64,000 nucleotides of DNA, taken from the NCBI GenBank assembly GCA_031285625.1, contig JAITVV010000084.1:1-64000 (forward strand). The letters are read 5' to 3'. The notes under the pieces are model-generated. The model searched no databases and was not told the DNA's origin. It saw only the letters and a list, made by a program, of their open reading frames with translations. The position numbers were made by a program, and so were the translations under genes. This document shows positions 1 to 64,000 of the stretch, piece after piece (the stretch's first letter is position 1; every line of letters begins with the position of its first letter). The DNA comes from Prevotella sp. (GTDB taxonomy: Bacteria; Bacteroidota; Bacteroidia; Bacteroidales; Dysgonomonadaceae).

Positions 1-25
1 GCAATACAATTCGGGACAAATTTAA

Positions 26-292
26 GGTACTAAATCGGTACCCATTTTTTTAAGAAAGTCTGAAATGTATTTGTTTATAAGCATATAGAGAGCGGGGTTC
101 GAATCCCGTCTTTCGCTCAACCTCTGAAAGATATCAGAGAGAAAAATGAAGATGATAGCTTCCAAATCAACAGATTGGAAGCTATTTTTTTTACTATTAA
201 TTCCACTTGAAAGCCATAAAAAAGCCACAAACGGAGAACTAAACGGTACTAAAACAGTACCTGTTTTAATCTCTTAAAATTGGCACCGATTT
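26..292. repeat. Repeated motifs flanking the att core (candidate integrase arm-type sites)
   Basis: GGTACTAAATCGGTACC (26-42) and GGTACTAAAACAGTACC (245-261) are direct copies. TTGGCACCGATTT (280-292) is an inverted partial copy of AAATCGGTACCCA (32-44). Confidence 0.55.
95..118 (+). mobile_element. 3' fragment of a tRNA-Gly (T-arm plus 3' acceptor strand); probable att core of an integrative element
   Basis: GGGTTCGAATCCCGTCTTTCGCTC has the T-loop (GGTTCGAATCC) and a Gly-type 3' end. No D-arm or anticodon arm lies upstream. An integrase remnant starts about 270 bp downstream. Confidence 0.7.
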
Positions 293-388
293 CCTATATA
301 AATCACTGATATGTCGCATATTATCTTCTAGATTGTTCTTCTTCCGAAGCACGTTAAAACTATTTTTATTACTTATAAAATTATGTAT

Positions 389-695
389 ATGAGACGAAGT
401 ACTTTCAGGATACTCTTTTACATTAAAAGGGGGAATCGAAGAAAAATGGTGATGTTGTAATAATGGGCCGGATCACTATAGACGGAGAACGTTCGAAGTT
501 CAGTACTAAGCTGGAAATTACTCCCTCCGGGTGGGATAATAAGACTGGAAAAGCGAAAGGAAACAGTGTAAATGCAGCTAACATTAACTGTATGCTTAAT
601 AATATCCGTGGAAAAGTAACCCTCCATTATAACAGACTAATGGATATCAATGGATATGCCAATCCGGATACACTTAAAAATGCACTATTCGGGGA
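389..695 (+). pseudogene. Tyrosine integrase remnant (N-terminal arm-DNA-binding domain only; frameshifted, truncated)
   Basis: MRRSTFRILFYIKRG continues in another frame as ESKKNGDVVIMGRITIDGERSKFSTK...WD...KNALFG, typical of Bacteroidota integrase N-termini. One extra G in the G5 run near 429-433 restores the frame. No catalytic domain follows. Confidence 0.8.
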
Positions 696-1038
696 ATGTA
701 TCATCACATAATCCCCTTCTGCCTGTAAATATATTACCTCCGAAATCATTACCACATCGATTTTTTGACCATTCTTGATTGCAATACGCTCTAATATTTC
801 TGTTTTTTCAGCAACTTCTGCCGATTCCGAATTATCAACAAGTTCTTCTTCATCTATTAAATCTATTTCTTTTACAGTATAAATATTATTATAAACGAGA
901 ACAGCAAGCACATAGGTTAATATGGCTAGAAGAATACGCACTCCAAACACCAAGAATTATAAGGAAAACGGCAAGCCCATAACCTCCATTATTTTTCCCT
1001 CTCTTAAAAAGATATTTATCATTCGAATTTGCTTCCAT
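696..1038 (-). pseudogene. Deleted LytTR-regulator locus: start of a LiaF-like membrane gene joined to part of a TM-LytTR gene
   Basis: ERIAIKNGQKIDVVMISEVIYLQAEGDYVMIH is the start of a LytTR domain, cut off at the integrase junction. Upstream, out of frame, is MEANSNDKYLFKRGKNNGGYGLAVFLIILG. Confidence 0.65.
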
Positions 1039-1101
1039 AAAATTGATTTTATTGATTTTAGTATAAAAGTAAATCTATAACTGGCTTAAGACAAGTAAAA
1101 A

Positions 1102-1132
1102 TCGATGAACTACCATTATTTCCCGATAAACG
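1102..1132 (-). promoter_or_regulatory. Candidate LytTR operator (direct repeat, 21-bp period)
   Basis: CGATGAAC (1103) and CGATAAAC (1124) lie 21 bp apart just upstream of the LytTR remnant, matching the usual LytTR site geometry. Confidence 0.5.
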
Positions 1133-1321
1133 AATGATAAAAAACTTTAAAAGTATACGAATTTAAGGTCATTAAAAAGCAGAAATTTTAAACCTTTATA
1201 AGGTATTCTTGTTGTATTGTTATATAACTAAAAAATTAACAATAAAAAGAGAGTCATTTAAACCTTTGCTTTTTTATTCAGTCATAAACCGAAACAAATA
1301 TCAATTAAAATAAATAAGAAA

Positions 1322-1813
1322 ATGAAACAATTTACAAAAACGACATTAGCCTTATTCGCTATGAGCATATTAATATCATTCACAGGAATGGTACAGGCAC
1401 AAAGTAAACAAGATATAGAGAAAGCACTGGAACCATTTCCTAAAGCTGCCGAAGGCATGGTCAGACATGTAATCCAGTTGGGTAAGAAATCAGACGAGTC
1501 TATGTATAAAGTAGAAATTATACCTGGCAAAGTGATGAGCGTAGACTGTAACCACCATTCACTTATGGGTAATCTGGAAGAAAAAGACTTACAAGGATGG
1601 GGATACAACTATTATGAATTTACATCAAACGGTCAGACCAGATCTACGATGATGGCTTGCAACAAACCCAATGAAAACAAATTTGTAATGGGCCAAACGA
1701 TACTAATCAGATATAATAGCAAGTTACCGATTGTTGTATATGCTCCACAAGGATATGAAATTAAATACCGAATTTGGAAAGCAGGGAAGAATCAATCATC
1801 TGCATTAAAGTAA
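1322..1813 (+). CDS. eco: Ecotin, periplasmic serine protease inhibitor
   Basis: Signal peptide; PFPKA..GMVRHVI, VDCN, GWGYNYY, STMMAC, RYNSKLPIVVYAP motifs. Confidence 0.95.
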   Translation: MKQFTKTTLALFAMSILISFTGMVQAQSKQDIEKALEPFPKAAEGMVRHVIQLGKKSDESMYKVEIIPGKVMSVDCNHHSLMGNLEEKDLQGWGYNYYEFTSNGQTRSTMMACNKPNENKFVMGQTILIRYNSKLPIVVYAPQGYEIKYRIWKAGKNQSSALK

Positions 1814-1833
1814 TACATTAAGCTATATAATAT

Positions 1834-1874
1834 ATTAAGGAGGTAACGAGTTTTTGTTTACCTCCTTAATTTTT
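1834..1874 (+). terminator. Intrinsic terminator after eco
   Basis: ATTAAGGAGGTAA...TTACCTCCTTAAT stem followed by a T-run. Confidence 0.8.
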
Positions 1875-1978
1875 GCCTATTGGCAATGATGCCTAAAGTA
1901 TCAAATGGAAAAGTGCTGGTTTGAATAACAAATTCTTAAAATATTTATAACTTTGCATCTTAAATAAAAATCAGATAT

Positions 1979-3250
1979 ATGTTGACGCTGAAAACCATTA
2001 GTGAAAATCCGGAGTTAGTTATAAAAAAATTAGCTAAGAAACACTTCGACGGAAAAGAGATTATAGGTAGGGTGCTGGAGATAGACCAGACCAGAAAAAA
2101 GACACAAACAACCCTTGATGCGAGCCTTGCTGAATCCAACAGCCTGTCTAAACATATAGGCCAACTAATGAAAGAAGGCAAAAAAACGGAAGCTGAAGCT
2201 GCTAAAAACAGAGTAGCCGAAATAAAAGGAGAAAATAAGATTCTGGAAGATGCATTACGTCAGGCAGAGCAAGATCTTCAGGAATTACTCGTTCTTATAC
2301 CTAACCTTCCTTCTGATGAAGTACCCGAAGGTAGAACAGCGGAAGATAATGTAGTTGAAAAAACAGGGGGTATCCTTCCTGATTTGGGAGAAGATGCGCT
2401 GCCACACTGGGATCTGGCAAAAAAATATGATTTAATAGACTTCGAACTTGGAGTAAAGATATCAGGAGCAGGTTTTCCTGTCTATAAGGGAAAAGGAGCC
2501 AGATTACAACGTGCTTTAATCAATTTCTTTTTGGATAAAGCAAGAGAAGCCGGTTATCTGGAAGTACAACCACCATATGTAGTAAATGCCGCATCTGGCT
2601 ATGGAACAGGGAATTTGCCTGACAAAGAGGGCCAGATGTATCATGCTACTGTAGATGATCTATACCTAATACCTACGGCAGAAATTCCTGTGACAAATAT
2701 ATATAGGGACGTAATCCTTGAAGAAAAAGATTTACCGGTAATGAATACGGCGTATTCTGCCTGTTTCCGTCGTGAGGCCGGATCTTACGGAAAAGATGTA
2801 CGCGGACTAAACCGTTTACACCAATTTGATAAGGTAGAAATTGTACGTATAGATAAACCTGAACATTCTTATATCTCCCTGAAAGAGATGGTTGCTCATG
2901 TGCAATCCCTTGTGGAAGAACTGGAATTGCCTTGGCGGATACTTCGTTTATGTGGAGGGGATATGAGCTTCACTTCAGCGCTGACATTTGATTTCGAAGT
3001 ATTTTCCGCAGCTCAAAAACGCTGGTTGGAAGTAAGTTCTGTTTCGAATTTCGAAAATTTTCAGGCTAACCGTCTAAAATGTCGTTATCGTGATGCAGAT
3101 AAAAAAATACAGCTAGTTCACACATTAAACGGAAGTGCCTTAGCTCTACCCCGCATTGTAGCGGCGCTTTTGGAAAATAACCAAACTGCCGATGGTATAC
3201 GCATACCGAAAGCACTCGTGCCATATACAGGTTTTGAATTTATTAATTAA
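1979..3250 (+). CDS. serS: Seryl-tRNA synthetase
   Basis: N-terminal coiled-coil arm; LIPTAE, CFRREAGSYGKD.RGL.R.HQF, EVSSVSN, HTLNGSALA.PR. Confidence 0.98.
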   Translation: MLTLKTISENPELVIKKLAKKHFDGKEIIGRVLEIDQTRKKTQTTLDASLAESNSLSKHIGQLMKEGKKTEAEAAKNRVAEIKGENKILEDALRQAEQDLQELLVLIPNLPSDEVPEGRTAEDNVVEKTGGILPDLGEDALPHWDLAKKYDLIDFELGVKISGAGFPVYKGKGARLQRALINFFLDKAREAGYLEVQPPYVVNAASGYGTGNLPDKEGQMYHATVDDLYLIPTAEIPVTNIYRDVILEEKDLPVMNTAYSACFRREAGSYGKDVRGLNRLHQFDKVEIVRIDKPEHSYISLKEMVAHVQSLVEELELPWRILRLCGGDMSFTSALTFDFEVFSAAQKRWLEVSSVSNFENFQANRLKCRYRDADKKIQLVHTLNGSALALPRIVAALLENNQTADGIRIPKALVPYTGFEFIN

Positions 3251-3349
3251 AGTGAAAATCAAACTATTTGACAAAAAAAAGCGTTATTTTAATTGTTAAT
3301 GTATTAATTTTGCGTTAAGTGTTAAAATGAACATAATTAATAAAAAGAT

Positions 3350-3874
3350 ATGAATAAGAAATTAATGGGAATCGGATTGGCCCTGGCTTTAATTATAGGG
3401 TTCGGGTCTTGTAAGCCAAAACAAAGTGCTTATAAATCGGTATATGAAGCAGCAAAAGAAAGAGAAATGGAAGAAAATACAGTTTCTTCAACTCCTGTTT
3501 CTAAACCTGCAGAAACTACACCTACTTATACCAGTTCAACAGAATCTGTTAGAAAAGAAAAAGTAACTCCTGTATATGAAAGTGATGCCAATGGTTTAAA
3601 AGCATATAGCGTAGTTATAGCTGCTATGGCTATGAAACCTGGAGCAGAATCATTAAAAGAAAGATTTGGTAACGAAGGCTACAATGTAATATTAGCCCGT
3701 AACGATCAAGGTATGTATCGTGTAATCATTGCCAGCTATGATTCTAAGGAACAAGCTGTAGCTAAGAAGAACGAAATTCTTGAAAAATACAATGCATTAG
3801 GCGATGCTTCTACATTAAGAAGTAAATATGGTATCCCGTTCAATGATTGGTGGATACTACAAAGAGAATATTAA
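3350..3874 (+). CDS. SPOR-domain lipoprotein
   Basis: Lipobox FGSC; KQSAYKSVYEAAK; C-terminal YSVVI..A...MYRVIIASYDSKEQA SPOR-like fold. Confidence 0.8.
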   Translation: MNKKLMGIGLALALIIGFGSCKPKQSAYKSVYEAAKEREMEENTVSSTPVSKPAETTPTYTSSTESVRKEKVTPVYESDANGLKAYSVVIAAMAMKPGAESLKERFGNEGYNVILARNDQGMYRVIIASYDSKEQAVAKKNEILEKYNALGDASTLRSKYGIPFNDWWILQREY

Positions 3875-3892
3875 TAAGTACATCTAAATAAT

Positions 3893-3922
3893 AGAGGAGA
3901 GCTATCGTTCTCCTCTTATTTT
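3893..3922 (+). terminator. Intrinsic terminator
   Basis: AGAGGAGA/TCTCCTCT stem followed by TATTTT. Confidence 0.7.
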
Positions 3923-4059
3923 GTATACTATCTCAGCACAAAGACCTATCAAAACCTTAACAGTTCATTTTTAACCTTTATAATATTAAATACACTTCTT
4001 TTTTTTTATCTTTGTGCAATATACTAGGTAGAATATCCTCTAAACAAACTTATTGAAAT

Positions 4060-4860
4060 ATGAAAGTATTACACACAACTTTGCTACTTGCTATAATTAT
4101 TGTTATTTCGTCTTGTAAGTCACAAGATCAGGCGCTTAAAGACTTCTATCGAAATACAAATAATCAAATGAAAAGAGAATCTTTCCTGATAAAATCAAGT
4201 CCTGCAACGCCTGCGCAACAATACGAGGAAAGATCGATCAACAGTTCTGCTGAGTCAGCTTACATGGCGCAAGTAAAAGCAAAATCCGAGCAGTTTCATG
4301 TAATCTATGATGAGTCGGAATATGCCAATGGAGATGTTTATCTTGAAGCAGCAAAACACAGACAAGCTTTGATCGAAAAAGCTAACAAAGATTGTCCTGA
4401 TTGTCCAAAAACAACATCTGTTACTACAACGACAACCATAAGCCAGCCTACAACAAGTACCGGAGTATCGGCTAATACGCAATCAACAAGTGGAACACCG
4501 GATTTCTTTGCTCACTTACTTAATACTGATAAGAAACTAATAAGAACAGAAGGTGTTTCATATACAAATACAGATGATAAGGCGAAACTGAAAAAGTACA
4601 ATGTAGTTATTGCTGCTCTATCTAAATATGAAGGAACAGAACGTCTAAAAAATGCTTTTGCCGGTTCAGGAGAATCCCTTACTATTCTCAAAAACGATTC
4701 AGGATTATATTACGTTATCATTGGCAGTTTTGATACAGAAGGGCAGGCAATGGACAAAATAAAGAGTATTGAAAGGGAATATAACAGCCGTTATACAGCA
4801 GCACAGTTGCAGAGCAAATACGGTATTACATTTACCAATTTGTGGATTCTAAGAAAATAA
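4060..4860 (+). CDS. SPOR-domain lipoprotein (paralog of the upstream gene)
   Basis: Lipobox ISSC, Thr-rich linker, YNVVIAA...YYVIIGSFDT; shares the SKYGI.F...WIL tail with 3350-3874. Confidence 0.75.
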   Translation: MKVLHTTLLLAIIIVISSCKSQDQALKDFYRNTNNQMKRESFLIKSSPATPAQQYEERSINSSAESAYMAQVKAKSEQFHVIYDESEYANGDVYLEAAKHRQALIEKANKDCPDCPKTTSVTTTTTISQPTTSTGVSANTQSTSGTPDFFAHLLNTDKKLIRTEGVSYTNTDDKAKLKKYNVVIAALSKYEGTERLKNAFAGSGESLTILKNDSGLYYVIIGSFDTEGQAMDKIKSIEREYNSRYTAAQLQSKYGITFTNLWILRK

Positions 4861-4967
4861 GGTTACAGACCTATTTATTGACGACTCAGGTATAGCTACT
4901 AACAGACAGCTATTACTTATAAAATGTGATGTTAATTATTAGTGTTTAATAAAGATATTTGATAAGA

Positions 4968-5726
4968 ATGAAAGTAAAGTTCTTGGGAACAGGAACATCG
5001 ACAGGAGTCCCTGAAATAGGTTGCCAATGTGAGGTATGTACCTCTGACGATATAAAAAACAGACGCTTGCGAGCGTCTGTTTTGGTAAGTATAGGAGACA
5101 AAAGAATTCTTATAGATTGTGGACCTGATTTCAGGCAGCAGATCTTAAACGAAGAGTTCTCCCCAATTCATGGGGTATTACTTACCCATGAGCATTATGA
5201 TCATGTGGGAGGACTGGATGATCTTCGTCCTTTTTGTAAATTTGATGATGTGGATATATATTCCAACAGTATTACTTTAGAGGCTCTAAGGATACGTATA
5301 CCCTACTCTTTCAGAGAAAATAAATATCCGGGTGTGCCATCATTCAGATTACATGAAATAGAGAATAACACGACATTTAATATAGCAGATATTAAAATCC
5401 AACCGATAAGGGTAATGCATTACATGCTACCTATATTCGGATATAGGATTGGTAACTTTGCTTATCTTACAGATGTAAAACATATCCCTGAAGAGGAATA
5501 CGCAAAATTGAAGAACCTGGACACCCTGGTAATCAGTGCACTAAGGATCGAGGAACATATTTCTCATCTTACATTGGAAGAAGCACTGGAAGAAGTAAGG
5601 AAAATAGCTCCGAGAAAGGCTTATTTTATACATATGTCCCATCACATGGGCTTACATGAAGAAGTGCAAAAAAGGCTCCCTGAAAATATATATTTATCAT
5701 ATGACGGACTAGAGATAGAAGTATAG
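4968..5726 (+). CDS. MBL-fold metallo-hydrolase (PhnP-like phosphodiesterase family)
   Basis: FLGTGTSTGVPEIGCQCEVC zinc site, THEHYDHVGGLDDLR (HxHxDH), YLTD, HMSH. Confidence 0.9.
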   Translation: MKVKFLGTGTSTGVPEIGCQCEVCTSDDIKNRRLRASVLVSIGDKRILIDCGPDFRQQILNEEFSPIHGVLLTHEHYDHVGGLDDLRPFCKFDDVDIYSNSITLEALRIRIPYSFRENKYPGVPSFRLHEIENNTTFNIADIKIQPIRVMHYMLPIFGYRIGNFAYLTDVKHIPEEEYAKLKNLDTLVISALRIEEHISHLTLEEALEEVRKIAPRKAYFIHMSHHMGLHEEVQKRLPENIYLSYDGLEIEV

Positions 5727-5741
5727 CAAAACCTTATATTT

Positions 5742-5781
5742 ATTAAAAGGGTTATATCCATATGGATATAACCCTTTTAAT
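5742..5781. terminator. Perfect 40-bp palindrome; bidirectional terminator between convergent genes
   Basis: ATTAAAAGGGTTATATCCATATGGATATAACCCTTTTAAT equals its own reverse complement. Confidence 0.85.
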
Positions 5782-5803
5782 TGTCTATCAAGAAGCACTA
5801 TAC

Positions 5804-8800
5804 TTATTTCGAAATCTTTGTGGTCACATTCTTATTAGTTATAATATGTGTTATCGCAGAATACGGAATCAGTTTATTACCTTGTAATCCTCTTATGGCT
5901 GTTTGCAAACATGGATCATCCATATCCGACATGAAATCATAAGTGATATCCAAATCAACTTTCTTTCCTGTAGGTAGATCGTTGTCATCCAGTTCGTCCA
6001 CCAGATCAGCTAGAGCCGGAGCTTTCACTTTGAATTTAATCTGCATCACACCCGTCGGCAATACAAAACCACCCGAACCATCTGATGCACCGGCAATAAT
6101 CAATGTATTAGGAGCATCACCTGCTTCTTGTGTCATAAAGACTGGAACAGGAGGAGTGGAGCTACCTGAGGTCTGTGTATATGCAAAGCTACCCGGCACA
6201 TAAGTAAATTCCTCATTGAAATCTACATTCAGGTACATATCTGTAATATTAGCATTGGTATTAGTAACAGTATACACAACTTCAATCTCATCATCTGATT
6301 TATAGGCCGCATGACTATATGTAGGATTCATTACCACTTCATCCTGACGCTGCTGCCACACTGCAGTAAAAGAGGTATAAGGATCTTTCGTTTCTCTGTC
6401 TTCACTATAAAGAGACTTCTGTACAGTAGCATTACTTTCAATAATTTCATAAGCTATATTCCCTCTATTATTATATACTGCACTTGGTGCATCTTCGTCA
6501 AGCAGAGCGGTTGCCCTCAAAATCAAAGTTGTTTGCCCGGGAACAACCAGTCCGTCAATCTTCAATTCTTCACCGTTACCGGATGTTGCAGGATTAATTT
6601 GAGGATCGAATGCAGGATTGTGGTCACTACTGATAGCATCTAATCCGAATGAGCCAATTTCCCATTTCATCTTTTCAGGTAAAATATCACTAAAATTGAC
6701 TGTTACCGGATCACAATTCACATTTCCAATATAGAATGAATATTCCACCGGATCACAAGTAGTGACTTCGCGCTCCTTTACCTGTTTTCCAAATGATAAA
6801 CCATCTTCATTAATTGTAGGTGGAGGCGGTACCGGACGCAGAGTGATCGGAGAAATATATATTTCTTGTGTTGACGATGTTGCTCTACCTGTAGTCCTGT
6901 ACTTAATAGTTACACTTGTCACTCCCCCTTTAAAGGAAACATTTACCATACCGTTCTTGTTACTAGCAGACACGCCTCCTCTTTTGGTTACAGTAGCTCT
7001 ATTTCCCGATATTTTGTATCTCGCCTGATTGGGTTTACCTGCAAAGCTCAGTGTAGGTACATAATTTCCGTTCGAACATCCTCCGATTATCTCAACTTCT
7101 TCAAAAGATCTGGATGAGCAATCAAGATCGGAAATCGAAAATTCAGGAATTACAGGATGATTAAATGTAATTGTAACAACGACATCCTGATTGATATTTC
7201 CACCTCTACGTTGAACACGTAAACTTCCTTTAGCCGGTGTATTTACCGAACGTGGATATCTACGGTTCGCTCTTACATTAGTAGGGTATGCAACCTTCGT
7301 TTCGGTAACCTGAATATTATCACCCAGATTTACAGGAGTATTAACTGTAAGGGTTAGCCCTGTAGCCGTCGAAGTGTTGGTATTGGACGTCCATTGCGTC
7401 CATGAGAATTGTTTCGAGCCTGTAAACTGCGCATCTTCGTCAGCAGCACAACCATCCGAATTGGCCTTGTAGCCAAAAGTAACATAGGTACCCTCAGCAG
7501 ACAAAGTATAAGCGCATTGAGGTTCGCCATTCAGCCAATTCATTGGAATTACCGCTTTAAAATTACCATAATTGGGATTACCCGGGATAAGAGCTGTTGA
7601 GTCGTCGGCAATTATCATAACAAAATCATTGCCTTTATTGATCACGTTATACAGATCTCCAGTAGCAGGGTCCCCTGAAGGTTCCTGTCCAAGGTTATTT
7701 GTCGAGTTGTCTTGCAATCCGATAAGTACTGAAATTGGGCGGTCATTGTTTGACACTTTATGCAAAAACCATCGTCTGTTAAAGATCGACTCAAAGTCAC
7801 CACAAATATCAGCATCTGCAACAACTGTTGTACCTTTTCCGTGATTATCGCCCCATATAACAGCTTCTCTGTCATTATCAAAAGTACCTACCTTACTACT
7901 ACCATCAAAATTCAACGATTCTCCCGCAACACCAACATGAAGTATAGAACCTACTTCGGTAGAGTGCGACTGAGTATTATTTAAAAGAGCTATATCGTCA
8001 CGTATAATTGCTGCAATATTATGATAGTAACGATAAGGAGAACCTACTGGCGAAGACAGTCCGGGCCATAAAGATGTACCATTAGACAATTTGTAATCGA
8101 ATCGCGGAGCAGAATAATCTGAGGAGTTAGGATTTAATGTAAGTCCGTATTTAAGAGCATAGTAGGAGTTTACCATTGCTCTTTCGTCATCAGTCAATGC
8201 CTTTTCATACATCACTACTTCCGATACAAGTCCTCTCAACGAACGGGTATGGTAACGGCTACCTCCTAGAGATCCGTTCCCATTCATATACCAAGTACCG
8301 GCTCTAACGCTACTACCATATACACCATATGCCATATTAAAACCTACAACAATATTGTTTGCCGGTATAGTACTACCAACATTTGTAAATTGATAAGACG
8401 AAATCGTAGTTGAACCGGGATTGAATAATTTTGCATCTATATTAACAGCAACATTCGTCCTTAAACGTGGCCGGCCATCTCCATTACGAGACTGAATACC
8501 AAATGTCGGCAAATATTGAGTATAACCAGTCAATACCTCAGGATTATGAAAAGATATCATATAAGTATTATCACCATCACTCGGACGCAAAGCACTATTC
8601 ATTACCATAAAAGTAGTACTATTAACAGGTTTTCCGGTGCTCATAGGACCTTTGGTTGTAGATAAGAATGCTGAAAATCGGTTTGAACTAGAATTCGTAC
8701 CCCAGTCAGTATAAAAATCAATTGCAGGATGATAGTTCATTAAGTAGTGTATAGGAATATAAACCGGTGTACGTATATCAGCATTGGAATTATTTTTACT

Positions 8801-10369
8801 ATAGACTGTCGTTCTGGCAGGGTCTGTATCCCTCCATTGTGTAACTCCGGTTTGTGTTGCAGATGGTGCATTCAAACCATCCCATGCAATTGAATAGCTT
8901 TTATTATAATCAGGGAGAGTCATTCCCTGAACCAATGTCAATGAATTAGGGTCATCGGCCCTCAGCCACATTTTCAGACCGATAGGCACACCACCGGGAC
9001 CTACTTTCATACCTGCAAACCTAACATACTTGTAGGTATCAGTTATTTCCACATCATGAAAATAACCATCGCTACCCACAGGATAGGCTTTAGTTGTCGA
9101 CGGATCAAAATCGGATGTAGTAGATACAAAACAATATGAAAAACCACTCGCTGAAAAATTCACTTTCATTGTTGTTGCATTTGTCAGCTGCGCTTTATAT
9201 TTAGCCCCTACTACATTCAAATCATTAGGGGCTATCAGTGGATCAATAAAAGTTCCTTCTGCATATACAGTACCTGTAGCGATTGTATGAGCTGTTTCGC
9301 TGGCACCATCTGAACCGAAAACGAGAAACTGTTTGTCGTTCAATTCATTTGTCGTAAAAGCCGGATTTTGGTCATTCAAGTCAGCAAGGTTACCTACAAA
9401 AACTATAATACCAGCATCTGAAACACTGCTACTTTGTACCTGATTAAGCATACTGGCATCATCACGCCCTATACCAAAAATATTTTTATCAAAGGCACTG
9501 TCCCTATTCCAAAGAGTGAGAAGCGATGAGCCATCTGTATCATAAAGCTCATAGTTATCGTTATTATCCAGATGAATTCCGTATTTTATAGCAAGATAAG
9601 TATGGATTTTACGTAGGTCGGCAGCATCAATATGGTTATTTGTACCTCCGGTTGCATTCAGTATTATTATCTCCTGAACATTACCTTCAAAACCGTAACC
9701 GGACGAAGCACTACTACCGTTTGCTCCAATTGTCCATTTAGAACTAATACCACTGGAACTCAGATAGCCACCTGTAGTTGATTGACTAAGACCATCTACA
9801 TATCCCAGCACTGTTGCAGAAGAGGAATTATTAGCAATACTGACGGCAACTATTCCTTTTCCCTGGGTACTTGCAACAGTACTCCTACTGGTACCCGGCC
9901 AATATAACCTCAAATCATTATTGTCATTTTCATAAAATACAAGGTCACAGTCTGCATTACCATCATTAAATGAAAACAGGTAATCATAACGTTGATCGTC
10001 CTCTCTTTCATATACTATAATTGCTGTTACATTATCACCTCGGCTTAAACTCATCGTATTAGCACTTACCAGCCTGTTAAAGGCATTTGTATTATCTTCT
10101 TTGGCAAAATATGCAGACTGATGATAATTGAATCCTTTTACTTTATTGGGTGCAGCGTGATTAGTTACGCTCGATTCAAAAAAACTACCAGCAGAAAGAG
10201 CTCCTGTGATATTATTAACCCAGGTACCGTTGCTATAGTTATTGGGTGTTAGCCAGGCCCTATAGTTGGCAGTTACCCCACCCGGACTTGGTTGAGCCTG
10301 AGCCTGTATGGGTAAGACGAGGGATAGGAATATCACCCCCAATATTAATTTTAAATATTTAGTATTCAT
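5804..10369 (-). CDS. Large secreted beta-rich protein with two LamG-like repeat modules and a DUF11-like Ig domain (putative surface protein or adhesin)
   Basis: Signal peptide; two copies of PGGV...WL...G.(V/I).E(I/V).....Y(L/Y)A.KYG..L...RDD...LN..QS; KQV...VEYSFYI.N....V.FSDILP. Confidence 0.75.
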   Translation of the reverse strand: MNTKYLKLILGVIFLSLVLPIQAQAQPSPGGVTANYRAWLTPNNYSNGTWVNNITGALSAGSFFESSVTNHAAPNKVKGFNYHQSAYFAKEDNTNAFNRLVSANTMSLSRGDNVTAIIVYEREDDQRYDYLFSFNDGNADCDLVFYENDNNDLRLYWPGTSRSTVASTQGKGIVAVSIANNSSSATVLGYVDGLSQSTTGGYLSSSGISSKWTIGANGSSASSGYGFEGNVQEIIILNATGGTNNHIDAADLRKIHTYLAIKYGIHLDNNDNYELYDTDGSSLLTLWNRDSAFDKNIFGIGRDDASMLNQVQSSSVSDAGIIVFVGNLADLNDQNPAFTTNELNDKQFLVFGSDGASETAHTIATGTVYAEGTFIDPLIAPNDLNVVGAKYKAQLTNATTMKVNFSASGFSYCFVSTTSDFDPSTTKAYPVGSDGYFHDVEITDTYKYVRFAGMKVGPGGVPIGLKMWLRADDPNSLTLVQGMTLPDYNKSYSIAWDGLNAPSATQTGVTQWRDTDPARTTVYSKNNSNADIRTPVYIPIHYLMNYHPAIDFYTDWGTNSSSNRFSAFLSTTKGPMSTGKPVNSTTFMVMNSALRPSDGDNTYMISFHNPEVLTGYTQYLPTFGIQSRNGDGRPRLRTNVAVNIDAKLFNPGSTTISSYQFTNVGSTIPANNIVVGFNMAYGVYGSSVRAGTWYMNGNGSLGGSRYHTRSLRGLVSEVVMYEKALTDDERAMVNSYYALKYGLTLNPNSSDYSAPRFDYKLSNGTSLWPGLSSPVGSPYRYYHNIAAIIRDDIALLNNTQSHSTEVGSILHVGVAGESLNFDGSSKVGTFDNDREAVIWGDNHGKGTTVVADADICGDFESIFNRRWFLHKVSNNDRPISVLIGLQDNSTNNLGQEPSGDPATGDLYNVINKGNDFVMIIADDSTALIPGNPNYGNFKAVIPMNWLNGEPQCAYTLSAEGTYVTFGYKANSDGCAADEDAQFTGSKQFSWTQWTSNTNTSTATGLTLTVNTPVNLGDNIQVTETKVAYPTNVRANRRYPRSVNTPAKGSLRVQRRGGNINQDVVVTITFNHPVIPEFSISDLDCSSRSFEEVEIIGGCSNGNYVPTLSFAGKPNQARYKISGNRATVTKRGGVSASNKNGMVNVSFKGGVTSVTIKYRTTGRATSSTQEIYISPITLRPVPPPPTINEDGLSFGKQVKEREVTTCDPVEYSFYIGNVNCDPVTVNFSDILPEKMKWEIGSFGLDAISSDHNPAFDPQINPATSGNGEELKIDGLVVPGQTTLILRATALLDEDAPSAVYNNRGNIAYEIIESNATVQKSLYSEDRETKDPYTSFTAVWQQRQDEVVMNPTYSHAAYKSDDEIEVVYTVTNTNANITDMYLNVDFNEEFTYVPGSFAYTQTSGSSTPPVPVFMTQEAGDAPNTLIIAGASDGSGGFVLPTGVMQIKFKVKAPALADLVDELDDNDLPTGKKVDLDITYDFMSDMDDPCLQTAIRGLQGNKLIPYSAITHIITNKNVTTKISK

Positions 10370-10532
10370 AGGAATTTAAATTATAATAGGACTGAAAATA
10401 CTTTTAATCCTATAAATGATGTAATTAATTATTTTTCTACAAATACAATATTCATATAAATATCTATATTACAAAAACTTACATGTAATATAAATATTAG
10501 AAATAACACTATTAAAAGTTGAACTGTTAAAT

Positions 10533-11093
10533 TTATTTCAAACTTTTCCTAAAAATATATGCCCAAATTAATCCGGCTATTGCACCAGACAAATGTCCTT
10601 CCCATGAGATTCGGGTATCTCCCGGAAATATGCCCCATACAAGGCTGGAGTAGAGGATAAGAACAATGACAGAAACAATTATCAACTTGAAATTTTTACT
10701 AAAAAAACCGGCGAAAACAAGAAATGAAGCCAGTCCGTATATAACAGAACTGGCTCCTATATGCCATGAAGGACGTCCTATAATCCATGTAAGAAGCCCT
10801 GCCGTAATCCAAATAAGGCTGTATATAAGAAATACTTTCTTTTTGTAAAAGAAGAAAACCAAAGTGGTCAACACCACCATGGGTATAGAATTAGCTATTA
10901 AATGCTGAAAATCACCATGAATGAAAGGCGACGTAATGATACCTAAAAGCCCGTCAACAGAACGAGGAAAAACTCCTAATGAGTAAAACTCAAGCCCAAA
11001 AAGCCATTGTACTATATGAACTACCCAAAAGACAAGTACAATAGACAGGGCATACTCCAATGATTTTTTTATCTCTCTGACGGATTCTTTCAT
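10533..11093 (-). CDS. Rhomboid intramembrane serine protease
   Basis: Multi-TM; SPFIHGDFQHLIAN, HIGASS (catalytic Ser), SWEGHLSGAIAG (catalytic His). Confidence 0.9.
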   Translation of the reverse strand: MKESVREIKKSLEYALSIVLVFWVVHIVQWLFGLEFYSLGVFPRSVDGLLGIITSPFIHGDFQHLIANSIPMVVLTTLVFFFYKKKVFLIYSLIWITAGLLTWIIGRPSWHIGASSVIYGLASFLVFAGFFSKNFKLIIVSVIVLILYSSLVWGIFPGDTRISWEGHLSGAIAGLIWAYIFRKSLK

Positions 11094-12044
11094 CTAATAA
11101 TCGTCACCTGCCATTTGAGTCATTATTCCGTCAATATAATTGACATACTCATTCAGCTTTTCAGACTTCTTGAGTGAAGTATCTCTAACTAAAGGTAAAT
11201 CAATATCGACAACGGTATGTATTCTTCCCGGATTAGCGGCCATAATATATATGCGGTTACTCAAAAGAACAGCCTCGCTAATATCATGTGTCACGAATAT
11301 AACAGTAGGATCTAGTGTTGCACTGTTATATATATTCAGTAATATATGCTGCATGCTCGATCTGGTAGCAATGTCCAATGCTCCAAACGGCTCATCCATC
11401 AGAAGAATCTGAGGAGAAGCAATCAGACTACGTGCAATAGCTACACGTTGCAATTGACCTCCTGAAAGTAAAGGATATTTTGCCCACTTCTGTCCATGCC
11501 CTTCCAGACCAACAGTCTTAAGCATTTCGTTTGCCCTCTCATAACTTTCTTCTTTAGATACTCCACGCATCTTAAGAGGCAAAGCAATATTATCAAGAAC
11601 AGACATCCACGGAAAGGAAGAATATTGCTGAAAAACCATTGGAATGGTGTCTTTTTCAGTTTTCTCTTTTCCATATATCATTATCTTCCCGCTTGTGGGT
11701 TGCTGTAATCCGGATATATAGCGTAATAACGTAGATTTACCACAACCTGATTCACCTAATATAGATATAAATTGCCCCTGCCCCTTAAAGTCTTTAATAT
11801 CCATATTCAGATCTTCGAATAAAACAAAATCTGATTTCTTACCGGGATAGACCTGTCTTATATTTTGCAGGTTTATTACATCTGTTTCTTCATATATGTC
11901 GCTTGACGGAGATGCTGGTGTGGAAACAAAAACAGAAGTAGTCGCAATTTTTATTTCCTCCGGTTGAACTTGCTCTATATTATTATTCGTTTCCTCTTCG
12001 TTACTCTGATTAAATATATCTGATATTGAGTTTCTTTCTTCCAT
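11094..12044 (-). CDS. ABC ATPase, NitT/TauT (TauB/SsuB-like) family
   Basis: GESGCGKST, LSGGQ, ILLMDEPFGALD, VTHD; acidic low-complexity N-terminal extension of about 55 aa. Confidence 0.92.
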   Translation of the reverse strand: MEERNSISDIFNQSNEEETNNNIEQVQPEEIKIATTSVFVSTPASPSSDIYEETDVINLQNIRQVYPGKKSDFVLFEDLNMDIKDFKGQGQFISILGESGCGKSTLLRYISGLQQPTSGKIMIYGKEKTEKDTIPMVFQQYSSFPWMSVLDNIALPLKMRGVSKEESYERANEMLKTVGLEGHGQKWAKYPLLSGGQLQRVAIARSLIASPQILLMDEPFGALDIATRSSMQHILLNIYNSATLDPTVIFVTHDISEAVLLSNRIYIMAANPGRIHTVVDIDLPLVRDTSLKKSEKLNEYVNYIDGIMTQMAGDDY

Positions 12045-12051
12045 TTCTTCT

Positions 12052-12909
12052 TTATTTTGATGATTTAAAGAACAGACCTTTCAGTATACTATCTTTATTG
12101 TATTTTGACGGAAATAAAAGAATATCCAGATATTTGAACAAACGGTCTTGTAAAAAACCAATAAGTATAATCAAAAACAATAAAGCAAAAACTTCAGGAG
12201 TTCTGGACTGACGCCCTAATGTATAAATCATAGCTCCTATTCCACCTTCCTTATTCAACAACTCCGCTACAATGATATATGTCCACGATATAGCAGTGAT
12301 TACACGTATATCTTCAGAAATTTTCTCAGTTACATACGGGAAATAAACATGGCGAAATTTCTGCCAGTTTGTAGCGCCAAGAGTCTGTATTGTCTGCAAA
12401 TAGACATAGTCTTTACTATTTGACGGATTCTGTAATTCATTTATTCGTTGAACGATGATTGGCAACAGATAAATAAGGATACCAAAAGAAAGGAAGTATA
12501 CTTTCATATCAAAACCGATTCCAAACCAGGCTATAAAGATACCTGTAATAGCTGTTAAAGGAAGGAAACGGATAGCATCGATATACTGGCTGAATAAACT
12601 TTTGGCAATAGGGAACATACCTATAAGAAAGCCAAGCGGCAAGGCTAATACAATAGCTGTGATATATCCTAAAATATTGAGCTGTATAGAATACCATGTA
12701 TTTCCCGCTAAATCATAATCAGTAAAAAGCTCTCCATATGATGTAACAACCGCAAGTGGATTAGGTAAAATTTTGCTTGGAATAATATCTCCTGTCAGTG
12801 TAAGCAAATACCATACTACTAACAAAATAACTAACCCGACTAAAGCAATAATGGTGGAAGTAAGCTTATTTATACTTCCACCCATTTTAAATAATTCTTT
12901 TATATTCAT
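12052..12909 (-). CDS. ABC permease, NitT/TauT (TauC/SsuC-like) family
   Basis: ILPNP..V, EAA-like loop TIQTLGATNWQKFRHVYFP, W..IIVAELL...GGIG. Confidence 0.9.
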   Translation of the reverse strand: MNIKELFKMGGSINKLTSTIIALVGLVILLVVWYLLTLTGDIIPSKILPNPLAVVTSYGELFTDYDLAGNTWYSIQLNILGYITAIVLALPLGFLIGMFPIAKSLFSQYIDAIRFLPLTAITGIFIAWFGIGFDMKVYFLSFGILIYLLPIIVQRINELQNPSNSKDYVYLQTIQTLGATNWQKFRHVYFPYVTEKISEDIRVITAISWTYIIVAELLNKEGGIGAMIYTLGRQSRTPEVFALLFLIILIGFLQDRLFKYLDILLFPSKYNKDSILKGLFFKSSK

Positions 12910-12927
12910 GATTTGAATTACACGTTA

Positions 12928-14457
12928 TCAATCAGTAACAAGTTGAAAATCTGTAGTTCTGTAATTAATATCAGATCCCACTACTCCGTTATCTACAGCA
13001 TGCTTAGGTCCATTACCTACCACAATAAAACGGTTGCGATCAAACTGATATTCACGTACAAGATAATCTACGACAGATTGGGCACGTTGTTTTGACAAAG
13101 CCACATTTGAATTGTAGTTACCTGTATTATCCGTATTTCCTTCAACACGGATACGGGCTCCGCTAAATTGTTTTGCAATAGACACAAATTCCTGGTCGAT
13201 AAGACCTTTTGCATCATTAGATAATCCAGATTGAGCAACAGCAAAGTTGATTGTTAATTTCTTATTAGAGATTGCCTCTTTACGTTCAACCTCAGCAGAG
13301 GCTTTACTGAATGTTGCAGCAGCTTCAGCTGACTGATCTCCTTTTATATTACCTTGTTGTTCCAGTTTTTCTATAATCTTAGGATAAGAAACCCGCCTCC
13401 AGGCCATAGGCTTCTTAGTTAATTTCAAAGATTCATACACACGTGCCATTTTACTGTAAAGATCATCACCTTTAACACCTGTATAATTTGTATTCAGACC
13501 ATAAAAGTTAAGCTCATCCCCTAAAGTAGCAAAACGAATATTCTTCACACCTTCAATACAGAATGCTTCATCTGTACCAAAGCCTTTAGCAAAATATCCG
13601 GCAGCCTCTTTTACGGCAGATGGATCATCATTCATCTTAGAATTTGCATAAAGAATTGCGCTTACAATTTTTGCTACATCATCCTGATTTTTATCAAGGA
13701 AATCTTCTTTGGCTATCAAACCGTCACAAATAATGTTTGTTGCCTGTTTTGTACTAAGCAAAACTTTAGCACCTTTCACAGCTTCGACGCAATCGATATC
13801 ATCCGGCGACCATGTAACACAAGCATCTACCTGAAGAGCCTTAAACATCTGAGCTGCTTCAACTCCATTCTCGACTTTTACAAGTGTAATTTCATCCGGA
13901 TTGATTTCATTTGTCTCCAAAGTGTTGATTAACAAAGTGTGTGCTGCAGTTCCTTCTGCTACTGCTATTTTCTTACCTTTAAGGTCAGCAACTGTATTGA
14001 TAAATCTGTTCACAACAATTGCATCAGCACCACGAGACCAGTTCAACAACATGAAGTGACGTACATCTGTCATATCTCCACTCTCAGACATTTCTGTAGG
14101 CAAAGCATCTGCCGTACAGTATATCATATCGACTTCACCTTTCTTCAAACCGTTACGGCCGGCAATAAAATCATCCTGAATTACTATATTCAGCATAATT
14201 CCATATTCTTTTGCTATAACAGATTCTTCGTTTGGTTTTAATCCACCATTCAACCATATGATAGGAGTAAATCCGGCATAAGTATTTACACCAACTGTGT
14301 ATGTAGGCATTTTATTGCCAAACAATCCACCTTTTTTACCCGAATCCGAGCTACCGCCCATTATACCACTATCACGTAAATAAATGATAGCTCCAGCAAT
14401 TATTGCTACTACTAATACGGTTAAAGCAACTTTAACCCAAGGTCTAACATTACCCAT
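12928..14457 (-). CDS. Membrane-anchored NMT1/SsuA-like substrate-binding protein fused to a C-terminal OmpA-like peptidoglycan-binding domain
   Basis: N-terminal TM with no lipobox; WSRGADAIV..INTVADLKGKKIA..GT; IRVEGNTDNTG...N..LS.QRAQSV..YL OmpA-C motif. Confidence 0.88.
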   Translation of the reverse strand: MGNVRPWVKVALTVLVVAIIAGAIIYLRDSGIMGGSSDSGKKGGLFGNKMPTYTVGVNTYAGFTPIIWLNGGLKPNEESVIAKEYGIMLNIVIQDDFIAGRNGLKKGEVDMIYCTADALPTEMSESGDMTDVRHFMLLNWSRGADAIVVNRFINTVADLKGKKIAVAEGTAAHTLLINTLETNEINPDEITLVKVENGVEAAQMFKALQVDACVTWSPDDIDCVEAVKGAKVLLSTKQATNIICDGLIAKEDFLDKNQDDVAKIVSAILYANSKMNDDPSAVKEAAGYFAKGFGTDEAFCIEGVKNIRFATLGDELNFYGLNTNYTGVKGDDLYSKMARVYESLKLTKKPMAWRRVSYPKIIEKLEQQGNIKGDQSAEAAATFSKASAEVERKEAISNKKLTINFAVAQSGLSNDAKGLIDQEFVSIAKQFSGARIRVEGNTDNTGNYNSNVALSKQRAQSVVDYLVREYQFDRNRFIVVGNGPKHAVDNGVVGSDINYRTTDFQLVTD

Positions 14458-14491
14458 ATTTTAATGTATTTCAATTAAGTTAAACTTATTT

Positions 14492-15532
14492 TTATTTGTC
14501 GAAGTATTTCACATCAGAATCAGGATTCTGTGTCATACTTTTGCTCTCGATTGTTTTATATTCATTCGGTGAAAGATAAACAGTTTTTTTACTTTCATTT
14601 ATCTTTACATTATTTTCAAATGTCTTGAAAATACCTTCAATACCCAGTTCATTATACTTATCTATCAGCTCGCTACCTTTAAATGAAGCCACTTCATTAT
14701 CTGCCTCAAACTGGTCTATCAGACCTCCAGTGCTACTGATAACACGTTCCATTTCACCCAGTTTCATTTCAATATCGGTACGCATTGCTTCCAAAGCCTC
14801 ATTAAATAAGGCTAATTCATCAGGATCGCCTTCCATAACAGACATTACAGACTTGAATAGTTTATGTTGACTCTTAGCCATTTCATACTCTTCTTTCTGC
14901 ATATTCACCTCATTACGTGTGTCCAAAACAGTTAGCTTTGCCATCTGACTCAGTTTATCCAATGACTCATACCAACGTTTCGAATCCTTAAGTAATCCAA
15001 GAAGCTTATTAATATATTTTTCGAGACGTGCAATCTGGCGTTCATCAATTACCGCTGCATCTTTATTTCCTTTAGCACGATATACCTGTGCACGTTGGAG
15101 AAGCTTTTCCATCTCTTCCTTCTTCGAGTCAATAGATCCTTCAAGCTTGCGTATTTGCCCCAACAGACGTCCCATGCTTTCATTCATCTTTTGGATAGAT
15201 CTTTCCATCATGCCCAAACGACGTTCGATTATGGCTATAGGATCGATATTCACAAACCAGGAAGTTATTTTACGCATAAGGATAAAATATCCCACACTTA
15301 TAACTTGTCGGAATTTTTTATCGAAAAGTAAAAATATGATGAGCCCGATGATTAACAGCAAAATACCAAAATACAATGTATTTTCAGCGAGTTCAATCAG
15401 ATAAGGCAATATTTTGTATAAGAATATAAGAAACCCGACTCCAAGCCCTGCCAAGACCGCAAGACCTAATTTTCCACCGGGCTGCTCCCATAATTTCTTC
15501 TTTGGAGCCTGACTTCCATCTAATTGTAGCAT
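14492..15532 (-). CDS. Two-TM membrane protein with a long PspA/IM30-like coiled coil
   Basis: Two N-terminal TM helices, then DPIAIIERRLGMMERSI..M...LLQRAQVYRAKGNKDAA, resembling the PspA DP...L / A..G..DLA pattern. Confidence 0.65.
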   Translation of the reverse strand: MLQLDGSQAPKKKLWEQPGGKLGLAVLAGLGVGFLIFLYKILPYLIELAENTLYFGILLLIIGLIIFLLFDKKFRQVISVGYFILMRKITSWFVNIDPIAIIERRLGMMERSIQKMNESMGRLLGQIRKLEGSIDSKKEEMEKLLQRAQVYRAKGNKDAAVIDERQIARLEKYINKLLGLLKDSKRWYESLDKLSQMAKLTVLDTRNEVNMQKEEYEMAKSQHKLFKSVMSVMEGDPDELALFNEALEAMRTDIEMKLGEMERVISSTGGLIDQFEADNEVASFKGSELIDKYNELGIEGIFKTFENNVKINESKKTVYLSPNEYKTIESKSMTQNPDSDVKYFDK

Positions 15533-15535
15533 TTT

Positions 15536-16267
15536 CTAGTTCGTTTTAATTATAGTTTCTATTTTCACTTTATCTCCATTTAGTTGATTTACAATTTTAT
15601 CAACTGTTGCATTGAAATTAGCTTCACGTAAGGCATAGTCATTTTTTTTCTCAACTATTTCCATATTGGTCTCGGTAACAAAAGCAGTTAACTTTTGTAT
15701 TTCAGCTTTCATTTTTTCGATATTACCAATAGCCTTATTTATTTCAATTTCTTTCTTATCTACATTTTGCTTACGTAGATTATTAAGTTCGTTCAGTCCC
15801 TTCTTTCTTTCTTGCTCCATTAAATCAATATACTGATCTATGGTTTGACTGAGACTTTCTACAGTCAGAGAAGGAAATGTGGCTTTCAATGTAAGATAAG
15901 CCGTAGTGAAACGGATCGTTTCATCAGGCTGTATACCTTTCAATGAATCTACAGACCGTTTAAACTTCACATAGTCTATGCCATCAGCCATTTGCCGGCC
16001 TAGAACATCATTACACAGTTTATCCATCAACTCCTGATCAGCCTTGCCTGTTATTTGGGAGGGATCGAGGGGTTCCGTCATTGACAATTCTGATAGACCT
16101 GCCATATTTGGCATACTAGACACTGGAGATTTAGGCAAAGGAGGAGGCGTTGCCGGAGCATCTTTGCGCAAATTTGAAATTCTTTCAGGCTGTTTCGCCG
16201 GTTCTTCTTGCTCATTAGAACCTTCGTCAACGAAAATAAGTTTCTTCAGCCAATTGGATTTACTCAT
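15536..16267 (-). CDS. Hypothetical coiled-coil protein (amphipathic N-terminal peptide, Pro-rich linker)
   Basis: 243-aa ORF; WLKKLIFV N-terminus, PATPPPLPKSP linker, heptad-rich C-terminal half; 3 bp from the next gene. Confidence 0.75.
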   Translation of the reverse strand: MSKSNWLKKLIFVDEGSNEQEEPAKQPERISNLRKDAPATPPPLPKSPVSSMPNMAGLSELSMTEPLDPSQITGKADQELMDKLCNDVLGRQMADGIDYVKFKRSVDSLKGIQPDETIRFTTAYLTLKATFPSLTVESLSQTIDQYIDLMEQERKKGLNELNNLRKQNVDKKEIEINKAIGNIEKMKAEIQKLTAFVTETNMEIVEKKNDYALREANFNATVDKIVNQLNGDKVKIETIIKTN

Positions 16268-16780
16268 TCTTTATAACTGTATAATCAGTATGTTTATGAA
16301 TCAAAAGTATTAATCTCTATGTCGCACCAAGTGTAGCTTTATCTTGAGTCCTGTAAGCTTGTAACTCCTCTAGCTTTAAATAACAAGGAGGTTGTGTTTC
16401 TCAGTATGACAAAAAGAATGACCTAAACAGTCATGGTAGCAAAAATAATAAATATAATGCAATTATCTAAAAACTGCATAAAAATATTTCATATTCAAGC
16501 TATAAGTTATCTTTTACAAATACAGATTTTAACAAATCATTCATTAAATTGTCCTAAATGATAATTCATTCACCAAATTCTTAAATAGTTTTTTCATTCT
16601 AAATATATTCTTATTTTTGTATCAAGGGGCATTCCTTAAATCAAAGACAATTACAGGATAGCTAAGCCAGAACTACACCACAGCATTAATATATACTAAT
16701 CTGGCAGGAAATTGAATAATTTTCATCATCCAGTAATGTCAAATAAAGAAAAAAATAACGAAATTTGAGAATTCATATCT

Positions 16781-19700
16781 ATGAGACACCAATCTTTCGG
16801 TTTAATGAGAACATATAAACTCTTCTTAATTTGCTTACTATTTATTTTTTCTGCAAAAACATCGCTTGCAGTATATACTGTACATAAAGCATATAAGCTA
16901 GACCTGTCAAACAATGCTATTTTATGTATGTATCAGGACAACAACGGTTACATGTGGTTTGGTACATATGATGGACTAAATTTGTACAATGGCAAAAGCA
17001 TGTTTGTATACAGGTTTGAGATGGATAATAAAAACTCTCTGTGCAGTAATATAATTCACAAAATATCTCAGGCAGATGAAGACAATCTATGGATATCCAC
17101 TTTTTTAGGTCTTAATAAATTTTCGTTGAAAGAGAGGAAAGTAACAGAATCGCATACAGAATGCCCTGAGGCCAGGCTATTAGCTTCTGATAGTAAAGGA
17201 AATACATGGGTTATATCAAAAAAAAATTACATATCATACTATACACCTAAGGTTAAAAAATTCAGAGACATTCATTTGCCGGGAGTTAGCACAGAAAATG
17301 TTATAGAATTATTTACTGACAACGATGGTAAGCTTTATTTGATAATGACTGATGGAAGCATTAAGAATATAAAGATCTCAAATAAATCAGGCAATGATCT
17401 GGAACTGGATGTTAGCGACACAAAATTTCATAACAAAAGTATAATCAGTGCTTTTTACCAAAGTAATGAAATGTATTTTGTCGACAATGAGAGGAAACTA
17501 CATTTATTTAATCCCTCTCAAAAAACAAAAATATTTCTTGCTGACCTATCTAAGTTGCCTAATAATGGACGTATCTCCAATATTCTCTCTTTTAATGACA
17601 ATCTCTTCATTTCATTTAATAGCGGTGCAATTATCAAGCTGAATGTACAGAAAGATTCATATGAGGAAATTACCAGCTCCGGCGTTGGTATATATTGTAC
17701 GATTAAGGACAAGAAACAAGATTTACTGTGGATAGGGACAGATGGCCAGGGTGTGCAATTATACCATCAAAGCCACGAAATGTTTAAAAATATAACACAC
17801 GAATATTTACCAATAAAAACACAAAAACCGATAAGATCAATTTATACCGACGAATATGACAATCTTTGGATAGGGACAAAAGGTGATGGTTTTATACAAA
17901 TCAAAAATTATAATGACATAAATGCTCATCCTCTGTATAATCGTTATACAACCGACAATGGACTATCCAACAATTCCGTTTTTTGTTTTCTACGAAGTAA
18001 ATTCCACAATGTAATATGGATTGGTACCGAAGGACCCGGATTATCATTTTACTCCTACCGGGACAATAAAGTGAAAACCTTATCCAGCGACCAGATTGGT
18101 AAAGTTCATTCTATATGTGAAGTTAATTCGTCAACCTTATGGCTAGCCACAGCAGGAAATGGCCTCCTGGAGGTCTCTTTAAAAGAAGAGAATGGGACGC
18201 TCTCTGTTAAATCTGTCAACGAATTTTTCCCCAAAAAAGGAGATAGAATATGTAATGAGTTTCATTCTATGTATTATGATGGCAAGTCTACCATATTTGT
18301 AGGTAGCAGAGGAGGATATGGCGTTGTCCGCTTCAATATAGAAAGTAAGCAATACGATTTTATTCAAATGAATAAGAACGAAAACTCGGCTATTGGTGAC
18401 GTGCTTAGCGTTCATTTCAGTAAAGATTCCATATTTTATATTGGAGCCAGTTCCGGGCTGACAAAAATGCAACTACTTCCTAATGGTAATAACCAGATTA
18501 AACAATTTGACAGAAGAAGTGGAATAGCTAATGATATGATCCATGGAATTCTTGAAGATGAAGATGGGTGTATATGGTTAAGTACAAACAAAGGTTTAAC
18601 AAAATATAATCCCCATAACGATTTCTTTCACAACTACTCTCACCCAGAATTATTAGTAACCGAATTTTCGGACGACGCTTACTGGAAGAGTCCTCAAACA
18701 AACAGATTATTTTTTGGAGGAATAAATGGATTGGTCTGGGTAGATCCGAATGAAGATTATCCGGCAAACAGCTATGCTCCTGAATTATTATTCTTCGATC
18801 TTAAAATATCGGGAGAGAGTCATACCTTAGATAATTATATGAATAAAGAAGGGTCTGTTGAAATCCCATCTAATACATCGTCATTCACTATATCGTTTGT
18901 TGCACTGGATTATATTAATGGGGATAACTATGAATATTCTTATATTTTGGAAGACTATAATACGACATGGACTGAATTGCAAAAAACGAATGAAGTAACA
19001 TTTACAAACCTTCCTTACGGTGACTATGTACTAAAGGTAAGATATAAGAATGACGTATTTGGATCGGATGAGAAATATTACTCATTACATATAAGTAAAT
19101 TAGCTCCCTGGTATCTCACAAAATGGGCCATTCTGGGCTATATTTTACTTTTCTTGTTTATCTGCACATATATCATATATCTGATTCGAAAAAAGATAAT
19201 AAACAAGCAAATACTCATTGCCCGGAAAATAAAAGAAGAACAAAAAGAAAAACTATTAGAAGCCAAGTTGAATTTTTTCACAAATATTACCCATGAGTTT
19301 TGCACCCCTCTTACGGTTATAAATGGAGTAACTGAGCATATAGACAAGACGTTGGAGACAAATGACTTGAGAAAATATACAGATGTGCTTCGTAATAATG
19401 TGAATGATCTCAACGAACTGATACAGGAGATACTGGATTTTCGAAAAATTGAAGAATCGAAATTTGAGGCTGGCAACATAAAAAAAGTCTCTATCTCAGA
19501 TATAATGACACGTCATTTAGAATCCTTCATCCCAATTGCAGAACAAAACAATGTAGAACTGAATGCATCCATTCCTAAAAACTTAGAATGGAATACAGAT
19601 ATTTCATGCTTCAACCGTATATTTATTAATCTTATATCAAATGCTTTTAAGTATACAAAAGAAGGTGGCAAAGTAAATGTTTCTGTAGATATTGAAAATG

Positions 19701-20818
19701 AAAAATTAATACTGAAAGTACGAAATACAGGAAAAGGCATAGAGGAATCAAAGATACCCAACATATTTGATCGTTATCGTATCCTTGAAAATATGGAAAA
19801 CAATAGCCTTTACTCTCAAATGACATCACGCAATGGTATAGGATTATCCATATGCCATAGTATGGTAAAGTTGCTACAAGGAGAGATTGAAGTAAAAAGT
19901 GAAATAGATCAATTCGCTGAATTCATAGTCTACTTACCAGTCCTAGAAGCCACAAAACAAACGAATCCCGAAATCCAACAGAGAGAAAATAGCGGAAACG
20001 GAGTTGATACACTTTCCCCTAAACGACCTGAAGATGCTTCCAAACAAACTATTCTGATAGTAGATGATAATAAGGACATTGTATGGTTAATTACAGATAT
20101 ATTATCCGACCGATATATTATAAGAGGGGCCAATACTGTAGAAGAAGCATTAAAGATACTGGAGATGCAAACTCCAGCACTAATTATTACAGATATAATG
20201 ATGCCTAATATTGATGGATTGGAATTTATAAATCGAATAAAAGCCAACAAGTTCACAAAACATATCCCTCTGATTATTATTTCAGCTAAGATCAGCGATA
20301 AAGAACAGGCTGAGGGGCTCAATACAGGAGCTGACGCATATCTTACAAAACCTTTCTCACCAATAGTATTACAGTCACTGGTAAACCGTCTGCTAATAAC
20401 AAAAGAAGAATTGAAAGATTATTATTATTCACCGGAAAGTGCTTATGAATATACAGATGGACAACTCATACATCAGGAAGATAAGGATTTCATGGATTCG
20501 GTCATATCTATAATTGATGAAAATATAGAAGAAGAAAACCTTCGTCCGGAATTAATCGCTGATAAATTAGGAATAAATACACGAAACCTATATCGTAGAT
20601 TTAAGAAAATAACATCACTTCCACCAAACGACTTTATCAAAGATTACAGATTTACGTTAGCTGCCAGACTACTTGTAACAACAAGCCTCACTATTCAGGA
20701 AATCATATACAAGGTAGGTATCACCAACAAATCTTATTTCTACAGGGAGTTCTTTAAAAAATACAATATGACTCCCAAGGAATACCGTTCAGCTGATTCA
20801 GCGAGCAAACCCCAATAG
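16781..20818 (+). CDS. Hybrid two-component system (beta-propeller/Y_Y_Y sensor, histidine kinase, receiver, AraC HTH)
   Basis: MWFGTYDGLN repeats, TM, FFTNITHEFCTPL, ILIVDDN/TDIMMP receiver, AraC C-terminus FFKKYNMTPKEYR. Confidence 0.95.
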   Translation: MRHQSFGLMRTYKLFLICLLFIFSAKTSLAVYTVHKAYKLDLSNNAILCMYQDNNGYMWFGTYDGLNLYNGKSMFVYRFEMDNKNSLCSNIIHKISQADEDNLWISTFLGLNKFSLKERKVTESHTECPEARLLASDSKGNTWVISKKNYISYYTPKVKKFRDIHLPGVSTENVIELFTDNDGKLYLIMTDGSIKNIKISNKSGNDLELDVSDTKFHNKSIISAFYQSNEMYFVDNERKLHLFNPSQKTKIFLADLSKLPNNGRISNILSFNDNLFISFNSGAIIKLNVQKDSYEEITSSGVGIYCTIKDKKQDLLWIGTDGQGVQLYHQSHEMFKNITHEYLPIKTQKPIRSIYTDEYDNLWIGTKGDGFIQIKNYNDINAHPLYNRYTTDNGLSNNSVFCFLRSKFHNVIWIGTEGPGLSFYSYRDNKVKTLSSDQIGKVHSICEVNSSTLWLATAGNGLLEVSLKEENGTLSVKSVNEFFPKKGDRICNEFHSMYYDGKSTIFVGSRGGYGVVRFNIESKQYDFIQMNKNENSAIGDVLSVHFSKDSIFYIGASSGLTKMQLLPNGNNQIKQFDRRSGIANDMIHGILEDEDGCIWLSTNKGLTKYNPHNDFFHNYSHPELLVTEFSDDAYWKSPQTNRLFFGGINGLVWVDPNEDYPANSYAPELLFFDLKISGESHTLDNYMNKEGSVEIPSNTSSFTISFVALDYINGDNYEYSYILEDYNTTWTELQKTNEVTFTNLPYGDYVLKVRYKNDVFGSDEKYYSLHISKLAPWYLTKWAILGYILLFLFICTYIIYLIRKKIINKQILIARKIKEEQKEKLLEAKLNFFTNITHEFCTPLTVINGVTEHIDKTLETNDLRKYTDVLRNNVNDLNELIQEILDFRKIEESKFEAGNIKKVSISDIMTRHLESFIPIAEQNNVELNASIPKNLEWNTDISCFNRIFINLISNAFKYTKEGGKVNVSVDIENEKLILKVRNTGKGIEESKIPNIFDRYRILENMENNSLYSQMTSRNGIGLSICHSMVKLLQGEIEVKSEIDQFAEFIVYLPVLEATKQTNPEIQQRENSGNGVDTLSPKRPEDASKQTILIVDDNKDIVWLITDILSDRYIIRGANTVEEALKILEMQTPALIITDIMMPNIDGLEFINRIKANKFTKHIPLIIISAKISDKEQAEGLNTGADAYLTKPFSPIVLQSLVNRLLITKEELKDYYYSPESAYEYTDGQLIHQEDKDFMDSVISIIDENIEEENLRPELIADKLGINTRNLYRRFKKITSLPPNDFIKDYRFTLAARLLVTTSLTIQEIIYKVGITNKSYFYREFFKKYNMTPKEYRSADSASKPQ

Positions 20819-20830
20819 TATCCCAAAAAA

Positions 20831-20880
20831 CAAAAAGAGTATCCTGATTTACCACACGTAGATCAGGATACTCTTTTTGT
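20831..20880 (+). terminator. Hairpin terminator after the HTCS, built from inverted operator copies
   Basis: CAAAAAGAGTATCCTGAT...ATCAGGATACTCTTTTTG. Confidence 0.7.
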
Positions 20881-20922
20881 CAATTAGAATATATAAAGAT
20901 ATATTTATATTTATTAACATTG
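20867..20922 (+). promoter_or_regulatory. Candidate HTCS operator and -7 promoter for susC
   Basis: GATACTCTTTTTG-N7-GAATAT with TAACATTG 48 bp after the first GATAC; same geometry as 26323-26378. Confidence 0.65.
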
Positions 20923-20972
20923 CATTAATGAAAAAATAGTGCCACATCTTACTTTTTTTAATCTTATATACT

Positions 20973-21190
<218 letters not shown>

Positions 21191-21206
<16 letters not shown>

Positions 21207-21233
21207 CTTCCGAGGCAGGGCTTTGCTTATTTA
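21191..21233 (+). terminator. Terminator/attenuator-like hairpin in the susC leader
   Basis: 13-bp stem GCCTTGCTTCGGA/TCCGAGGCAGGGC with two G-U pairs, loop TAACT, followed by TTTGCTTATTTA. Confidence 0.6.
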
Positions 21234-21344
21234 TTAACCTTTAAAAACCATATTTATGTAAACATCGAAAAATCATCCCACAATCAAATCAAAAAGAGTA
21301 ATCTCTTAAATAACTAATTCAAGTTAACTAAAAAAAATCATATT

Positions 21345-24300
21345 ATGAGAAAAAAATCTGCAAGTAAAGCTTCGGGTAAAGAATATGGAAGAAGGGTACT
21401 TTTCTTATTCCTTTCTCTGATTTTCTTTCAATATTCATTTGCATCGTCACCAACAATAACGAAAGATGTGAATGAAGACCTGAGCATCGAACAAAGTAAC
21501 ATAACCGTAAAAGGTACAGTAAAAGATGATACAGGAGAGCCGTTAAGCGGGGTCAGCGTTGTAGTCAAAGGAACTACAACAGGAACAATCACTGACCTTG
21601 ACGGCGCATATACTATAAATGTACCGAATGCGAGTTCTACACTTGTATTTTCGTTCATCGGATTCCATAAACAAGAAATTACTGTAGGTGGAAGAGCTGA
21701 TATCAATGTGGTATTAGTAGAAGATGCTAAAGCCTTAGATGAAGTAGTAGTCGTAGGTTATGGTACTATGCGTAAATCAGACGTAACAGGCTCTATTGCT
21801 ACAGCTAAAGGTAGCGATATCATCAAGGGGCAAACCTTTAATGCTCTTGACGGATTAAAAGGTAAAGCTGCCGGTGTAAACATTTTCTCTAACACAGGAC
21901 AACCAGGAGGGGAAATGCGTGTTATTATCCGTGGTATTTCAACTATCCAAGCTTCAGCAAATCCATTATATGTAGTTGACGGAGTAGTAATGGACAACTT
22001 CCAATTCCTGAACCCAAATGATATAGAATCAATCGAAGTGCTGAAAGATGCCTCTTCTGCAGCCATTTATGGTGCACGTGGTGCCAATGGTGTTATCCTG
22101 GTATCAACCAAACGTGGTGGTAATACAGGTAAAAAAGCACAGATTTCCTATGCCGGATCTATGTCTGTAGGCACTATGGCTAGATATATGGATATGATGG
22201 ATGCCAATCAATGGATGGCGGCCTTTAAGCAAGGGCTCGAAAACTCCAACGCTTGGCGGGGAACTAACTATACGACAGATTTATCTCAGATATTTACTGA
22301 CGAACGTCTCTTCAATGCTGATGGTTCACCTAAATATAATACCGATTGGCAAAAAGAGGCTACACGTACTTCTTTCTCACACAATCATCAGGTTAACATT
22401 CAGCATGGTGATGAAAACTCATCTGTAGGAGCTTTCCTTAACTACACCGATCAACAAGGTATTGCACTCAATTCTTACATGAAGCGTGTGAATGCTAAGA
22501 TGGCCTATGATGCCAAACCAACAAAATGGTTATCAACAGCCGTTAATTTAATGGTAAATCACACCTGGGGTAACCGTACATCAGACAACCCATACGGACA
22601 AGGTGTATTGCGTACCATGATAGAACAATTACCGTGGCTGCCGGTACAATTGGATGGTGAATATATGCAAACAAATTCTTATAAAACAACCTCAATTCCC
22701 GTTGATCAAAATAACCCAGGTGGCAAAACTCAAGGATTCGCTCCGGAAGCAATGGGTAATCCGGTGGAGATGCTGAAACGAACTGTGAATATGCAATACA
22801 GAACTCAGATTTTCGGTAATGCAGCTCTTACATTCCATCTGGCAGAAGGTCTTGACCTGAAAACACAGTTTGGTGTTGACTATCAAAACCAGCGTGAAAA
22901 GAAGTACGAACCATCCACTCCGCGCCCTATACTTGGTCTAAATTCTCTCGGAAGGGCTGAGGCTAACAATGGTAATACCCTTTATTGGCAGGAAGAAACT
23001 TACCTGACTTATACTAAAACATTAGGTAAAAATTACATAAACGCTATGGCGGGTATGTCTTGGCAAGAACGCGACTATACTTATTTCAAAGGTATTGGTA
23101 CAGGATTCGGTGATGACTTTTATGAATACTATAACATTGGTAACGGAACAGAGCGTCCATCACTTGAGAGCAAACATGAGAGATGGACTATGAACTCATA
23201 TTTCATGCGTATAGCCTATTCACACGATAATAAATACATGGTTACAGCAACAGGTCGTGTCGATGGTTCATCCAAGTTCGGACCAAATAATAAATATGGT
23301 TTCTTCCCTTCTATTGGTTTGGGATGGATGGCTTCTAACGAAAATTTCCTGAAAGATAATACAATTATCAGTAAACTGAAACCTCATGCATCTTTTGGAG
23401 TCACAGGTAACTCAGAAATAGGAGTATACGCTTCTTTACCAACACTAAGTCAAAGCAAAGTAATTATTGGTAATCAATTGCAGATAGTATCCTATCTGGA
23501 CAAGATGGCCAACCCCAACCTGAAGTGGGAAAGAACCAACCAATGGGATTTCGGTGTAGATCTTGGTTTGTTTAACAACCGTCTTAACATAGAAGCTTCG
23601 TATTACTATAAATATACTACCGATTTGCTTCTTGAGCGCCCATTACCTAAATCAACAGGTTTCGCTAATGTGACAACGAATGTAGGAGAGGTTTCTAACC
23701 GTGGACTTGATTTATTGATCAATGCATACCCAATAGATAACGCTTCTCTAAATTGGAACACTACTCTTAATTTAAGTTTTAATAAAAACCGGGTTGAAAA
23801 ACTAGATCCAAGCTCGTCTGTTGACCCTCTTACAGGCAAACGCCAGATACTTAAGGATGGTTTTACAAATTACGAAATGCTAATCCGCGAAGGAGAAGAA
23901 CTGTCTACATTCTACGGATATAAAAGAGCTGGAATTTATGATGGTAACCCTGCCAATTGGGATGCTGAGACAATGAATATACCATCAACTATAGGTGAAA
24001 AGGTAACATACAAAGAACGTCAAATTCTGGGTAATGGTTTGCCTGATTGGATGGGATCATTTATCAATACTGTCAGCTATAAAAATTTCGACCTTACACT
24101 CGATCTTCAATTTTCATGGGGAGCCGATATAATGCAAGAGTTTTTCCACTCTACCGAAGGACGCTTCCTAACAAATGGACTTGATGGTCTATACACAAAT
24201 GCATGGCATCCGACGTTAAACCCTGGTGGTACTTCACAAGCCATACGCTTACAGAATTTCGGTATGGGTAGTAATGCGGACGCAGATGACACATGGGTTT

Positions 24301-24560
24301 GTGATGGTTCTTACCTGCGTGCTAATCTGATCCAATTAGGTTATACATTCAATTCTAACACTATCAAAAAAATAGGCCTTTCTTCACTACGTGTCTATGG
24401 AAGTGTCAGCAATGCATTCCTGATTACTGCATCAGATTATAAGGGATTAGATCCGGACAACTCGTCACGCTTAGACAACAATAAATGGGGAGCCAATCGT
24501 CAGTTCTTTACTTATCCGCGTCCAAGAACATTTACACTAGGTCTCAATGTAGCATTTTAG
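21345..24560 (+). CDS. susC: SusC-family TonB-dependent transporter
   Basis: CarboxypepD-like N-domain, LDEVVVVGYG, DIESIEVLKDASSAAIYGARGANGVI, C-terminal YPRPRTFTLGLNVAF. Confidence 0.96.
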   Translation: MRKKSASKASGKEYGRRVLFLFLSLIFFQYSFASSPTITKDVNEDLSIEQSNITVKGTVKDDTGEPLSGVSVVVKGTTTGTITDLDGAYTINVPNASSTLVFSFIGFHKQEITVGGRADINVVLVEDAKALDEVVVVGYGTMRKSDVTGSIATAKGSDIIKGQTFNALDGLKGKAAGVNIFSNTGQPGGEMRVIIRGISTIQASANPLYVVDGVVMDNFQFLNPNDIESIEVLKDASSAAIYGARGANGVILVSTKRGGNTGKKAQISYAGSMSVGTMARYMDMMDANQWMAAFKQGLENSNAWRGTNYTTDLSQIFTDERLFNADGSPKYNTDWQKEATRTSFSHNHQVNIQHGDENSSVGAFLNYTDQQGIALNSYMKRVNAKMAYDAKPTKWLSTAVNLMVNHTWGNRTSDNPYGQGVLRTMIEQLPWLPVQLDGEYMQTNSYKTTSIPVDQNNPGGKTQGFAPEAMGNPVEMLKRTVNMQYRTQIFGNAALTFHLAEGLDLKTQFGVDYQNQREKKYEPSTPRPILGLNSLGRAEANNGNTLYWQEETYLTYTKTLGKNYINAMAGMSWQERDYTYFKGIGTGFGDDFYEYYNIGNGTERPSLESKHERWTMNSYFMRIAYSHDNKYMVTATGRVDGSSKFGPNNKYGFFPSIGLGWMASNENFLKDNTIISKLKPHASFGVTGNSEIGVYASLPTLSQSKVIIGNQLQIVSYLDKMANPNLKWERTNQWDFGVDLGLFNNRLNIEASYYYKYTTDLLLERPLPKSTGFANVTTNVGEVSNRGLDLLINAYPIDNASLNWNTTLNLSFNKNRVEKLDPSSSVDPLTGKRQILKDGFTNYEMLIREGEELSTFYGYKRAGIYDGNPANWDAETMNIPSTIGEKVTYKERQILGNGLPDWMGSFINTVSYKNFDLTLDLQFSWGADIMQEFFHSTEGRFLTNGLDGLYTNAWHPTLNPGGTSQAIRLQNFGMGSNADADDTWVCDGSYLRANLIQLGYTFNSNTIKKIGLSSLRVYGSVSNAFLITASDYKGLDPDNSSRLDNNKWGANRQFFTYPRPRTFTLGLNVAF

Positions 24561-24591
24561 TCTGTAATAATAAATATAAAATCATAATCAT

Positions 24592-26211
24592 ATGAAATTA
24601 CATAAAATATATATATCCGTCTTTTGCATGATTATATTCTCATTATTAATGAGTTCATGTGATAGTTTTTTGGAAGAAGAACCGGAAGACAAAAAAAGTG
24701 CAGATCAGCACTGGAAGACAGAAACTGATGCAAAATCAGGGGTAAACGCGCTTTACTTCGGTGGTGTTCCATACCTTCATAACACCGATGTAGACGGTGG
24801 TTGGACACCTAAGGCAACCATGTGGGGAGGTATTATGTCGGGGCTTTTTGTTGACAAACGCAAAGACAGAACATTTACCAGTGCTTCCGAAAACTCTAAC
24901 TTTAATATTGAAGCATTTAACTCTACTGCAGACAAACTTTGGAATGAGTTTTACAAAGGTAGTTCACGCTCAAACTTTGTTATTGCCAACATTCCTAATA
25001 TGACAGGTGTGTTAAGTGAAAGTCAGATAAAAAATTTCCTTGCTCAAGGTAAATTTTTCAGAGCATACAGCTATTTTTATCTGGCAAAGGAATTTGGAGA
25101 TGTTCCATATATAGATTTCCCTTATTTATCATTGGATGATATATATAAGGAGCCTATGTCTGCTGCTGAAATCTATAAAAAGGTAGAGCAAGACTTACTT
25201 GATGCTCTGGCAGGCGACGCATTACCAAATAAAGCATTCTACGACAATGGTTGTTATGTAACAAAACCAATGGCGCAAACATTATTGGCGCAAGTTTATT
25301 TGCAATGGGCAGGTGCACCTCTTAATGGCGGTAGTGAATATTATGCTAAAGCCGCAGCTATGGCTGAAGAAGTAATAAAAGGTAAGGTTCATGCGCTTAT
25401 TCAGGCTGACGGAAGTAGCGACGACCTAAACTCTGCATTCAACGTGATCAAGACTACAAAAACGTCTAATGAAATTATCTTTGCAAAAGAGTTTAACAAA
25501 ACAACACTTGATATAGGTAATTCATACTATCATCGTGCCATAGAAACAGATGCAGCCCAGTGGGGGATTTTTTCTGCGGGGGGCTTATACAATGCCTATC
25601 TTCCATGCGATATGTTGATAGACAGTTACGATCCGGCAGATATTCGCGGACACGAAAAACAATTCTTCTTCTGGGAATATACTTACACTCTTAATGATGA
25701 AGTAATCACCAGAAAACTAGGCAGCACAGGCAACTGGGCATGGTTTGATGAGGAAGCTACGATAAAAGGACGCGATGGAGATTATAATATGCCAACAATG
25801 CGTTATGCCGAAGTATTACTGATTGCTGCCGAAGGACTTGCACGTACAGGAAAAGAAGCTGAAGCGAAAGCATATCTTAACCAGGTACGTAAACGTGCAG
25901 GATTAGGAAACGAAACAGCTACGGGAGATGCCTTGATACAATCTATCTTAACTGAACGCTTCCATGAGTTTCCTTTAGAATTCAAGATTTGGGACGATAT
26001 CCGCCGTACACGCCTATATCCGGAAGCAAATGGTTCGAAGTCAGGTAAACTAAAATGGGTTCCGCTTGGAACAGCAGTAATTCAGAATAAACCTGAAAGA
26101 TTTACTAAAGTTGGTGGAATTCCTGAACATGCATTATTATGGCCAATACCATTAGCTGAAATGCAAGCAAACCCTTCTCTGGAAGGACATCAGAACCCAG
26201 GATGGAATTAA
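24592..26211 (+). CDS. susD: SusD/RagB-family lipoprotein
   Basis: Lipobox SSC-DSFL, RYAEVLL.AAE, LNQVRKRAG, ER..E...E...W.DIRR, QNPGW. Confidence 0.95.
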   Translation: MKLHKIYISVFCMIIFSLLMSSCDSFLEEEPEDKKSADQHWKTETDAKSGVNALYFGGVPYLHNTDVDGGWTPKATMWGGIMSGLFVDKRKDRTFTSASENSNFNIEAFNSTADKLWNEFYKGSSRSNFVIANIPNMTGVLSESQIKNFLAQGKFFRAYSYFYLAKEFGDVPYIDFPYLSLDDIYKEPMSAAEIYKKVEQDLLDALAGDALPNKAFYDNGCYVTKPMAQTLLAQVYLQWAGAPLNGGSEYYAKAAAMAEEVIKGKVHALIQADGSSDDLNSAFNVIKTTKTSNEIIFAKEFNKTTLDIGNSYYHRAIETDAAQWGIFSAGGLYNAYLPCDMLIDSYDPADIRGHEKQFFFWEYTYTLNDEVITRKLGSTGNWAWFDEEATIKGRDGDYNMPTMRYAEVLLIAAEGLARTGKEAEAKAYLNQVRKRAGLGNETATGDALIQSILTERFHEFPLEFKIWDDIRRTRLYPEANGSKSGKLKWVPLGTAVIQNKPERFTKVGGIPEHALLWPIPLAEMQANPSLEGHQNPGWN

Positions 26212-26250
26212 GATAAGTAATAGATTCAATTAATCTATTTAGCAATAAAT

Positions 26251-26292
26251 AATGACCTGCAATTCCCGTTATATCGGAATTGCAGGTTATTT
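26251..26292 (+). terminator. Intrinsic terminator after susD
   Basis: AATGACCTGCAATTCC/GGAATTGCAGGTTATT stem. Confidence 0.8.
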
Positions 26293-26322
26293 ATCCCAAA
26301 TCTTTGAATAAATGAAAGAAAA

Positions 26323-26378
26323 GATACTCTTATTGCAAAACAGGATACCTTAATTTCTCTTGATAAAAACTATAATTG
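26323..26378 (+). promoter_or_regulatory. Candidate HTCS operator and -7 promoter for the peptidase/GH92 genes
   Basis: GATACTCTTATTG-N7-GGATAC (21-bp period) and TATAATTG 48 bp downstream. Confidence 0.65.
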
Positions 26379-26427
26379 TACTTCTTTTATAACATATACA
26401 TCGCATTCTTGAAACTGAAAAAACACC

Positions 26428-27543
26428 ATGAAAAAACTTTTCTTATCTATTCTGCTTATTCCCATATTAGCTTGTCAAAACCAGACTATACCGACAAACA
26501 TTCCTGAACTTTTGGATAATAATCCAACGACTACTTATACTGGAAGTACCGGAAACAATCAACTATTGTTTGATGTTTCATACAATACTCCTGTATTAAG
26601 TTATAAAATCTACTCTACAGGGGAGCTCCCTGCAAATGATCCTGCCAACTGGACACTAAAAGGATCGAACGACGGAAAAGAATGGACGATTGTAGATGAA
26701 AGAAAAGACCAGCTTTTTTGTTCCCGCTACCAGGAAATACTTTGCGTGGTACAAAATCCTGAAAAATTTAAGCAATATATACTTGAAGCTGCGACAATAA
26801 ATAATGACACACTAAAAATTGCAGATGTCATTCTATCTGATAAAAACATGAAAGCCGGATGGGAGAACTTCAAATATCCAAAAGTGAATTTCAAATCACT
26901 TGACCCGGATACAGAAGGAAGTAAGATATACCATGAATTGGTACAGAATCCCGATGAATATGTAAAATATCATACACAGAAGGTTGCCGAAATACTTTAT
27001 TTTTCAACTGCAGATTCAATCGTAGATGTTCAGCAGATAGATTATACATTGAAAGACTATGATGGAGTTTCTGCGAAAGGAGGTGGTTCTCCTAACATTA
27101 ATATAGTATACAGCACTCAACATATAGAGAAATCTGCAAAAGAGTCTTTGTATAAATTAGATTTCGAAACTCGTGGCGTACTTTATCATGAATTAACACA
27201 CGGTTACCAATATGAACCAAAAGGTATAGGTAATTATGGAAATAATAAAACATTCTGGGCATGCATCGAAGGTATTGCCGATGCTGTAAGGGCAGAAGCC
27301 GGACTATTCGATATGAGTACCCGCAAGCCTGGTGGTAACTGGATGGATGGTTATCGTACTACAGGTTTCTTCCTGCAATGGCTTACAACAAAAGATCCGG
27401 ATGCTATCCGTAAATTCCACCGCACAGCCAAAGAACTGGATGTATGGAGTTTCGATGGTGCCATCAAGATAGTTTTCGGACCGGAAGCCAGTATAGAAGG
27501 CATGTGGAACGAATATCAGGAATATCTGAAAAGTCAACAATAA
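26428..27543 (+). CDS. Lipoprotein: F5/8 (discoidin-like) domain plus basic-secretory-protein (BSP) zinc peptidase domain
   Basis: Lipobox ILAC; DPANWTLKGSNDGKEWT; GVLYHELTHGYQ (HExxH), EGIADAVR, GYRTTGFFL.WL. Confidence 0.85.
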   Translation: MKKLFLSILLIPILACQNQTIPTNIPELLDNNPTTTYTGSTGNNQLLFDVSYNTPVLSYKIYSTGELPANDPANWTLKGSNDGKEWTIVDERKDQLFCSRYQEILCVVQNPEKFKQYILEAATINNDTLKIADVILSDKNMKAGWENFKYPKVNFKSLDPDTEGSKIYHELVQNPDEYVKYHTQKVAEILYFSTADSIVDVQQIDYTLKDYDGVSAKGGGSPNINIVYSTQHIEKSAKESLYKLDFETRGVLYHELTHGYQYEPKGIGNYGNNKTFWACIEGIADAVRAEAGLFDMSTRKPGGNWMDGYRTTGFFLQWLTTKDPDAIRKFHRTAKELDVWSFDGAIKIVFGPEASIEGMWNEYQEYLKSQQ

Positions 27544-27591
27544 ATAATTAGTTACGAGCTGTGAATTACTTACAGCTGAATATAAAAAAAT

Positions 27592-29919
27592 ATGCTATTT
27601 AATAAGATTACACTCACTCTTTCACTATTGTTTATGAGCGGGATAGTATCTGCACAAGATAAGGCAAGATACGTCAATCCAATGATTGGAACAGTAAAAA
27701 TGGGCCATACCTTTCCGGGAGCATGCGTTCCCCATGGTATAGTCCAGCTGAGTCCTGATACAGATACTATCCCTCATAACGTCAATGGTGTATATCAGAA
27801 AGATACTTATAAGTACTGTGCAGGTTATCAACATGATGATAAAACCATAGTCGGATTCAGCCATACCCATCTCAGTGGTACAGGCCATTCCGATCTGGGT
27901 GATATTCTGATAATGCCAGCTACAGGGACTTTAAAGTTCAATCCGGGAACAGCCAGTAATCCTGATGCGGGCTATCGTTCACGCTTTTCGCATGATACAG
28001 AATCAGCACGTCCTGGCTTTTACGAAGTTACACTGGATGACTATAAAGTAAAAGCACAACTGACTGCAACCGAAAGAGTAGGTATCCATAAATATACATA
28101 TCCAAATAATGAGGTACAAAAAATACTTCTCGACCTTACCCATGGTATCTACAACTATGATGGAAAAGTTCTATGGGCAAGCCTGAGAGTGGAAAATGAC
28201 ACCTTAATTACAGGCTATCGCATCACAAACGGATGGGCGCGGGAGAATTACACCTATTTTGCTATTTCTTTATCCAAGCCTATTAAAAACTATGGTTATG
28301 TAGATAAGGAAAAGCCTAAATATACCGGCTTTTGGAGAAAATTCAACCTACATAAAAATTTTCCGGAAATAGCAGGACAGAAAATTGTTTCTTATTTCGA
28401 ATTTGATTCAGATGCTTCCACTCCGCTAATAATGAAGGTAGCTTTATCTGGAGTCAGTACACAAGGAGCCGTAAAAAATCTGGAAGCGGAAACAAAAGGA
28501 AAATCATTTGATCAGATTGTAGCCGAAGCATTCTCTAAATGGGAAAAAGAACTTGAGGTAATCGATGTGCAGGGTAATGAGGATCATAAAACGATGTTCT
28601 ACACTTCACTTTATCATACTATGATAAACCCGTCTGTATATATGGACGTAGATGGACAATATAGAGGGATAGATCATAACATTCATCAGGCTGAAGGATT
28701 CACTAATTATACTATCTTTTCTGTATGGGATACATACAGAGCTCTACACCCTCTATTCAACCTGATCAACAGGGATCGTAGTGTAGATATTGTAAATTCT
28801 ATGCTTGCCCACTATGAGCAGAGTGTACATAAGGCTCTGCCTGTTTGGTCACATATGGGAAATGAAAACTGGTGCATGATTGGTTATCATTCTGTTTCGG
28901 TACTTGCCGATGCTATCGACAAAGGGCTGAACATTGATAAGAAAAAAGCACTCGAGGCTATGGTAAACAGTTCTAATGTAGATTACTATGATGGCACAGG
29001 TGAATATAAGAGACTGGGCTATGTCCCCGTTGATAAAAGTGGAAGCGGATCTTCCATCACCCTCGAATATTCATACGATGACTGGACAATCTACAATACA
29101 GCTTTGAGCATGAATGACCAAAAAGTGGCTGATACATATAAGAAAAGAGCTCTCAACTATCATAATGTATTTGACCCTCAACTCGAATTTGTACGTGCCC
29201 GTATGAGTGATGGCAGTTGGAAAACTCCATTCAACCTATTGGATACCCATGGACAAGGCTTTATAGAAGGTAATTCATGGAATTACTCATTCTATGTGCC
29301 CCATGATGTGAAGGGACTGATAAACCAGATGGGAGGAGACAAACAGTTTGTACAGCGTCTCGACTCTCTTTTTACAATGCACTTGCCAGATGAATTCTTT
29401 GCCGACACAGAAGATGTTACACGCGAAGGAGTTATGGGAAATTATGTTCACGGAAACGAGCCAAGTCATCATATAGCCTATTTGTATGCATGGACATCAC
29501 AACCATGGAGAACCCAGTATTGGGTACGCGAAATAATGAACCGCATGTATCGTAATAGTATAGACGGACTTTGCGGAAATGACGATTGCGGGCAAATGTC
29601 TGCATGGTATATTTTCTCAGCTATGGGCTTCTATCCTGTTTGTCCGGGTTCAAACCAGTATATTCTGGGAGCACCTTACTTCCCATATATGAAAGTAAAA
29701 GTAGGCAATGGAAAATATCTTGAAATAAAAGCAAATAATGTGAGTGACAAAATGCGATACGTAAAATCGGTAAAACTAAATGACAAGCCGTATACGAAAG
29801 CATATATAACTTATGATGATATAAAGAATGGAGCTGAACTAACTTTTGAAATGTCAGCCTCGCCAAACAAAAAAAGGGTATATAGTGAAGAAGACAAACC
29901 TTATTCATTATCCCGATAA
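27592..29919 (+). CDS. GH92 alpha-mannosidase
   Basis: YVNPMIGT..GHTFPGA..P.G.VQLSPDT, FSHTHLSGTG, HGNEPSHH, GNDDCGQMSAWY. Confidence 0.95.
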   Translation: MLFNKITLTLSLLFMSGIVSAQDKARYVNPMIGTVKMGHTFPGACVPHGIVQLSPDTDTIPHNVNGVYQKDTYKYCAGYQHDDKTIVGFSHTHLSGTGHSDLGDILIMPATGTLKFNPGTASNPDAGYRSRFSHDTESARPGFYEVTLDDYKVKAQLTATERVGIHKYTYPNNEVQKILLDLTHGIYNYDGKVLWASLRVENDTLITGYRITNGWARENYTYFAISLSKPIKNYGYVDKEKPKYTGFWRKFNLHKNFPEIAGQKIVSYFEFDSDASTPLIMKVALSGVSTQGAVKNLEAETKGKSFDQIVAEAFSKWEKELEVIDVQGNEDHKTMFYTSLYHTMINPSVYMDVDGQYRGIDHNIHQAEGFTNYTIFSVWDTYRALHPLFNLINRDRSVDIVNSMLAHYEQSVHKALPVWSHMGNENWCMIGYHSVSVLADAIDKGLNIDKKKALEAMVNSSNVDYYDGTGEYKRLGYVPVDKSGSGSSITLEYSYDDWTIYNTALSMNDQKVADTYKKRALNYHNVFDPQLEFVRARMSDGSWKTPFNLLDTHGQGFIEGNSWNYSFYVPHDVKGLINQMGGDKQFVQRLDSLFTMHLPDEFFADTEDVTREGVMGNYVHGNEPSHHIAYLYAWTSQPWRTQYWVREIMNRMYRNSIDGLCGNDDCGQMSAWYIFSAMGFYPVCPGSNQYILGAPYFPYMKVKVGNGKYLEIKANNVSDKMRYVKSVKLNDKPYTKAYITYDDIKNGAELTFEMSASPNKKRVYSEEDKPYSLSR

Positions 29920-29984
29920 CCGGCTACTTTAATTCATAAAGTTTATCATTATTATAGTTATTTGAATAGAATAAAAGTTCAAAA

Positions 29985-30036
29985 AAGGTAACAATTAAAA
30001 ACGATAAAAAAACTGTCACTTTTGTTACTTTTTATT
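29985..30036. repeat. About 52-bp dispersed intergenic repeat, copy 1
   Basis: AAGGTAACAAT...AAAACTGTCACTTTTGTTACTTTT; its reverse complement matches 47233-47284. Confidence 0.7.
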
Positions 30037-30056
30037 AGAGATCCATTTTATAAAAA

Positions 30057-32414
30057 ATGAGCAACATGTATAAGTATCTTAAAATAATCATACTAGCTAC
30101 TACACTACTATCTGCATGTACAGAAAAAAAAGAGAGTGATACATCTGTAGATATGTCGTTAAATGCCTATGTAAATCCTTTCGTTGGAACATCCGGTTTT
30201 GGAAATGTATATCCCGGTTCACAAATCCCTTTTGGCGGTATACAAATGAGTCCCGACACGGACAAAGATTATTATGATGCGGCTTCGGGATATAAGTATA
30301 ACCACATGACTATAATGGGATTCAGCCTGACTCACCTTAGTGGTACCGGTATTCCTGATTTAGGAGATTTCCTCTTTATACCGGGTACAGGAACAAAAAA
30401 GTTTATTTCCGGAACTCATGAAAACCCGGATGAAGGCTATCGTTCACGCTATACACATGATAGAGAGTGGGCATCACCTAACTACTATGGTGTCGATCTG
30501 TTGGACTATAATGTAAAAGCAGAAATGACATCAGGTATGCACTCAGGAATATTCAAGTTTACTTTTCCAAAAACAGACAGCTCATTTGTAATGATTGATA
30601 TGGATCATGTGCAATGGTTCAAAACTGCATGGTCACAATTAAGGATCGAGAATGACTCTACTATTTGCGGTTTCAAACTGGTTAACGGATGGGGACCTGA
30701 GCGATATGTATATTTTGTGGCGCAATTCTCTAAGCCTTTTGCCAGGTCAGGCATTATGCAAGACGGTAAACCTGTTATTTACGACACCAAGCGTTTCCGC
30801 AGCGACCGCGTAGCATATGGAAATAAAATCATGGGATGGTTTGACTTCCAGACATCCGAGAACGAGGAAATAGAAGTTAAAGTGGCCATATCATCTACAG
30901 GTACATCCGGCGCGTATACAAACCTTAAAGAAATAAAATCTCAAAATTTTGATAGCCTGAAGAAAGGCGGTGAAAAATTGTGGGCAAAAGAACTGGCTAA
31001 ATTCAAGGTAAAAGGTACAAAGGAACAAATGGAAACATTTTATACTTCTGTCTACCATGCTTCCCTTCACCCTTTTGTATACGAGGATGCAGACGGCAAG
31101 TATAGAGGTCATGATTCGAACATACATCAAAAGAACAAATTTACCAATTATACTGTATTCTCGCTATGGGATACCTATCGTGCGCATCATCCATTACTTA
31201 ATCTGATCAATCCCGGGAGAAATGCAGATATGATCAATTCTATGCTGGCACACTACGACCAAAGCGTGGAACATATGCTACCTATCTGGTCATTCTATGG
31301 CAATGAAACATGGTGTATGATTGGCTATCATGGGGTATCGGTTATAGCGGATGCTATTGTAAAAGATATAAAAGGTTTCGATAAAGAACGGGCGTATGCT
31401 GCAATAAGAGAAACGGCGATGAACCCTAATTATGACTGTCTTCCGGAATATACGGAAATGGGATGGGTGCCTTTTGACAAAGAACGCGAATCTGTATCTA
31501 AAACACTGGAATATGCATATGATGATTATTGCATTGCTATGGCAGCAAAGAAATTGGGGAAAGAAGAGGACTATCAATATTTCCTAAATCGCTCACTTGC
31601 ATACCAAAATATAATTGACCCTGAATCCAAATTTATGCGTGGACGCGACTCTGAAGGCAACTGGCGTACACCATTTGATGCTGTAGCCTATACAGGCCCT
31701 GGCTCTGTACATGGTTGGGGAGATATTACCGAAGGATTTACTTATCAATATACATGGTATGTACCACAAGATGTTCAAGGATATATTAACGAAATGGGTA
31801 AAGAAACTTTTATACAACGTCTTGATGATATGTTTACGATGGAACTACCGGAAGATATACCCGGCGCACACGATATACAAGGACGTATTGGGGCATACTG
31901 GCATGGCAATGAACCTTGTCATCAGATAATTTACTTGTATAACTATGTGAAACAACCATGGAAAGCTCAGGAAAAAATCCGCTACGTATTGGATACATTT
32001 TATGGTAACAAGCCCGATGCACTCAGTGGGAACGATGATTGCGGACAAATGTCTGCCTGGTATATATTCAATTGTATGGGCTTCTACCCTACTTGTCCGT
32101 CCAGTAATATTTATGCTATAGGCTCTCCGGGAATGGAATCTGTAGAGATGACCTTAGGCAATGGTAAAAAAGTATCTGTAACAACAGAAAATTACAGTAA
32201 GCAAAATGTATACATACAAGCTATGTACCTGAATGGAAAAGAGTATAACAAAACATACATCACTTATGACGATATAAAAAACGGTGCTGATATAAAATTC
32301 GTACTGGGTACTAACCCTAATATGTCGTGGGGGGTAGCTGACGAATCTGTAGCGCCTTCGTTATCAAAACCGGGAGAAACATTACAATATATTAAAAATA
32401 AAAAAATCGAATAA
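30057..32414 (+). CDS. GH92 alpha-mannosidase (lipoprotein)
   Basis: Lipobox LSAC; YVNPFVGT, QMSPDT, HGNEPCH, GNDDCGQMSAWY. Confidence 0.95.
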   Translation: MSNMYKYLKIIILATTLLSACTEKKESDTSVDMSLNAYVNPFVGTSGFGNVYPGSQIPFGGIQMSPDTDKDYYDAASGYKYNHMTIMGFSLTHLSGTGIPDLGDFLFIPGTGTKKFISGTHENPDEGYRSRYTHDREWASPNYYGVDLLDYNVKAEMTSGMHSGIFKFTFPKTDSSFVMIDMDHVQWFKTAWSQLRIENDSTICGFKLVNGWGPERYVYFVAQFSKPFARSGIMQDGKPVIYDTKRFRSDRVAYGNKIMGWFDFQTSENEEIEVKVAISSTGTSGAYTNLKEIKSQNFDSLKKGGEKLWAKELAKFKVKGTKEQMETFYTSVYHASLHPFVYEDADGKYRGHDSNIHQKNKFTNYTVFSLWDTYRAHHPLLNLINPGRNADMINSMLAHYDQSVEHMLPIWSFYGNETWCMIGYHGVSVIADAIVKDIKGFDKERAYAAIRETAMNPNYDCLPEYTEMGWVPFDKERESVSKTLEYAYDDYCIAMAAKKLGKEEDYQYFLNRSLAYQNIIDPESKFMRGRDSEGNWRTPFDAVAYTGPGSVHGWGDITEGFTYQYTWYVPQDVQGYINEMGKETFIQRLDDMFTMELPEDIPGAHDIQGRIGAYWHGNEPCHQIIYLYNYVKQPWKAQEKIRYVLDTFYGNKPDALSGNDDCGQMSAWYIFNCMGFYPTCPSSNIYAIGSPGMESVEMTLGNGKKVSVTTENYSKQNVYIQAMYLNGKEYNKTYITYDDIKNGADIKFVLGTNPNMSWGVADESVAPSLSKPGETLQYIKNKKIE

Positions 32415-34702
32415 TGAAACATTTACAGCTTATATTATTGGGGTGCCTTATCAGCATACTCAGTATGAATGCTCAAAAAGGAGAACTCGTTGATTATGTA
32501 AACCCTTTGGTTGGAACTCAATCAAAACTTTCATTGTCCACCGGTAATACTTATCCTGCCATAGCTATGCCCTGGGGCATGAATTTCTGGATGCCACAAA
32601 CAGGTAAGATGGGCGACGGATGGGCATATACATATGATGCAGATAAAATCCGTGGATTTAAGCAAACACATCAGCCAAGCCCATGGATCAATGATTATGG
32701 TCAATTTGCGATCATGCCTGTTACAGGAAAAGTAGTATTTGATCAGGATAAACGCGCCAGCTGGTTCTCACATAAAGCAGAAGTTGCCAAACCATACTAC
32801 TACAGAGTATATCTGGCTGATCATGATGTAGTGACAGAAATTGCACCTACAGAACGTGCTGCTATGTTCCGTTTTACATTTCCGGAAAATGATAACTCAT
32901 ATGTAATTGTAGATGCTTTCGACAGAGGATCGTATATCAAAATCATACCCGAAGAAAACAAGATAATAGGTTATACTACCCGCAACAGTGGAGGTGTACC
33001 CGATAACTTCAAGAACTACTTTGTTGTAACATTTGATAAGCCATTTACATATAAAGCAACAGTCGGTGATAATGAGATAAGGAAGGGAGAAACAGAAGCG
33101 AAGGAAAATCATACCGGAGCTATTATCGGTTTCTCTACAAGAAAAGGAGAGATAGTACATGCCCGTGTAGCATCATCATTTATTAGCCCTGAGCAGGCTG
33201 AACTCAATCTAAAGGAATTAGGCAATAACACATTTGAAGAGGTTAAAGAGAGAGGACGAAGAACATGGAACGAAGTTTTAGGCCGGATTGTAGTCGAAGA
33301 TGATAACATCGACAATCTGCGTACATTCTACTCATGTTTGTACCGTTCGGTCTTATTCCCACGCAGTTTCTTCGAAATAGACGCTCAGGGCAAGGTGATG
33401 CACTACAGTCCATACAACGGAGAAGTACGTCCGGGATATATGTTTACGGATACAGGTTTTTGGGATACATTCCGCTGTCTGTTCCCATTCCTGAATCTGA
33501 TGTATCCGGATATGAATGTGAAAATGCAGGAAGGTTTGGTCAATACTTACAAGGAAAGCGGTTTCCTTCCTGAATGGGCCAGCCCGGGTCACCGTGGTTG
33601 TATGGTAGGTAACAACTCGGCATCGGTAGTCGCAGATGCTTACCTTAAAGGTCTTCGTGGATATGATATAGAAACACTTTGGGAGGCTGTTGTACATGGC
33701 GCTAATGCCGTACATCCTAAAGTAAAATCAACCGGCCGTTATGGTTGGGATTACTATAACAAACTCGGTTATGTGCCTTATGATGTAAAGATAAACGAAA
33801 GTGCAGCCCGCACATTGGAATATGCTTATGATGACTGGACTATCTATAAGCTGGGACAAGCATTAGGTAAACCACAGAGTGAAATTGAGATATTTGCCAA
33901 GCATGCCATGAATTATAAAAATCTTTATGATCCTGAGCATAAACTAATGCGTGGCAAAAACGAAGATGGTAAATTCCAGTCTCCATTCAATCCGTTGAAA
34001 TGGGGAGATGCATTCACTGAAGGTAATAGCTGGCACTATACGTGGTCGGTATTCCACGACCCACAAGGACTAATAGACTTAATGGGCGGAAAACAAGGAT
34101 TCAACCAAATGATGGATTCGGTATTCAATGTACCACCATTATTCGATGATAGTTATTATGGAGGTGTAATACACGAAATCCGCGAAATGCAGATTATGAA
34201 TATGGGTAACTATGCACATGGAAATCAGCCTATACAACACATGATATATATGTACAACTATTCTGCTGAACCTTGGAAGGCTCAATACTGGATTCGTGAG
34301 GTAATGGATAAATTATATACTGCAGCTCCTGACGGATATTGCGGAGATGAAGACAATGGACAAACATCAGCATGGTATGTATTCTCTGCATTAGGCTTCT
34401 ATCCAGTTTGTCCGGGTACTGACGAATATATTATAGGTTCTCCACTGTTTAAGAGTGTAACACTGAATCTGAACAACGGGAAGAAAGTGGTTATTAAAGC
34501 AGATAATGACAAATCTAAGAGATACGTATCATCTATGACAGTGAATGGTAAAAACCACACGAAGAATTACTTAACACACGATATATTAATGAAAGGGGTA
34601 AACATAAATTATAAGATGTCACAAACCCCTAATACCCAAAGAGGTATTCAAGACACTGATCTTCCATATTCATTTTCGAATGAATTGAAAGCAGGCAAAT
34701 AA
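32414..34702 (+). CDS. GH92 alpha-1,2-mannosidase-like
   Basis: STGNTYPAIAMPWGMNFW, THQPSPWINDYG, HEIREMQ, HGNQP, GDEDNGQTSAWY (BT3990-type motifs, from recall). Confidence 0.93.
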   Translation: MKHLQLILLGCLISILSMNAQKGELVDYVNPLVGTQSKLSLSTGNTYPAIAMPWGMNFWMPQTGKMGDGWAYTYDADKIRGFKQTHQPSPWINDYGQFAIMPVTGKVVFDQDKRASWFSHKAEVAKPYYYRVYLADHDVVTEIAPTERAAMFRFTFPENDNSYVIVDAFDRGSYIKIIPEENKIIGYTTRNSGGVPDNFKNYFVVTFDKPFTYKATVGDNEIRKGETEAKENHTGAIIGFSTRKGEIVHARVASSFISPEQAELNLKELGNNTFEEVKERGRRTWNEVLGRIVVEDDNIDNLRTFYSCLYRSVLFPRSFFEIDAQGKVMHYSPYNGEVRPGYMFTDTGFWDTFRCLFPFLNLMYPDMNVKMQEGLVNTYKESGFLPEWASPGHRGCMVGNNSASVVADAYLKGLRGYDIETLWEAVVHGANAVHPKVKSTGRYGWDYYNKLGYVPYDVKINESAARTLEYAYDDWTIYKLGQALGKPQSEIEIFAKHAMNYKNLYDPEHKLMRGKNEDGKFQSPFNPLKWGDAFTEGNSWHYTWSVFHDPQGLIDLMGGKQGFNQMMDSVFNVPPLFDDSYYGGVIHEIREMQIMNMGNYAHGNQPIQHMIYMYNYSAEPWKAQYWIREVMDKLYTAAPDGYCGDEDNGQTSAWYVFSALGFYPVCPGTDEYIIGSPLFKSVTLNLNNGKKVVIKADNDKSKRYVSSMTVNGKNHTKNYLTHDILMKGVNINYKMSQTPNTQRGIQDTDLPYSFSNELKAGK

Positions 34703-34756
34703 TGGATTTAATGGTAGTATTTTAGTTACACTTTGTTGATTTATGGATCACAAAGT

Positions 34757-34785
34757 AATAAACCCGGTTAATAGCCGGGTTTATT
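34757..34785. terminator. Bidirectional terminator
   Basis: AATAAACCCGGTTA/TAGCCGGGTTTATT between convergent genes. Confidence 0.8.
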
Positions 34786-34807
34786 TTATTATCTAATGTT
34801 AATACGT

Positions 34808-37234
34808 TTATCTTCTCATATCGTTAAACTCAACTATCTTGTCCATCACATTGTTTACTCTTTCTACTACACTAGTTGATGATAAGCTAAAGGCCTCAGT
34901 ATGTTTTATCTTCTGGGAAGAAGCTCCCACTTCGACTCTATATACTCCTTTATCGGCAATCCATGCAGACTGTTGTTCATTAAATGAAGCCAGATCTTTA
35001 GGTGTGATCCTAAAAACTAAAGTCTGGGCTTCGCCTGGTTGCAACAGCTTTGTCTTGGCAAAAGCTTTCAACTCTTTTACTGGCTTATCAATACTTCCCT
35101 GAGGAGCTGATAAATAAAGTTGTACAACTTCTTTTCCTGCTACACTTCCGGAATTCTTTATATCTATACTTACATATAATTCTTTATCAAAATCCCTGTC
35201 ATTCAATCTTATATTTGAATAGTCAAATTTAGTATAGGACAAACCATATCCAAATTCATATGCAGGTTTCACCCCGAATGAATCAAAGTAGCGATATCCT
35301 ACATAGACACCTTCTTTATACATCACATCGGTTGGTTTATCAGCAGGTAATCCCTGAAAATTATCAGCAGAAGAAACATCTTCATATCTCACAGGGAAAG
35401 TCATAGTTAATTTACCCGACGGATTTACTTTTCCGGTTAGTATATCTGCAACCGCATTTCCGCCTTCCTGCCCCGGTAACCAAGCCTGAAGAAGCGCATC
35501 AGTCTTGCCTTTCCAACTCTCGGTTTCAACCTGTCCTCCAACATTTATTACTACAACCACTTTTTTACCTAGTGCATGATATTGAGTCGACACCTTTTCT
35601 ATCAGGTCTTGCTCTTCTTTAGTCAGATAAAAGTCATCCTCAATTTTTCGGTCATCCATCTCCCCAGAACTTCTGCCTATTGTGATAATCGCCAGATCGT
35701 TATTCACAGCGCTTTCCCTGATCAATGATTCTTTCAGTTGAGGTTGAGGCATCAATGGGACTAAAGCTAAAGGGTTAGACTTCATCTGCTCTTTTACTCT
35801 GGCAGTTTCTTTTTCGACAAATGGTACATACAGATTGCTAAGCTTTTGATCTATTACATAACCTGCATTAGTCAATCCTTCAGTAAGAGATATCACATAC
35901 GCCTTATTAACATCACCACTGCCTGTACCTCCTGCTATAAAGCTATATGAGAGACTACCAAATACAGCTAGTTTATTCACGTTTGATGCTAAAGGCAATA
36001 CCCTATTGTTTTCCAATAATACCATTCCTTCGGCGGCAACCTGTCTTGCAACTAAAGCATGTGCTTTCAGGTCAGGTTTATTAGAAAATTTATAACCACG
36101 CATTGTATTAGAGGCAAATATCATATTCAATATCCGCTCAACACAAATATCCAAATCCTTTTCCGTTAAGCTCCCGGATTGTAGATCTTTTATAATATCT
36201 TGCTTTTGGGCAGGTATACCCGGCATCAACAAATCATTTCCGGCTTTAAGCTGTTGAGATGTATTATGTTCTACTGTCTTATTTTGTAAAGCCTTAAGAG
36301 CATCGCTATATCCGCCAAACCAGTCAGTCATCACTAATCCTCTAAACCCCCATTCGTCTCTCAGAATAGTTGTCAACAAATCATAATCGGCAAATGTATA
36401 TTTACCATTAATCTTATTATATGATGACATTATTGTAGCCGGATTAGATTCCTTAACTGCGATCTCAAAACCTCGCAAATATATTTCTCTCAAGGCTCTT
36501 TGTGATACATGAACGTTAAGATCCATTCTGTTTTTTTCGCTATTATTTGCAGCATAGTGCTTTAAAGATACACCCGAACCATTAGCTTGAATACCGTTGG
36601 TCATTGCTACCGCAATCTTACCTGAAACTACAGGATCCTCCGAATAGTACTCATAATTTCTACCACATAGAGGATTACGCATAATATTCAGTGCCGGAGC
36701 TAACTGAATATCCGAACCATACTCTAGGACTTCATTTCCTAAAGCTTCTCCCACTCTTTCTATCAACTTCGTATCCCATGTAGATGCGAGTAATGTTCCA
36801 ACAGGAAAGCCTGTTGCATAAAATGTATCTGATGTATTTTTACGGGTTGGGCTAATACGTACACCTGCAGGGCCATCAGTCATAACAATAGCCGGAATAC
36901 CATATTTTTCCAATGGGAAAGTTGTTCCCGCAGCACCCGGAACTAAGTATTCTGTTCCCCCGACAACCATACCCTGAATAAGCCCTTCAAAACCTTTCAT
37001 CCCGGTTCCCATTACAAGATCTATTTTCTCATCTATTGTCAAACGAGACATTAAATCAGCCGTACGCTTACTATCCGGCAAACGGATATCTTCATATGGT
37101 TGAAGCTTTCCATCCTTATTCAGATCTACGATCCGTACTCCATCTACTGTTATACATGACTTGGTTTGCGCTTGAGTATAAGATACAGAACTGAGCCCCA
37201 GTAAAAGCGAAAGAGCAATAGTATTTCTTTTCAT
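34808..37234 (-). CDS. GH3 beta-glucosidase with C-terminal Fn3-like domain
   Basis: Signal peptide from MKRNTIAL; DGPAG, GRNYEYYSEDP, LKHYAAN, VMTDW nucleophile, GKEVVQLY. Confidence 0.93.
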   Translation of the reverse strand: MKRNTIALSLLLGLSSVSYTQAQTKSCITVDGVRIVDLNKDGKLQPYEDIRLPDSKRTADLMSRLTIDEKIDLVMGTGMKGFEGLIQGMVVGGTEYLVPGAAGTTFPLEKYGIPAIVMTDGPAGVRISPTRKNTSDTFYATGFPVGTLLASTWDTKLIERVGEALGNEVLEYGSDIQLAPALNIMRNPLCGRNYEYYSEDPVVSGKIAVAMTNGIQANGSGVSLKHYAANNSEKNRMDLNVHVSQRALREIYLRGFEIAVKESNPATIMSSYNKINGKYTFADYDLLTTILRDEWGFRGLVMTDWFGGYSDALKALQNKTVEHNTSQQLKAGNDLLMPGIPAQKQDIIKDLQSGSLTEKDLDICVERILNMIFASNTMRGYKFSNKPDLKAHALVARQVAAEGMVLLENNRVLPLASNVNKLAVFGSLSYSFIAGGTGSGDVNKAYVISLTEGLTNAGYVIDQKLSNLYVPFVEKETARVKEQMKSNPLALVPLMPQPQLKESLIRESAVNNDLAIITIGRSSGEMDDRKIEDDFYLTKEEQDLIEKVSTQYHALGKKVVVVINVGGQVETESWKGKTDALLQAWLPGQEGGNAVADILTGKVNPSGKLTMTFPVRYEDVSSADNFQGLPADKPTDVMYKEGVYVGYRYFDSFGVKPAYEFGYGLSYTKFDYSNIRLNDRDFDKELYVSIDIKNSGSVAGKEVVQLYLSAPQGSIDKPVKELKAFAKTKLLQPGEAQTLVFRITPKDLASFNEQQSAWIADKGVYRVEVGASSQKIKHTEAFSLSSTSVVERVNNVMDKIVEFNDMRR

Positions 37235-37249
37235 TACAAATTCATTTAT

Positions 37250-37293
37250 AAAAAAATGTTGGGATAGCGCCATTAACGTGTATCCCAACATTT
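37250..37293 (-). terminator. Intra-locus terminator before the distal GH3
   Basis: AAATGTTGGGATA/TATCCCAACATTT stem with a T-run on the minus strand. Confidence 0.65.
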
Positions 37294-37305
37294 CCCTGCG
37301 TTTAA

Positions 37306-38100
37306 TTACTTACCTGAAACCAATTTACCCTTCTCTATATAGCTCATATCACCAAACGATTCCAACTTGAATTTGCCATCTTTATACGTTACCTTACATA
37401 CTGCAGCATTACCCATATGTCCTGCATCCGGTTTTTTACCATAACTATCCAGATCCGAAAGGAAAATTCCGATAGACATACCATGACCTACAAGCAGAAT
37501 ATTTCCACCTCCATTGGCGGCTTCTTTTTCTGCTATTTCACGAATAGCCTTTTGTCCTCTGGCCTTTACCTCATTGTAGTCTTCTCCGATTCCCAATGTT
37601 TCCAGAGCCTTGAATGAATCTACCATATCTTTTAACAACGCCGGATTCTTCTCCATAGCTGCCATCATCTCTTTATATGATTTATAATGAAGATACAGTG
37701 CTGCATCATTCCACATTTTGGGATTGAATTCGCCTTCATAACTACCGAAGTTAGTTTCGCGTACCCCTGGCACTTCTATCACAGCCATATTACCCTGTCC
37801 TTTTTTATCTAATACGATACGGGCTGTTTGGCGGGCACGTCCCAGATCACTGGAATATGCAGCTTTAAACTGTATACCGAGTTCTTTTAATCCTACACCT
37901 AGGTATTCAGCCACTTCTACTCCGGCTGGTGTAAGTGGTGTATCAGCCCATCCTTGTACACGATCCATTGTATTCAATATAGTTTTACCATGACGGGTAA
38001 AATAAAATGTAACAGTATTATCTTTAGAACCCTTTTGTGCAAAAGAGTATGGCATAATACCTAATAAAGCGACCAATAGTAATAATTTATATTTTTTCAT
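37306..38100 (-). CDS. Secreted histidine phosphatase (PGAM-like branch 1)
   Basis: Signal peptide; RHGKT, QGWADTPLT, SSDLGRARQTA, VGHG. Confidence 0.9.
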   Translation of the reverse strand: MKKYKLLLLVALLGIMPYSFAQKGSKDNTVTFYFTRHGKTILNTMDRVQGWADTPLTPAGVEVAEYLGVGLKELGIQFKAAYSSDLGRARQTARIVLDKKGQGNMAVIEVPGVRETNFGSYEGEFNPKMWNDAALYLHYKSYKEMMAAMEKNPALLKDMVDSFKALETLGIGEDYNEVKARGQKAIREIAEKEAANGGGNILLVGHGMSIGIFLSDLDSYGKKPDAGHMGNAAVCKVTYKDGKFKLESFGDMSYIEKGKLVSGK

Positions 38101-38224
38101 GTCTTATATTTTTAATTATTCTCTTAATGATTTTAAATGGCAGGTTATATAAATTACCCTGCCATTATTATAGAGTTGTTTTGTGTATTGCTGCATTGCA
38201 GCTATAAGGTTTAAGAGAGTCCTT

Positions 38225-39154
38225 TTATTTTTTAAATATCAATAATACAGGATAATGATCAGAATAAACATCAGTAAAATCATCTTTTATTATCTCACAT
38301 TTTACGATATCATTCTTCATATTCGCACTCACATAGAGATAGTCGTAGCGAAGAGGAAATTTCGACTGATCATAGAACAGCTTGGTGGGAGCCGATGGTA
38401 CAAATTGCGGATGGGATACCTTGAACGCATCAATAAATCCGAAATCTAAAATCTTCTGTTGTATAGTATAGTCCAATTCATCATCCTTCCCTAAGTTTTT
38501 ATTATGCGGCCTTTTCTTTCTGTCTTCCCTGATAAAATCACGCAACAGATTATTATCATACTCACTCTTATCTAGTGGAGACACTGAATTCAAATCACCC
38601 ATAAATAACCATTTCCAATCAGCTGGCTTTGATTTTACAGTAGCCAGTATCTGATCAATTTCATAGCCCCTTTTTTCGGATGAAAAAGGATGGAAATGTG
38701 TTACTACAAAATGATGTCCTCCGATTTCGGCTGTAAGAAAACCATGGGAAGCATTTTCTACAACACGGGTTACATTTACAATCGGATATTTGGAAGTAAT
38801 AGCAACAGGAAAGCTGATAGAACCATCAGGAGCCGGTTCTCTTACTATAAATACATAAGGATGTCCATAGCTCTCAGCTAGCTTTTGCAGGTTATTAGGA
38901 TTTGAACCCTTCGGAGCAAACTCCGGATTTTGTTGAGTAAATCCATTCATTTCCTGCAATGCCAATATATCGGGATCCTGTTGTTTTATCCATTTCGCAA
39001 ATTGAGATTTATTTTCAGTGCTATCCTGTCTCATTCCCCAATAAACATTATAACTTATAAGTTTTAATGTTTTACTTTCCTGAGCTAGTGTATTTAAGGA
39101 AATCAAAACTCCTATTGACAAAAGCATCAGCATTTTTATTATTATCTTTTTCAT
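38225..39154 (-). CDS. Secreted endonuclease/exonuclease/phosphatase (EEP) family protein
   Basis: Signal peptide; SYNV, PDILALQE, MGDLNS, RYDYLY, SDHYPV. Confidence 0.9.
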   Translation of the reverse strand: MKKIIIKMLMLLSIGVLISLNTLAQESKTLKLISYNVYWGMRQDSTENKSQFAKWIKQQDPDILALQEMNGFTQQNPEFAPKGSNPNNLQKLAESYGHPYVFIVREPAPDGSISFPVAITSKYPIVNVTRVVENASHGFLTAEIGGHHFVVTHFHPFSSEKRGYEIDQILATVKSKPADWKWLFMGDLNSVSPLDKSEYDNNLLRDFIREDRKKRPHNKNLGKDDELDYTIQQKILDFGFIDAFKVSHPQFVPSAPTKLFYDQSKFPLRYDYLYVSANMKNDIVKCEIIKDDFTDVYSDHYPVLLIFKK

Positions 39155-39174
39155 AATATTCTATTTAGGAGTAT

Positions 39175-41484
39175 TTAGAATTTAATTTTCGTCTTGAACT
39201 CGATAGTAAACGGACGTATGTATGTTCCCACTAACGGTTTGTCATAAAGAGCTGTTGCTTGTTCTGCTGTTGTTGTGTTTGTTCCAGAAATAGAACCTTG
39301 TGCGCCACTCTGATTCAACAAGTTAACTGCACTAATAGAGAAATCTACATTCTTATCATATTTATAGTTCAACCCGGCGAATGTTTCCCAGCGTTCAGCA
39401 AATACCAGTGTATTAGGATAGTTTGCATATTCTTTGCTGAAATAACGAGCACTTGCCCATAGTCTGAATTTACCCCAAGAATAACTAGGGTCGATCTCTA
39501 TCAAAGTCTTGGATACGCTACGTGCTACATTACCATTGTTACTGAATTGCTCTCCAAATACTTCAAACTCATAGTTCTCATATTTAGGATTCTGGAGTGT
39601 CAACAATGCATGTAATTGGAATCCTTTAAAGGGTTTGAATAAAATATCCGTAGTCCATCCGATAGTATTTACATCATAGCTGATAGTTTGTTTTTCAGTT
39701 ACAGTTTCACCTGCTATTACTTTGTTAAATGTCGAATTATTCTTGAAGTTTGTTCGCTTAATCTTCGTCATTTTGGATACTATATTAATCATCGGATGAT
39801 TAAAGTACACACCTGCAGAGAAGCCCGGAATTTCACATTTTTCGATACCCGGATCATCTGCACCAGCATACATACTAAGTTTTCCGGCTTGTTGTATATA
39901 CATAACGTCTGCAAGGAATCCCAGATTCATAGGTTTGTCCGGTGTACCTAAATTAGGAAATGCTTTCCATGTAGCACTGGCAGTACCAGTTATGTTAAAC
40001 CAGTCTTTCTTTACATCCGTAGTTTTGCCAGATACCCAATTTGTTCCGCCAGCAGCGCGATCTTCAGCAGAATACCAGTCTCCATCTATTCTTTGCCATT
40101 CTAATCTTGTACCCAAGTCGAAAGTAAGCCTGTCATTAACAGTCCATTTCTCTGTACCTACAATAGCCATTTTATTATCTACCCCATTGTAATATTGCAT
40201 AGCAACATTATGATTTCTGTTACCATACTGATCTGTTTTAGACACCCAGTTTGTTCCATCGAATTGCTCATAAACCAATGCTCTTGGGTTTGGAGCAGCT
40301 TCAAACTGATAGCTATATGTGGCCATATTCACTTTGTCTGCATTATAATACCAGTTGTGAAATCCCACCATCCAATGATGCTTTTCCGATTTTTTGCTTA
40401 ATTCGAAACGAGCCATTACCGTATTCTTTACAGTACTTGGAGCAGCAATCATCATACCATTCTGCACAAGCCCGGTATAAGGTTGATCCGGATGATCAGC
40501 ATAGAAATACCTCTTATCACCTTCTTTAGGAGTAGCACTTGGTTGCTCTGCATTACTAATATTAGATAAATATGGGTTATACATACCTGAATTTGCATAA
40601 TGATAACGCAACGTATAATCCAACATCATACCATTATCAAATTTATGATCTCCCATCAGGTCTATAACATGCGAAGTACTTGACAAATCTTTCATAGCAT
40701 CCCATGCTTTTGCTTCTCCTGTTATAGGATCTATCACATTCAAGATACCGGATTGCTCCAGATATGAATCCCTCCCTATTCTAAATCCAGGAATTTTGTC
40801 AACTGTTCCATCCTTATGATAAATATATGGACTATTTTTAGTAGATATAGCTTCACTATATGCAAATTTATATTGTAATCCGATCTGCCCTCTACTGTAT
40901 TTCTTATTGATAACACCTTTATATATCTGAGTCTTATCCATAAATGTAGATATATTGGAACGGAAAGTTCCCGGATCCATATTTATAAATGCTGTAAGTG
41001 AGTAATAAAATCCATTCTTCATCGGGCCACTGATTCCAACATCCCCTCTTAGTAATCCAAAAGAGTTAGTTGTAAATCCTGCCGACCCTTTAAATTTTTC
41101 AGTACCCCTGTTTGTCCATGTACTAACAGATACACCAACATCACTTGCAAAAAGAGCTGTTTCGGAAACATTCAGTACTCCGAATTTTGCAATTCCTGCA
41201 TCCTGCCTCCACAAGAGAGTAGGCATCTGTCCCATATAATCGTACGTTACAGGCAATCCATTCTCTAAAATAACAGTACCTCCTACACTTGCAGGTAACC
41301 CGATATTTACAGCACGCGGTCCATTATCTGCCGATGCATTTAACATCACATTTGCAGTTCCTCCGGCTTTAGGATCCGCAACTTTTGTAGTATCTGTCGG
41401 TGTCTTCGTTTGTGCTATAGCAGAAACACCCATTGTAGAAACCAGAGCCAATAGTAAAGCTCGAGAATAAATTCTTTTTTTCAT
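39175..41484 (-). CDS. Atypical TonB-dependent outer-membrane receptor (no SusD partner)
   Basis: Signal peptide; short plug-like N-region (NVMLNAS..GPR.VNIGLP..ILENGLPV); amphipathic beta strands; terminal Phe. Confidence 0.75.
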   Translation of the reverse strand: MKKRIYSRALLLALVSTMGVSAIAQTKTPTDTTKVADPKAGGTANVMLNASADNGPRAVNIGLPASVGGTVILENGLPVTYDYMGQMPTLLWRQDAGIAKFGVLNVSETALFASDVGVSVSTWTNRGTEKFKGSAGFTTNSFGLLRGDVGISGPMKNGFYYSLTAFINMDPGTFRSNISTFMDKTQIYKGVINKKYSRGQIGLQYKFAYSEAISTKNSPYIYHKDGTVDKIPGFRIGRDSYLEQSGILNVIDPITGEAKAWDAMKDLSSTSHVIDLMGDHKFDNGMMLDYTLRYHYANSGMYNPYLSNISNAEQPSATPKEGDKRYFYADHPDQPYTGLVQNGMMIAAPSTVKNTVMARFELSKKSEKHHWMVGFHNWYYNADKVNMATYSYQFEAAPNPRALVYEQFDGTNWVSKTDQYGNRNHNVAMQYYNGVDNKMAIVGTEKWTVNDRLTFDLGTRLEWQRIDGDWYSAEDRAAGGTNWVSGKTTDVKKDWFNITGTASATWKAFPNLGTPDKPMNLGFLADVMYIQQAGKLSMYAGADDPGIEKCEIPGFSAGVYFNHPMINIVSKMTKIKRTNFKNNSTFNKVIAGETVTEKQTISYDVNTIGWTTDILFKPFKGFQLHALLTLQNPKYENYEFEVFGEQFSNNGNVARSVSKTLIEIDPSYSWGKFRLWASARYFSKEYANYPNTLVFAERWETFAGLNYKYDKNVDFSISAVNLLNQSGAQGSISGTNTTTAEQATALYDKPLVGTYIRPFTIEFKTKIKF

Positions 41485-41526
41485 TGTTTAAAGTATTAAA
41501 TAGGGTTAAAAAGGTTTTTTCTGAAT

Positions 41527-43827
41527 TTAAGGCTTAGCGTATTTACTAGTGCGACTATCTTTTATCACACCTTTCCAGTTCAATCCAAAGGCAAAATCAT
41601 ATACATTACCCTCAGTATCTTTGTGGCATTCCATATCATATGGAACATCTTCAAATTGTTTTTCTACAGTAGACATATTAGCCGGCATTTGTACCGGAAG
41701 CAATCCTGATGGTTCATATTTACCAGAAACAATATCCAATATCGATTGAGCCGAGCTTCCAAAATTTATAATTATGCCATCCATATATTTTTCAAATTCA
41801 TTAAATATCATAGGATTGGAGACGTCAATAACTGCAATAACAGGTTTATCATCCAACATCTCTCTTGTTTTTAATAAAACGTCCAGATCATTAGAATTGC
41901 TTGTCCGTGTAGATTTTCCATTATAAGAACGGTTTGTAATAGTAGGATCTATCACAGGGTCACCCGCAGCAATGCTATTTTCTCGGGCCCCGGTAGCCGT
42001 ATAAGGATCGTACTGAAGAGAAATTGGTATATATCCATTCCCGCCAGACTTACGATCTATCAGAGAATAACCACCATGTTCACTTTTCGGATTACTTACA
42101 AAAACCAATGCAAAATCTGCTTCTGACGGGTTTGTAGTAACATCATAATATTTTTTTACAATATTTAGATTTACCGGATAGTCTAATTTTGTTTCTGTCC
42201 AAATGCCCCACCAATTTTTAGTCGAAGGAGTATATACTTTTGGTATGAATACGGTTTTTCGATCTTTAACAGGAAGAATATTATCTTTATTCTTTAATAA
42301 GACTGTAGATTTTAGTTGAGCTTCATAGCCAGCTTTCATAAACTCAGGATTACCAACTAATCGAGAACTTTCCTGCGTATTCAGATATGGATTTTCAAAT
42401 AGTCCAAGACGGAATATATTTTTAAGCAAGCGCACAGCTGATTTTTCAAAGCGATTTCTCATATAAGATTTACCAAATTCTTTTTCTCCCATCTTATAAG
42501 CTTCAAGTACCGGACCTTTTTCGTTATTTCCTCCAAACTGATCTACTCCAGCCTTGATAGCCAGATAATGTCTTTCTGCTATAGACCGATCTTCTACGCC
42601 CCATGGCTTTCCGGCAAAAACATCCGGTGTAGGCCCTTCATTAGCTGTAATTAACCAATCGGTACAAACGACTCCATCATAACCGTATTTTTCACGTAAA
42701 AGATCTGTAACTATATATTTATTAAAACCATTTGCATAATTGGAACCATCTTTAGACTGATTATACGATATTGTATAATAAGGCATTACAGCCGATGCCA
42801 TTTGAGTTTTTCCATCAAGCTTGAATGCACCCTCTGTAAAAGGTTTTAAATGTTCTTCAAAATTATTTCCAGGATATACAGCAAACTTACCAAATGCCCA
42901 ATGCCCGTCACGACCACCCTCTTCCGGTCCTCCACTTGGCCAGTGTTTAACCATTGCATTTACACTCTTATATCCCCATCCATCAGCAATTTCATCCTTA
43001 CCTGCAGATGTTTGGAAGCCATCAATATAGGCACGTCCCATATCTGTAACCAGCTTTGTTCCTTCTCCAAAAGTCATACCCATCCGAAACCAACGAGGCT
43101 CAGAAGCCAAATCTATTTGCGGGGATAGGGCTGTTCCAATACCTAACGCTCTATATTCAACAGATGCTATTTCTCCAAATTGTTTCACTAACTCAGGATC
43201 AAATGTTGCCGCCAGTCCTAATTCGCGCGGCCACATGGATATTGCTCCGCCACCTGCATTAAATTCGGCATCGCTTGTGGTTGCATGACGTGGGTCTGAA
43301 CTATTATTTCCAGGAATGCCCAAATCTATGCCTTCCAGGAATGCCTGCATTTCATTGTTCCATTTAGCTGCTATTTCCGGGCTTTGTACAGTCATTATTA
43401 ATACATGTCGGAGGTTATCATCTTTCAGAAATTGCTTCTGATCATCTGTCAGTTCCCATGGCTTAGCTCCGCTTTGAGAAAAAGGCTTGCCATTATATGT
43501 ACTTGACCCAAAGCCAAAATCCTGAGCAGGAATAGTCTGATGTATACTATAAAGCATTAAGCCTGCAATCTGCTCAACTGTCATTTTTTTTGCTAAATCT
43601 TTAGCTCTTTGATCAACAGGTAAGCGCCAGTCCTCATATTTATCAAGTTTTCCATTCTTATTCAAATCTTTAAACTTAAGGCCATTCACCGTAATAATTT
43701 TCACACCTGAATTCGGAGAATAACCAAGCGTAGCTCCATTCTTATTTTCTACAATTAAAAAATTTTCTTGAGTTTGGCCATATAATGTAATCAATATAGC
43801 TCCGATTAATAATAATGTCTTTCTCAT
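41527..43827 (-). CDS. GH3 beta-glucosidase
   Basis: Signal peptide; FKDLNKNGKLDKYEDWRL, SPQIDLASEPRW.R...TFGE, VKHWP, VCTDW nucleophile. Confidence 0.93.
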   Translation of the reverse strand: MRKTLLLIGAILITLYGQTQENFLIVENKNGATLGYSPNSGVKIITVNGLKFKDLNKNGKLDKYEDWRLPVDQRAKDLAKKMTVEQIAGLMLYSIHQTIPAQDFGFGSSTYNGKPFSQSGAKPWELTDDQKQFLKDDNLRHVLIMTVQSPEIAAKWNNEMQAFLEGIDLGIPGNNSSDPRHATTSDAEFNAGGGAISMWPRELGLAATFDPELVKQFGEIASVEYRALGIGTALSPQIDLASEPRWFRMGMTFGEGTKLVTDMGRAYIDGFQTSAGKDEIADGWGYKSVNAMVKHWPSGGPEEGGRDGHWAFGKFAVYPGNNFEEHLKPFTEGAFKLDGKTQMASAVMPYYTISYNQSKDGSNYANGFNKYIVTDLLREKYGYDGVVCTDWLITANEGPTPDVFAGKPWGVEDRSIAERHYLAIKAGVDQFGGNNEKGPVLEAYKMGEKEFGKSYMRNRFEKSAVRLLKNIFRLGLFENPYLNTQESSRLVGNPEFMKAGYEAQLKSTVLLKNKDNILPVKDRKTVFIPKVYTPSTKNWWGIWTETKLDYPVNLNIVKKYYDVTTNPSEADFALVFVSNPKSEHGGYSLIDRKSGGNGYIPISLQYDPYTATGARENSIAAGDPVIDPTITNRSYNGKSTRTSNSNDLDVLLKTREMLDDKPVIAVIDVSNPMIFNEFEKYMDGIIINFGSSAQSILDIVSGKYEPSGLLPVQMPANMSTVEKQFEDVPYDMECHKDTEGNVYDFAFGLNWKGVIKDSRTSKYAKP

Positions 43828-43851
43828 GATTTCTTAGTTTATCGCTTAAAG

Positions 43852-43961
43852 TGCGTTATCATGACGCAAATATATTTTTAATATTTGGATTTCAAACTAC
43901 AAAGTGCGTCTAAATAACGCAGATATGTTTTAAAACATATTATGTGCGTCACAATAACGCA
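43852..43961. promoter_or_regulatory. Three NrtR-type palindromic operators in a divergent promoter region
   Basis: TGCGT-N7-ACGCA at 43852-43868, 43905-43921 and 43945-43961 (GT-N7-AC core). They overlap or abut TAnnTTTG promoters on both strands. Confidence 0.85.
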
Positions 43962-44024
43962 CTTTTGATGTTTTTTAATTATTACCTTTGCACTTATAAT
44001 AAGTAATTTAAGTTCTAACAAAAG

Positions 44025-44771
44025 ATGAGTACAAATAAGTTTTGGCCATATAACGAAGAGAATATTCACCCCGGATTCTCGGTCGATTGTGTCATTCTTA
44101 GTTTTCACAAAGGGAAACTGAAGGTTTTATTAAATAAATTCAGTCTGAAAGATTACTGGTCTCTCCCCGGAGGATTCATGTTCAATAATGAGGCAGCTGA
44201 TGAAGCGGCTTATCGGATACTAAAAACACGAACTGGATTGACTGACATATTTTTGAAACAATTTTATCTTTTTAGTGACCCTAAAAGGACAATAATGAAG
44301 CAAAACATAGACTTCGTAGAGAGAAATGAGACTACAAAAGGCGAAGGACAATGGCTTTTAAGAAGATTTGTATCTCTGGGTTTTTATGCTCTTGTAAAAT
44401 ATGAGGAAGTAAAATTAACTACTGTAGACGGAGAATTATCTAAGTGGTATGATATAAATACTCTACCGAGCCTATATTCTGATCATGAGAATATAATAAA
44501 AATGGCACTTGAAACAATCCGGACAATGCTACCTGTAATACCGATAGGGAATGAACTATTACCCGAAAAGTTTACAATGACCGAACTACGTAAGATATAT
44601 GAAATCATTCTTGGTAAAACTTTAGATCGCCGTAACTTTCAAAGAAAGATTCTTTCTGAAGGCTATGTTGTACAATTGGATGAGAGAAAAAGCTCTCAAG
44701 TGTATAATGCCCCCATACTATATTCATTCAGCTTGCAAAACAGGGATGAGAATTTTTTAGGTAGGTTCTAA
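44025..44771 (+). CDS. NrtR-family regulator (degenerate Nudix sensor plus winged HTH)
   Basis: SVDCVI, WSLPGGF with a non-catalytic Nudix box (RILKTRTGL), LLPEKFTMTELRKIYE.ILG..LDRRNFQRKI. Confidence 0.92.
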   Translation: MSTNKFWPYNEENIHPGFSVDCVILSFHKGKLKVLLNKFSLKDYWSLPGGFMFNNEAADEAAYRILKTRTGLTDIFLKQFYLFSDPKRTIMKQNIDFVERNETTKGEGQWLLRRFVSLGFYALVKYEEVKLTTVDGELSKWYDINTLPSLYSDHENIIKMALETIRTMLPVIPIGNELLPEKFTMTELRKIYEIILGKTLDRRNFQRKILSEGYVVQLDERKSSQVYNAPILYSFSLQNRDENFLGRF

Positions 44772-44788
44772 TAAAAATCAGAATAAAC

Positions 44789-44817
44789 AAAAGAGATACC
44801 AACTGGTATCTCTTTTT
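44789..44817. terminator. Bidirectional terminator
   Basis: AAAAGAGATACCA/TGGTATCTCTTTT. Confidence 0.8.
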
Positions 44818-44833
44818 ATATAAGCTAACAGAG

Positions 44834-46381
44834 TTAAATATTACCCCGAATACGATCTTCAAAAGCTGACAATGAAGCTTTAGCCCCTTCTCCCATCGCA
44901 ATAATAATCTGCTTATATGGAACGGTGGTAACATCTCCAGCTGCATAAACACCCGGAACATTCGTCCTACAGTGACTATCAATTTCTATTTCGCCAAAGC
45001 GATTTACATTTATCACATCTTTGAATATTGAACTATTTGCAGCCAATCCGATCTGTACAAAAATTCCATCAAGACCCACTACCTGCTCCTCTCTGGTAGC
45101 TCTATCTTTCACCTTTATACCTTTTACTTTATCATCACCCACAACTTCAATAGTTTGAGTATTGAGTATTATCTCTACATTAGGAAGGCTTTTTGCTTTT
45201 TCCTGCAATACCTTATCCGCTTTAAGTTCTTCCATAAACTCAAAAACAGTTACCTTAGAGCATATTCCGGCAAGATCTATTGCCGCCTCTATACCAGAAT
45301 TACCGCCCCCAACTACTGCAACATGTTTATTCTTATAAAACGGTCCATCGCAATGCGGACAGAAGGCAACTCCTTTACCTATATATTCAGATTCACCAGG
45401 TACATTCAACTTACGCCAACTAGCACCGGTAGCAATAATAAGTGCCGGAGTTATTATCTTTTCCCCACCATTTATATAGAGTACTTTTTCCCCATCTTCA
45501 ATTTCTACCTTGTCAACTTTACGATGTTCAAGTATATCAACAGGGTAATCGTGAAGATGCATTTTTAAGTTATTAGAAAGTTCTTCTCCCGTTGTTTTAG
45601 GAACAGAAATAAGATTTTCTATACCAACCGTTTCCTTAACCTGTCCCCCAATTCGTTCTGCAAGCAGCGCCACATTCAACCCTTTACGAGCTGAATAAAT
45701 AGCTGCTGCAACACCAGCAGGTCCTCCTCCAACTACAGCTACATCGTAGCTCCTGGCAATCACAGATGTGACTGTTTCCTGACTTCCATACTGAGCCTCA
45801 AGTTTTGATAATAATTCACCAAACTCACCTCTACCAACATGAATAAGTTTTCCATCTGCAAAAACAGCCGGAACACCCTGAAGCTTCAAAGCATCAACTT
45901 CTTCCTGGTTTATAGCACCATCAACCATTTCATGCGAGATATCCGGGTTAAGGATAGCCATTATATTCAATGCCTGAACAATATCAGGGCAGTTGGTACA
46001 GGTTAGAGAGACATAGGTTGCTAAATGAATTGGTCCCTTTAGTGCCTTAACCCTGTTTATCACAAAGTCATCCGGTATATTTTTGCCTTTGCCATCATTA
46101 TTCAAAACAGCTAATAATAATGATGTAAATTCATGACCATTAGGAACACCACGGAATTTGATTCCTGTATTTTCTCCATTCTTTAATATAGAGAATTCTA
46201 AACTATTCCCACTGCTGACTCTCGTCGATATTTTATCAGAGCATGAGGCAACATCAGTAAGTAGTTCAACTAATTCATTGTAACATTCATGTTGATCAGA
46301 AACAGTAATATCGAATATATATTGATTAGTCAGACCGGAGAATACAGTGAGCAATTGCTCTTTTAAAGATGTATCTAACAT
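44834..46381 (-). CDS. ahpF: Alkyl hydroperoxide reductase subunit F
   Basis: GHEFTSLLLA, CTNC, GGGPAG, CPHCDGP, GGGNSG, YKQIIIAMGEG. Confidence 0.96.
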   Translation of the reverse strand: MLDTSLKEQLLTVFSGLTNQYIFDITVSDQHECYNELVELLTDVASCSDKISTRVSSGNSLEFSILKNGENTGIKFRGVPNGHEFTSLLLAVLNNDGKGKNIPDDFVINRVKALKGPIHLATYVSLTCTNCPDIVQALNIMAILNPDISHEMVDGAINQEEVDALKLQGVPAVFADGKLIHVGRGEFGELLSKLEAQYGSQETVTSVIARSYDVAVVGGGPAGVAAAIYSARKGLNVALLAERIGGQVKETVGIENLISVPKTTGEELSNNLKMHLHDYPVDILEHRKVDKVEIEDGEKVLYINGGEKIITPALIIATGASWRKLNVPGESEYIGKGVAFCPHCDGPFYKNKHVAVVGGGNSGIEAAIDLAGICSKVTVFEFMEELKADKVLQEKAKSLPNVEIILNTQTIEVVGDDKVKGIKVKDRATREEQVVGLDGIFVQIGLAANSSIFKDVINVNRFGEIEIDSHCRTNVPGVYAAGDVTTVPYKQIIIAMGEGAKASLSAFEDRIRGNI

Positions 46382-46409
46382 ATTTTGTTTTACCTTTAGT
46401 GTTATTCAT

Positions 46410-46436
46410 AAAAAAACCGGCAATTACTTGCCGGCT
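46410..46436 (-). terminator. Hairpin terminator between ahpC and ahpF
   Basis: CCGGCAA/TTGCCGG stem followed by a T-run on the minus strand. Confidence 0.65.
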
Positions 46437-46451
46437 TATAAGTTCTAGTAA

Positions 46452-47018
46452 TTAAATCTTTCCGACAAGATCTATACTTGGCTTCAATGTTTCTTCACCT
46501 TTTTTCCATTTAGCAGGGCATACTTCTCCGTCATGAGTTGCAACAAACTGAGCAGCCTCAACTTTGCGTACAAGCTCATCTGCATTACGTCCAATACCAT
46601 TGTCATGGATCTCAGCAATTTTAACCTGCCCTTCAGGGTTTAACAAGAATGTACCTCTATATGCCATTCCTTCTTCTTCAATCATCACTCCAAATGCACG
46701 GCTCAATACACCAACTGTATCAGCTAACATTGGATATTTGATTTTACGGATACTATCTGATGCGTCATGCCATGCTTTGTGTACAAAGTGTGAATCTGTA
46801 CTTACAGAATAAACTTCTACACCCATTGCTTTCAATTGGTCATATTTGTCTGCAATATCAACAAGCTCCGTTGGACAGACAAATGTAAAATCTGCCGGAT
46901 AAAAGAAGAAAATTGCCCATTTGCCTTTTACATCTTCATGTGATACTGTTTTGAAAGCTCCGTTGTGGTAAGCCTGTACTTTGAACTCTGGTAATTGTAA
47001 ATTAATAATTGGCTGCAT
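46452..47018 (-). CDS. ahpC: Alkyl hydroperoxide reductase subunit C (peroxiredoxin)
   Basis: FFYPADFTFVCPTE and GEVCPAKW; start taken at MQPIINL. Confidence 0.97.
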   Translation of the reverse strand: MQPIINLQLPEFKVQAYHNGAFKTVSHEDVKGKWAIFFFYPADFTFVCPTELVDIADKYDQLKAMGVEVYSVSTDSHFVHKAWHDASDSIRKIKYPMLADTVGVLSRAFGVMIEEEGMAYRGTFLLNPEGQVKIAEIHDNGIGRNADELVRKVEAAQFVATHDGEVCPAKWKKGEETLKPSIDLVGKI

Positions 47019-47069
47019 AATTAATGTTTTTATATTTATATTAAACTCATAAATTTCATTTATACCCTG

Positions 47070-47125
47070 CAAAGATATATAGTTTTTATTTATACGCAAA
47101 CTATCAATTATAAACTTTATCTATC
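47070..47125 (-). promoter_or_regulatory. ahpC promoter with a candidate OxyR site
   Basis: TTTG-N19-TATCTTTG on the minus strand, preceded by ATAGataaagtTTATaattgATAG. Confidence 0.6.
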
Positions 47126-47232
47126 ACAAAATATCCTACCTAATTACTATTTTTGAGAAAAATATAGAATTATCCTATTTTCGAAACAGCACATATACAA
47201 CTAATATACAGATAGTTATTACACAGATAAAA

Positions 47233-47284
47233 ACAAAAGGTGACAAAAGTGACAGTTTTCTCCTTACTTTTTTATTGTTACCTT
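47233..47284. repeat. About 52-bp dispersed intergenic repeat, copy 2 (inverted relative to copy 1)
   Basis: AAAAGGTGACAAAAGTGACAGTTTT...TTTTATTGTTACCTT. Confidence 0.7.
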
Positions 47285-47386
47285 ATTCTTTTCTTGATAC
47301 AAAGAACTATCCATAATAAGATAATTTTATATAATTATCCGGATTGTAATCCATATAAATAATTTAAAATTGTAAATTTGAATATT

Positions 47387-47941
47387 ATGGAAATACCTAA
47401 AGGAAATATAGAGATAAGAAAGATTAGCCGACCCGATATCGGGTCATTAATAGAAATCGGGAAGCAAACATTCATTGAAACCTTTGCTGATAAAAATAGC
47501 GAAGAGAATATGAGAATTTATTTGGAGGAAGGTTTCAATAAAGAGAAATTATTAGAGGAGATCAATAATCCTGAAACCATTTTTTTCTTTGTATCTGCTA
47601 ATAATAAAGATGCAGGATACCTGAAACTCAATTGGGGGCAAGCACAAACAGAATTGAAAGATACTCGTTCTCTTGAGATAGAACGTATCTATATTTTAAA
47701 AGAATTTCAGGGAAGAGGAATAGGGCAAATTTTATTAAATCAGGCTTTAGATATAGCTAGACAGTCAGAGTTAGACTATATCTGGCTAGGGGTTTGGGAA
47801 AAGAATCATCAAGCTATTCAGTTTTATAAGAAAAACGGTTTCATCGAGTTTCATGAACACATCTTTAAATTAGGCGACGAAGAGCAAACAGATATAATGA
47901 TGAGACTTGATCTGAACGAAAGAGAACTTATGCTTTCCTGA
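47387..47941 (+). CDS. GNAT N-acetyltransferase (PaiA-like)
   Basis: TF.ETF, GYLKLN...AQTE, LEIERIYI..EFQGRGIG, IWLGVWEKN..AI.FYKKNGF. Confidence 0.9.
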   Translation: MEIPKGNIEIRKISRPDIGSLIEIGKQTFIETFADKNSEENMRIYLEEGFNKEKLLEEINNPETIFFFVSANNKDAGYLKLNWGQAQTELKDTRSLEIERIYILKEFQGRGIGQILLNQALDIARQSELDYIWLGVWEKNHQAIQFYKKNGFIEFHEHIFKLGDEEQTDIMMRLDLNERELMLS

Positions 47942-48095
47942 TTATCTTATTAATATCTATAAGACTAAACGCTTCTCTGAAAATTTTCAAAATTTCTGAA
48001 TAAGTCGAGCATTCCATATTCTGCTGCTGAACATCAAATGAATATTCTCTGATTTTTGAATCCTGATTAACTTCAATACTATAATTCTTTGTCAT
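47928..48095 (-). CDS. Unannotated 55-aa small ORF (MTKNYSIEVNQDSKIREYSF...KIIRKA)
   Basis: Open frame below the ORF-track cutoff; A-rich start context; TATATTTG promoter at 48177-48184. Confidence 0.45.
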   Translation of the reverse strand: MTKNYSIEVNQDSKIREYSFDVQQQNMECSTYSEILKIFREAFSLIDINKIIRKA

Positions 48096-48421
48096 AACCT
48101 ATAATTTTATAATTTCTAAAACTACTAAATAACCTTAATTGAAACTCTAATAACTACTTTTAGACCCTGTTTCTAACAAATATAACTAAAATAAATATCT
48201 TCTTCAAGTTTAAATCTTCCAAAATATTTTCTTTCTGTCTAAAAACGAAACTTATTAATACTTTAATCATATATATCTATATACCAATATCTTAAATAGA
48301 CATCTATAAATTCGTCTTTTTAGAAAAATCGACTTTTATCCGATCATTTACCAAATCAGATATTTCACAATGAAAGTTTATTACAAAAGGATCGAAACTT
48401 TATTCGTAACTATCTTAAAAA

Positions 48422-49636
48422 TCAGGCTAAAGCCTTTGCTAAAATAGAAATCGGATGTTCACAACGTTTTGTTGTTGACATTTCTATCTGCCATTTGCAT
48501 GTCTCACAGTCGGTGACAACATAATCGATATCTGATGCTTCTATCTGTTGGAATAATGATTCACCTATATCCTGTGATGTTTTATAGTTTTCTTTTTTGA
48601 ATCCATACGTTCCGGCTATACCACAACACTGCGAATCAAGGACTTTCAACTCAATATTAGGAATCAATTTAAGCAGCTCTAAAGAATAATATGACCAACC
48701 TAGTTTTTCCATATGGCATGGTGTGTGATACGCAACCTTAATCTTATCTTTTTTCAGTTTTAACGGGATATCCGAAAGACTCAATAACCTGTATATATAA
48801 CGTGTAGCCAATTCTACCTGGTCTCTGACTTCGCGGGTATCTATGCCTAACAAATGAGGATATTCGTCGCGAATAGTAAATGTACATGTTGAAGAAGTGG
48901 CCACAACTGGTATATTTTTCTCAAGGATCGATTCTTTGATGGAAGCGACATTTACATTCGCCTGTTTACGAGCCTGATTAATAAACCCATTGGATATTAA
49001 GGCAACCCCGCAACATTTTTCCTTGCGTAACAACTGCACCCCAATACCAAGTGCATTAAAGACTTTTACCAGATCTTTACCCAATTGGGGGTTATTATAA
49101 TTAGCATAGCATCCATGAAAATAACTAACCTGCTTTGGAAAAGCTTTTTGCTCCTTAGCATGCTTTTTATACCAGCCTTCGAATGTCCCGAATGAATATT
49201 TAGGAAAATTACGATGATGATCTATTTGTAGCACTTTATCCAAAACAACTTTTGTTGGTTTTAGTGCCAAAGCAGTGTTTACTATAGGCGCAAAGGGTGT
49301 GGCGAGTGTTCCCACCAAATCTGTATTAGCTAAAATAAAGTCCCTGACCTTAGGTTTCTTCTTACTGTACTTGATACGGGCTGATTGAATAATATCGCCT
49401 ATCTTAACATTTGAAGGACAGGCAACTTCACATCTTTTGCAATTAATACAATATTTCAGAGCCTCATCATAAAAGTTCGATCTTTTCAAACGCAAGCGCT
49501 CACCATCAGGACCAGCCTGTTTAGGTCCCGGATAATCAGGATTTACCGCTGCGACAGGACAATATACAGTGCAAACTGTACATTTAATGCACTGTTCAAA
49601 ATTATTTTCGCTAACACTATGTTGTTGTAAGTTCAT
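48422..49636 (-). CDS. glpC: Anaerobic glycerol-3-phosphate dehydrogenase subunit C
   Basis: CIKCTVCTVYCP, YPGPKQAGPDGERLR, CINCKRCEVACP, CCG domains. Confidence 0.95.
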   Translation of the reverse strand: MNLQQHSVSENNFEQCIKCTVCTVYCPVAAVNPDYPGPKQAGPDGERLRLKRSNFYDEALKYCINCKRCEVACPSNVKIGDIIQSARIKYSKKKPKVRDFILANTDLVGTLATPFAPIVNTALALKPTKVVLDKVLQIDHHRNFPKYSFGTFEGWYKKHAKEQKAFPKQVSYFHGCYANYNNPQLGKDLVKVFNALGIGVQLLRKEKCCGVALISNGFINQARKQANVNVASIKESILEKNIPVVATSSTCTFTIRDEYPHLLGIDTREVRDQVELATRYIYRLLSLSDIPLKLKKDKIKVAYHTPCHMEKLGWSYYSLELLKLIPNIELKVLDSQCCGIAGTYGFKKENYKTSQDIGESLFQQIEASDIDYVVTDCETCKWQIEMSTTKRCEHPISILAKALA

Positions 49637-49648
49637 CTCAGTTCAATA

Positions 49649-50896
49649 TTATTTGCTTAATATACTTTCGGCGATTGCCAATGCACTTAATATAGATACA
49701 CCCGCACCACAACCTTCTTTAATAGGATTAAATCCTTCGAGAATAGCTCCTGAAACATATAGGTTATCAATAGCCTGCCCCTGCAATAATCCCCGGAACG
49801 AACGATCTGTTTTCACACCAAACTTCTGATAACCTTGTGATTCAAATATCTTAGTATTATACCACTCTTTCCTGTCGGGTGCATAAGATACATCCAAATT
49901 GAAAACAGGCTCATAGATACGATCGGAAGTAGCAATCAATCCCTGACTAAAGTAACTGCCTGTAGCCAGAACCACATCTTTACCCGTGAATGGAATATCC
50001 CCATGATTGTAAGAATAAAGCCTCACCACTTTATTGCCCTCTATATCAGCTTTCTTCACACTATCACCTAACATATACACACCACCCAATTTCAGAAAAT
50101 AGTCATGCAGATATTGTTGTGTATGAATTCCCACTATCGAAGGGGGCATCGTAGGTATCAGAAAAATCGGTTTTTCTACCGCTTCTTCCAGTTTATGCAA
50201 TGCATCAGACTCCAGACCAATACAGGCGGGGAAAATGATTGCATCACAACCGTTACTTTTCGCATTCAATATTTCAGCCAATTCACTTATTTTCTTATCC
50301 AGAACCCGTGCAATATTAGTAGATCGCAATTCACTGGGATTCCTGCGTAAATGCTCAATATCCGGTAAATCGAATAAGTGAATATCACTTTCTGTTCCTA
50401 ATTTCAAAAACTCATCCGCTATAAATTGAGGGTAGAAATCGAGAAAGCCAATAAGATTGAATATCGCTACTTTTTTCCAAGGCAATGACTCATTGATGTT
50501 ACTGGATGCAAATCCCTGAGTGGACAGCCATGTCGGTTTAAGCAATCCCATCGGGGTAACTCTATAGTGATTTTGCTTCGCATTACCTTTCAATGAAATG
50601 TTTACACCTTTGAAGAATTGCTCCGCTGTAAATGCCATATCTAAGAATTTATCCTTACCTAGTTTTGCATAAGGATGCTCCGGTGCCTGTCGTATTAATT
50701 CATCGATAGATGCAAGCGGGTTGCTAACCTCTGTCCCATCAGGTAAAACATTTAATAAATCAAAAGAGCCGGATGAAAAATGCAATGCGCTTTGCCCGGA
50801 TGAGATGATTACACAACGCTGTCCCTGCTGAGACAAACGTATTCCGCAAATCAGTCCGGATAATCCTCCACCTATTATAACTGTATCAAATTTCAT
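49649..50896 (-). CDS. glpB: Anaerobic glycerol-3-phosphate dehydrogenase subunit B
   Basis: MKFDTVIIGGGLSG, GQSALHFSSGS, LATGSYFSQGL, EGCGAGV. Confidence 0.95.
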   Translation of the reverse strand: MKFDTVIIGGGLSGLICGIRLSQQGQRCVIISSGQSALHFSSGSFDLLNVLPDGTEVSNPLASIDELIRQAPEHPYAKLGKDKFLDMAFTAEQFFKGVNISLKGNAKQNHYRVTPMGLLKPTWLSTQGFASSNINESLPWKKVAIFNLIGFLDFYPQFIADEFLKLGTESDIHLFDLPDIEHLRRNPSELRSTNIARVLDKKISELAEILNAKSNGCDAIIFPACIGLESDALHKLEEAVEKPIFLIPTMPPSIVGIHTQQYLHDYFLKLGGVYMLGDSVKKADIEGNKVVRLYSYNHGDIPFTGKDVVLATGSYFSQGLIATSDRIYEPVFNLDVSYAPDRKEWYNTKIFESQGYQKFGVKTDRSFRGLLQGQAIDNLYVSGAILEGFNPIKEGCGAGVSILSALAIAESILSK

Positions 50897-50903
50897 TTCA
50901 GTC

Positions 50904-52523
50904 TCATTTTTTTGTTGACGTTAGACCACAAATACTCTCATAAACCCAAGCAGTATATTCGCTTTCGCGCAGAGTATCTCCCCATGCAATAGGATAAACG
51001 CCTTTCCATCGTTCATTCAGGAATGAGGATAATTCTTCTTTGGCACGCTTGCTGCAAAACTTATCAGTACTACTCATGATACCTGCCGCTCTACAGGCAC
51101 ATAATTCTCCTTGACAAGTACCCATTCCTACACGGGTTCTGCGCCTCAGATCGACCAGGCTTTTTACATTTAATTCATCCAGTGCAAACTTAACCTCTCC
51201 AACAGAAACTTCTTCACATTCGCATACAAGGCTATTATCCAACTCTGTATTATCAGATAATTTTTCTGCCATATCTCCATGACGATAGATAGCCGATTTT
51301 CGCTGTGCTAATGGAAGTGAAACTATTTTTCGATTAATCTCTTCCAACTTCTCGCGTGAGCCCGGAAGATTTTCTTCTGCAGTAGTACAAGCAGCCGATA
51401 CATTTAGTTTTTCACATACGAGGTCGGTAGCCCATTCGGCCATCAGTCTGTAAGTCATAAGCTTTCCTCCGGTAATAGTTATATATCCCTGCAAGCCATC
51501 CCGTTTGGCATGATCCAACAATACTATACCGCGACTGACATTACGCCCTGTAGGATCATCGTCTGATGCAACCAGAGGACGTACTCCTGCATAAGCCCGC
51601 AAAATACGTGTTTTAGCTAAACGAGGAGATAGTTTTTCACCCTCACGTATCAGTATATCAACCTCCTCCGGTGTTACAATCATATTATCAATCTGATCGT
51701 AGGGTATATTTGTCGATGTTGTTCCTATCAACGATATTGTATCACCGGGTACCAGGATATCTGCATCGGCCGGTTTACGGCATCTGTTAAGAACCAGGTT
51801 ATTCACCCTGTGTCCAAAAATCAACAGGGAGCCTTTAGCCGGCAACATATTTACAGTGACACCTGCAAGTTGCGATATATGTTGTCCCCATATACCTCCT
51901 GCATTAACGACAATAGATCCATATATTTGTTTTGTTTCTTTTGCTTTGTGATCAAATACCTCAACCCCAGTCACACGATCTTGCTCTTTAAGCAATCCTA
52001 TAACTTCATGATAAGTTAATACTGAGGCTCCGTGATCTTTCGCATCTATCATATTTGAAGCGGTTAGCCGGAACGGGTCGACTGAACCATCAGGAACCTT
52101 TACTGCTCCAATAATATCAGGATTAGCGGAGGGTTCGAGAAGTAATGCTGCTTTAGGGTCGATCACCTCTGCTCTAATTCCGGCAGAAATGCAGGCCTCC
52201 ACAAATTTGGCCTGATAATTTATATCATCTTCCGGCAGGCTTAGAAATAAGCCATTTGTTTCTTCCACGCAATGGCTGGCTATTCTTTTCAGAATCATAT
52301 TTTCTTTGATGCATTCTTCAGCCGACTCTCTGTCAGTTACAGCATAACGGGCACCACTATGCAACAAACCATGATTACGGCCGGTTGCACCTGTAGCAAT
52401 ATCATACCGCTCAAGCAACAAAGCCTTTAATCCTCTACGGGAACAATCACGGGCTACCCCTGCTCCTGTTGCACCCCCACCAATGATTATAACATCAAAT
52501 ATTTTTGTAGATTCCATATTCAT
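50904..52523 (-). CDS. glpA: Anaerobic glycerol-3-phosphate dehydrogenase subunit A
   Basis: GGGATG, GATGRNHGLLHSGARY, CECE..., RRRTRVGMGTCQGELC. Confidence 0.95.
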   Translation of the reverse strand: MNMESTKIFDVIIIGGGATGAGVARDCSRRGLKALLLERYDIATGATGRNHGLLHSGARYAVTDRESAEECIKENMILKRIASHCVEETNGLFLSLPEDDINYQAKFVEACISAGIRAEVIDPKAALLLEPSANPDIIGAVKVPDGSVDPFRLTASNMIDAKDHGASVLTYHEVIGLLKEQDRVTGVEVFDHKAKETKQIYGSIVVNAGGIWGQHISQLAGVTVNMLPAKGSLLIFGHRVNNLVLNRCRKPADADILVPGDTISLIGTTSTNIPYDQIDNMIVTPEEVDILIREGEKLSPRLAKTRILRAYAGVRPLVASDDDPTGRNVSRGIVLLDHAKRDGLQGYITITGGKLMTYRLMAEWATDLVCEKLNVSAACTTAEENLPGSREKLEEINRKIVSLPLAQRKSAIYRHGDMAEKLSDNTELDNSLVCECEEVSVGEVKFALDELNVKSLVDLRRRTRVGMGTCQGELCACRAAGIMSSTDKFCSKRAKEELSSFLNERWKGVYPIAWGDTLRESEYTAWVYESICGLTSTKK

Positions 52524-52576
52524 TTTATTAAGCCTATACAAATAAACGAATAAAACGGAAGATATCAAAACAAAAT

Positions 52577-52606
52577 AAAGTTTATTTCGAAAGATATCGA
52601 AACTTT
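52577..52606. promoter_or_regulatory. Candidate GlpR operator upstream of glpA
   Basis: AAAGTTTATTTCGAAAGATATCGAAACTTT; TCGAAA units also cluster upstream of glpD. Confidence 0.55.
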
Positions 52607-52616
52607 TATTATAAAG

Positions 52617-52645
52617 AAAAGGGAAACCGATTTGGCTTCCCTTTC
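52617..52645 (-). terminator. Terminator after the porin gene
   Basis: AAAGGGAAACC/GGCTTCCCTTT stem with a minus-strand T-run. Confidence 0.7.
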
Positions 52646-52668
52646 AAACATCAGACTGATTTCAACTA

Positions 52669-53841
52669 TTAGAATACGACTTGCACCCTAGCCTGTATAG
52701 CATTAATATTTTCTCCTGCAGCAAGAGGATTATTACGTCCTAAAGCTACATTTGAATAATCTAATCTGAACATTACATATTTATTCAGATAATAGTTACC
52801 TGCAAATGACCAGTCACTCATACGACCGCCTTTTATACCAGAATGGGCATTATCCAGGTCAGTATAGTTATATCTCAATGCAAACTCCAAAGACTTAGGC
52901 TTAGGAGTTCCCATTCTGGCCCATGATGCAGAGTAAGTATAATTTCCTCCGATAGCCAGAAAACCTATCTGAGCATATGCTCCACTAGCTTTATATGCAG
53001 GAAGATCATCTTTACGTTCTACATTACTATGGAAATATTCCGCCTGAAGATGTACCGGTCCATAGGCGCCGATCAGTTCCACTGCATATTTTGCCTGATA
53101 ATCAGCATTGGCTATACTCGCATTTATAAATTTACGTTTCTCTACGTTTGTTATCAATGAGCTTCCATAACCAATTGTCTTAGGTTTCTGCACGCCATCA
53201 GCATCAAATCCATTCGCATCAGCTTTACGATACGAGCCAGCCAGACCGATATGAAATATTTTACCTTCCTGTTGGAGCGGATTAAATACGACACGCCCGG
53301 TTGCTGCATAGCCATCATCACCTTCAATAGAGTTATTCATAGAATCCCCATCAGCAAAAGCACCGATACCTACCCACATATATTTATTCCATCCAATATA
53401 TTCAACTCCTAGCTTTCTTCCCGGAGAAAAAGCAAAAGAAGAAGCATTAGCCGTGATGAACTTAATATTTGCCGAACTTTCCATATGATCAATACCAAAA
53501 GGCTCTGCAAAATGTCCTCCTCTGACATATGATGTCTTATTCAGATTATATTGCAGGAAAATATCTTTATAACCTACTTTTCCTCCGGCAAATCCGATAT
53601 CGACTTTCACATCAAAACTTTTATACTTGGCTTTCAGTCCCAGACGGACATCGGTCAAGGCTACCCCATTACTCAGATCGGTTTCATCTTCAAGGTATGT
53701 AGCTCCATCAAAGTAGAAACGTCCCATCGGAGTGATCTTGATAGTTTCCTCTCCTACTTTCACATCTACCGATTGTGCCGAAAGTGATGCAAATCCAAGT
53801 ATTAGCAGGACAATAACTATATTTAATCTGTGACTAAACAT
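52669..53841 (-). CDS. Phosphate-selective porin (OprO/OprP family)
   Basis: Signal peptide; GRFYFDGA..., VRLG, GHFAEPFGIDHMESS, LEFALRYNYTDL, NYYLN, QARVQVVF. Confidence 0.85.
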   Translation of the reverse strand: MFSHRLNIVIVLLILGFASLSAQSVDVKVGEETIKITPMGRFYFDGATYLEDETDLSNGVALTDVRLGLKAKYKSFDVKVDIGFAGGKVGYKDIFLQYNLNKTSYVRGGHFAEPFGIDHMESSANIKFITANASSFAFSPGRKLGVEYIGWNKYMWVGIGAFADGDSMNNSIEGDDGYAATGRVVFNPLQQEGKIFHIGLAGSYRKADANGFDADGVQKPKTIGYGSSLITNVEKRKFINASIANADYQAKYAVELIGAYGPVHLQAEYFHSNVERKDDLPAYKASGAYAQIGFLAIGGNYTYSASWARMGTPKPKSLEFALRYNYTDLDNAHSGIKGGRMSDWSFAGNYYLNKYVMFRLDYSNVALGRNNPLAAGENINAIQARVQVVF

Positions 53842-53843
53842 AA

Positions 53844-54797
53844 CTATGGTTTTTTATTGGTTTTATTAGCCTTCATACCCATTTCTTTTGTTACGTAAGT
53901 ATGATTTCCTTCAGGAACGTCGTTACAATAAACGATTACCGCATTTGGGTCTTTATCCCAATATTGTTTCACTGTCATACCTTCCATATTTCCGGCATGT
54001 TCTTTTTCAATCTTAACATTATCAGGATTAACCATCAATTTCATACCTACCGATTCATCCATCATTTCCATGTCGCCACGGCTGTTACCACCTACGATAA
54101 TAGGACGCGCCTTAATAAATGTATGGATAGTTTCACCTTTACCCCAGTCTTGAGGAACAGGAGTCACCATTTCATCTGTAGTTTTTCCATCCCTTACAGT
54201 AGATTTTACACCAATAATGCGATCTACAGGAATACCAAGTTGTTCGTGAACGAAACGTTGATAAAGAAATTCGGGAGAAGCTGTAAGCACCCATATTTCA
54301 ATACCGTATTCTTGCAGATTAGCTAAAAATTCTTTCATCTCAGGATACATTTTACCTTGAAATTTTTCATGGAAAGAATTATTCCCAATTGTAGCAATTT
54401 CGTCCGGAGTAAGACCTGCAAAATATTTAATACGTTTCTGTACATAAGCTATACCCACGTTGTCAGGTCCGTTTACCATATCATCCACAATTGCCATTTT
54501 TTCTTTGGAATATTTGTCGTTTTTACCTGCATATGTCTTTTTTGCATGGTCTAAAAGAGCCTCATCCGCCAGATAATAGGGAACTTGACCGAATAAAGTT
54601 CCGTCGCAGTCAAATATAGCGACTTTACGTTCTTTCATGGTGATTGTAGAATTCAAAAAGCTTTCTATACGATCATTTGCCTCCTTAGGCCATCCTTTAA
54701 TATAACGGTACGTTTGAGCGGTTAAAGCAAACGAAGAGGATAATAACATCACCGCTACAAGGCATAACGCCTTGCGCATAAAATTCATTTTTTTCAT
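53844..54797 (-). CDS. Secreted HAD-superfamily phosphatase
   Basis: Signal peptide; FDCDGTL (DxDGT), LTAS, WGK, GGNSRGD motifs. Confidence 0.88.
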   Translation of the reverse strand: MKKMNFMRKALCLVAVMLLSSSFALTAQTYRYIKGWPKEANDRIESFLNSTITMKERKVAIFDCDGTLFGQVPYYLADEALLDHAKKTYAGKNDKYSKEKMAIVDDMVNGPDNVGIAYVQKRIKYFAGLTPDEIATIGNNSFHEKFQGKMYPEMKEFLANLQEYGIEIWVLTASPEFLYQRFVHEQLGIPVDRIIGVKSTVRDGKTTDEMVTPVPQDWGKGETIHTFIKARPIIVGGNSRGDMEMMDESVGMKLMVNPDNVKIEKEHAGNMEGMTVKQYWDKDPNAVIVYCNDVPEGNHTYVTKEMGMKANKTNKKP

Positions 54798-54855
54798 AAT
54801 AAGAAAATTTACAGATTAATAACTACTTGATTTTTAGTATTCTTTTTGATTAGAT

Positions 54856-55551
54856 TTAACTTACGATCATAAATAATCCGGCAGCAAGGACTGCTCCCAC
54901 AGAAGGACCTAATACAGGAATCCAGGAATACCCCCAATCACTATCCCTTTTTCCTTTTATAGGCAATATGGCATGGGCTATACGAGGCCCTAAGTCACGT
55001 GCCGGGTTAATGGCGTATCCTGTGGTTCCTCCTAATGACATACCAATTGCAACAATTAGTAAAGAAACCGGTAGAGGCCCGGCAATCTCAGCTCCACGAA
55101 CCATCAATATACCAAATACGAGTATAAATGTTCCGATTACTTCACTCATAAAATTATAGAAGTACGCCCTTATGGCAGGACCTGTACAAAACACACCTTT
55201 CTTAGCATCAGGGTTTTCCTCTGCATCAAAGTGAGGTTTATACATAAGAAACACCAAACTGGCACCTAAAATAGCACCGAGTATTTGTGCTACAATATAA
55301 CCAACAACGCTACCTTCAAAACTCCCAGCCAATGCAAGTCCTATAGTAACTGCAGGATTCAGATGGGCCCCCGAATAAGGCGCAGAAATAAAGGCGGCAA
55401 CAAAAACGGCAAAACCCCAGCCAAATGCAATCACACCCCAGCCGGCGCCATTACCCAATGTCTTTTTCAGAGAAACATTCGCACATACCCCTGCCCCAAA
55501 GAGTATTAAAATTGCTGTTCCGATGAATTCGAATATTATATCTTTTCCCAT
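54856..55551 (-). CDS. glpF: Glycerol uptake facilitator (aquaglyceroporin)
   Basis: SGAHLNPAVT and TGYAINPARDLGPR. Confidence 0.95.
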   Translation of the reverse strand: MGKDIIFEFIGTAILILFGAGVCANVSLKKTLGNGAGWGVIAFGWGFAVFVAAFISAPYSGAHLNPAVTIGLALAGSFEGSVVGYIVAQILGAILGASLVFLMYKPHFDAEENPDAKKGVFCTGPAIRAYFYNFMSEVIGTFILVFGILMVRGAEIAGPLPVSLLIVAIGMSLGGTTGYAINPARDLGPRIAHAILPIKGKRDSDWGYSWIPVLGPSVGAVLAAGLFMIVS

Positions 55552-55608
55552 GGTATTATATTACTTTTACAAGTATAGATTTAGTACAGTTAGTTTTATA
55601 TAGGGGTA

Positions 55609-57099
55609 TTATTTAACCCAGGAACGTGAGCGATAAACGGCATCACTCCATTTCCTTTTGGCCAGCTGCATATCAAGACTTTTATCCGGTTCGAAACGAG
55701 ACTCAACATGCCATTGTTTCTGTACTTCTTCTATATTTTCCCAATAGCCGACAGCCAGACCTGCCAGATAGGCGGCACCAAGCGCTGTGGTTTCTGTGGT
55801 TTGAGGACGTATCACTGTTTGCCCAAGTACATCAGACTGGAATTGCATTAGCAGATCATTTTTAGCAGCACCACCATCAACGCGAAGCTCTTTCAATCCG
55901 ACACCTGCATCCAGAATCATAGCATTAATAACATCCATTGTCTGATATGCAATACCTTCCAAAGCAGCCCTTGCTATATGTGCTGCGGTTGTTCCCCTGG
56001 ATATTCCTACAATAGTACCACGCGCATACTGATCCCAATATGGAGCACCTAACCCTGTAAGGGCAGGTACAAAATATACATCCCCACTATCAGGAACCTT
56101 CATAGCCAGTTGTTCGATTTCAGCCGAGGATTCTATTATATTCAATCCGTCTCTCAACCATTGTACAATAGCTCCTCCCATAAAAATACTGCCTTCCAAT
56201 GCATATGCTGTCTTACCACCTACCTGCCATGCAATAGTAGTAATAAGATTATTTTTAGAAAAAACAGGTTCTTCACCAGTATTCATCAAGATAAAGCAGC
56301 CTGTACCGTAGGTATTTTTCACCATACCTTTTTCTATACACATTTGCCCAAACAAAGCGGCCTGTTGGTCTCCGGCAATTCCGGCAATAGGTACTTTAGA
56401 TGCAAAAATTGTAGTTTTGGTATGCCCATAGATTTCGCTCGAAGCACAAACCCGTGGCATCATACTTTTAGGTATATTGAAGAGTTTCAATAGATCTTCA
56501 TCCCATTCCAAAGAGCTGATATTAAACAACATGGTACGTGATGCATTCGTCACATCGGTTACATGCATTTCACCTCTTGTTAGCTGCCATACAATCCAGG
56601 AATCGACAGTTCCAAAAACCAGATCTCCTTTTTCGGCTTTTTCCCTTGCCCCGTCTACATTATCCAATATCCATTTTATCTTAGTAGCACTAAAATAGGC
56701 GTCTATTATCAGCCCGGTTTTATCTTTTATACAAGGTAAATATCCTTCATTTTTAAGCTTATCACAATAATCGGAAGTCCGCCTGTCTTGCCATACAATA
56801 GCGTTATACACCGGTTCTCCGGTTTTTCTATCCCAAACAATTGTAGTTTCGCGCTGGTTTGTAATTCCTATAGCGGCAATATTGCTCCCGTTTATTCCAA
56901 TTTTTGTAATTGCCTCTGCAGCAACTGCAGCTTGCGACGACCATATTTCATGAGGATCGTGCTCTACCCAGCCACTTTGCGGGAAAATTTGCGTAAATTC
57001 CTTCTGTGCAACAGAACAAATTTCGCCTTTGCGGTTAAATACTATTGCCCTGGAACTGGTGGTTCCTGCATCAAATGATAAAATATATTGCTCTTCCAT
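55609..57099 (-). CDS. glpK: Glycerol kinase
   Basis: [47 protein letters not shown]. Confidence 0.97.
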
Positions 57100-57144
57100 G
57101 GTATAATTAGGTATTTTAGATTCATGTAATTTGCTCATCAACAC

Positions 57145-58728
57145 TTACGGTCGATAAGGTACTAATAAATAATGTTGTGCCAAGTCTACAAATTCATTTA
57201 TTTGAGTATTTTGCCACTCTGCATCTTTACCCATTTCCTTAGCCATAACAGCAGCAACTTTCGGAGCCATATCAATAGCTGCCCGGGCATCAAGAAATAA
57301 AATCCTAAGCCTTCTTGCCAAAACATCTTCTACAGTTAAAGCCATTTCCTCCCTTACAGCCCAAACGACTTCAGATGCTGTATAATCATAGTCGGGATGC
57401 AGCTTTTCAGCTAAACTAATATCTTCCTTTTGCAGCCGTTGAATATTATCAATATCACATCCATATACATAGTTAAAGTTAGATCTATCTACATTTTCCT
57501 TATAACCATGTATCTGTAGCTCTCTTGTTCTACACTCTTTATGCTCCAGCTTGCCCACAGCAATTGCTTTATTTATCACATCCTCAGCCATATCACGGTA
57601 TGTAGTCCATTTTCCGCCTGTAATAGTCATTAGCCCACTGTCAGAAATAACGATTTTATGACTGCGTGATATCTCTTTCGTTTTTGTACCATCAGCATTA
57701 TTTTTTGGTGCAGCAAGCGGCCTAAGCCCTGCAAACACAGAAAGCACATCTTCCCGTTTTGGTTTTTTAGCAAGGTATTGCCCGGCAGTTGTAAGAATAA
57801 ATTCTATTTCTTCCTCTAACGCCTGCGGCTCCAATACAAATTCTTTAAGAGGAGTATCGGTTGTCCCCAATACAACTTTATCATGCCACGGAACGCCAAA
57901 CATCACTCGACCGTCACTGGTTTTGGGCACCATTATAGCAGTATCACCTCCCAGGAATGATTTATCAACAACAAGATGCACACCCTGACTCGGACGTACA
58001 ATATTATCCTTTTCGGGAGCATCCATCTTCATCAGGTCATCCACAAATATACCTGTTGCGTTGATAACCATTTTCGCATGAAGAGTATAATTCTTCCCAC
58101 TCAGTTCATCATAAACTTTTGCCCCAGATATTTTACCCGATTCATCTTTAGTAAGACTTGTTACTTTCACATAATTAGCAACAACCGCCCCTTGCTCTAC
58201 AGCCGTTTGCATCAGATTAATACCCATACGGGAATCATCAAACTGTCCATCATGATAGACAACACCACCCCTCAATTTATCAAGAGCTATCTGGGGAATT
58301 TCTTTTATCACCGCCTTCTTACTCATAGGCAAAGACCTCCCTAGACCTCGTTTACCTGCAAGAATATCGTAAATAGTTAATCCAATGGTATAAAATGGCT
58401 TTTCCCACCATTTATAGTTACCTATAATAAATCGTTGATCTTTTACTAAATGAGGAGCATTCTTTTTCATTAATCCCCTTTCTCTAAGAGCTTCAATAAC
58501 CAAGCCAACATCTCCCTGAGCCAGATAGCGCACACCTCCATGCACCAACTTTGTACTACGACTGGAAGTTGCCTTTGTAAAGTCAGCCTGCTCCACAAGC
58601 ACCACCTTAAAGCCGCGCGACGCAGCATCAACGGCAGCGCCTAAACCTGTAGCTCCACCACCGACAACAACAAAGTCCCAAATTACAGATTCATCGGCTA
58701 TTTTATTTATATAATCTTCCCTTTTCAT
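57145..58728 (-). CDS. glpD: FAD-dependent glycerol-3-phosphate dehydrogenase/oxidase
   Basis: GGGATG, TSSRSTKLVHGGVRYL, DGQFDD.R, GLRPL, GGKWTTYR. Confidence 0.93.
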   Translation of the reverse strand: MKREDYINKIADESVIWDFVVVGGGATGLGAAVDAASRGFKVVLVEQADFTKATSSRSTKLVHGGVRYLAQGDVGLVIEALRERGLMKKNAPHLVKDQRFIIGNYKWWEKPFYTIGLTIYDILAGKRGLGRSLPMSKKAVIKEIPQIALDKLRGGVVYHDGQFDDSRMGINLMQTAVEQGAVVANYVKVTSLTKDESGKISGAKVYDELSGKNYTLHAKMVINATGIFVDDLMKMDAPEKDNIVRPSQGVHLVVDKSFLGGDTAIMVPKTSDGRVMFGVPWHDKVVLGTTDTPLKEFVLEPQALEEEIEFILTTAGQYLAKKPKREDVLSVFAGLRPLAAPKNNADGTKTKEISRSHKIVISDSGLMTITGGKWTTYRDMAEDVINKAIAVGKLEHKECRTRELQIHGYKENVDRSNFNYVYGCDIDNIQRLQKEDISLAEKLHPDYDYTASEVVWAVREEMALTVEDVLARRLRILFLDARAAIDMAPKVAAVMAKEMGKDAEWQNTQINEFVDLAQHYLLVPYRP

Positions 58729-58749
58729 GAATATTCTTAATTTGATTAC

Positions 58750-58860
58750 TACAAATATAAATTACTTTTTCAATAAAAAAAATAAAATTCGAAACTTTTT
58801 TAAACAATATCGAAATTATATAAAATAAATTCAAAATAATTCAAAGCAAATTCGAAATAT
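58750..58860. promoter_or_regulatory. glpD promoter with a cluster of candidate GlpR sites
   Basis: Minus-strand TATATTTG at about 58752-58759; repeated (T/A)TCGAAA and ATTCAAA units from 58787 to 58857. Confidence 0.55.
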
Positions 58861-59006
58861 AAAACAAGATAAATCACTCAATAACAAACAACTACAATAT
58901 CCGAATTACAATTCCTATAAATACATAAACCCTATACCATAAGAATTAGTTCATTTAAACTAGATTTTTTATATCTTTGTGTATATGATCATTAATAATA
59001 TTGGGT

Positions 59007-59771
59007 ATGGGTAATATAGCTAAACGCCATAAGTATATTCTGGAACAGCTCAAAAGAGATGGCTATGTAAAGGTTCAGGAGCTAAGTTTAAAGCTGGGAG
59101 TATCCGAAGTTACGATTCGAAAGGATTTAAAACAACTCGAAAGTAAAAAGATGCTATATCGCAATCACGGTAGTGCAAGCAGCCTAAGTTCTATCATATC
59201 TGACAAGCACATTGATGTGAAAGAAAAAATGCATACTGATGAAAAACTACGCATAGCCAAAGAAGCAAATCGCCTGTTGGAACCGAATGATAAAATAATC
59301 ATAGCATCAGGCACAACTCTATTTGCTTTTGCAAATGAAATAAATACGAATGATAATCTTACTGTAATTACATCTTCTGTAAAAGTTTCGCTTGCATTAT
59401 GTTACAATCCGAACATCGAAATAATACAGCTAGGAGGTAGTATGAGGAAAAATTCCGTATCAGTAATAGGTCACTATGCCGAAAATATATTAGACAGCCT
59501 ATCATGTAATAAACTCTTTTTGGGGGTAGACGGCATTGACCTGGATTACGGATTGACTACTAGTGACATGAGCGAAGCGCGCATCAACCAACAAATGATA
59601 GATGCTGCCCAAAAAATAATTGTATTAACAGACTCCTCAAAGTTTGGCAAAAGAGGTTTTTGCAAGATATGTGATATTAATAAGATACATCATATAATAA
59701 CAGATTCAAATGCACCAAGCCATATAATAGATATGCTGCGCGAGAGGGAAATAGAAGTCACCCTTGTATAA
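59007..59771 (+). CDS. glpR: DeoR/GlpR-family repressor
   Basis: VSEVTIRKDL HTH, SGTT, KLFLGVDG, DSSKFG; divergent from the glp operon. Confidence 0.9.
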   Translation: MGNIAKRHKYILEQLKRDGYVKVQELSLKLGVSEVTIRKDLKQLESKKMLYRNHGSASSLSSIISDKHIDVKEKMHTDEKLRIAKEANRLLEPNDKIIIASGTTLFAFANEINTNDNLTVITSSVKVSLALCYNPNIEIIQLGGSMRKNSVSVIGHYAENILDSLSCNKLFLGVDGIDLDYGLTTSDMSEARINQQMIDAAQKIIVLTDSSKFGKRGFCKICDINKIHHIITDSNAPSHIIDMLREREIEVTLV

Positions 59772-59792
59772 TATTTAATAAAGAATATAGTT

Positions 59793-59869
59793 AAATCCTG
59801 ACTTGATCCGATCCTGGTCAGGATTTTTTTTAAATAATGAAGGATATCCCTTACGGAATACCCTTCATT
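59793..59869. terminator. Back-to-back terminators between convergent genes
   Basis: AAATCCTGAC/GTCAGGATTT plus T-run; AATGAAGG/CCTTCATT. Confidence 0.75.
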
Positions 59870-59919
59870 TCTCAATATTAATGTTAATCAAGGCTTCACA
59901 GCTTTTTCTTATATATCTA

Positions 59920-61197
59920 TTATTTATCCAATAGCGATTTATAGAAAGTTTCAATATCGCTCCATCTATAATAAGGCAAGATATCACTCCTGACAGGAGG
60001 TACTAGTATTTCTTTTTCATGAAGGAGAAATTTTACAATAATATCATCCGGATTCTTTTTATTCCGGAAAAATACAATCTGTATATTACCTGCCATTGGA
60101 GCCACTTTAAAGTCGCTCCATACTTTATAGAATTCTGATGGTTCGGAAACACTATTATAGCAATCTTTGAGATGAAGCAACATAGCTAATGGTATAATAT
60201 TTCCATCATGGGCAAAACGTAATGTAACTCCTTTACCTCTATTCTGAATAACGACATTAGCCGAGTCCAGAATGTTTTTTAATAAGGGTTTACAGTTTTC
60301 AAACATAAGCCCATTGTTTAATGCAGAGTTGGCGTCATTCACATATAAACGGTAATTTCTGCATTGCCACAGATCGAACAATTCTTCTTTTTCGAAAATA
60401 TCATAAAAAGATAAATCTGTCTCTATATTTTGCATACCTCCTGCAATACCATACAGACCGAGCATGAACGATTTTGGATTTACTTTTTTTAGAACGTATA
60501 TACTATCTGAAAACAAAGACGAAACTAACCGCTGAGGATGTATATGGCTTTCTTCAAACTTCAGATATTCTTCACGCCATGTATCTTTTGCTGACCGGAA
60601 AGCAATAGCTTCCTTTGTATGATGATTCAAGTAACGCTGATGCTTTATGCTCGATTCGCGTGTTATCTGCAATGTAGGATTAAGCTCTTTAAGTCGTTCA
60701 CTAAAAGCGTCCATACTCAACGCGCAGCGTACTATAGTTGTAGAACTGGCAGAAATTTTTACGTTATTACTAAATACTTCCGGAAATGCCCGATACATGC
60801 GCTCTGCAATTCCCCTATGCTCGCGAATCCCTAAAGGAGACAGATCTCCTCCACGCCATTCTACTTCTTGCCAGACTTTAGTCAAACGATTATATACATC
60901 TAACCCTAATGGAGATAATGCATTCTTCATACGCGCATCATCCAAAAGGTCAAGAATATTTTTATAATCACTATCACTTATAAGATAACGTGACCCATGA
61001 CGTCCAAAATGACTTATATAAAACGGTTCGTATCCCTTTGGAACCGGAGTATATGGGACAATATCCCGATCCGGATATGCATAGTAAACTCCTCCTGTTT
61101 TTTCAGGTGTTTCAAATATTTCCTGTTTTGAGGTTTGCCCTACTGTTATACAAATATTCAAAAACAAAAAGAATAATAGAAAGCAAATAGTCTTCAT
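59920..61197 (-). CDS. Secreted histidine acid phosphatase (branch 2, phytase/MINPP-like)
   Basis: Signal peptide from MKTICF; SHFGRHGSRY and RFAHD motifs. Confidence 0.9.
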   Translation of the reverse strand: MKTICFLLFFLFLNICITVGQTSKQEIFETPEKTGGVYYAYPDRDIVPYTPVPKGYEPFYISHFGRHGSRYLISDSDYKNILDLLDDARMKNALSPLGLDVYNRLTKVWQEVEWRGGDLSPLGIREHRGIAERMYRAFPEVFSNNVKISASSTTIVRCALSMDAFSERLKELNPTLQITRESSIKHQRYLNHHTKEAIAFRSAKDTWREEYLKFEESHIHPQRLVSSLFSDSIYVLKKVNPKSFMLGLYGIAGGMQNIETDLSFYDIFEKEELFDLWQCRNYRLYVNDANSALNNGLMFENCKPLLKNILDSANVVIQNRGKGVTLRFAHDGNIIPLAMLLHLKDCYNSVSEPSEFYKVWSDFKVAPMAGNIQIVFFRNKKNPDDIIVKFLLHEKEILVPPVRSDILPYYRWSDIETFYKSLLDK

Positions 61198-61279
61198 TAA
61201 TTCTGCATTTTTTAACTCATAGTGCATTTTATGTAACAATGCACTATGAGAAATCAATATATTAATTTTGTGATAAGAT

Positions 61280-62956
61280 TTATTTATAATCCGGATTTTG
61301 AGTTAAGTAAGGGTTTACGGTAAACTCATCCTGAGGAATAGGATATAATTTATATTTATTATTCACATTCTTACCTATATAATTTCCGGCATTTCCATCA
61401 CTACCCTTCCAATCCCAGTTATATCCTTCAGTAAACTTATTAAAACGGATCAGGTCGGTACGGCGCACAAGTTCTGTATGTAATTCACGGGCACGTTCAT
61501 CAAGTATAAAATCTAACGTTAATTGATTATCAGCGATACGTCCTGATGATGCATTTCCATATTTACCCGACAGATATGCCCTGTCGCGAACCTCGTTTAC
61601 ATAACCTAAAGCTTCGTTTTTGCTACCGCCGCCACCTCTGAGTATAGCCTCAGCTGCCATCAAATAAGCATCAGCAGTACGGAACATAGGATAATCTATT
61701 GAGGTATATGTTGCATCTGGGTCTGTCCCATCTTTCATTACATTACGCCATTTGATGCAAGCGTATCCGTTATCAAAATCTTTCTGAAATGCTTTTCCTT
61801 CCACCCATGTTTCTTTTGTATGATCTATTGTAAAGAACTGAGCACGTTTATCTTTCTTTTTATCTCCCCAGGTATCAGCAATATCAAAAGTCTGGTCTGA
61901 AATATCGAACATATCCACCAATTGAGTCTTGACACGGGCATTGCCCCAGCCTCTTCCACCAATACCGGTGGCATAATATTTACTCATAACTCCGTTTACC
62001 AACGCTTTCACCAGGAAGTTTGTTCCTGCATGCCCCGGTGAATGTACTTCGTCCTGAACCAGTGGCCAGATTATTTCAGAGCAAGTATTATTATCTGCTA
62101 AAAAAATATGGCGGTAATCTGAAGCCAAAGGATATTTACCACTATCAATCACTTTCTTTGCATACTGATATGCTTTGTCATACTGGCCATCTCCTACCCA
62201 AGCCTCAGAATTCAAATATATACGGGATAAAAGAAACCAGCCTGCAACCTGATCAACCCGAGCATAGACATTTGTTCCCGGAGCTTTCATATCTGCAGCA
62301 GCAGCCTCTGCTTCAGCCACAACAAAATCATATATCTCACGCCTTGTTTTCTGTTGCGGAATTGTTCCGGTTTCCATTGTTTCATCTACAAAAGGGCCTG
62401 ACCCATAAAGATCACATATCATAGAATAGCAATACGCCCGGATGAAACGTGCTTCAGCACGATAGTACTCATATTCATCTTTAAGTTTGTCATACACTCC
62501 TCTATCCTTTAACTTCGATTCTGTCGTCTCACGTAAAAGTTCATTACAGTAATTGATAGCCATGTAGAGACGGTAATACGGATAACTAACCACCTTAGTA
62601 GACGCATCCCAGTTCAGGTATAATATATCGAGTGTACCATGGCTGCTACCTGCATGAAGAGCAATCTCATCAGTAGGGCATTCCTGAAGATAGAACAAGG
62701 CCCTTGTAAATCCACTATATCCTTCATCAATATTAGGTACATCCTTATTGCCATCAGGCCCGATCTGCCCTGTCATGATTAGTGAACCATAACACTTCGC
62801 TAATACTCCTTCGTATCCTTCGGCTGTACTATAAACATCTTCTGCAACAAGCCGGTTATCATCCAAAGGCATTGTATCCAAATCATTGAGACACGACGAG
62901 AACAGAAAAATTGATGTGACAGCTATTATTATATTTTTTATTAATCGTATTTTCAT
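61280..62956 (-). CDS. susD: SusD/RagB-family lipoprotein
   Basis: Lipobox FSSC-LNDLD, AEARFIRAY, FRTADAYLMAAEA, LDERAREL..E..RRTDLIRF, QNPDY. Confidence 0.95.
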   Translation of the reverse strand: MKIRLIKNIIIAVTSIFLFSSCLNDLDTMPLDDNRLVAEDVYSTAEGYEGVLAKCYGSLIMTGQIGPDGNKDVPNIDEGYSGFTRALFYLQECPTDEIALHAGSSHGTLDILYLNWDASTKVVSYPYYRLYMAINYCNELLRETTESKLKDRGVYDKLKDEYEYYRAEARFIRAYCYSMICDLYGSGPFVDETMETGTIPQQKTRREIYDFVVAEAEAAAADMKAPGTNVYARVDQVAGWFLLSRIYLNSEAWVGDGQYDKAYQYAKKVIDSGKYPLASDYRHIFLADNNTCSEIIWPLVQDEVHSPGHAGTNFLVKALVNGVMSKYYATGIGGRGWGNARVKTQLVDMFDISDQTFDIADTWGDKKKDKRAQFFTIDHTKETWVEGKAFQKDFDNGYACIKWRNVMKDGTDPDATYTSIDYPMFRTADAYLMAAEAILRGGGGSKNEALGYVNEVRDRAYLSGKYGNASSGRIADNQLTLDFILDERARELHTELVRRTDLIRFNKFTEGYNWDWKGSDGNAGNYIGKNVNNKYKLYPIPQDEFTVNPYLTQNPDYK

Positions 62957-62975
62957 AATCTGATTCCTCCAACAC

Positions 62976-64000
62976 TTAAAAATTAAGATTTAATGATAAT
63001 GTGTAAATTCTGGGACGCTGATAGGTATTTTTATCAATACCACTATATACTTCCGGATCAACTCCCGAATAATTTGTAATAGTACATACATTCTGAGCAC
63101 TAAAAGCCATACGCAAAGAACTGGAATTATTCCACAGCTTATTGAAAGTATAGCCTAATGTGATATTATCAATTTTGAAGAATGAGCCACTTTCCAGATA
63201 ATAGTCAGAGTAGATGCGTTGCTGTACAAACTCGTCTTTCAATGTCTTATGTGATATATTGCTGGATACTTTATTTGCGCTGAACAGGTCGTCGAGAGAC
63301 TCAGATGCCTGCTGATAGTTATATACATAATTACCAAAGCTACCATGTCCATTCATTCCCAAATCCCAGTTCTTGTATGTCAGACGAGTTGACAGACCAT
63401 AGTAATATGGAACTCTGGAACTCTTATCCGTGATATATTTATTTGCATCACTCTCACTGGTAGTAATAGAACCATCTTTAGCAATGTATTGCCCATCCAG
63501 CGGTTTCCCGTTATCATCATATGCTTGCTTGAGCAGATAGAATGTATTCGGAGTCTGATCTACCATATATACCTGCAGATATTTTCCTGTACCTCCGGCA
63601 TTTCCGGTAGGAACATAATTATCATCTGTATCTATTGTATTCAGTTTAGTTATTTTAGAGTTTCCATAAGTAAAATTACCTCCTATCGACCATTCCCAAT
63701 CGCTATTCTTAACAGGTATAGCATTCAGTGCCAATTCAACACCATTACTTTTCATATCCCCGATATTTGTACTGATAACGCTTGTGAAATTACTTCCTGC
63801 AGGAACAAATATTGTATTCAACAAATCTTTTGTTCTGCGTGTATAGACATCGACACTACCGTATATACGATTATTCAGGAATCCGTAGTCTAGCCCGAAG
63901 TTATATGTGCTTGTTGTTTCCCATTTGATATTAGGATCCGATCCATTCGGACGGTACATAGTTACCCATCTGTCTCCAAACTGGTATTGTGCATTATCAT
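62976..64000 (-). CDS. susC: SusC-family TonB-dependent transporter, C-terminal part (runs off the window)
   Basis: PNIKWETT, SFFKIDNITLGY, YSGVDPE, YQRPRIYTLSLNLNF. Confidence 0.93.
   Translation of the reverse strand, partial: DNAQYQFGDRWVTMYRPNGSDPNIKWETTSTYNFGLDYGFLNNRIYGSVDVYTRRTKDLLNTIFVPAGSNFTSVISTNIGDMKSNGVELALNAIPVKNSDWEWSIGGNFTYGNSKITKLNTIDTDDNYVPTGNAGGTGKYLQVYMVDQTPNTFYLLKQAYDDNGKPLDGQYIAKDGSITTSESDANKYITDKSSRVPYYYGLSTRLTYKNWDLGMNGHGSFGNYVYNYQQASESLDDLFSANKVSSNISHKTLKDEFVQQRIYSDYYLESGSFFKIDNITLGYTFNKLWNNSSSLRMAFSAQNVCTITNYSGVDPEVYSGIDKNTYQRPRIYTLSLNLNF

Follow-up and report, generated by a model that had tools for sequence, protein, structure and literature searches.

The stretch of DNA analysed here (64,000 nucleotides; below, the window) has a chromosomal context, with serS, a hybrid two-component regulator and SusC/SusD among the neighbours, and carries six minus-strand ORFs at 10533–16267, whose gaps in the ORF listing (3, 34, 18, 7, and 0 bp) are exactly those given by the first-pass annotation for six co-directional genes. 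From the 5′ end of the cluster, they encode a 243-aa cytoplasmic coiled-coil protein (P1, 15536–16267), a 346-aa membrane-anchored protein predicted to be PspA/Vipp1-like (P2, 14492–15532), a 509-aa substrate-binding protein with an anchor and an OmpA-like domain (P3, 12928–14457), a 285-aa TauC/SsuC-like ABC permease (P4, 12052–12909), a 316-aa ABC ATPase with an N-terminal extension (P5, 11094–12044), and a 186-aa rhomboid protease (P6, 10533–11093). Upstream of P1, the sole sizeable stretch conserved when the window is compared with Dysgonomonas sp. 521 is a 44-nt block (16428–16471, minus strand; positions 556–599 of the Dysgonomonas locus) with 93% identity, the second match being 14 nt long and inverted (E 0.003). 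The block contains TATTTTTG (16447–16440), which we take to fit the Bacteroidota -7 consensus TAnnTTTG, and may be the promoter of an operon formed by the first five genes; a scan of 16200–16800 against Rfam at E ≤ 1 yielded zero matches.

By their sequence, P3, P4, and P5 constitute a NitT/TauT-class ABC importer, whose binding protein is predicted to be anchored in the inner membrane and to carry an OmpA-like domain. As claimed at first pass, Pfam and the hydropathy scan agree on the architecture of P3: its one hydrophobic segment (residues 7–25), lacking a Cys lipobox, is followed by a Gly/Ser linker, an NMT1/SsuA-class domain (approximately 52–370; NMT1, 45.4 bits, cut-off 20.5), and an OmpA-like peptidoglycan-binding domain (approximately 400–509; OmpA at 405–490, 50.6 bits, cut-off 27.2) with the motif NTDNTGNYNSNVALSKQRA at 441. 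P3 is better conserved than any other module protein (mean column identity of 69% in the alignment, 56–59% identity to the copies in Lak megaphages), which argues for one specific ligand, and over its full length it matches the phage family phrog_25518 of unannotated function (1.4e-50). The permease was recognized by Pfam (BPD_transp_1, 48.8 bits), and the ATPase (ABC_tran, 103.7 bits) retains intact Walker A, LSGGQ, Walker B, and H-loop motifs. The acidic, low-complexity N-terminal extension of P5 is approximately 55 aa long; extensions of variable length are present in 11 out of 11 aligned orthologs, and in the seven more distant ones (from loci L017–L024 and Lak) the extension opens with a short M..F..L-type peptide.

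The triad shares the Pfam families of all three components with TauABC, SsuABC, and NrtABC, and SsuA and TauA are the best solved relatives of the P3 binding domain, the closest being only SsuA 2x26 (7.5e-6) and 3e4r (1.5e-4). However, P3 differs from these systems in being membrane-anchored and OmpA-fused, and P5 in having the N-terminal extension. In the NCBIfam scan of the triad, all scores were far under the cut-offs (e.g., 44.8 vs. 304 for TauA and 76.9 vs. 163.5 for SsuA_fam), so that neither TauABC or SsuABC nor another importer with a name was matched at equivalog level, in line with the first-pass reading.

The description of P2 as a PspA/IM30-like protein with two TMs also held. Hydrophobic segments 24–42 and 52–70 (hydropathy scan) form a TM hairpin, by which, according to the AlphaFold (AF2) model, P2 sits in the inner membrane with its predicted PspA/Vipp1-like helical domain facing the cytoplasm. 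The model, of moderate overall quality (pLDDT 66.8, pTM 0.45), has a juxtamembrane helix (72–94), a long helical hairpin (98–153 and 157–230; pLDDT 80–94), further helices at 239–277 and 281–308, and a disordered tail at the C-terminus; the last eight residues include an aromatic pair in 50 out of 146 representatives. Comparison of sequences alone weakly suggests homology to PspA: the match to PF04012 (PspA_IM30; E 1.2e-5, 25.5 bits) is under the cut-off of 33.9, albeit in the right register, with residues 97–232 on profile positions 23–158; eight out of 36 family members match this profile at E ≤ 0.01; hhalign places the start of the family “DP” helix on PspA residue 24 at a probability of 2.3%; and the profile of the P2 family, which comprises 1476 clusters (50% identity) at E ≤ 1e-3, found no PspA/Vipp1 chain in PDB at E ≤ 10. 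In the Foldseek comparison of the P2 model with PDB, the top nine out of nine matches were Vipp1/PspA (E from 3.1e-3 to 3.2e-2, with zero matches at E ≤ 1e-3), archaeal ESCRT-III CdvB2 ranking after them, and hairpin-only chains 6zvs_A (TMt 0.84, rmsd 2.4 Å over 130 columns) and 6zvr_DB (TMt 0.81) matched the model. The predicted structure thus supports a two-helix membrane anchor followed by a fold resembling that of PspA/Vipp1 (ESCRT-III superfamily).

Like PspA, Vipp1 (IM30), and LiaH (PF04012; 7abk, 6zvr, 7o3w), P2 is predicted to have, in its cytoplasmic domain, the hairpin of helix 1 and helix 2+3 and two further helices. In contrast to these proteins, P2, which scores below the Pfam gathering threshold, lacks the N-terminal amphipathic helix and has the TM hairpin and the juxtamembrane helix instead; no PspF/B/C or LiaI-type partners are found near it, its partner being P1, from a family with no recognized fold. 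Apparent fusions of P2 with the ATPase and with the binding protein in the protein database were considered as Rosetta stones and rejected: the joins fall mid-domain, and deletions or misassemblies seem to have produced them.

The product of the first gene, P1, was characterized from the ORF listing, the family alignment, and the AF2 model (mean pLDDT 77.1, above 90 across 110–240). It starts with a short hydrophobic/basic peptide, MSKSNWLKKLIFV, followed by a disordered P/E/K-rich linker (approximately 13–62), a small three-helix bundle (78–130), and a single 107-residue helix (136–242). The peptide, reported at first pass as amphipathic, is indeed present, and its hydrophobic/basic character with subsequent acidic residues is kept in 21 family members; however, as a helix it has a modest hydrophobic moment (0.33, rank 81 out of 233 windows of the protein; 0.27–0.55 in the family), and therefore amphipathicity is weakly supported. 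The P1 model matched no PDB fold (best E 1.3); no Pfam family scored above the threshold, and kinship with P2 was unsupported by hhalign (probability 13%). One of the nearest Atlas clusters of P1 is 65% viral.

The conserved unit comprises five genes, P1–P5, rather than six, and is an operon of gut Bacteroidales and Lak megaphages. P1 lies directly 5′ of P2 in 26 out of 26 related genome loci and three out of three Lak loci. Gaps between the two genes range from -4 to +15 bp, and the stop codon of the first often overlaps the start codon of the second. P3–P4–P5 follow this pair in 13 of the 26 loci (L001–L005, L017–L024), and the order is retained between clades with 31–43% identity of P2. Such an arrangement, the same in 13 bacterial loci and three phage genomes, is beyond chance, and bears out the co-occurrence of the coiled-coil genes with the ABC triad outside the window genome. 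Among the remaining loci, the pair stands without the triad in Saprospiraceae (L026), and in 10 loci of the Paludibacteraceae clade no binding-protein gene was found in the 0.3–1.8 kb 3′ of P2, nine of these loci ending 0.3–0.9 kb past P2. In L015, a transposase-like ORF lies 3′ of P2, and in both inspected loci of this clade (L010 and L015) P2 is followed by a 53-codon single-TM ORF.

The rhomboid gene is a Dysgonomonas-specific neighbour outside this module. As stated at first pass, it is intact (Pfam Rhomboid, 80.7 bits, cut-off 22.6; catalytic Ser and His retained, with GASS at Ser115, H167, and HLIAN) and abuts the ATPase gene with a 0-bp gap on the same strand. As a rhombosortase it scores 37 bits (cut-off 84). 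Its adjacency to the ATPase gene is retained in Dysgonomonas sp. 521, which could suggest a six-gene machine in which the rhomboid processes P2 or P3 at its membrane anchor. We regard this as very unlikely: according to tblastn, the rhomboid follows P5 in one out of 13 related triad loci and in none of three Lak loci, the two genomes sharing it are close relatives (92% identity of P2), and the genes 3′ of P5 vary by locus (CvpA-like, EF-P, aminopeptidase, SecA, and others; Pfam scan of eight of the 13 triad loci). The rhomboid, initially proposed as the sixth component, was hence removed from the module.

All three Lak megaphage genomes examined (Lak-A1, Lak-B7, Lak-C1) contain the five genes in the same order, at 36–59% identity, and a P2 homolog is found in 15 Lak records and one jumbo phage. 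Together with the phrog_25518 match of P3 and the viral Atlas cluster of P1, this distribution could be explained by a phage-origin module acting in phage–host conflict, via superinfection exclusion, defence, or host-envelope upkeep during long megaphage infections. We hold this to be highly improbable given the chromosomal neighbours in the window and the PADLOC defence models, which match none of P1, P2, P4, and P6, and P3 and P5 only by generic domains; moreover, a tree of P2 puts the Lak clade within the Bacteroidales radiation without resolving its branch, and so fixes no direction of transfer.

Outside Bacteroidota, the pair is accompanied by a binding protein in two cases, with no permease or ATPase gene within about 7 kb of the pair. 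In the Ralstonia jumbo phage RsoM2USA, the coiled-coil gene and the P2-like gene after it are followed by genes for a small TM protein and then an NMT1_3 binding protein with no wall-binding domain; in the Burkholderia plasmid pM7012, such a pair, in the same order, precedes the gene for an N-terminally anchored SBP_bac_3–LysM protein. The fact that binding proteins of other families, in pM7012 with LysM, still follow the pair points to selection for the combination.

Taking all this into account, we lean slightly towards a five-gene envelope operon that couples a P1/P2 membrane complex with a wall-fixed ABC importer. P1 and P2 would assemble, as a complex or a co-polymer, on the side of the membrane that faces the cytoplasm and work with a transporter held between the membrane and the cell wall, so that uptake or sensing of one specific small solute might be coupled to local stabilization or remodelling of the inner membrane, a function presumably useful both to Bacteroidales cells and to megaphages infecting them. 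A possible, though clearly less probable, explanation is that one transcript carries two independent units, with P1/P2 as a membrane-stress pair and the triad as an ordinary importer of nutrients (of the sulfonate, nitrate, or similar class), the tether of P3 merely keeping the binding protein close to the permease. The pair indeed occurs with no ABC genes in L026, neither a permease nor an ATPase accompanies it in RsoM2USA and pM7012, the transporter has, by its sequence, every hallmark of a working importer, and two loci (L017 and L018) encode an extra lipoprotein binding-protein paralog lacking OmpA, which is common in nutrient systems. Nevertheless, the order held across distant clades and Lak phages and the persistence of a binding protein after the pair in the two proteobacterial elements speak against such independence.

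The combination has precedents in genomes, and the initial claim of no known equivalent is not supported. Operons have been described in which PspA/Snf7 homologs with TMs and an AAA+ ATPase stand together with an ABC ATPase and permease and with a PBPB–OmpA solute-/peptidoglycan-binding protein (e.g., OGG56892.1), and a link of membrane remodelling with solute transport has been proposed for them (PMC11237479); according to a 2026 bioRxiv preprint, complete ABC systems adjoin 15 out of 189 huge-phage pspA genes (10.64898/2026.10.24.761521). In the literature, we found no experimental work on PspA/ABC/binding-protein–OmpA operons, the theme having been noted computationally (PMC11237479). A complete ABC system beside pspA is common to the huge phages and our module; the accessible part of that source does not name Lak phages for the ABC-adjacent cases, nor does it describe a TM-anchored PspA, a P1 partner, an OmpA fusion, or bacterial counterparts (10.64898/2026.10.24.761521). 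With the bacterial operons our module shares the membrane-anchored PspA-superfamily protein, ABC ATPase, permease, and OmpA-fused binding protein, but the window binding domain is NMT1/SsuA-class, the accessible text makes no mention of a P1 partner, and, unlike there, no AAA+ ATPase gene was found in or beside the window operon or nine scanned loci (PMC11237479).

The latter difference would fit a trans-envelope tether or sensor, in which doubly anchored P3 signals the presence of a ligand in the periplasm or the distance from membrane to wall, import is secondary or absent, and the ABC ATPase powers assembly or disassembly of a P2 polymer, in analogy to the action of Vps4 on ESCRT-III. This reading, inferential throughout, seems improbable, since the permease and ATPase resemble a standard type I importer and the non-Bacteroidota examples are just two, one of them lacking a wall-binding domain. 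On the other hand, the membrane-anchored binding protein is the partner conserved across phyla; the peptidoglycan-binding domain is present in Bacteroidales, Lak, and pM7012 despite the swap of families (NMT1–OmpA vs. SBP_bac_3–LysM); and both the unusual extension of the ATPase orthologs and the disordered P2 tail with its aromatic pair are consistent with such a role.

The module occupies the minus strand of the window as six ORFs, encoding, in the order from P1 to P6, a coiled-coil partner protein (P1, 15536–16267, 243 aa), a predicted membrane-anchored PspA/Vipp1-like protein (P2, 14492–15532, 346 aa), an OmpA-fused substrate-binding protein (P3, 12928–14457, 509 aa), an ABC permease (P4, 12052–12909, 285 aa), an ABC ATPase (P5, 11094–12044, 316 aa), and a rhomboid protease (P6, 10533–11093, 186 aa), with spacings of 3, 34, 18, 7, and 0 bp, respectively. 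This confirms the six-gene arrangement described in the first-pass annotation, both in coordinates and in gaps. The operon has chromosomal flanks of the Bacteroidales type, namely, serS, an MBL-fold gene, a hybrid two-component regulator, and a SusC/SusD pair, and its nearest named relative is Dysgonomonas sp. 521 (92% identity in P2).

For the similarity of P2 to PspA and Vipp1, the sequence evidence is weak, and structure prediction is clearer. The Pfam profile PspA_IM30 (PF04012) aligns its positions 23–158 with residues 97–232 of P2 at 25.5 bits (E 1.2e-5), below the cut-off of 33.9, and matches eight out of 36 members of the P2 family at E ≤ 0.01 (best 2.5e-7). The P2-family profile retrieved no PspA/Vipp1 chains from the PDB at E ≤ 10, the matches being generic coiled coils, and alignment of the family with the single sequence of Escherichia coli PspA by hhalign placed the “DP” helix start at PspA residue 24 with a probability of 2.3%. 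Searches with E. coli PspA itself yielded close copies: the homologs listed were all at least 86% identical and included no diverse PspA set, and tblastn against plasmids found mostly copies at 90–95% identity.

The AlphaFold (AF2) model of P2, built from the 36-sequence alignment (mean pLDDT 66.8, pTM 0.45, residues 110–210 at 80–94), contains a transmembrane hairpin (24–42/52–70), a juxtamembrane helix (72–94), a long helical hairpin (98–153 and 157–230), two further helices (239–277 and 281–308), and a disordered tail. The segments 24–42 and 52–70 are also the hydrophobic ones in the hydropathy scan and carry Lys/Arg on both flanks, and hence the N- and C-termini of P2 should both be cytoplasmic. 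The predicted order of helices is that of the PspA-type fold, that is, a hairpin formed by helix 1 and helices 2+3, after which come helices 4 and 5. In the Foldseek comparison with the PDB, no match reached E ≤ 1e-3; all nine top ranks are Vipp1/PspA structures (E 3.1e-3 to 3.2e-2, probability 1.00; entries 9eom, 7o3w, 7o3x, 8qbs, 8qbw, 6zvr, 7abk, and 9hzm), followed by the archaeal ESCRT-III protein CdvB2 and, lower down, BAR and SMC coiled coils. Hairpin-only Vipp1 chains superimpose on the model with TMt of 0.81–0.84 and rmsd of 2.4–3.0 Å, and the third-ranking match in the viral library is a phage “PspA/IM30 family protein.” Thus, at the level of the predicted structure, the PspA-like fold previously proposed for the 346-aa protein holds, and we conclude from sequence and model that P2 is a membrane-anchored protein that probably either belongs to the PspA/Vipp1/ESCRT-III superfamily or is a close structural analogue of its members. 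PspA and Vipp1 bind membranes by an N-terminal amphipathic helix (helix 0), whereas P2 is predicted to have the transmembrane hairpin and the juxtamembrane helix in its place.

The P2 family is a large one. A profile search over 1.84 billion representatives produced 1476 clusters at 50% identity with E ≤ 1e-3 (677 with E ≤ 1e-30), so that, in the library searched, it would constitute a large, unnamed, membrane-anchored branch of the superfamily. Features of the family were counted over the 146 newly retrieved proteins among the 150 matches listed: at least two hydrophobic segments are present within the first 110 residues in 136 of these 146, and a DP[IV]x[IV]-type motif in 108. The closest ESM Atlas clusters are unnamed and largely from Bacteroidota. 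Four database entries in which P2 seems joined to the ATPase or to the binding protein (P0036, P0037, P0100, and P0114) were rejected as evidence: their junctions lie in the middle of domains, and hence they look like operon deletion variants or misassemblies rather than natural fusions.

P1 belongs to no Pfam family, with no credible match, and has no fold relatives in the PDB according to Foldseek (best E 1.3). The 21 sequences of the family alignment begin with a short hydrophobic/basic peptide and then acidic residues; next come a linker of low complexity, a helical region with the conserved pattern G.DY.E.K ... PDE..R, and a C-terminal coiled coil. Correspondingly, the AF2 model (pLDDT 77.1) has a helix at 5–11, disorder at 13–62, a three-helix bundle at 78–130, and a 107-residue helix at 136–242. 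With values of 0.27–0.55, the N-terminal peptide has a modest helical hydrophobic moment; it may serve as a helix that targets the membrane, or it may act in docking. We also considered P1 as a second PspA-like protein and rejected this reading, given an hhalign match of the P1 and P2 family alignments with 13% probability over 11 columns and a BLASTP E-value of 0.5, in addition to the Pfam and Foldseek results.

The remaining conserved genes encode a transporter. According to Pfam, P3 combines NMT1/NMT1_2 with an OmpA domain at residues 405–490 (PF00691, 50.6 bits, above the gathering score of 27.2), P4 is a BPD_transp_1 permease, and P5 is an ABC_tran ATPase with intact Walker A, LSGGQ signature, Walker B, and H-loop. 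With an NMT1/SsuA-class binding protein, a permease of this type, and an ATPase whose motifs are intact, the set has the composition of a NitT/TauT-type importer. The NCBIfam neighbors of the transporter are SaoP/SaoA, TauABC, and SsuABC, all far below the curated cut-offs, and no equivalog-level identity with a characterized importer was found in NCBIfam (best scores, 107.8 vs. 295 for P4 with SaoP and 200.9 vs. 360 for P5 with SaoA). The binding domain of P3 is distantly related to solved SsuA/TauA-class proteins. OmpA-like domains share the conserved motif TD..G....N..LS..RA, which is found in P3 at residue 441, and solved OmpA-like domains match the P3 profile with values as low as 1.1e-12; the C-terminus of P3 is thus a putative peptidoglycan-binding OmpA-like domain. 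At the other end, hydropathy shows a single N-terminal segment (7–25), with no lipobox cysteine. P3 is the best-conserved protein of the module (mean column identity 69% in its family alignment), and a PHROG family of unknown function aligns with it over the full length.

P5 carries an N-terminal extension, which is unusual for its transporter class. The extension is of low complexity and variable length, and is present in all 11 aligned orthologs; in the window, it covers residues 1–55 (11880–12044). The seven more distant orthologs (from L017–L024 and Lak) have a short hydrophobic peptide at its start, resembling the N-terminus of P1 in style.

Two P2 peptide patterns, run against GTDB at one genome per species, matched 104 stretches and yielded 26 confirmed loci (L001–L026), all from Bacteroidales save one from Saprospiraceae; the neighbors were identified by tblastn with the six window proteins. 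P1 lies immediately upstream of P2 in all 26 loci. The P1–P2 distance varies from -4 to +15 bp, with 4-bp overlaps in L019, L021, and L024, and the spacing of the module is operon-like. In 13 loci (L001–L005 and L017–L024), P2 is followed by P3, P4, and P5 in the same order; in L006, P3 starts and the contig ends, L025 ends within P2, and in the Saprospiraceae locus L026 the pair stands alone, followed by a T9SS-type gene. The ten loci of the Paludibacteraceae clade (L007–L016) contain no P3 match in the remaining 0.3–1.8 kb: nine of them stop 0.3–0.9 kb past P2, and L015 reaches a transposase-like ORF. This clade has either lost the transporter part or has assemblies that break at a repeat. 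A 53-codon single-TM ORF, with a start resembling the P3 anchor, is conserved after P2 in the two loci of this clade inspected (L010 and L015). Two loci contain an extra binding-protein paralog between P2 and the OmpA-fused P3 (L017, 9013–10149; L018, 3474–4610), 378 aa long, which has a lipobox-like Cys and lacks the OmpA domain. One Candidatus Azobacteroides MAG has the whole module twice (L002 and L005, with P2 82% and 43% identical to that of the window, respectively), and these copies could be paralogs, or the bin could mix two organisms.

The rhomboid does not share this conservation. P6 is an intact rhomboid (PF01694, 80.7 bits) with catalytic Ser and His (GASS, HLSGAIAG); its assignment as a rhombosortase was rejected (37 bits vs. 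a cut-off of 84). It follows the ATPase in one out of 13 bacterial loci with the P3–P4–P5 triad, namely, Dysgonomonas sp. 521 (L001), and the genes up- and downstream of the module vary between loci (eight of the 13 scanned). Hence, the rhomboid lies outside the conserved unit, and its earlier assignment to the module is not supported.

Mobile elements carry the module as well. A tblastn search with P2 against 50,697 phage records yielded 16 matches, comprising all 15 records of the Prevotella Lak megaphages (36–37% identity, E about 1e-49) and the Ralstonia jumbo phage RsoM2USA (25%, 2e-14); the only match among 72,556 plasmids was Burkholderia pM7012. Repeating the searches with these P2 proteins gave no further relatives, as RsoM2USA P2 found itself and the 15 Lak records among phages, and pM7012 P2 found only itself among plasmids. 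In all three Lak genomes examined (Lak-A1, Lak-B7, and Lak-C1), the five genes occur in the same order, with no rhomboid after the ATPase, and the proteins are 36–37% (P1), 37–38% (P2), 56–59% (P3), 47–48% (P4), and 39–46% (P5) identical to those of the window, the NMT1 + OmpA architecture of P3 being retained. Together with the 13 bacterial loci, this bears out the claimed co-occurrence of the coiled-coil genes with the ABC triad, and the presence of the complete module in the megaphages suggests a benefit transferable between genomes. In the P2 tree, the Lak clade falls inside the Bacteroidales radiation (joint-clade support 98/98), the tree fixing neither its position therein nor the direction of transfer. 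Lak-B7 has three additional small ORFs between P3 and the permease (12228–13591 of its locus), where Lak-A1 has one 150-aa ORF, and a second, partial ATPase-like match approximately 1.3 kb downstream of P5 (16658–17008). No PADLOC defense model matched P1, P2, P4, or P6.

The RsoM2USA locus encodes a coiled-coil protein of 211 aa and a P2-like protein of 308 aa, and then a 122-aa TM protein and an NMT1_3 binding protein. The corresponding pair of pM7012 (coiled-coil protein, 219 aa; P2-like protein, 326 aa) precedes a 392-aa N-terminally anchored protein combining SBP_bac_3 with LysM. No permease or ATPase is encoded within about 7 kb of either pair. Taken together, the bacterial, phage, and plasmid loci identify the P1/P2 pair as the invariant core, and its commonest companion is a membrane-anchored binding protein. 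The main alternative to a coupled system is that one transcript carries two functionally separate units, the pair and the importer; the loci where the pair occurs with no permease or ATPase gene nearby speak for it, and the ordered five-gene loci of Bacteroidales and Lak speak against it. Two independent lineages have a peptidoglycan-binding domain on the binding protein, the domain families being different (OmpA-like and LysM).

As regards novelty, operons of this kind have a precedent. TM-bearing PspA/Snf7 homologs with an AAA+ ATPase have been described from genomes alone, and a link between membrane remodeling and solute transport has been proposed, in PMC11237479. The window operon shows the combination of that theme, that is, a TM PspA-like protein, ABC genes, and a binding protein–OmpA fusion, but the operons described there contain an AAA+ gene (Vps4-like or double AAA+), and none was found among the six genes, in the window flanks, or among the flanking genes of nine related loci scanned. 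Complete ABC systems have been reported beside 15 out of 189 huge-phage pspA genes in 10.64898/2026.10.24.761521. Neither source, in the text seen by us and supplementary tables aside, describes P1, the five-gene operon of Bacteroidales, its occurrence in Lak, or the LysM variant, and our literature search found no experimental study of the module. Thus, the module is an uncharacterized version of a computationally described theme, and the first-pass interpretation stands with respect to the PspA-like fold and the co-occurrence, and does not stand with respect to the rhomboid and the supposed lack of a known equivalent.

The reading that we favor, with moderate confidence, is a coupled system: P1 and P2 would form a complex on the cytoplasmic side of the inner membrane, P3, with two anchors and flexible linkers, would span from the inner membrane to the wall, and the operon would tie membrane stabilization to the binding or uptake of one specific solute. 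A more far-reaching version, which we consider improbable, treats P3 as a tether or sensor: P1, P2, and the doubly anchored P3 would constitute a ligand- or distance-gated trans-envelope link, where a cytoplasmic ESCRT-III-like polymer would be mechanically tied to peptidoglycan via P3, P5 would power remodeling instead of a Vps4-type AAA+ ATPase, and the megaphage copy would keep the host inner membrane together in long infections.

PspA, Vipp1, and ESCRT-III proteins are the chief known bacterial polymers for membrane repair and remodeling, and, to our knowledge, little is known about those of Bacteroidota. The P2 branch has an obligate partner, P1, and, in gut Bacteroidales, a fixed association with a putatively wall-tethered ABC importer. 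If the coupling is true, it would provide a concrete example, open to testing, of membrane maintenance linked to the sensing or transport of a solute, and could show a bacterial ESCRT-III-like system with a non-AAA+ energy source; if not, the operon would remain a well-defined system in which to identify the ligand of the highly conserved P3.

Some observations concern the surroundings of the operon. No Rfam family matched at gathering scores in the whole window, nor at E ≤ 1 in 16200–16800, as a riboswitch or leader RNA, and the upstream conservation with Dysgonomonas sp. 521 is limited to a promoter-like 44-nt block. The hybrid two-component regulator (Reg_prop, Y_Y_Y, HisKA, HATPase_c, Response_reg, AraC HTH) is divergent from the operon and is followed by SusC/SusD; this region (16781–26211, plus strand) is a polysaccharide utilization locus, and nothing evident links it to the module. 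On the other side, between P6 and the MBL-fold gene, a 1521-aa protein (5804–10369, minus strand) has a signal-like N-terminus and no Pfam domain at E ≤ 1e-5; as the rhomboid and MBL-fold genes are adjacent in Dysgonomonas sp. 521, the gene for this protein resembles an insertion when the two genomes are compared.
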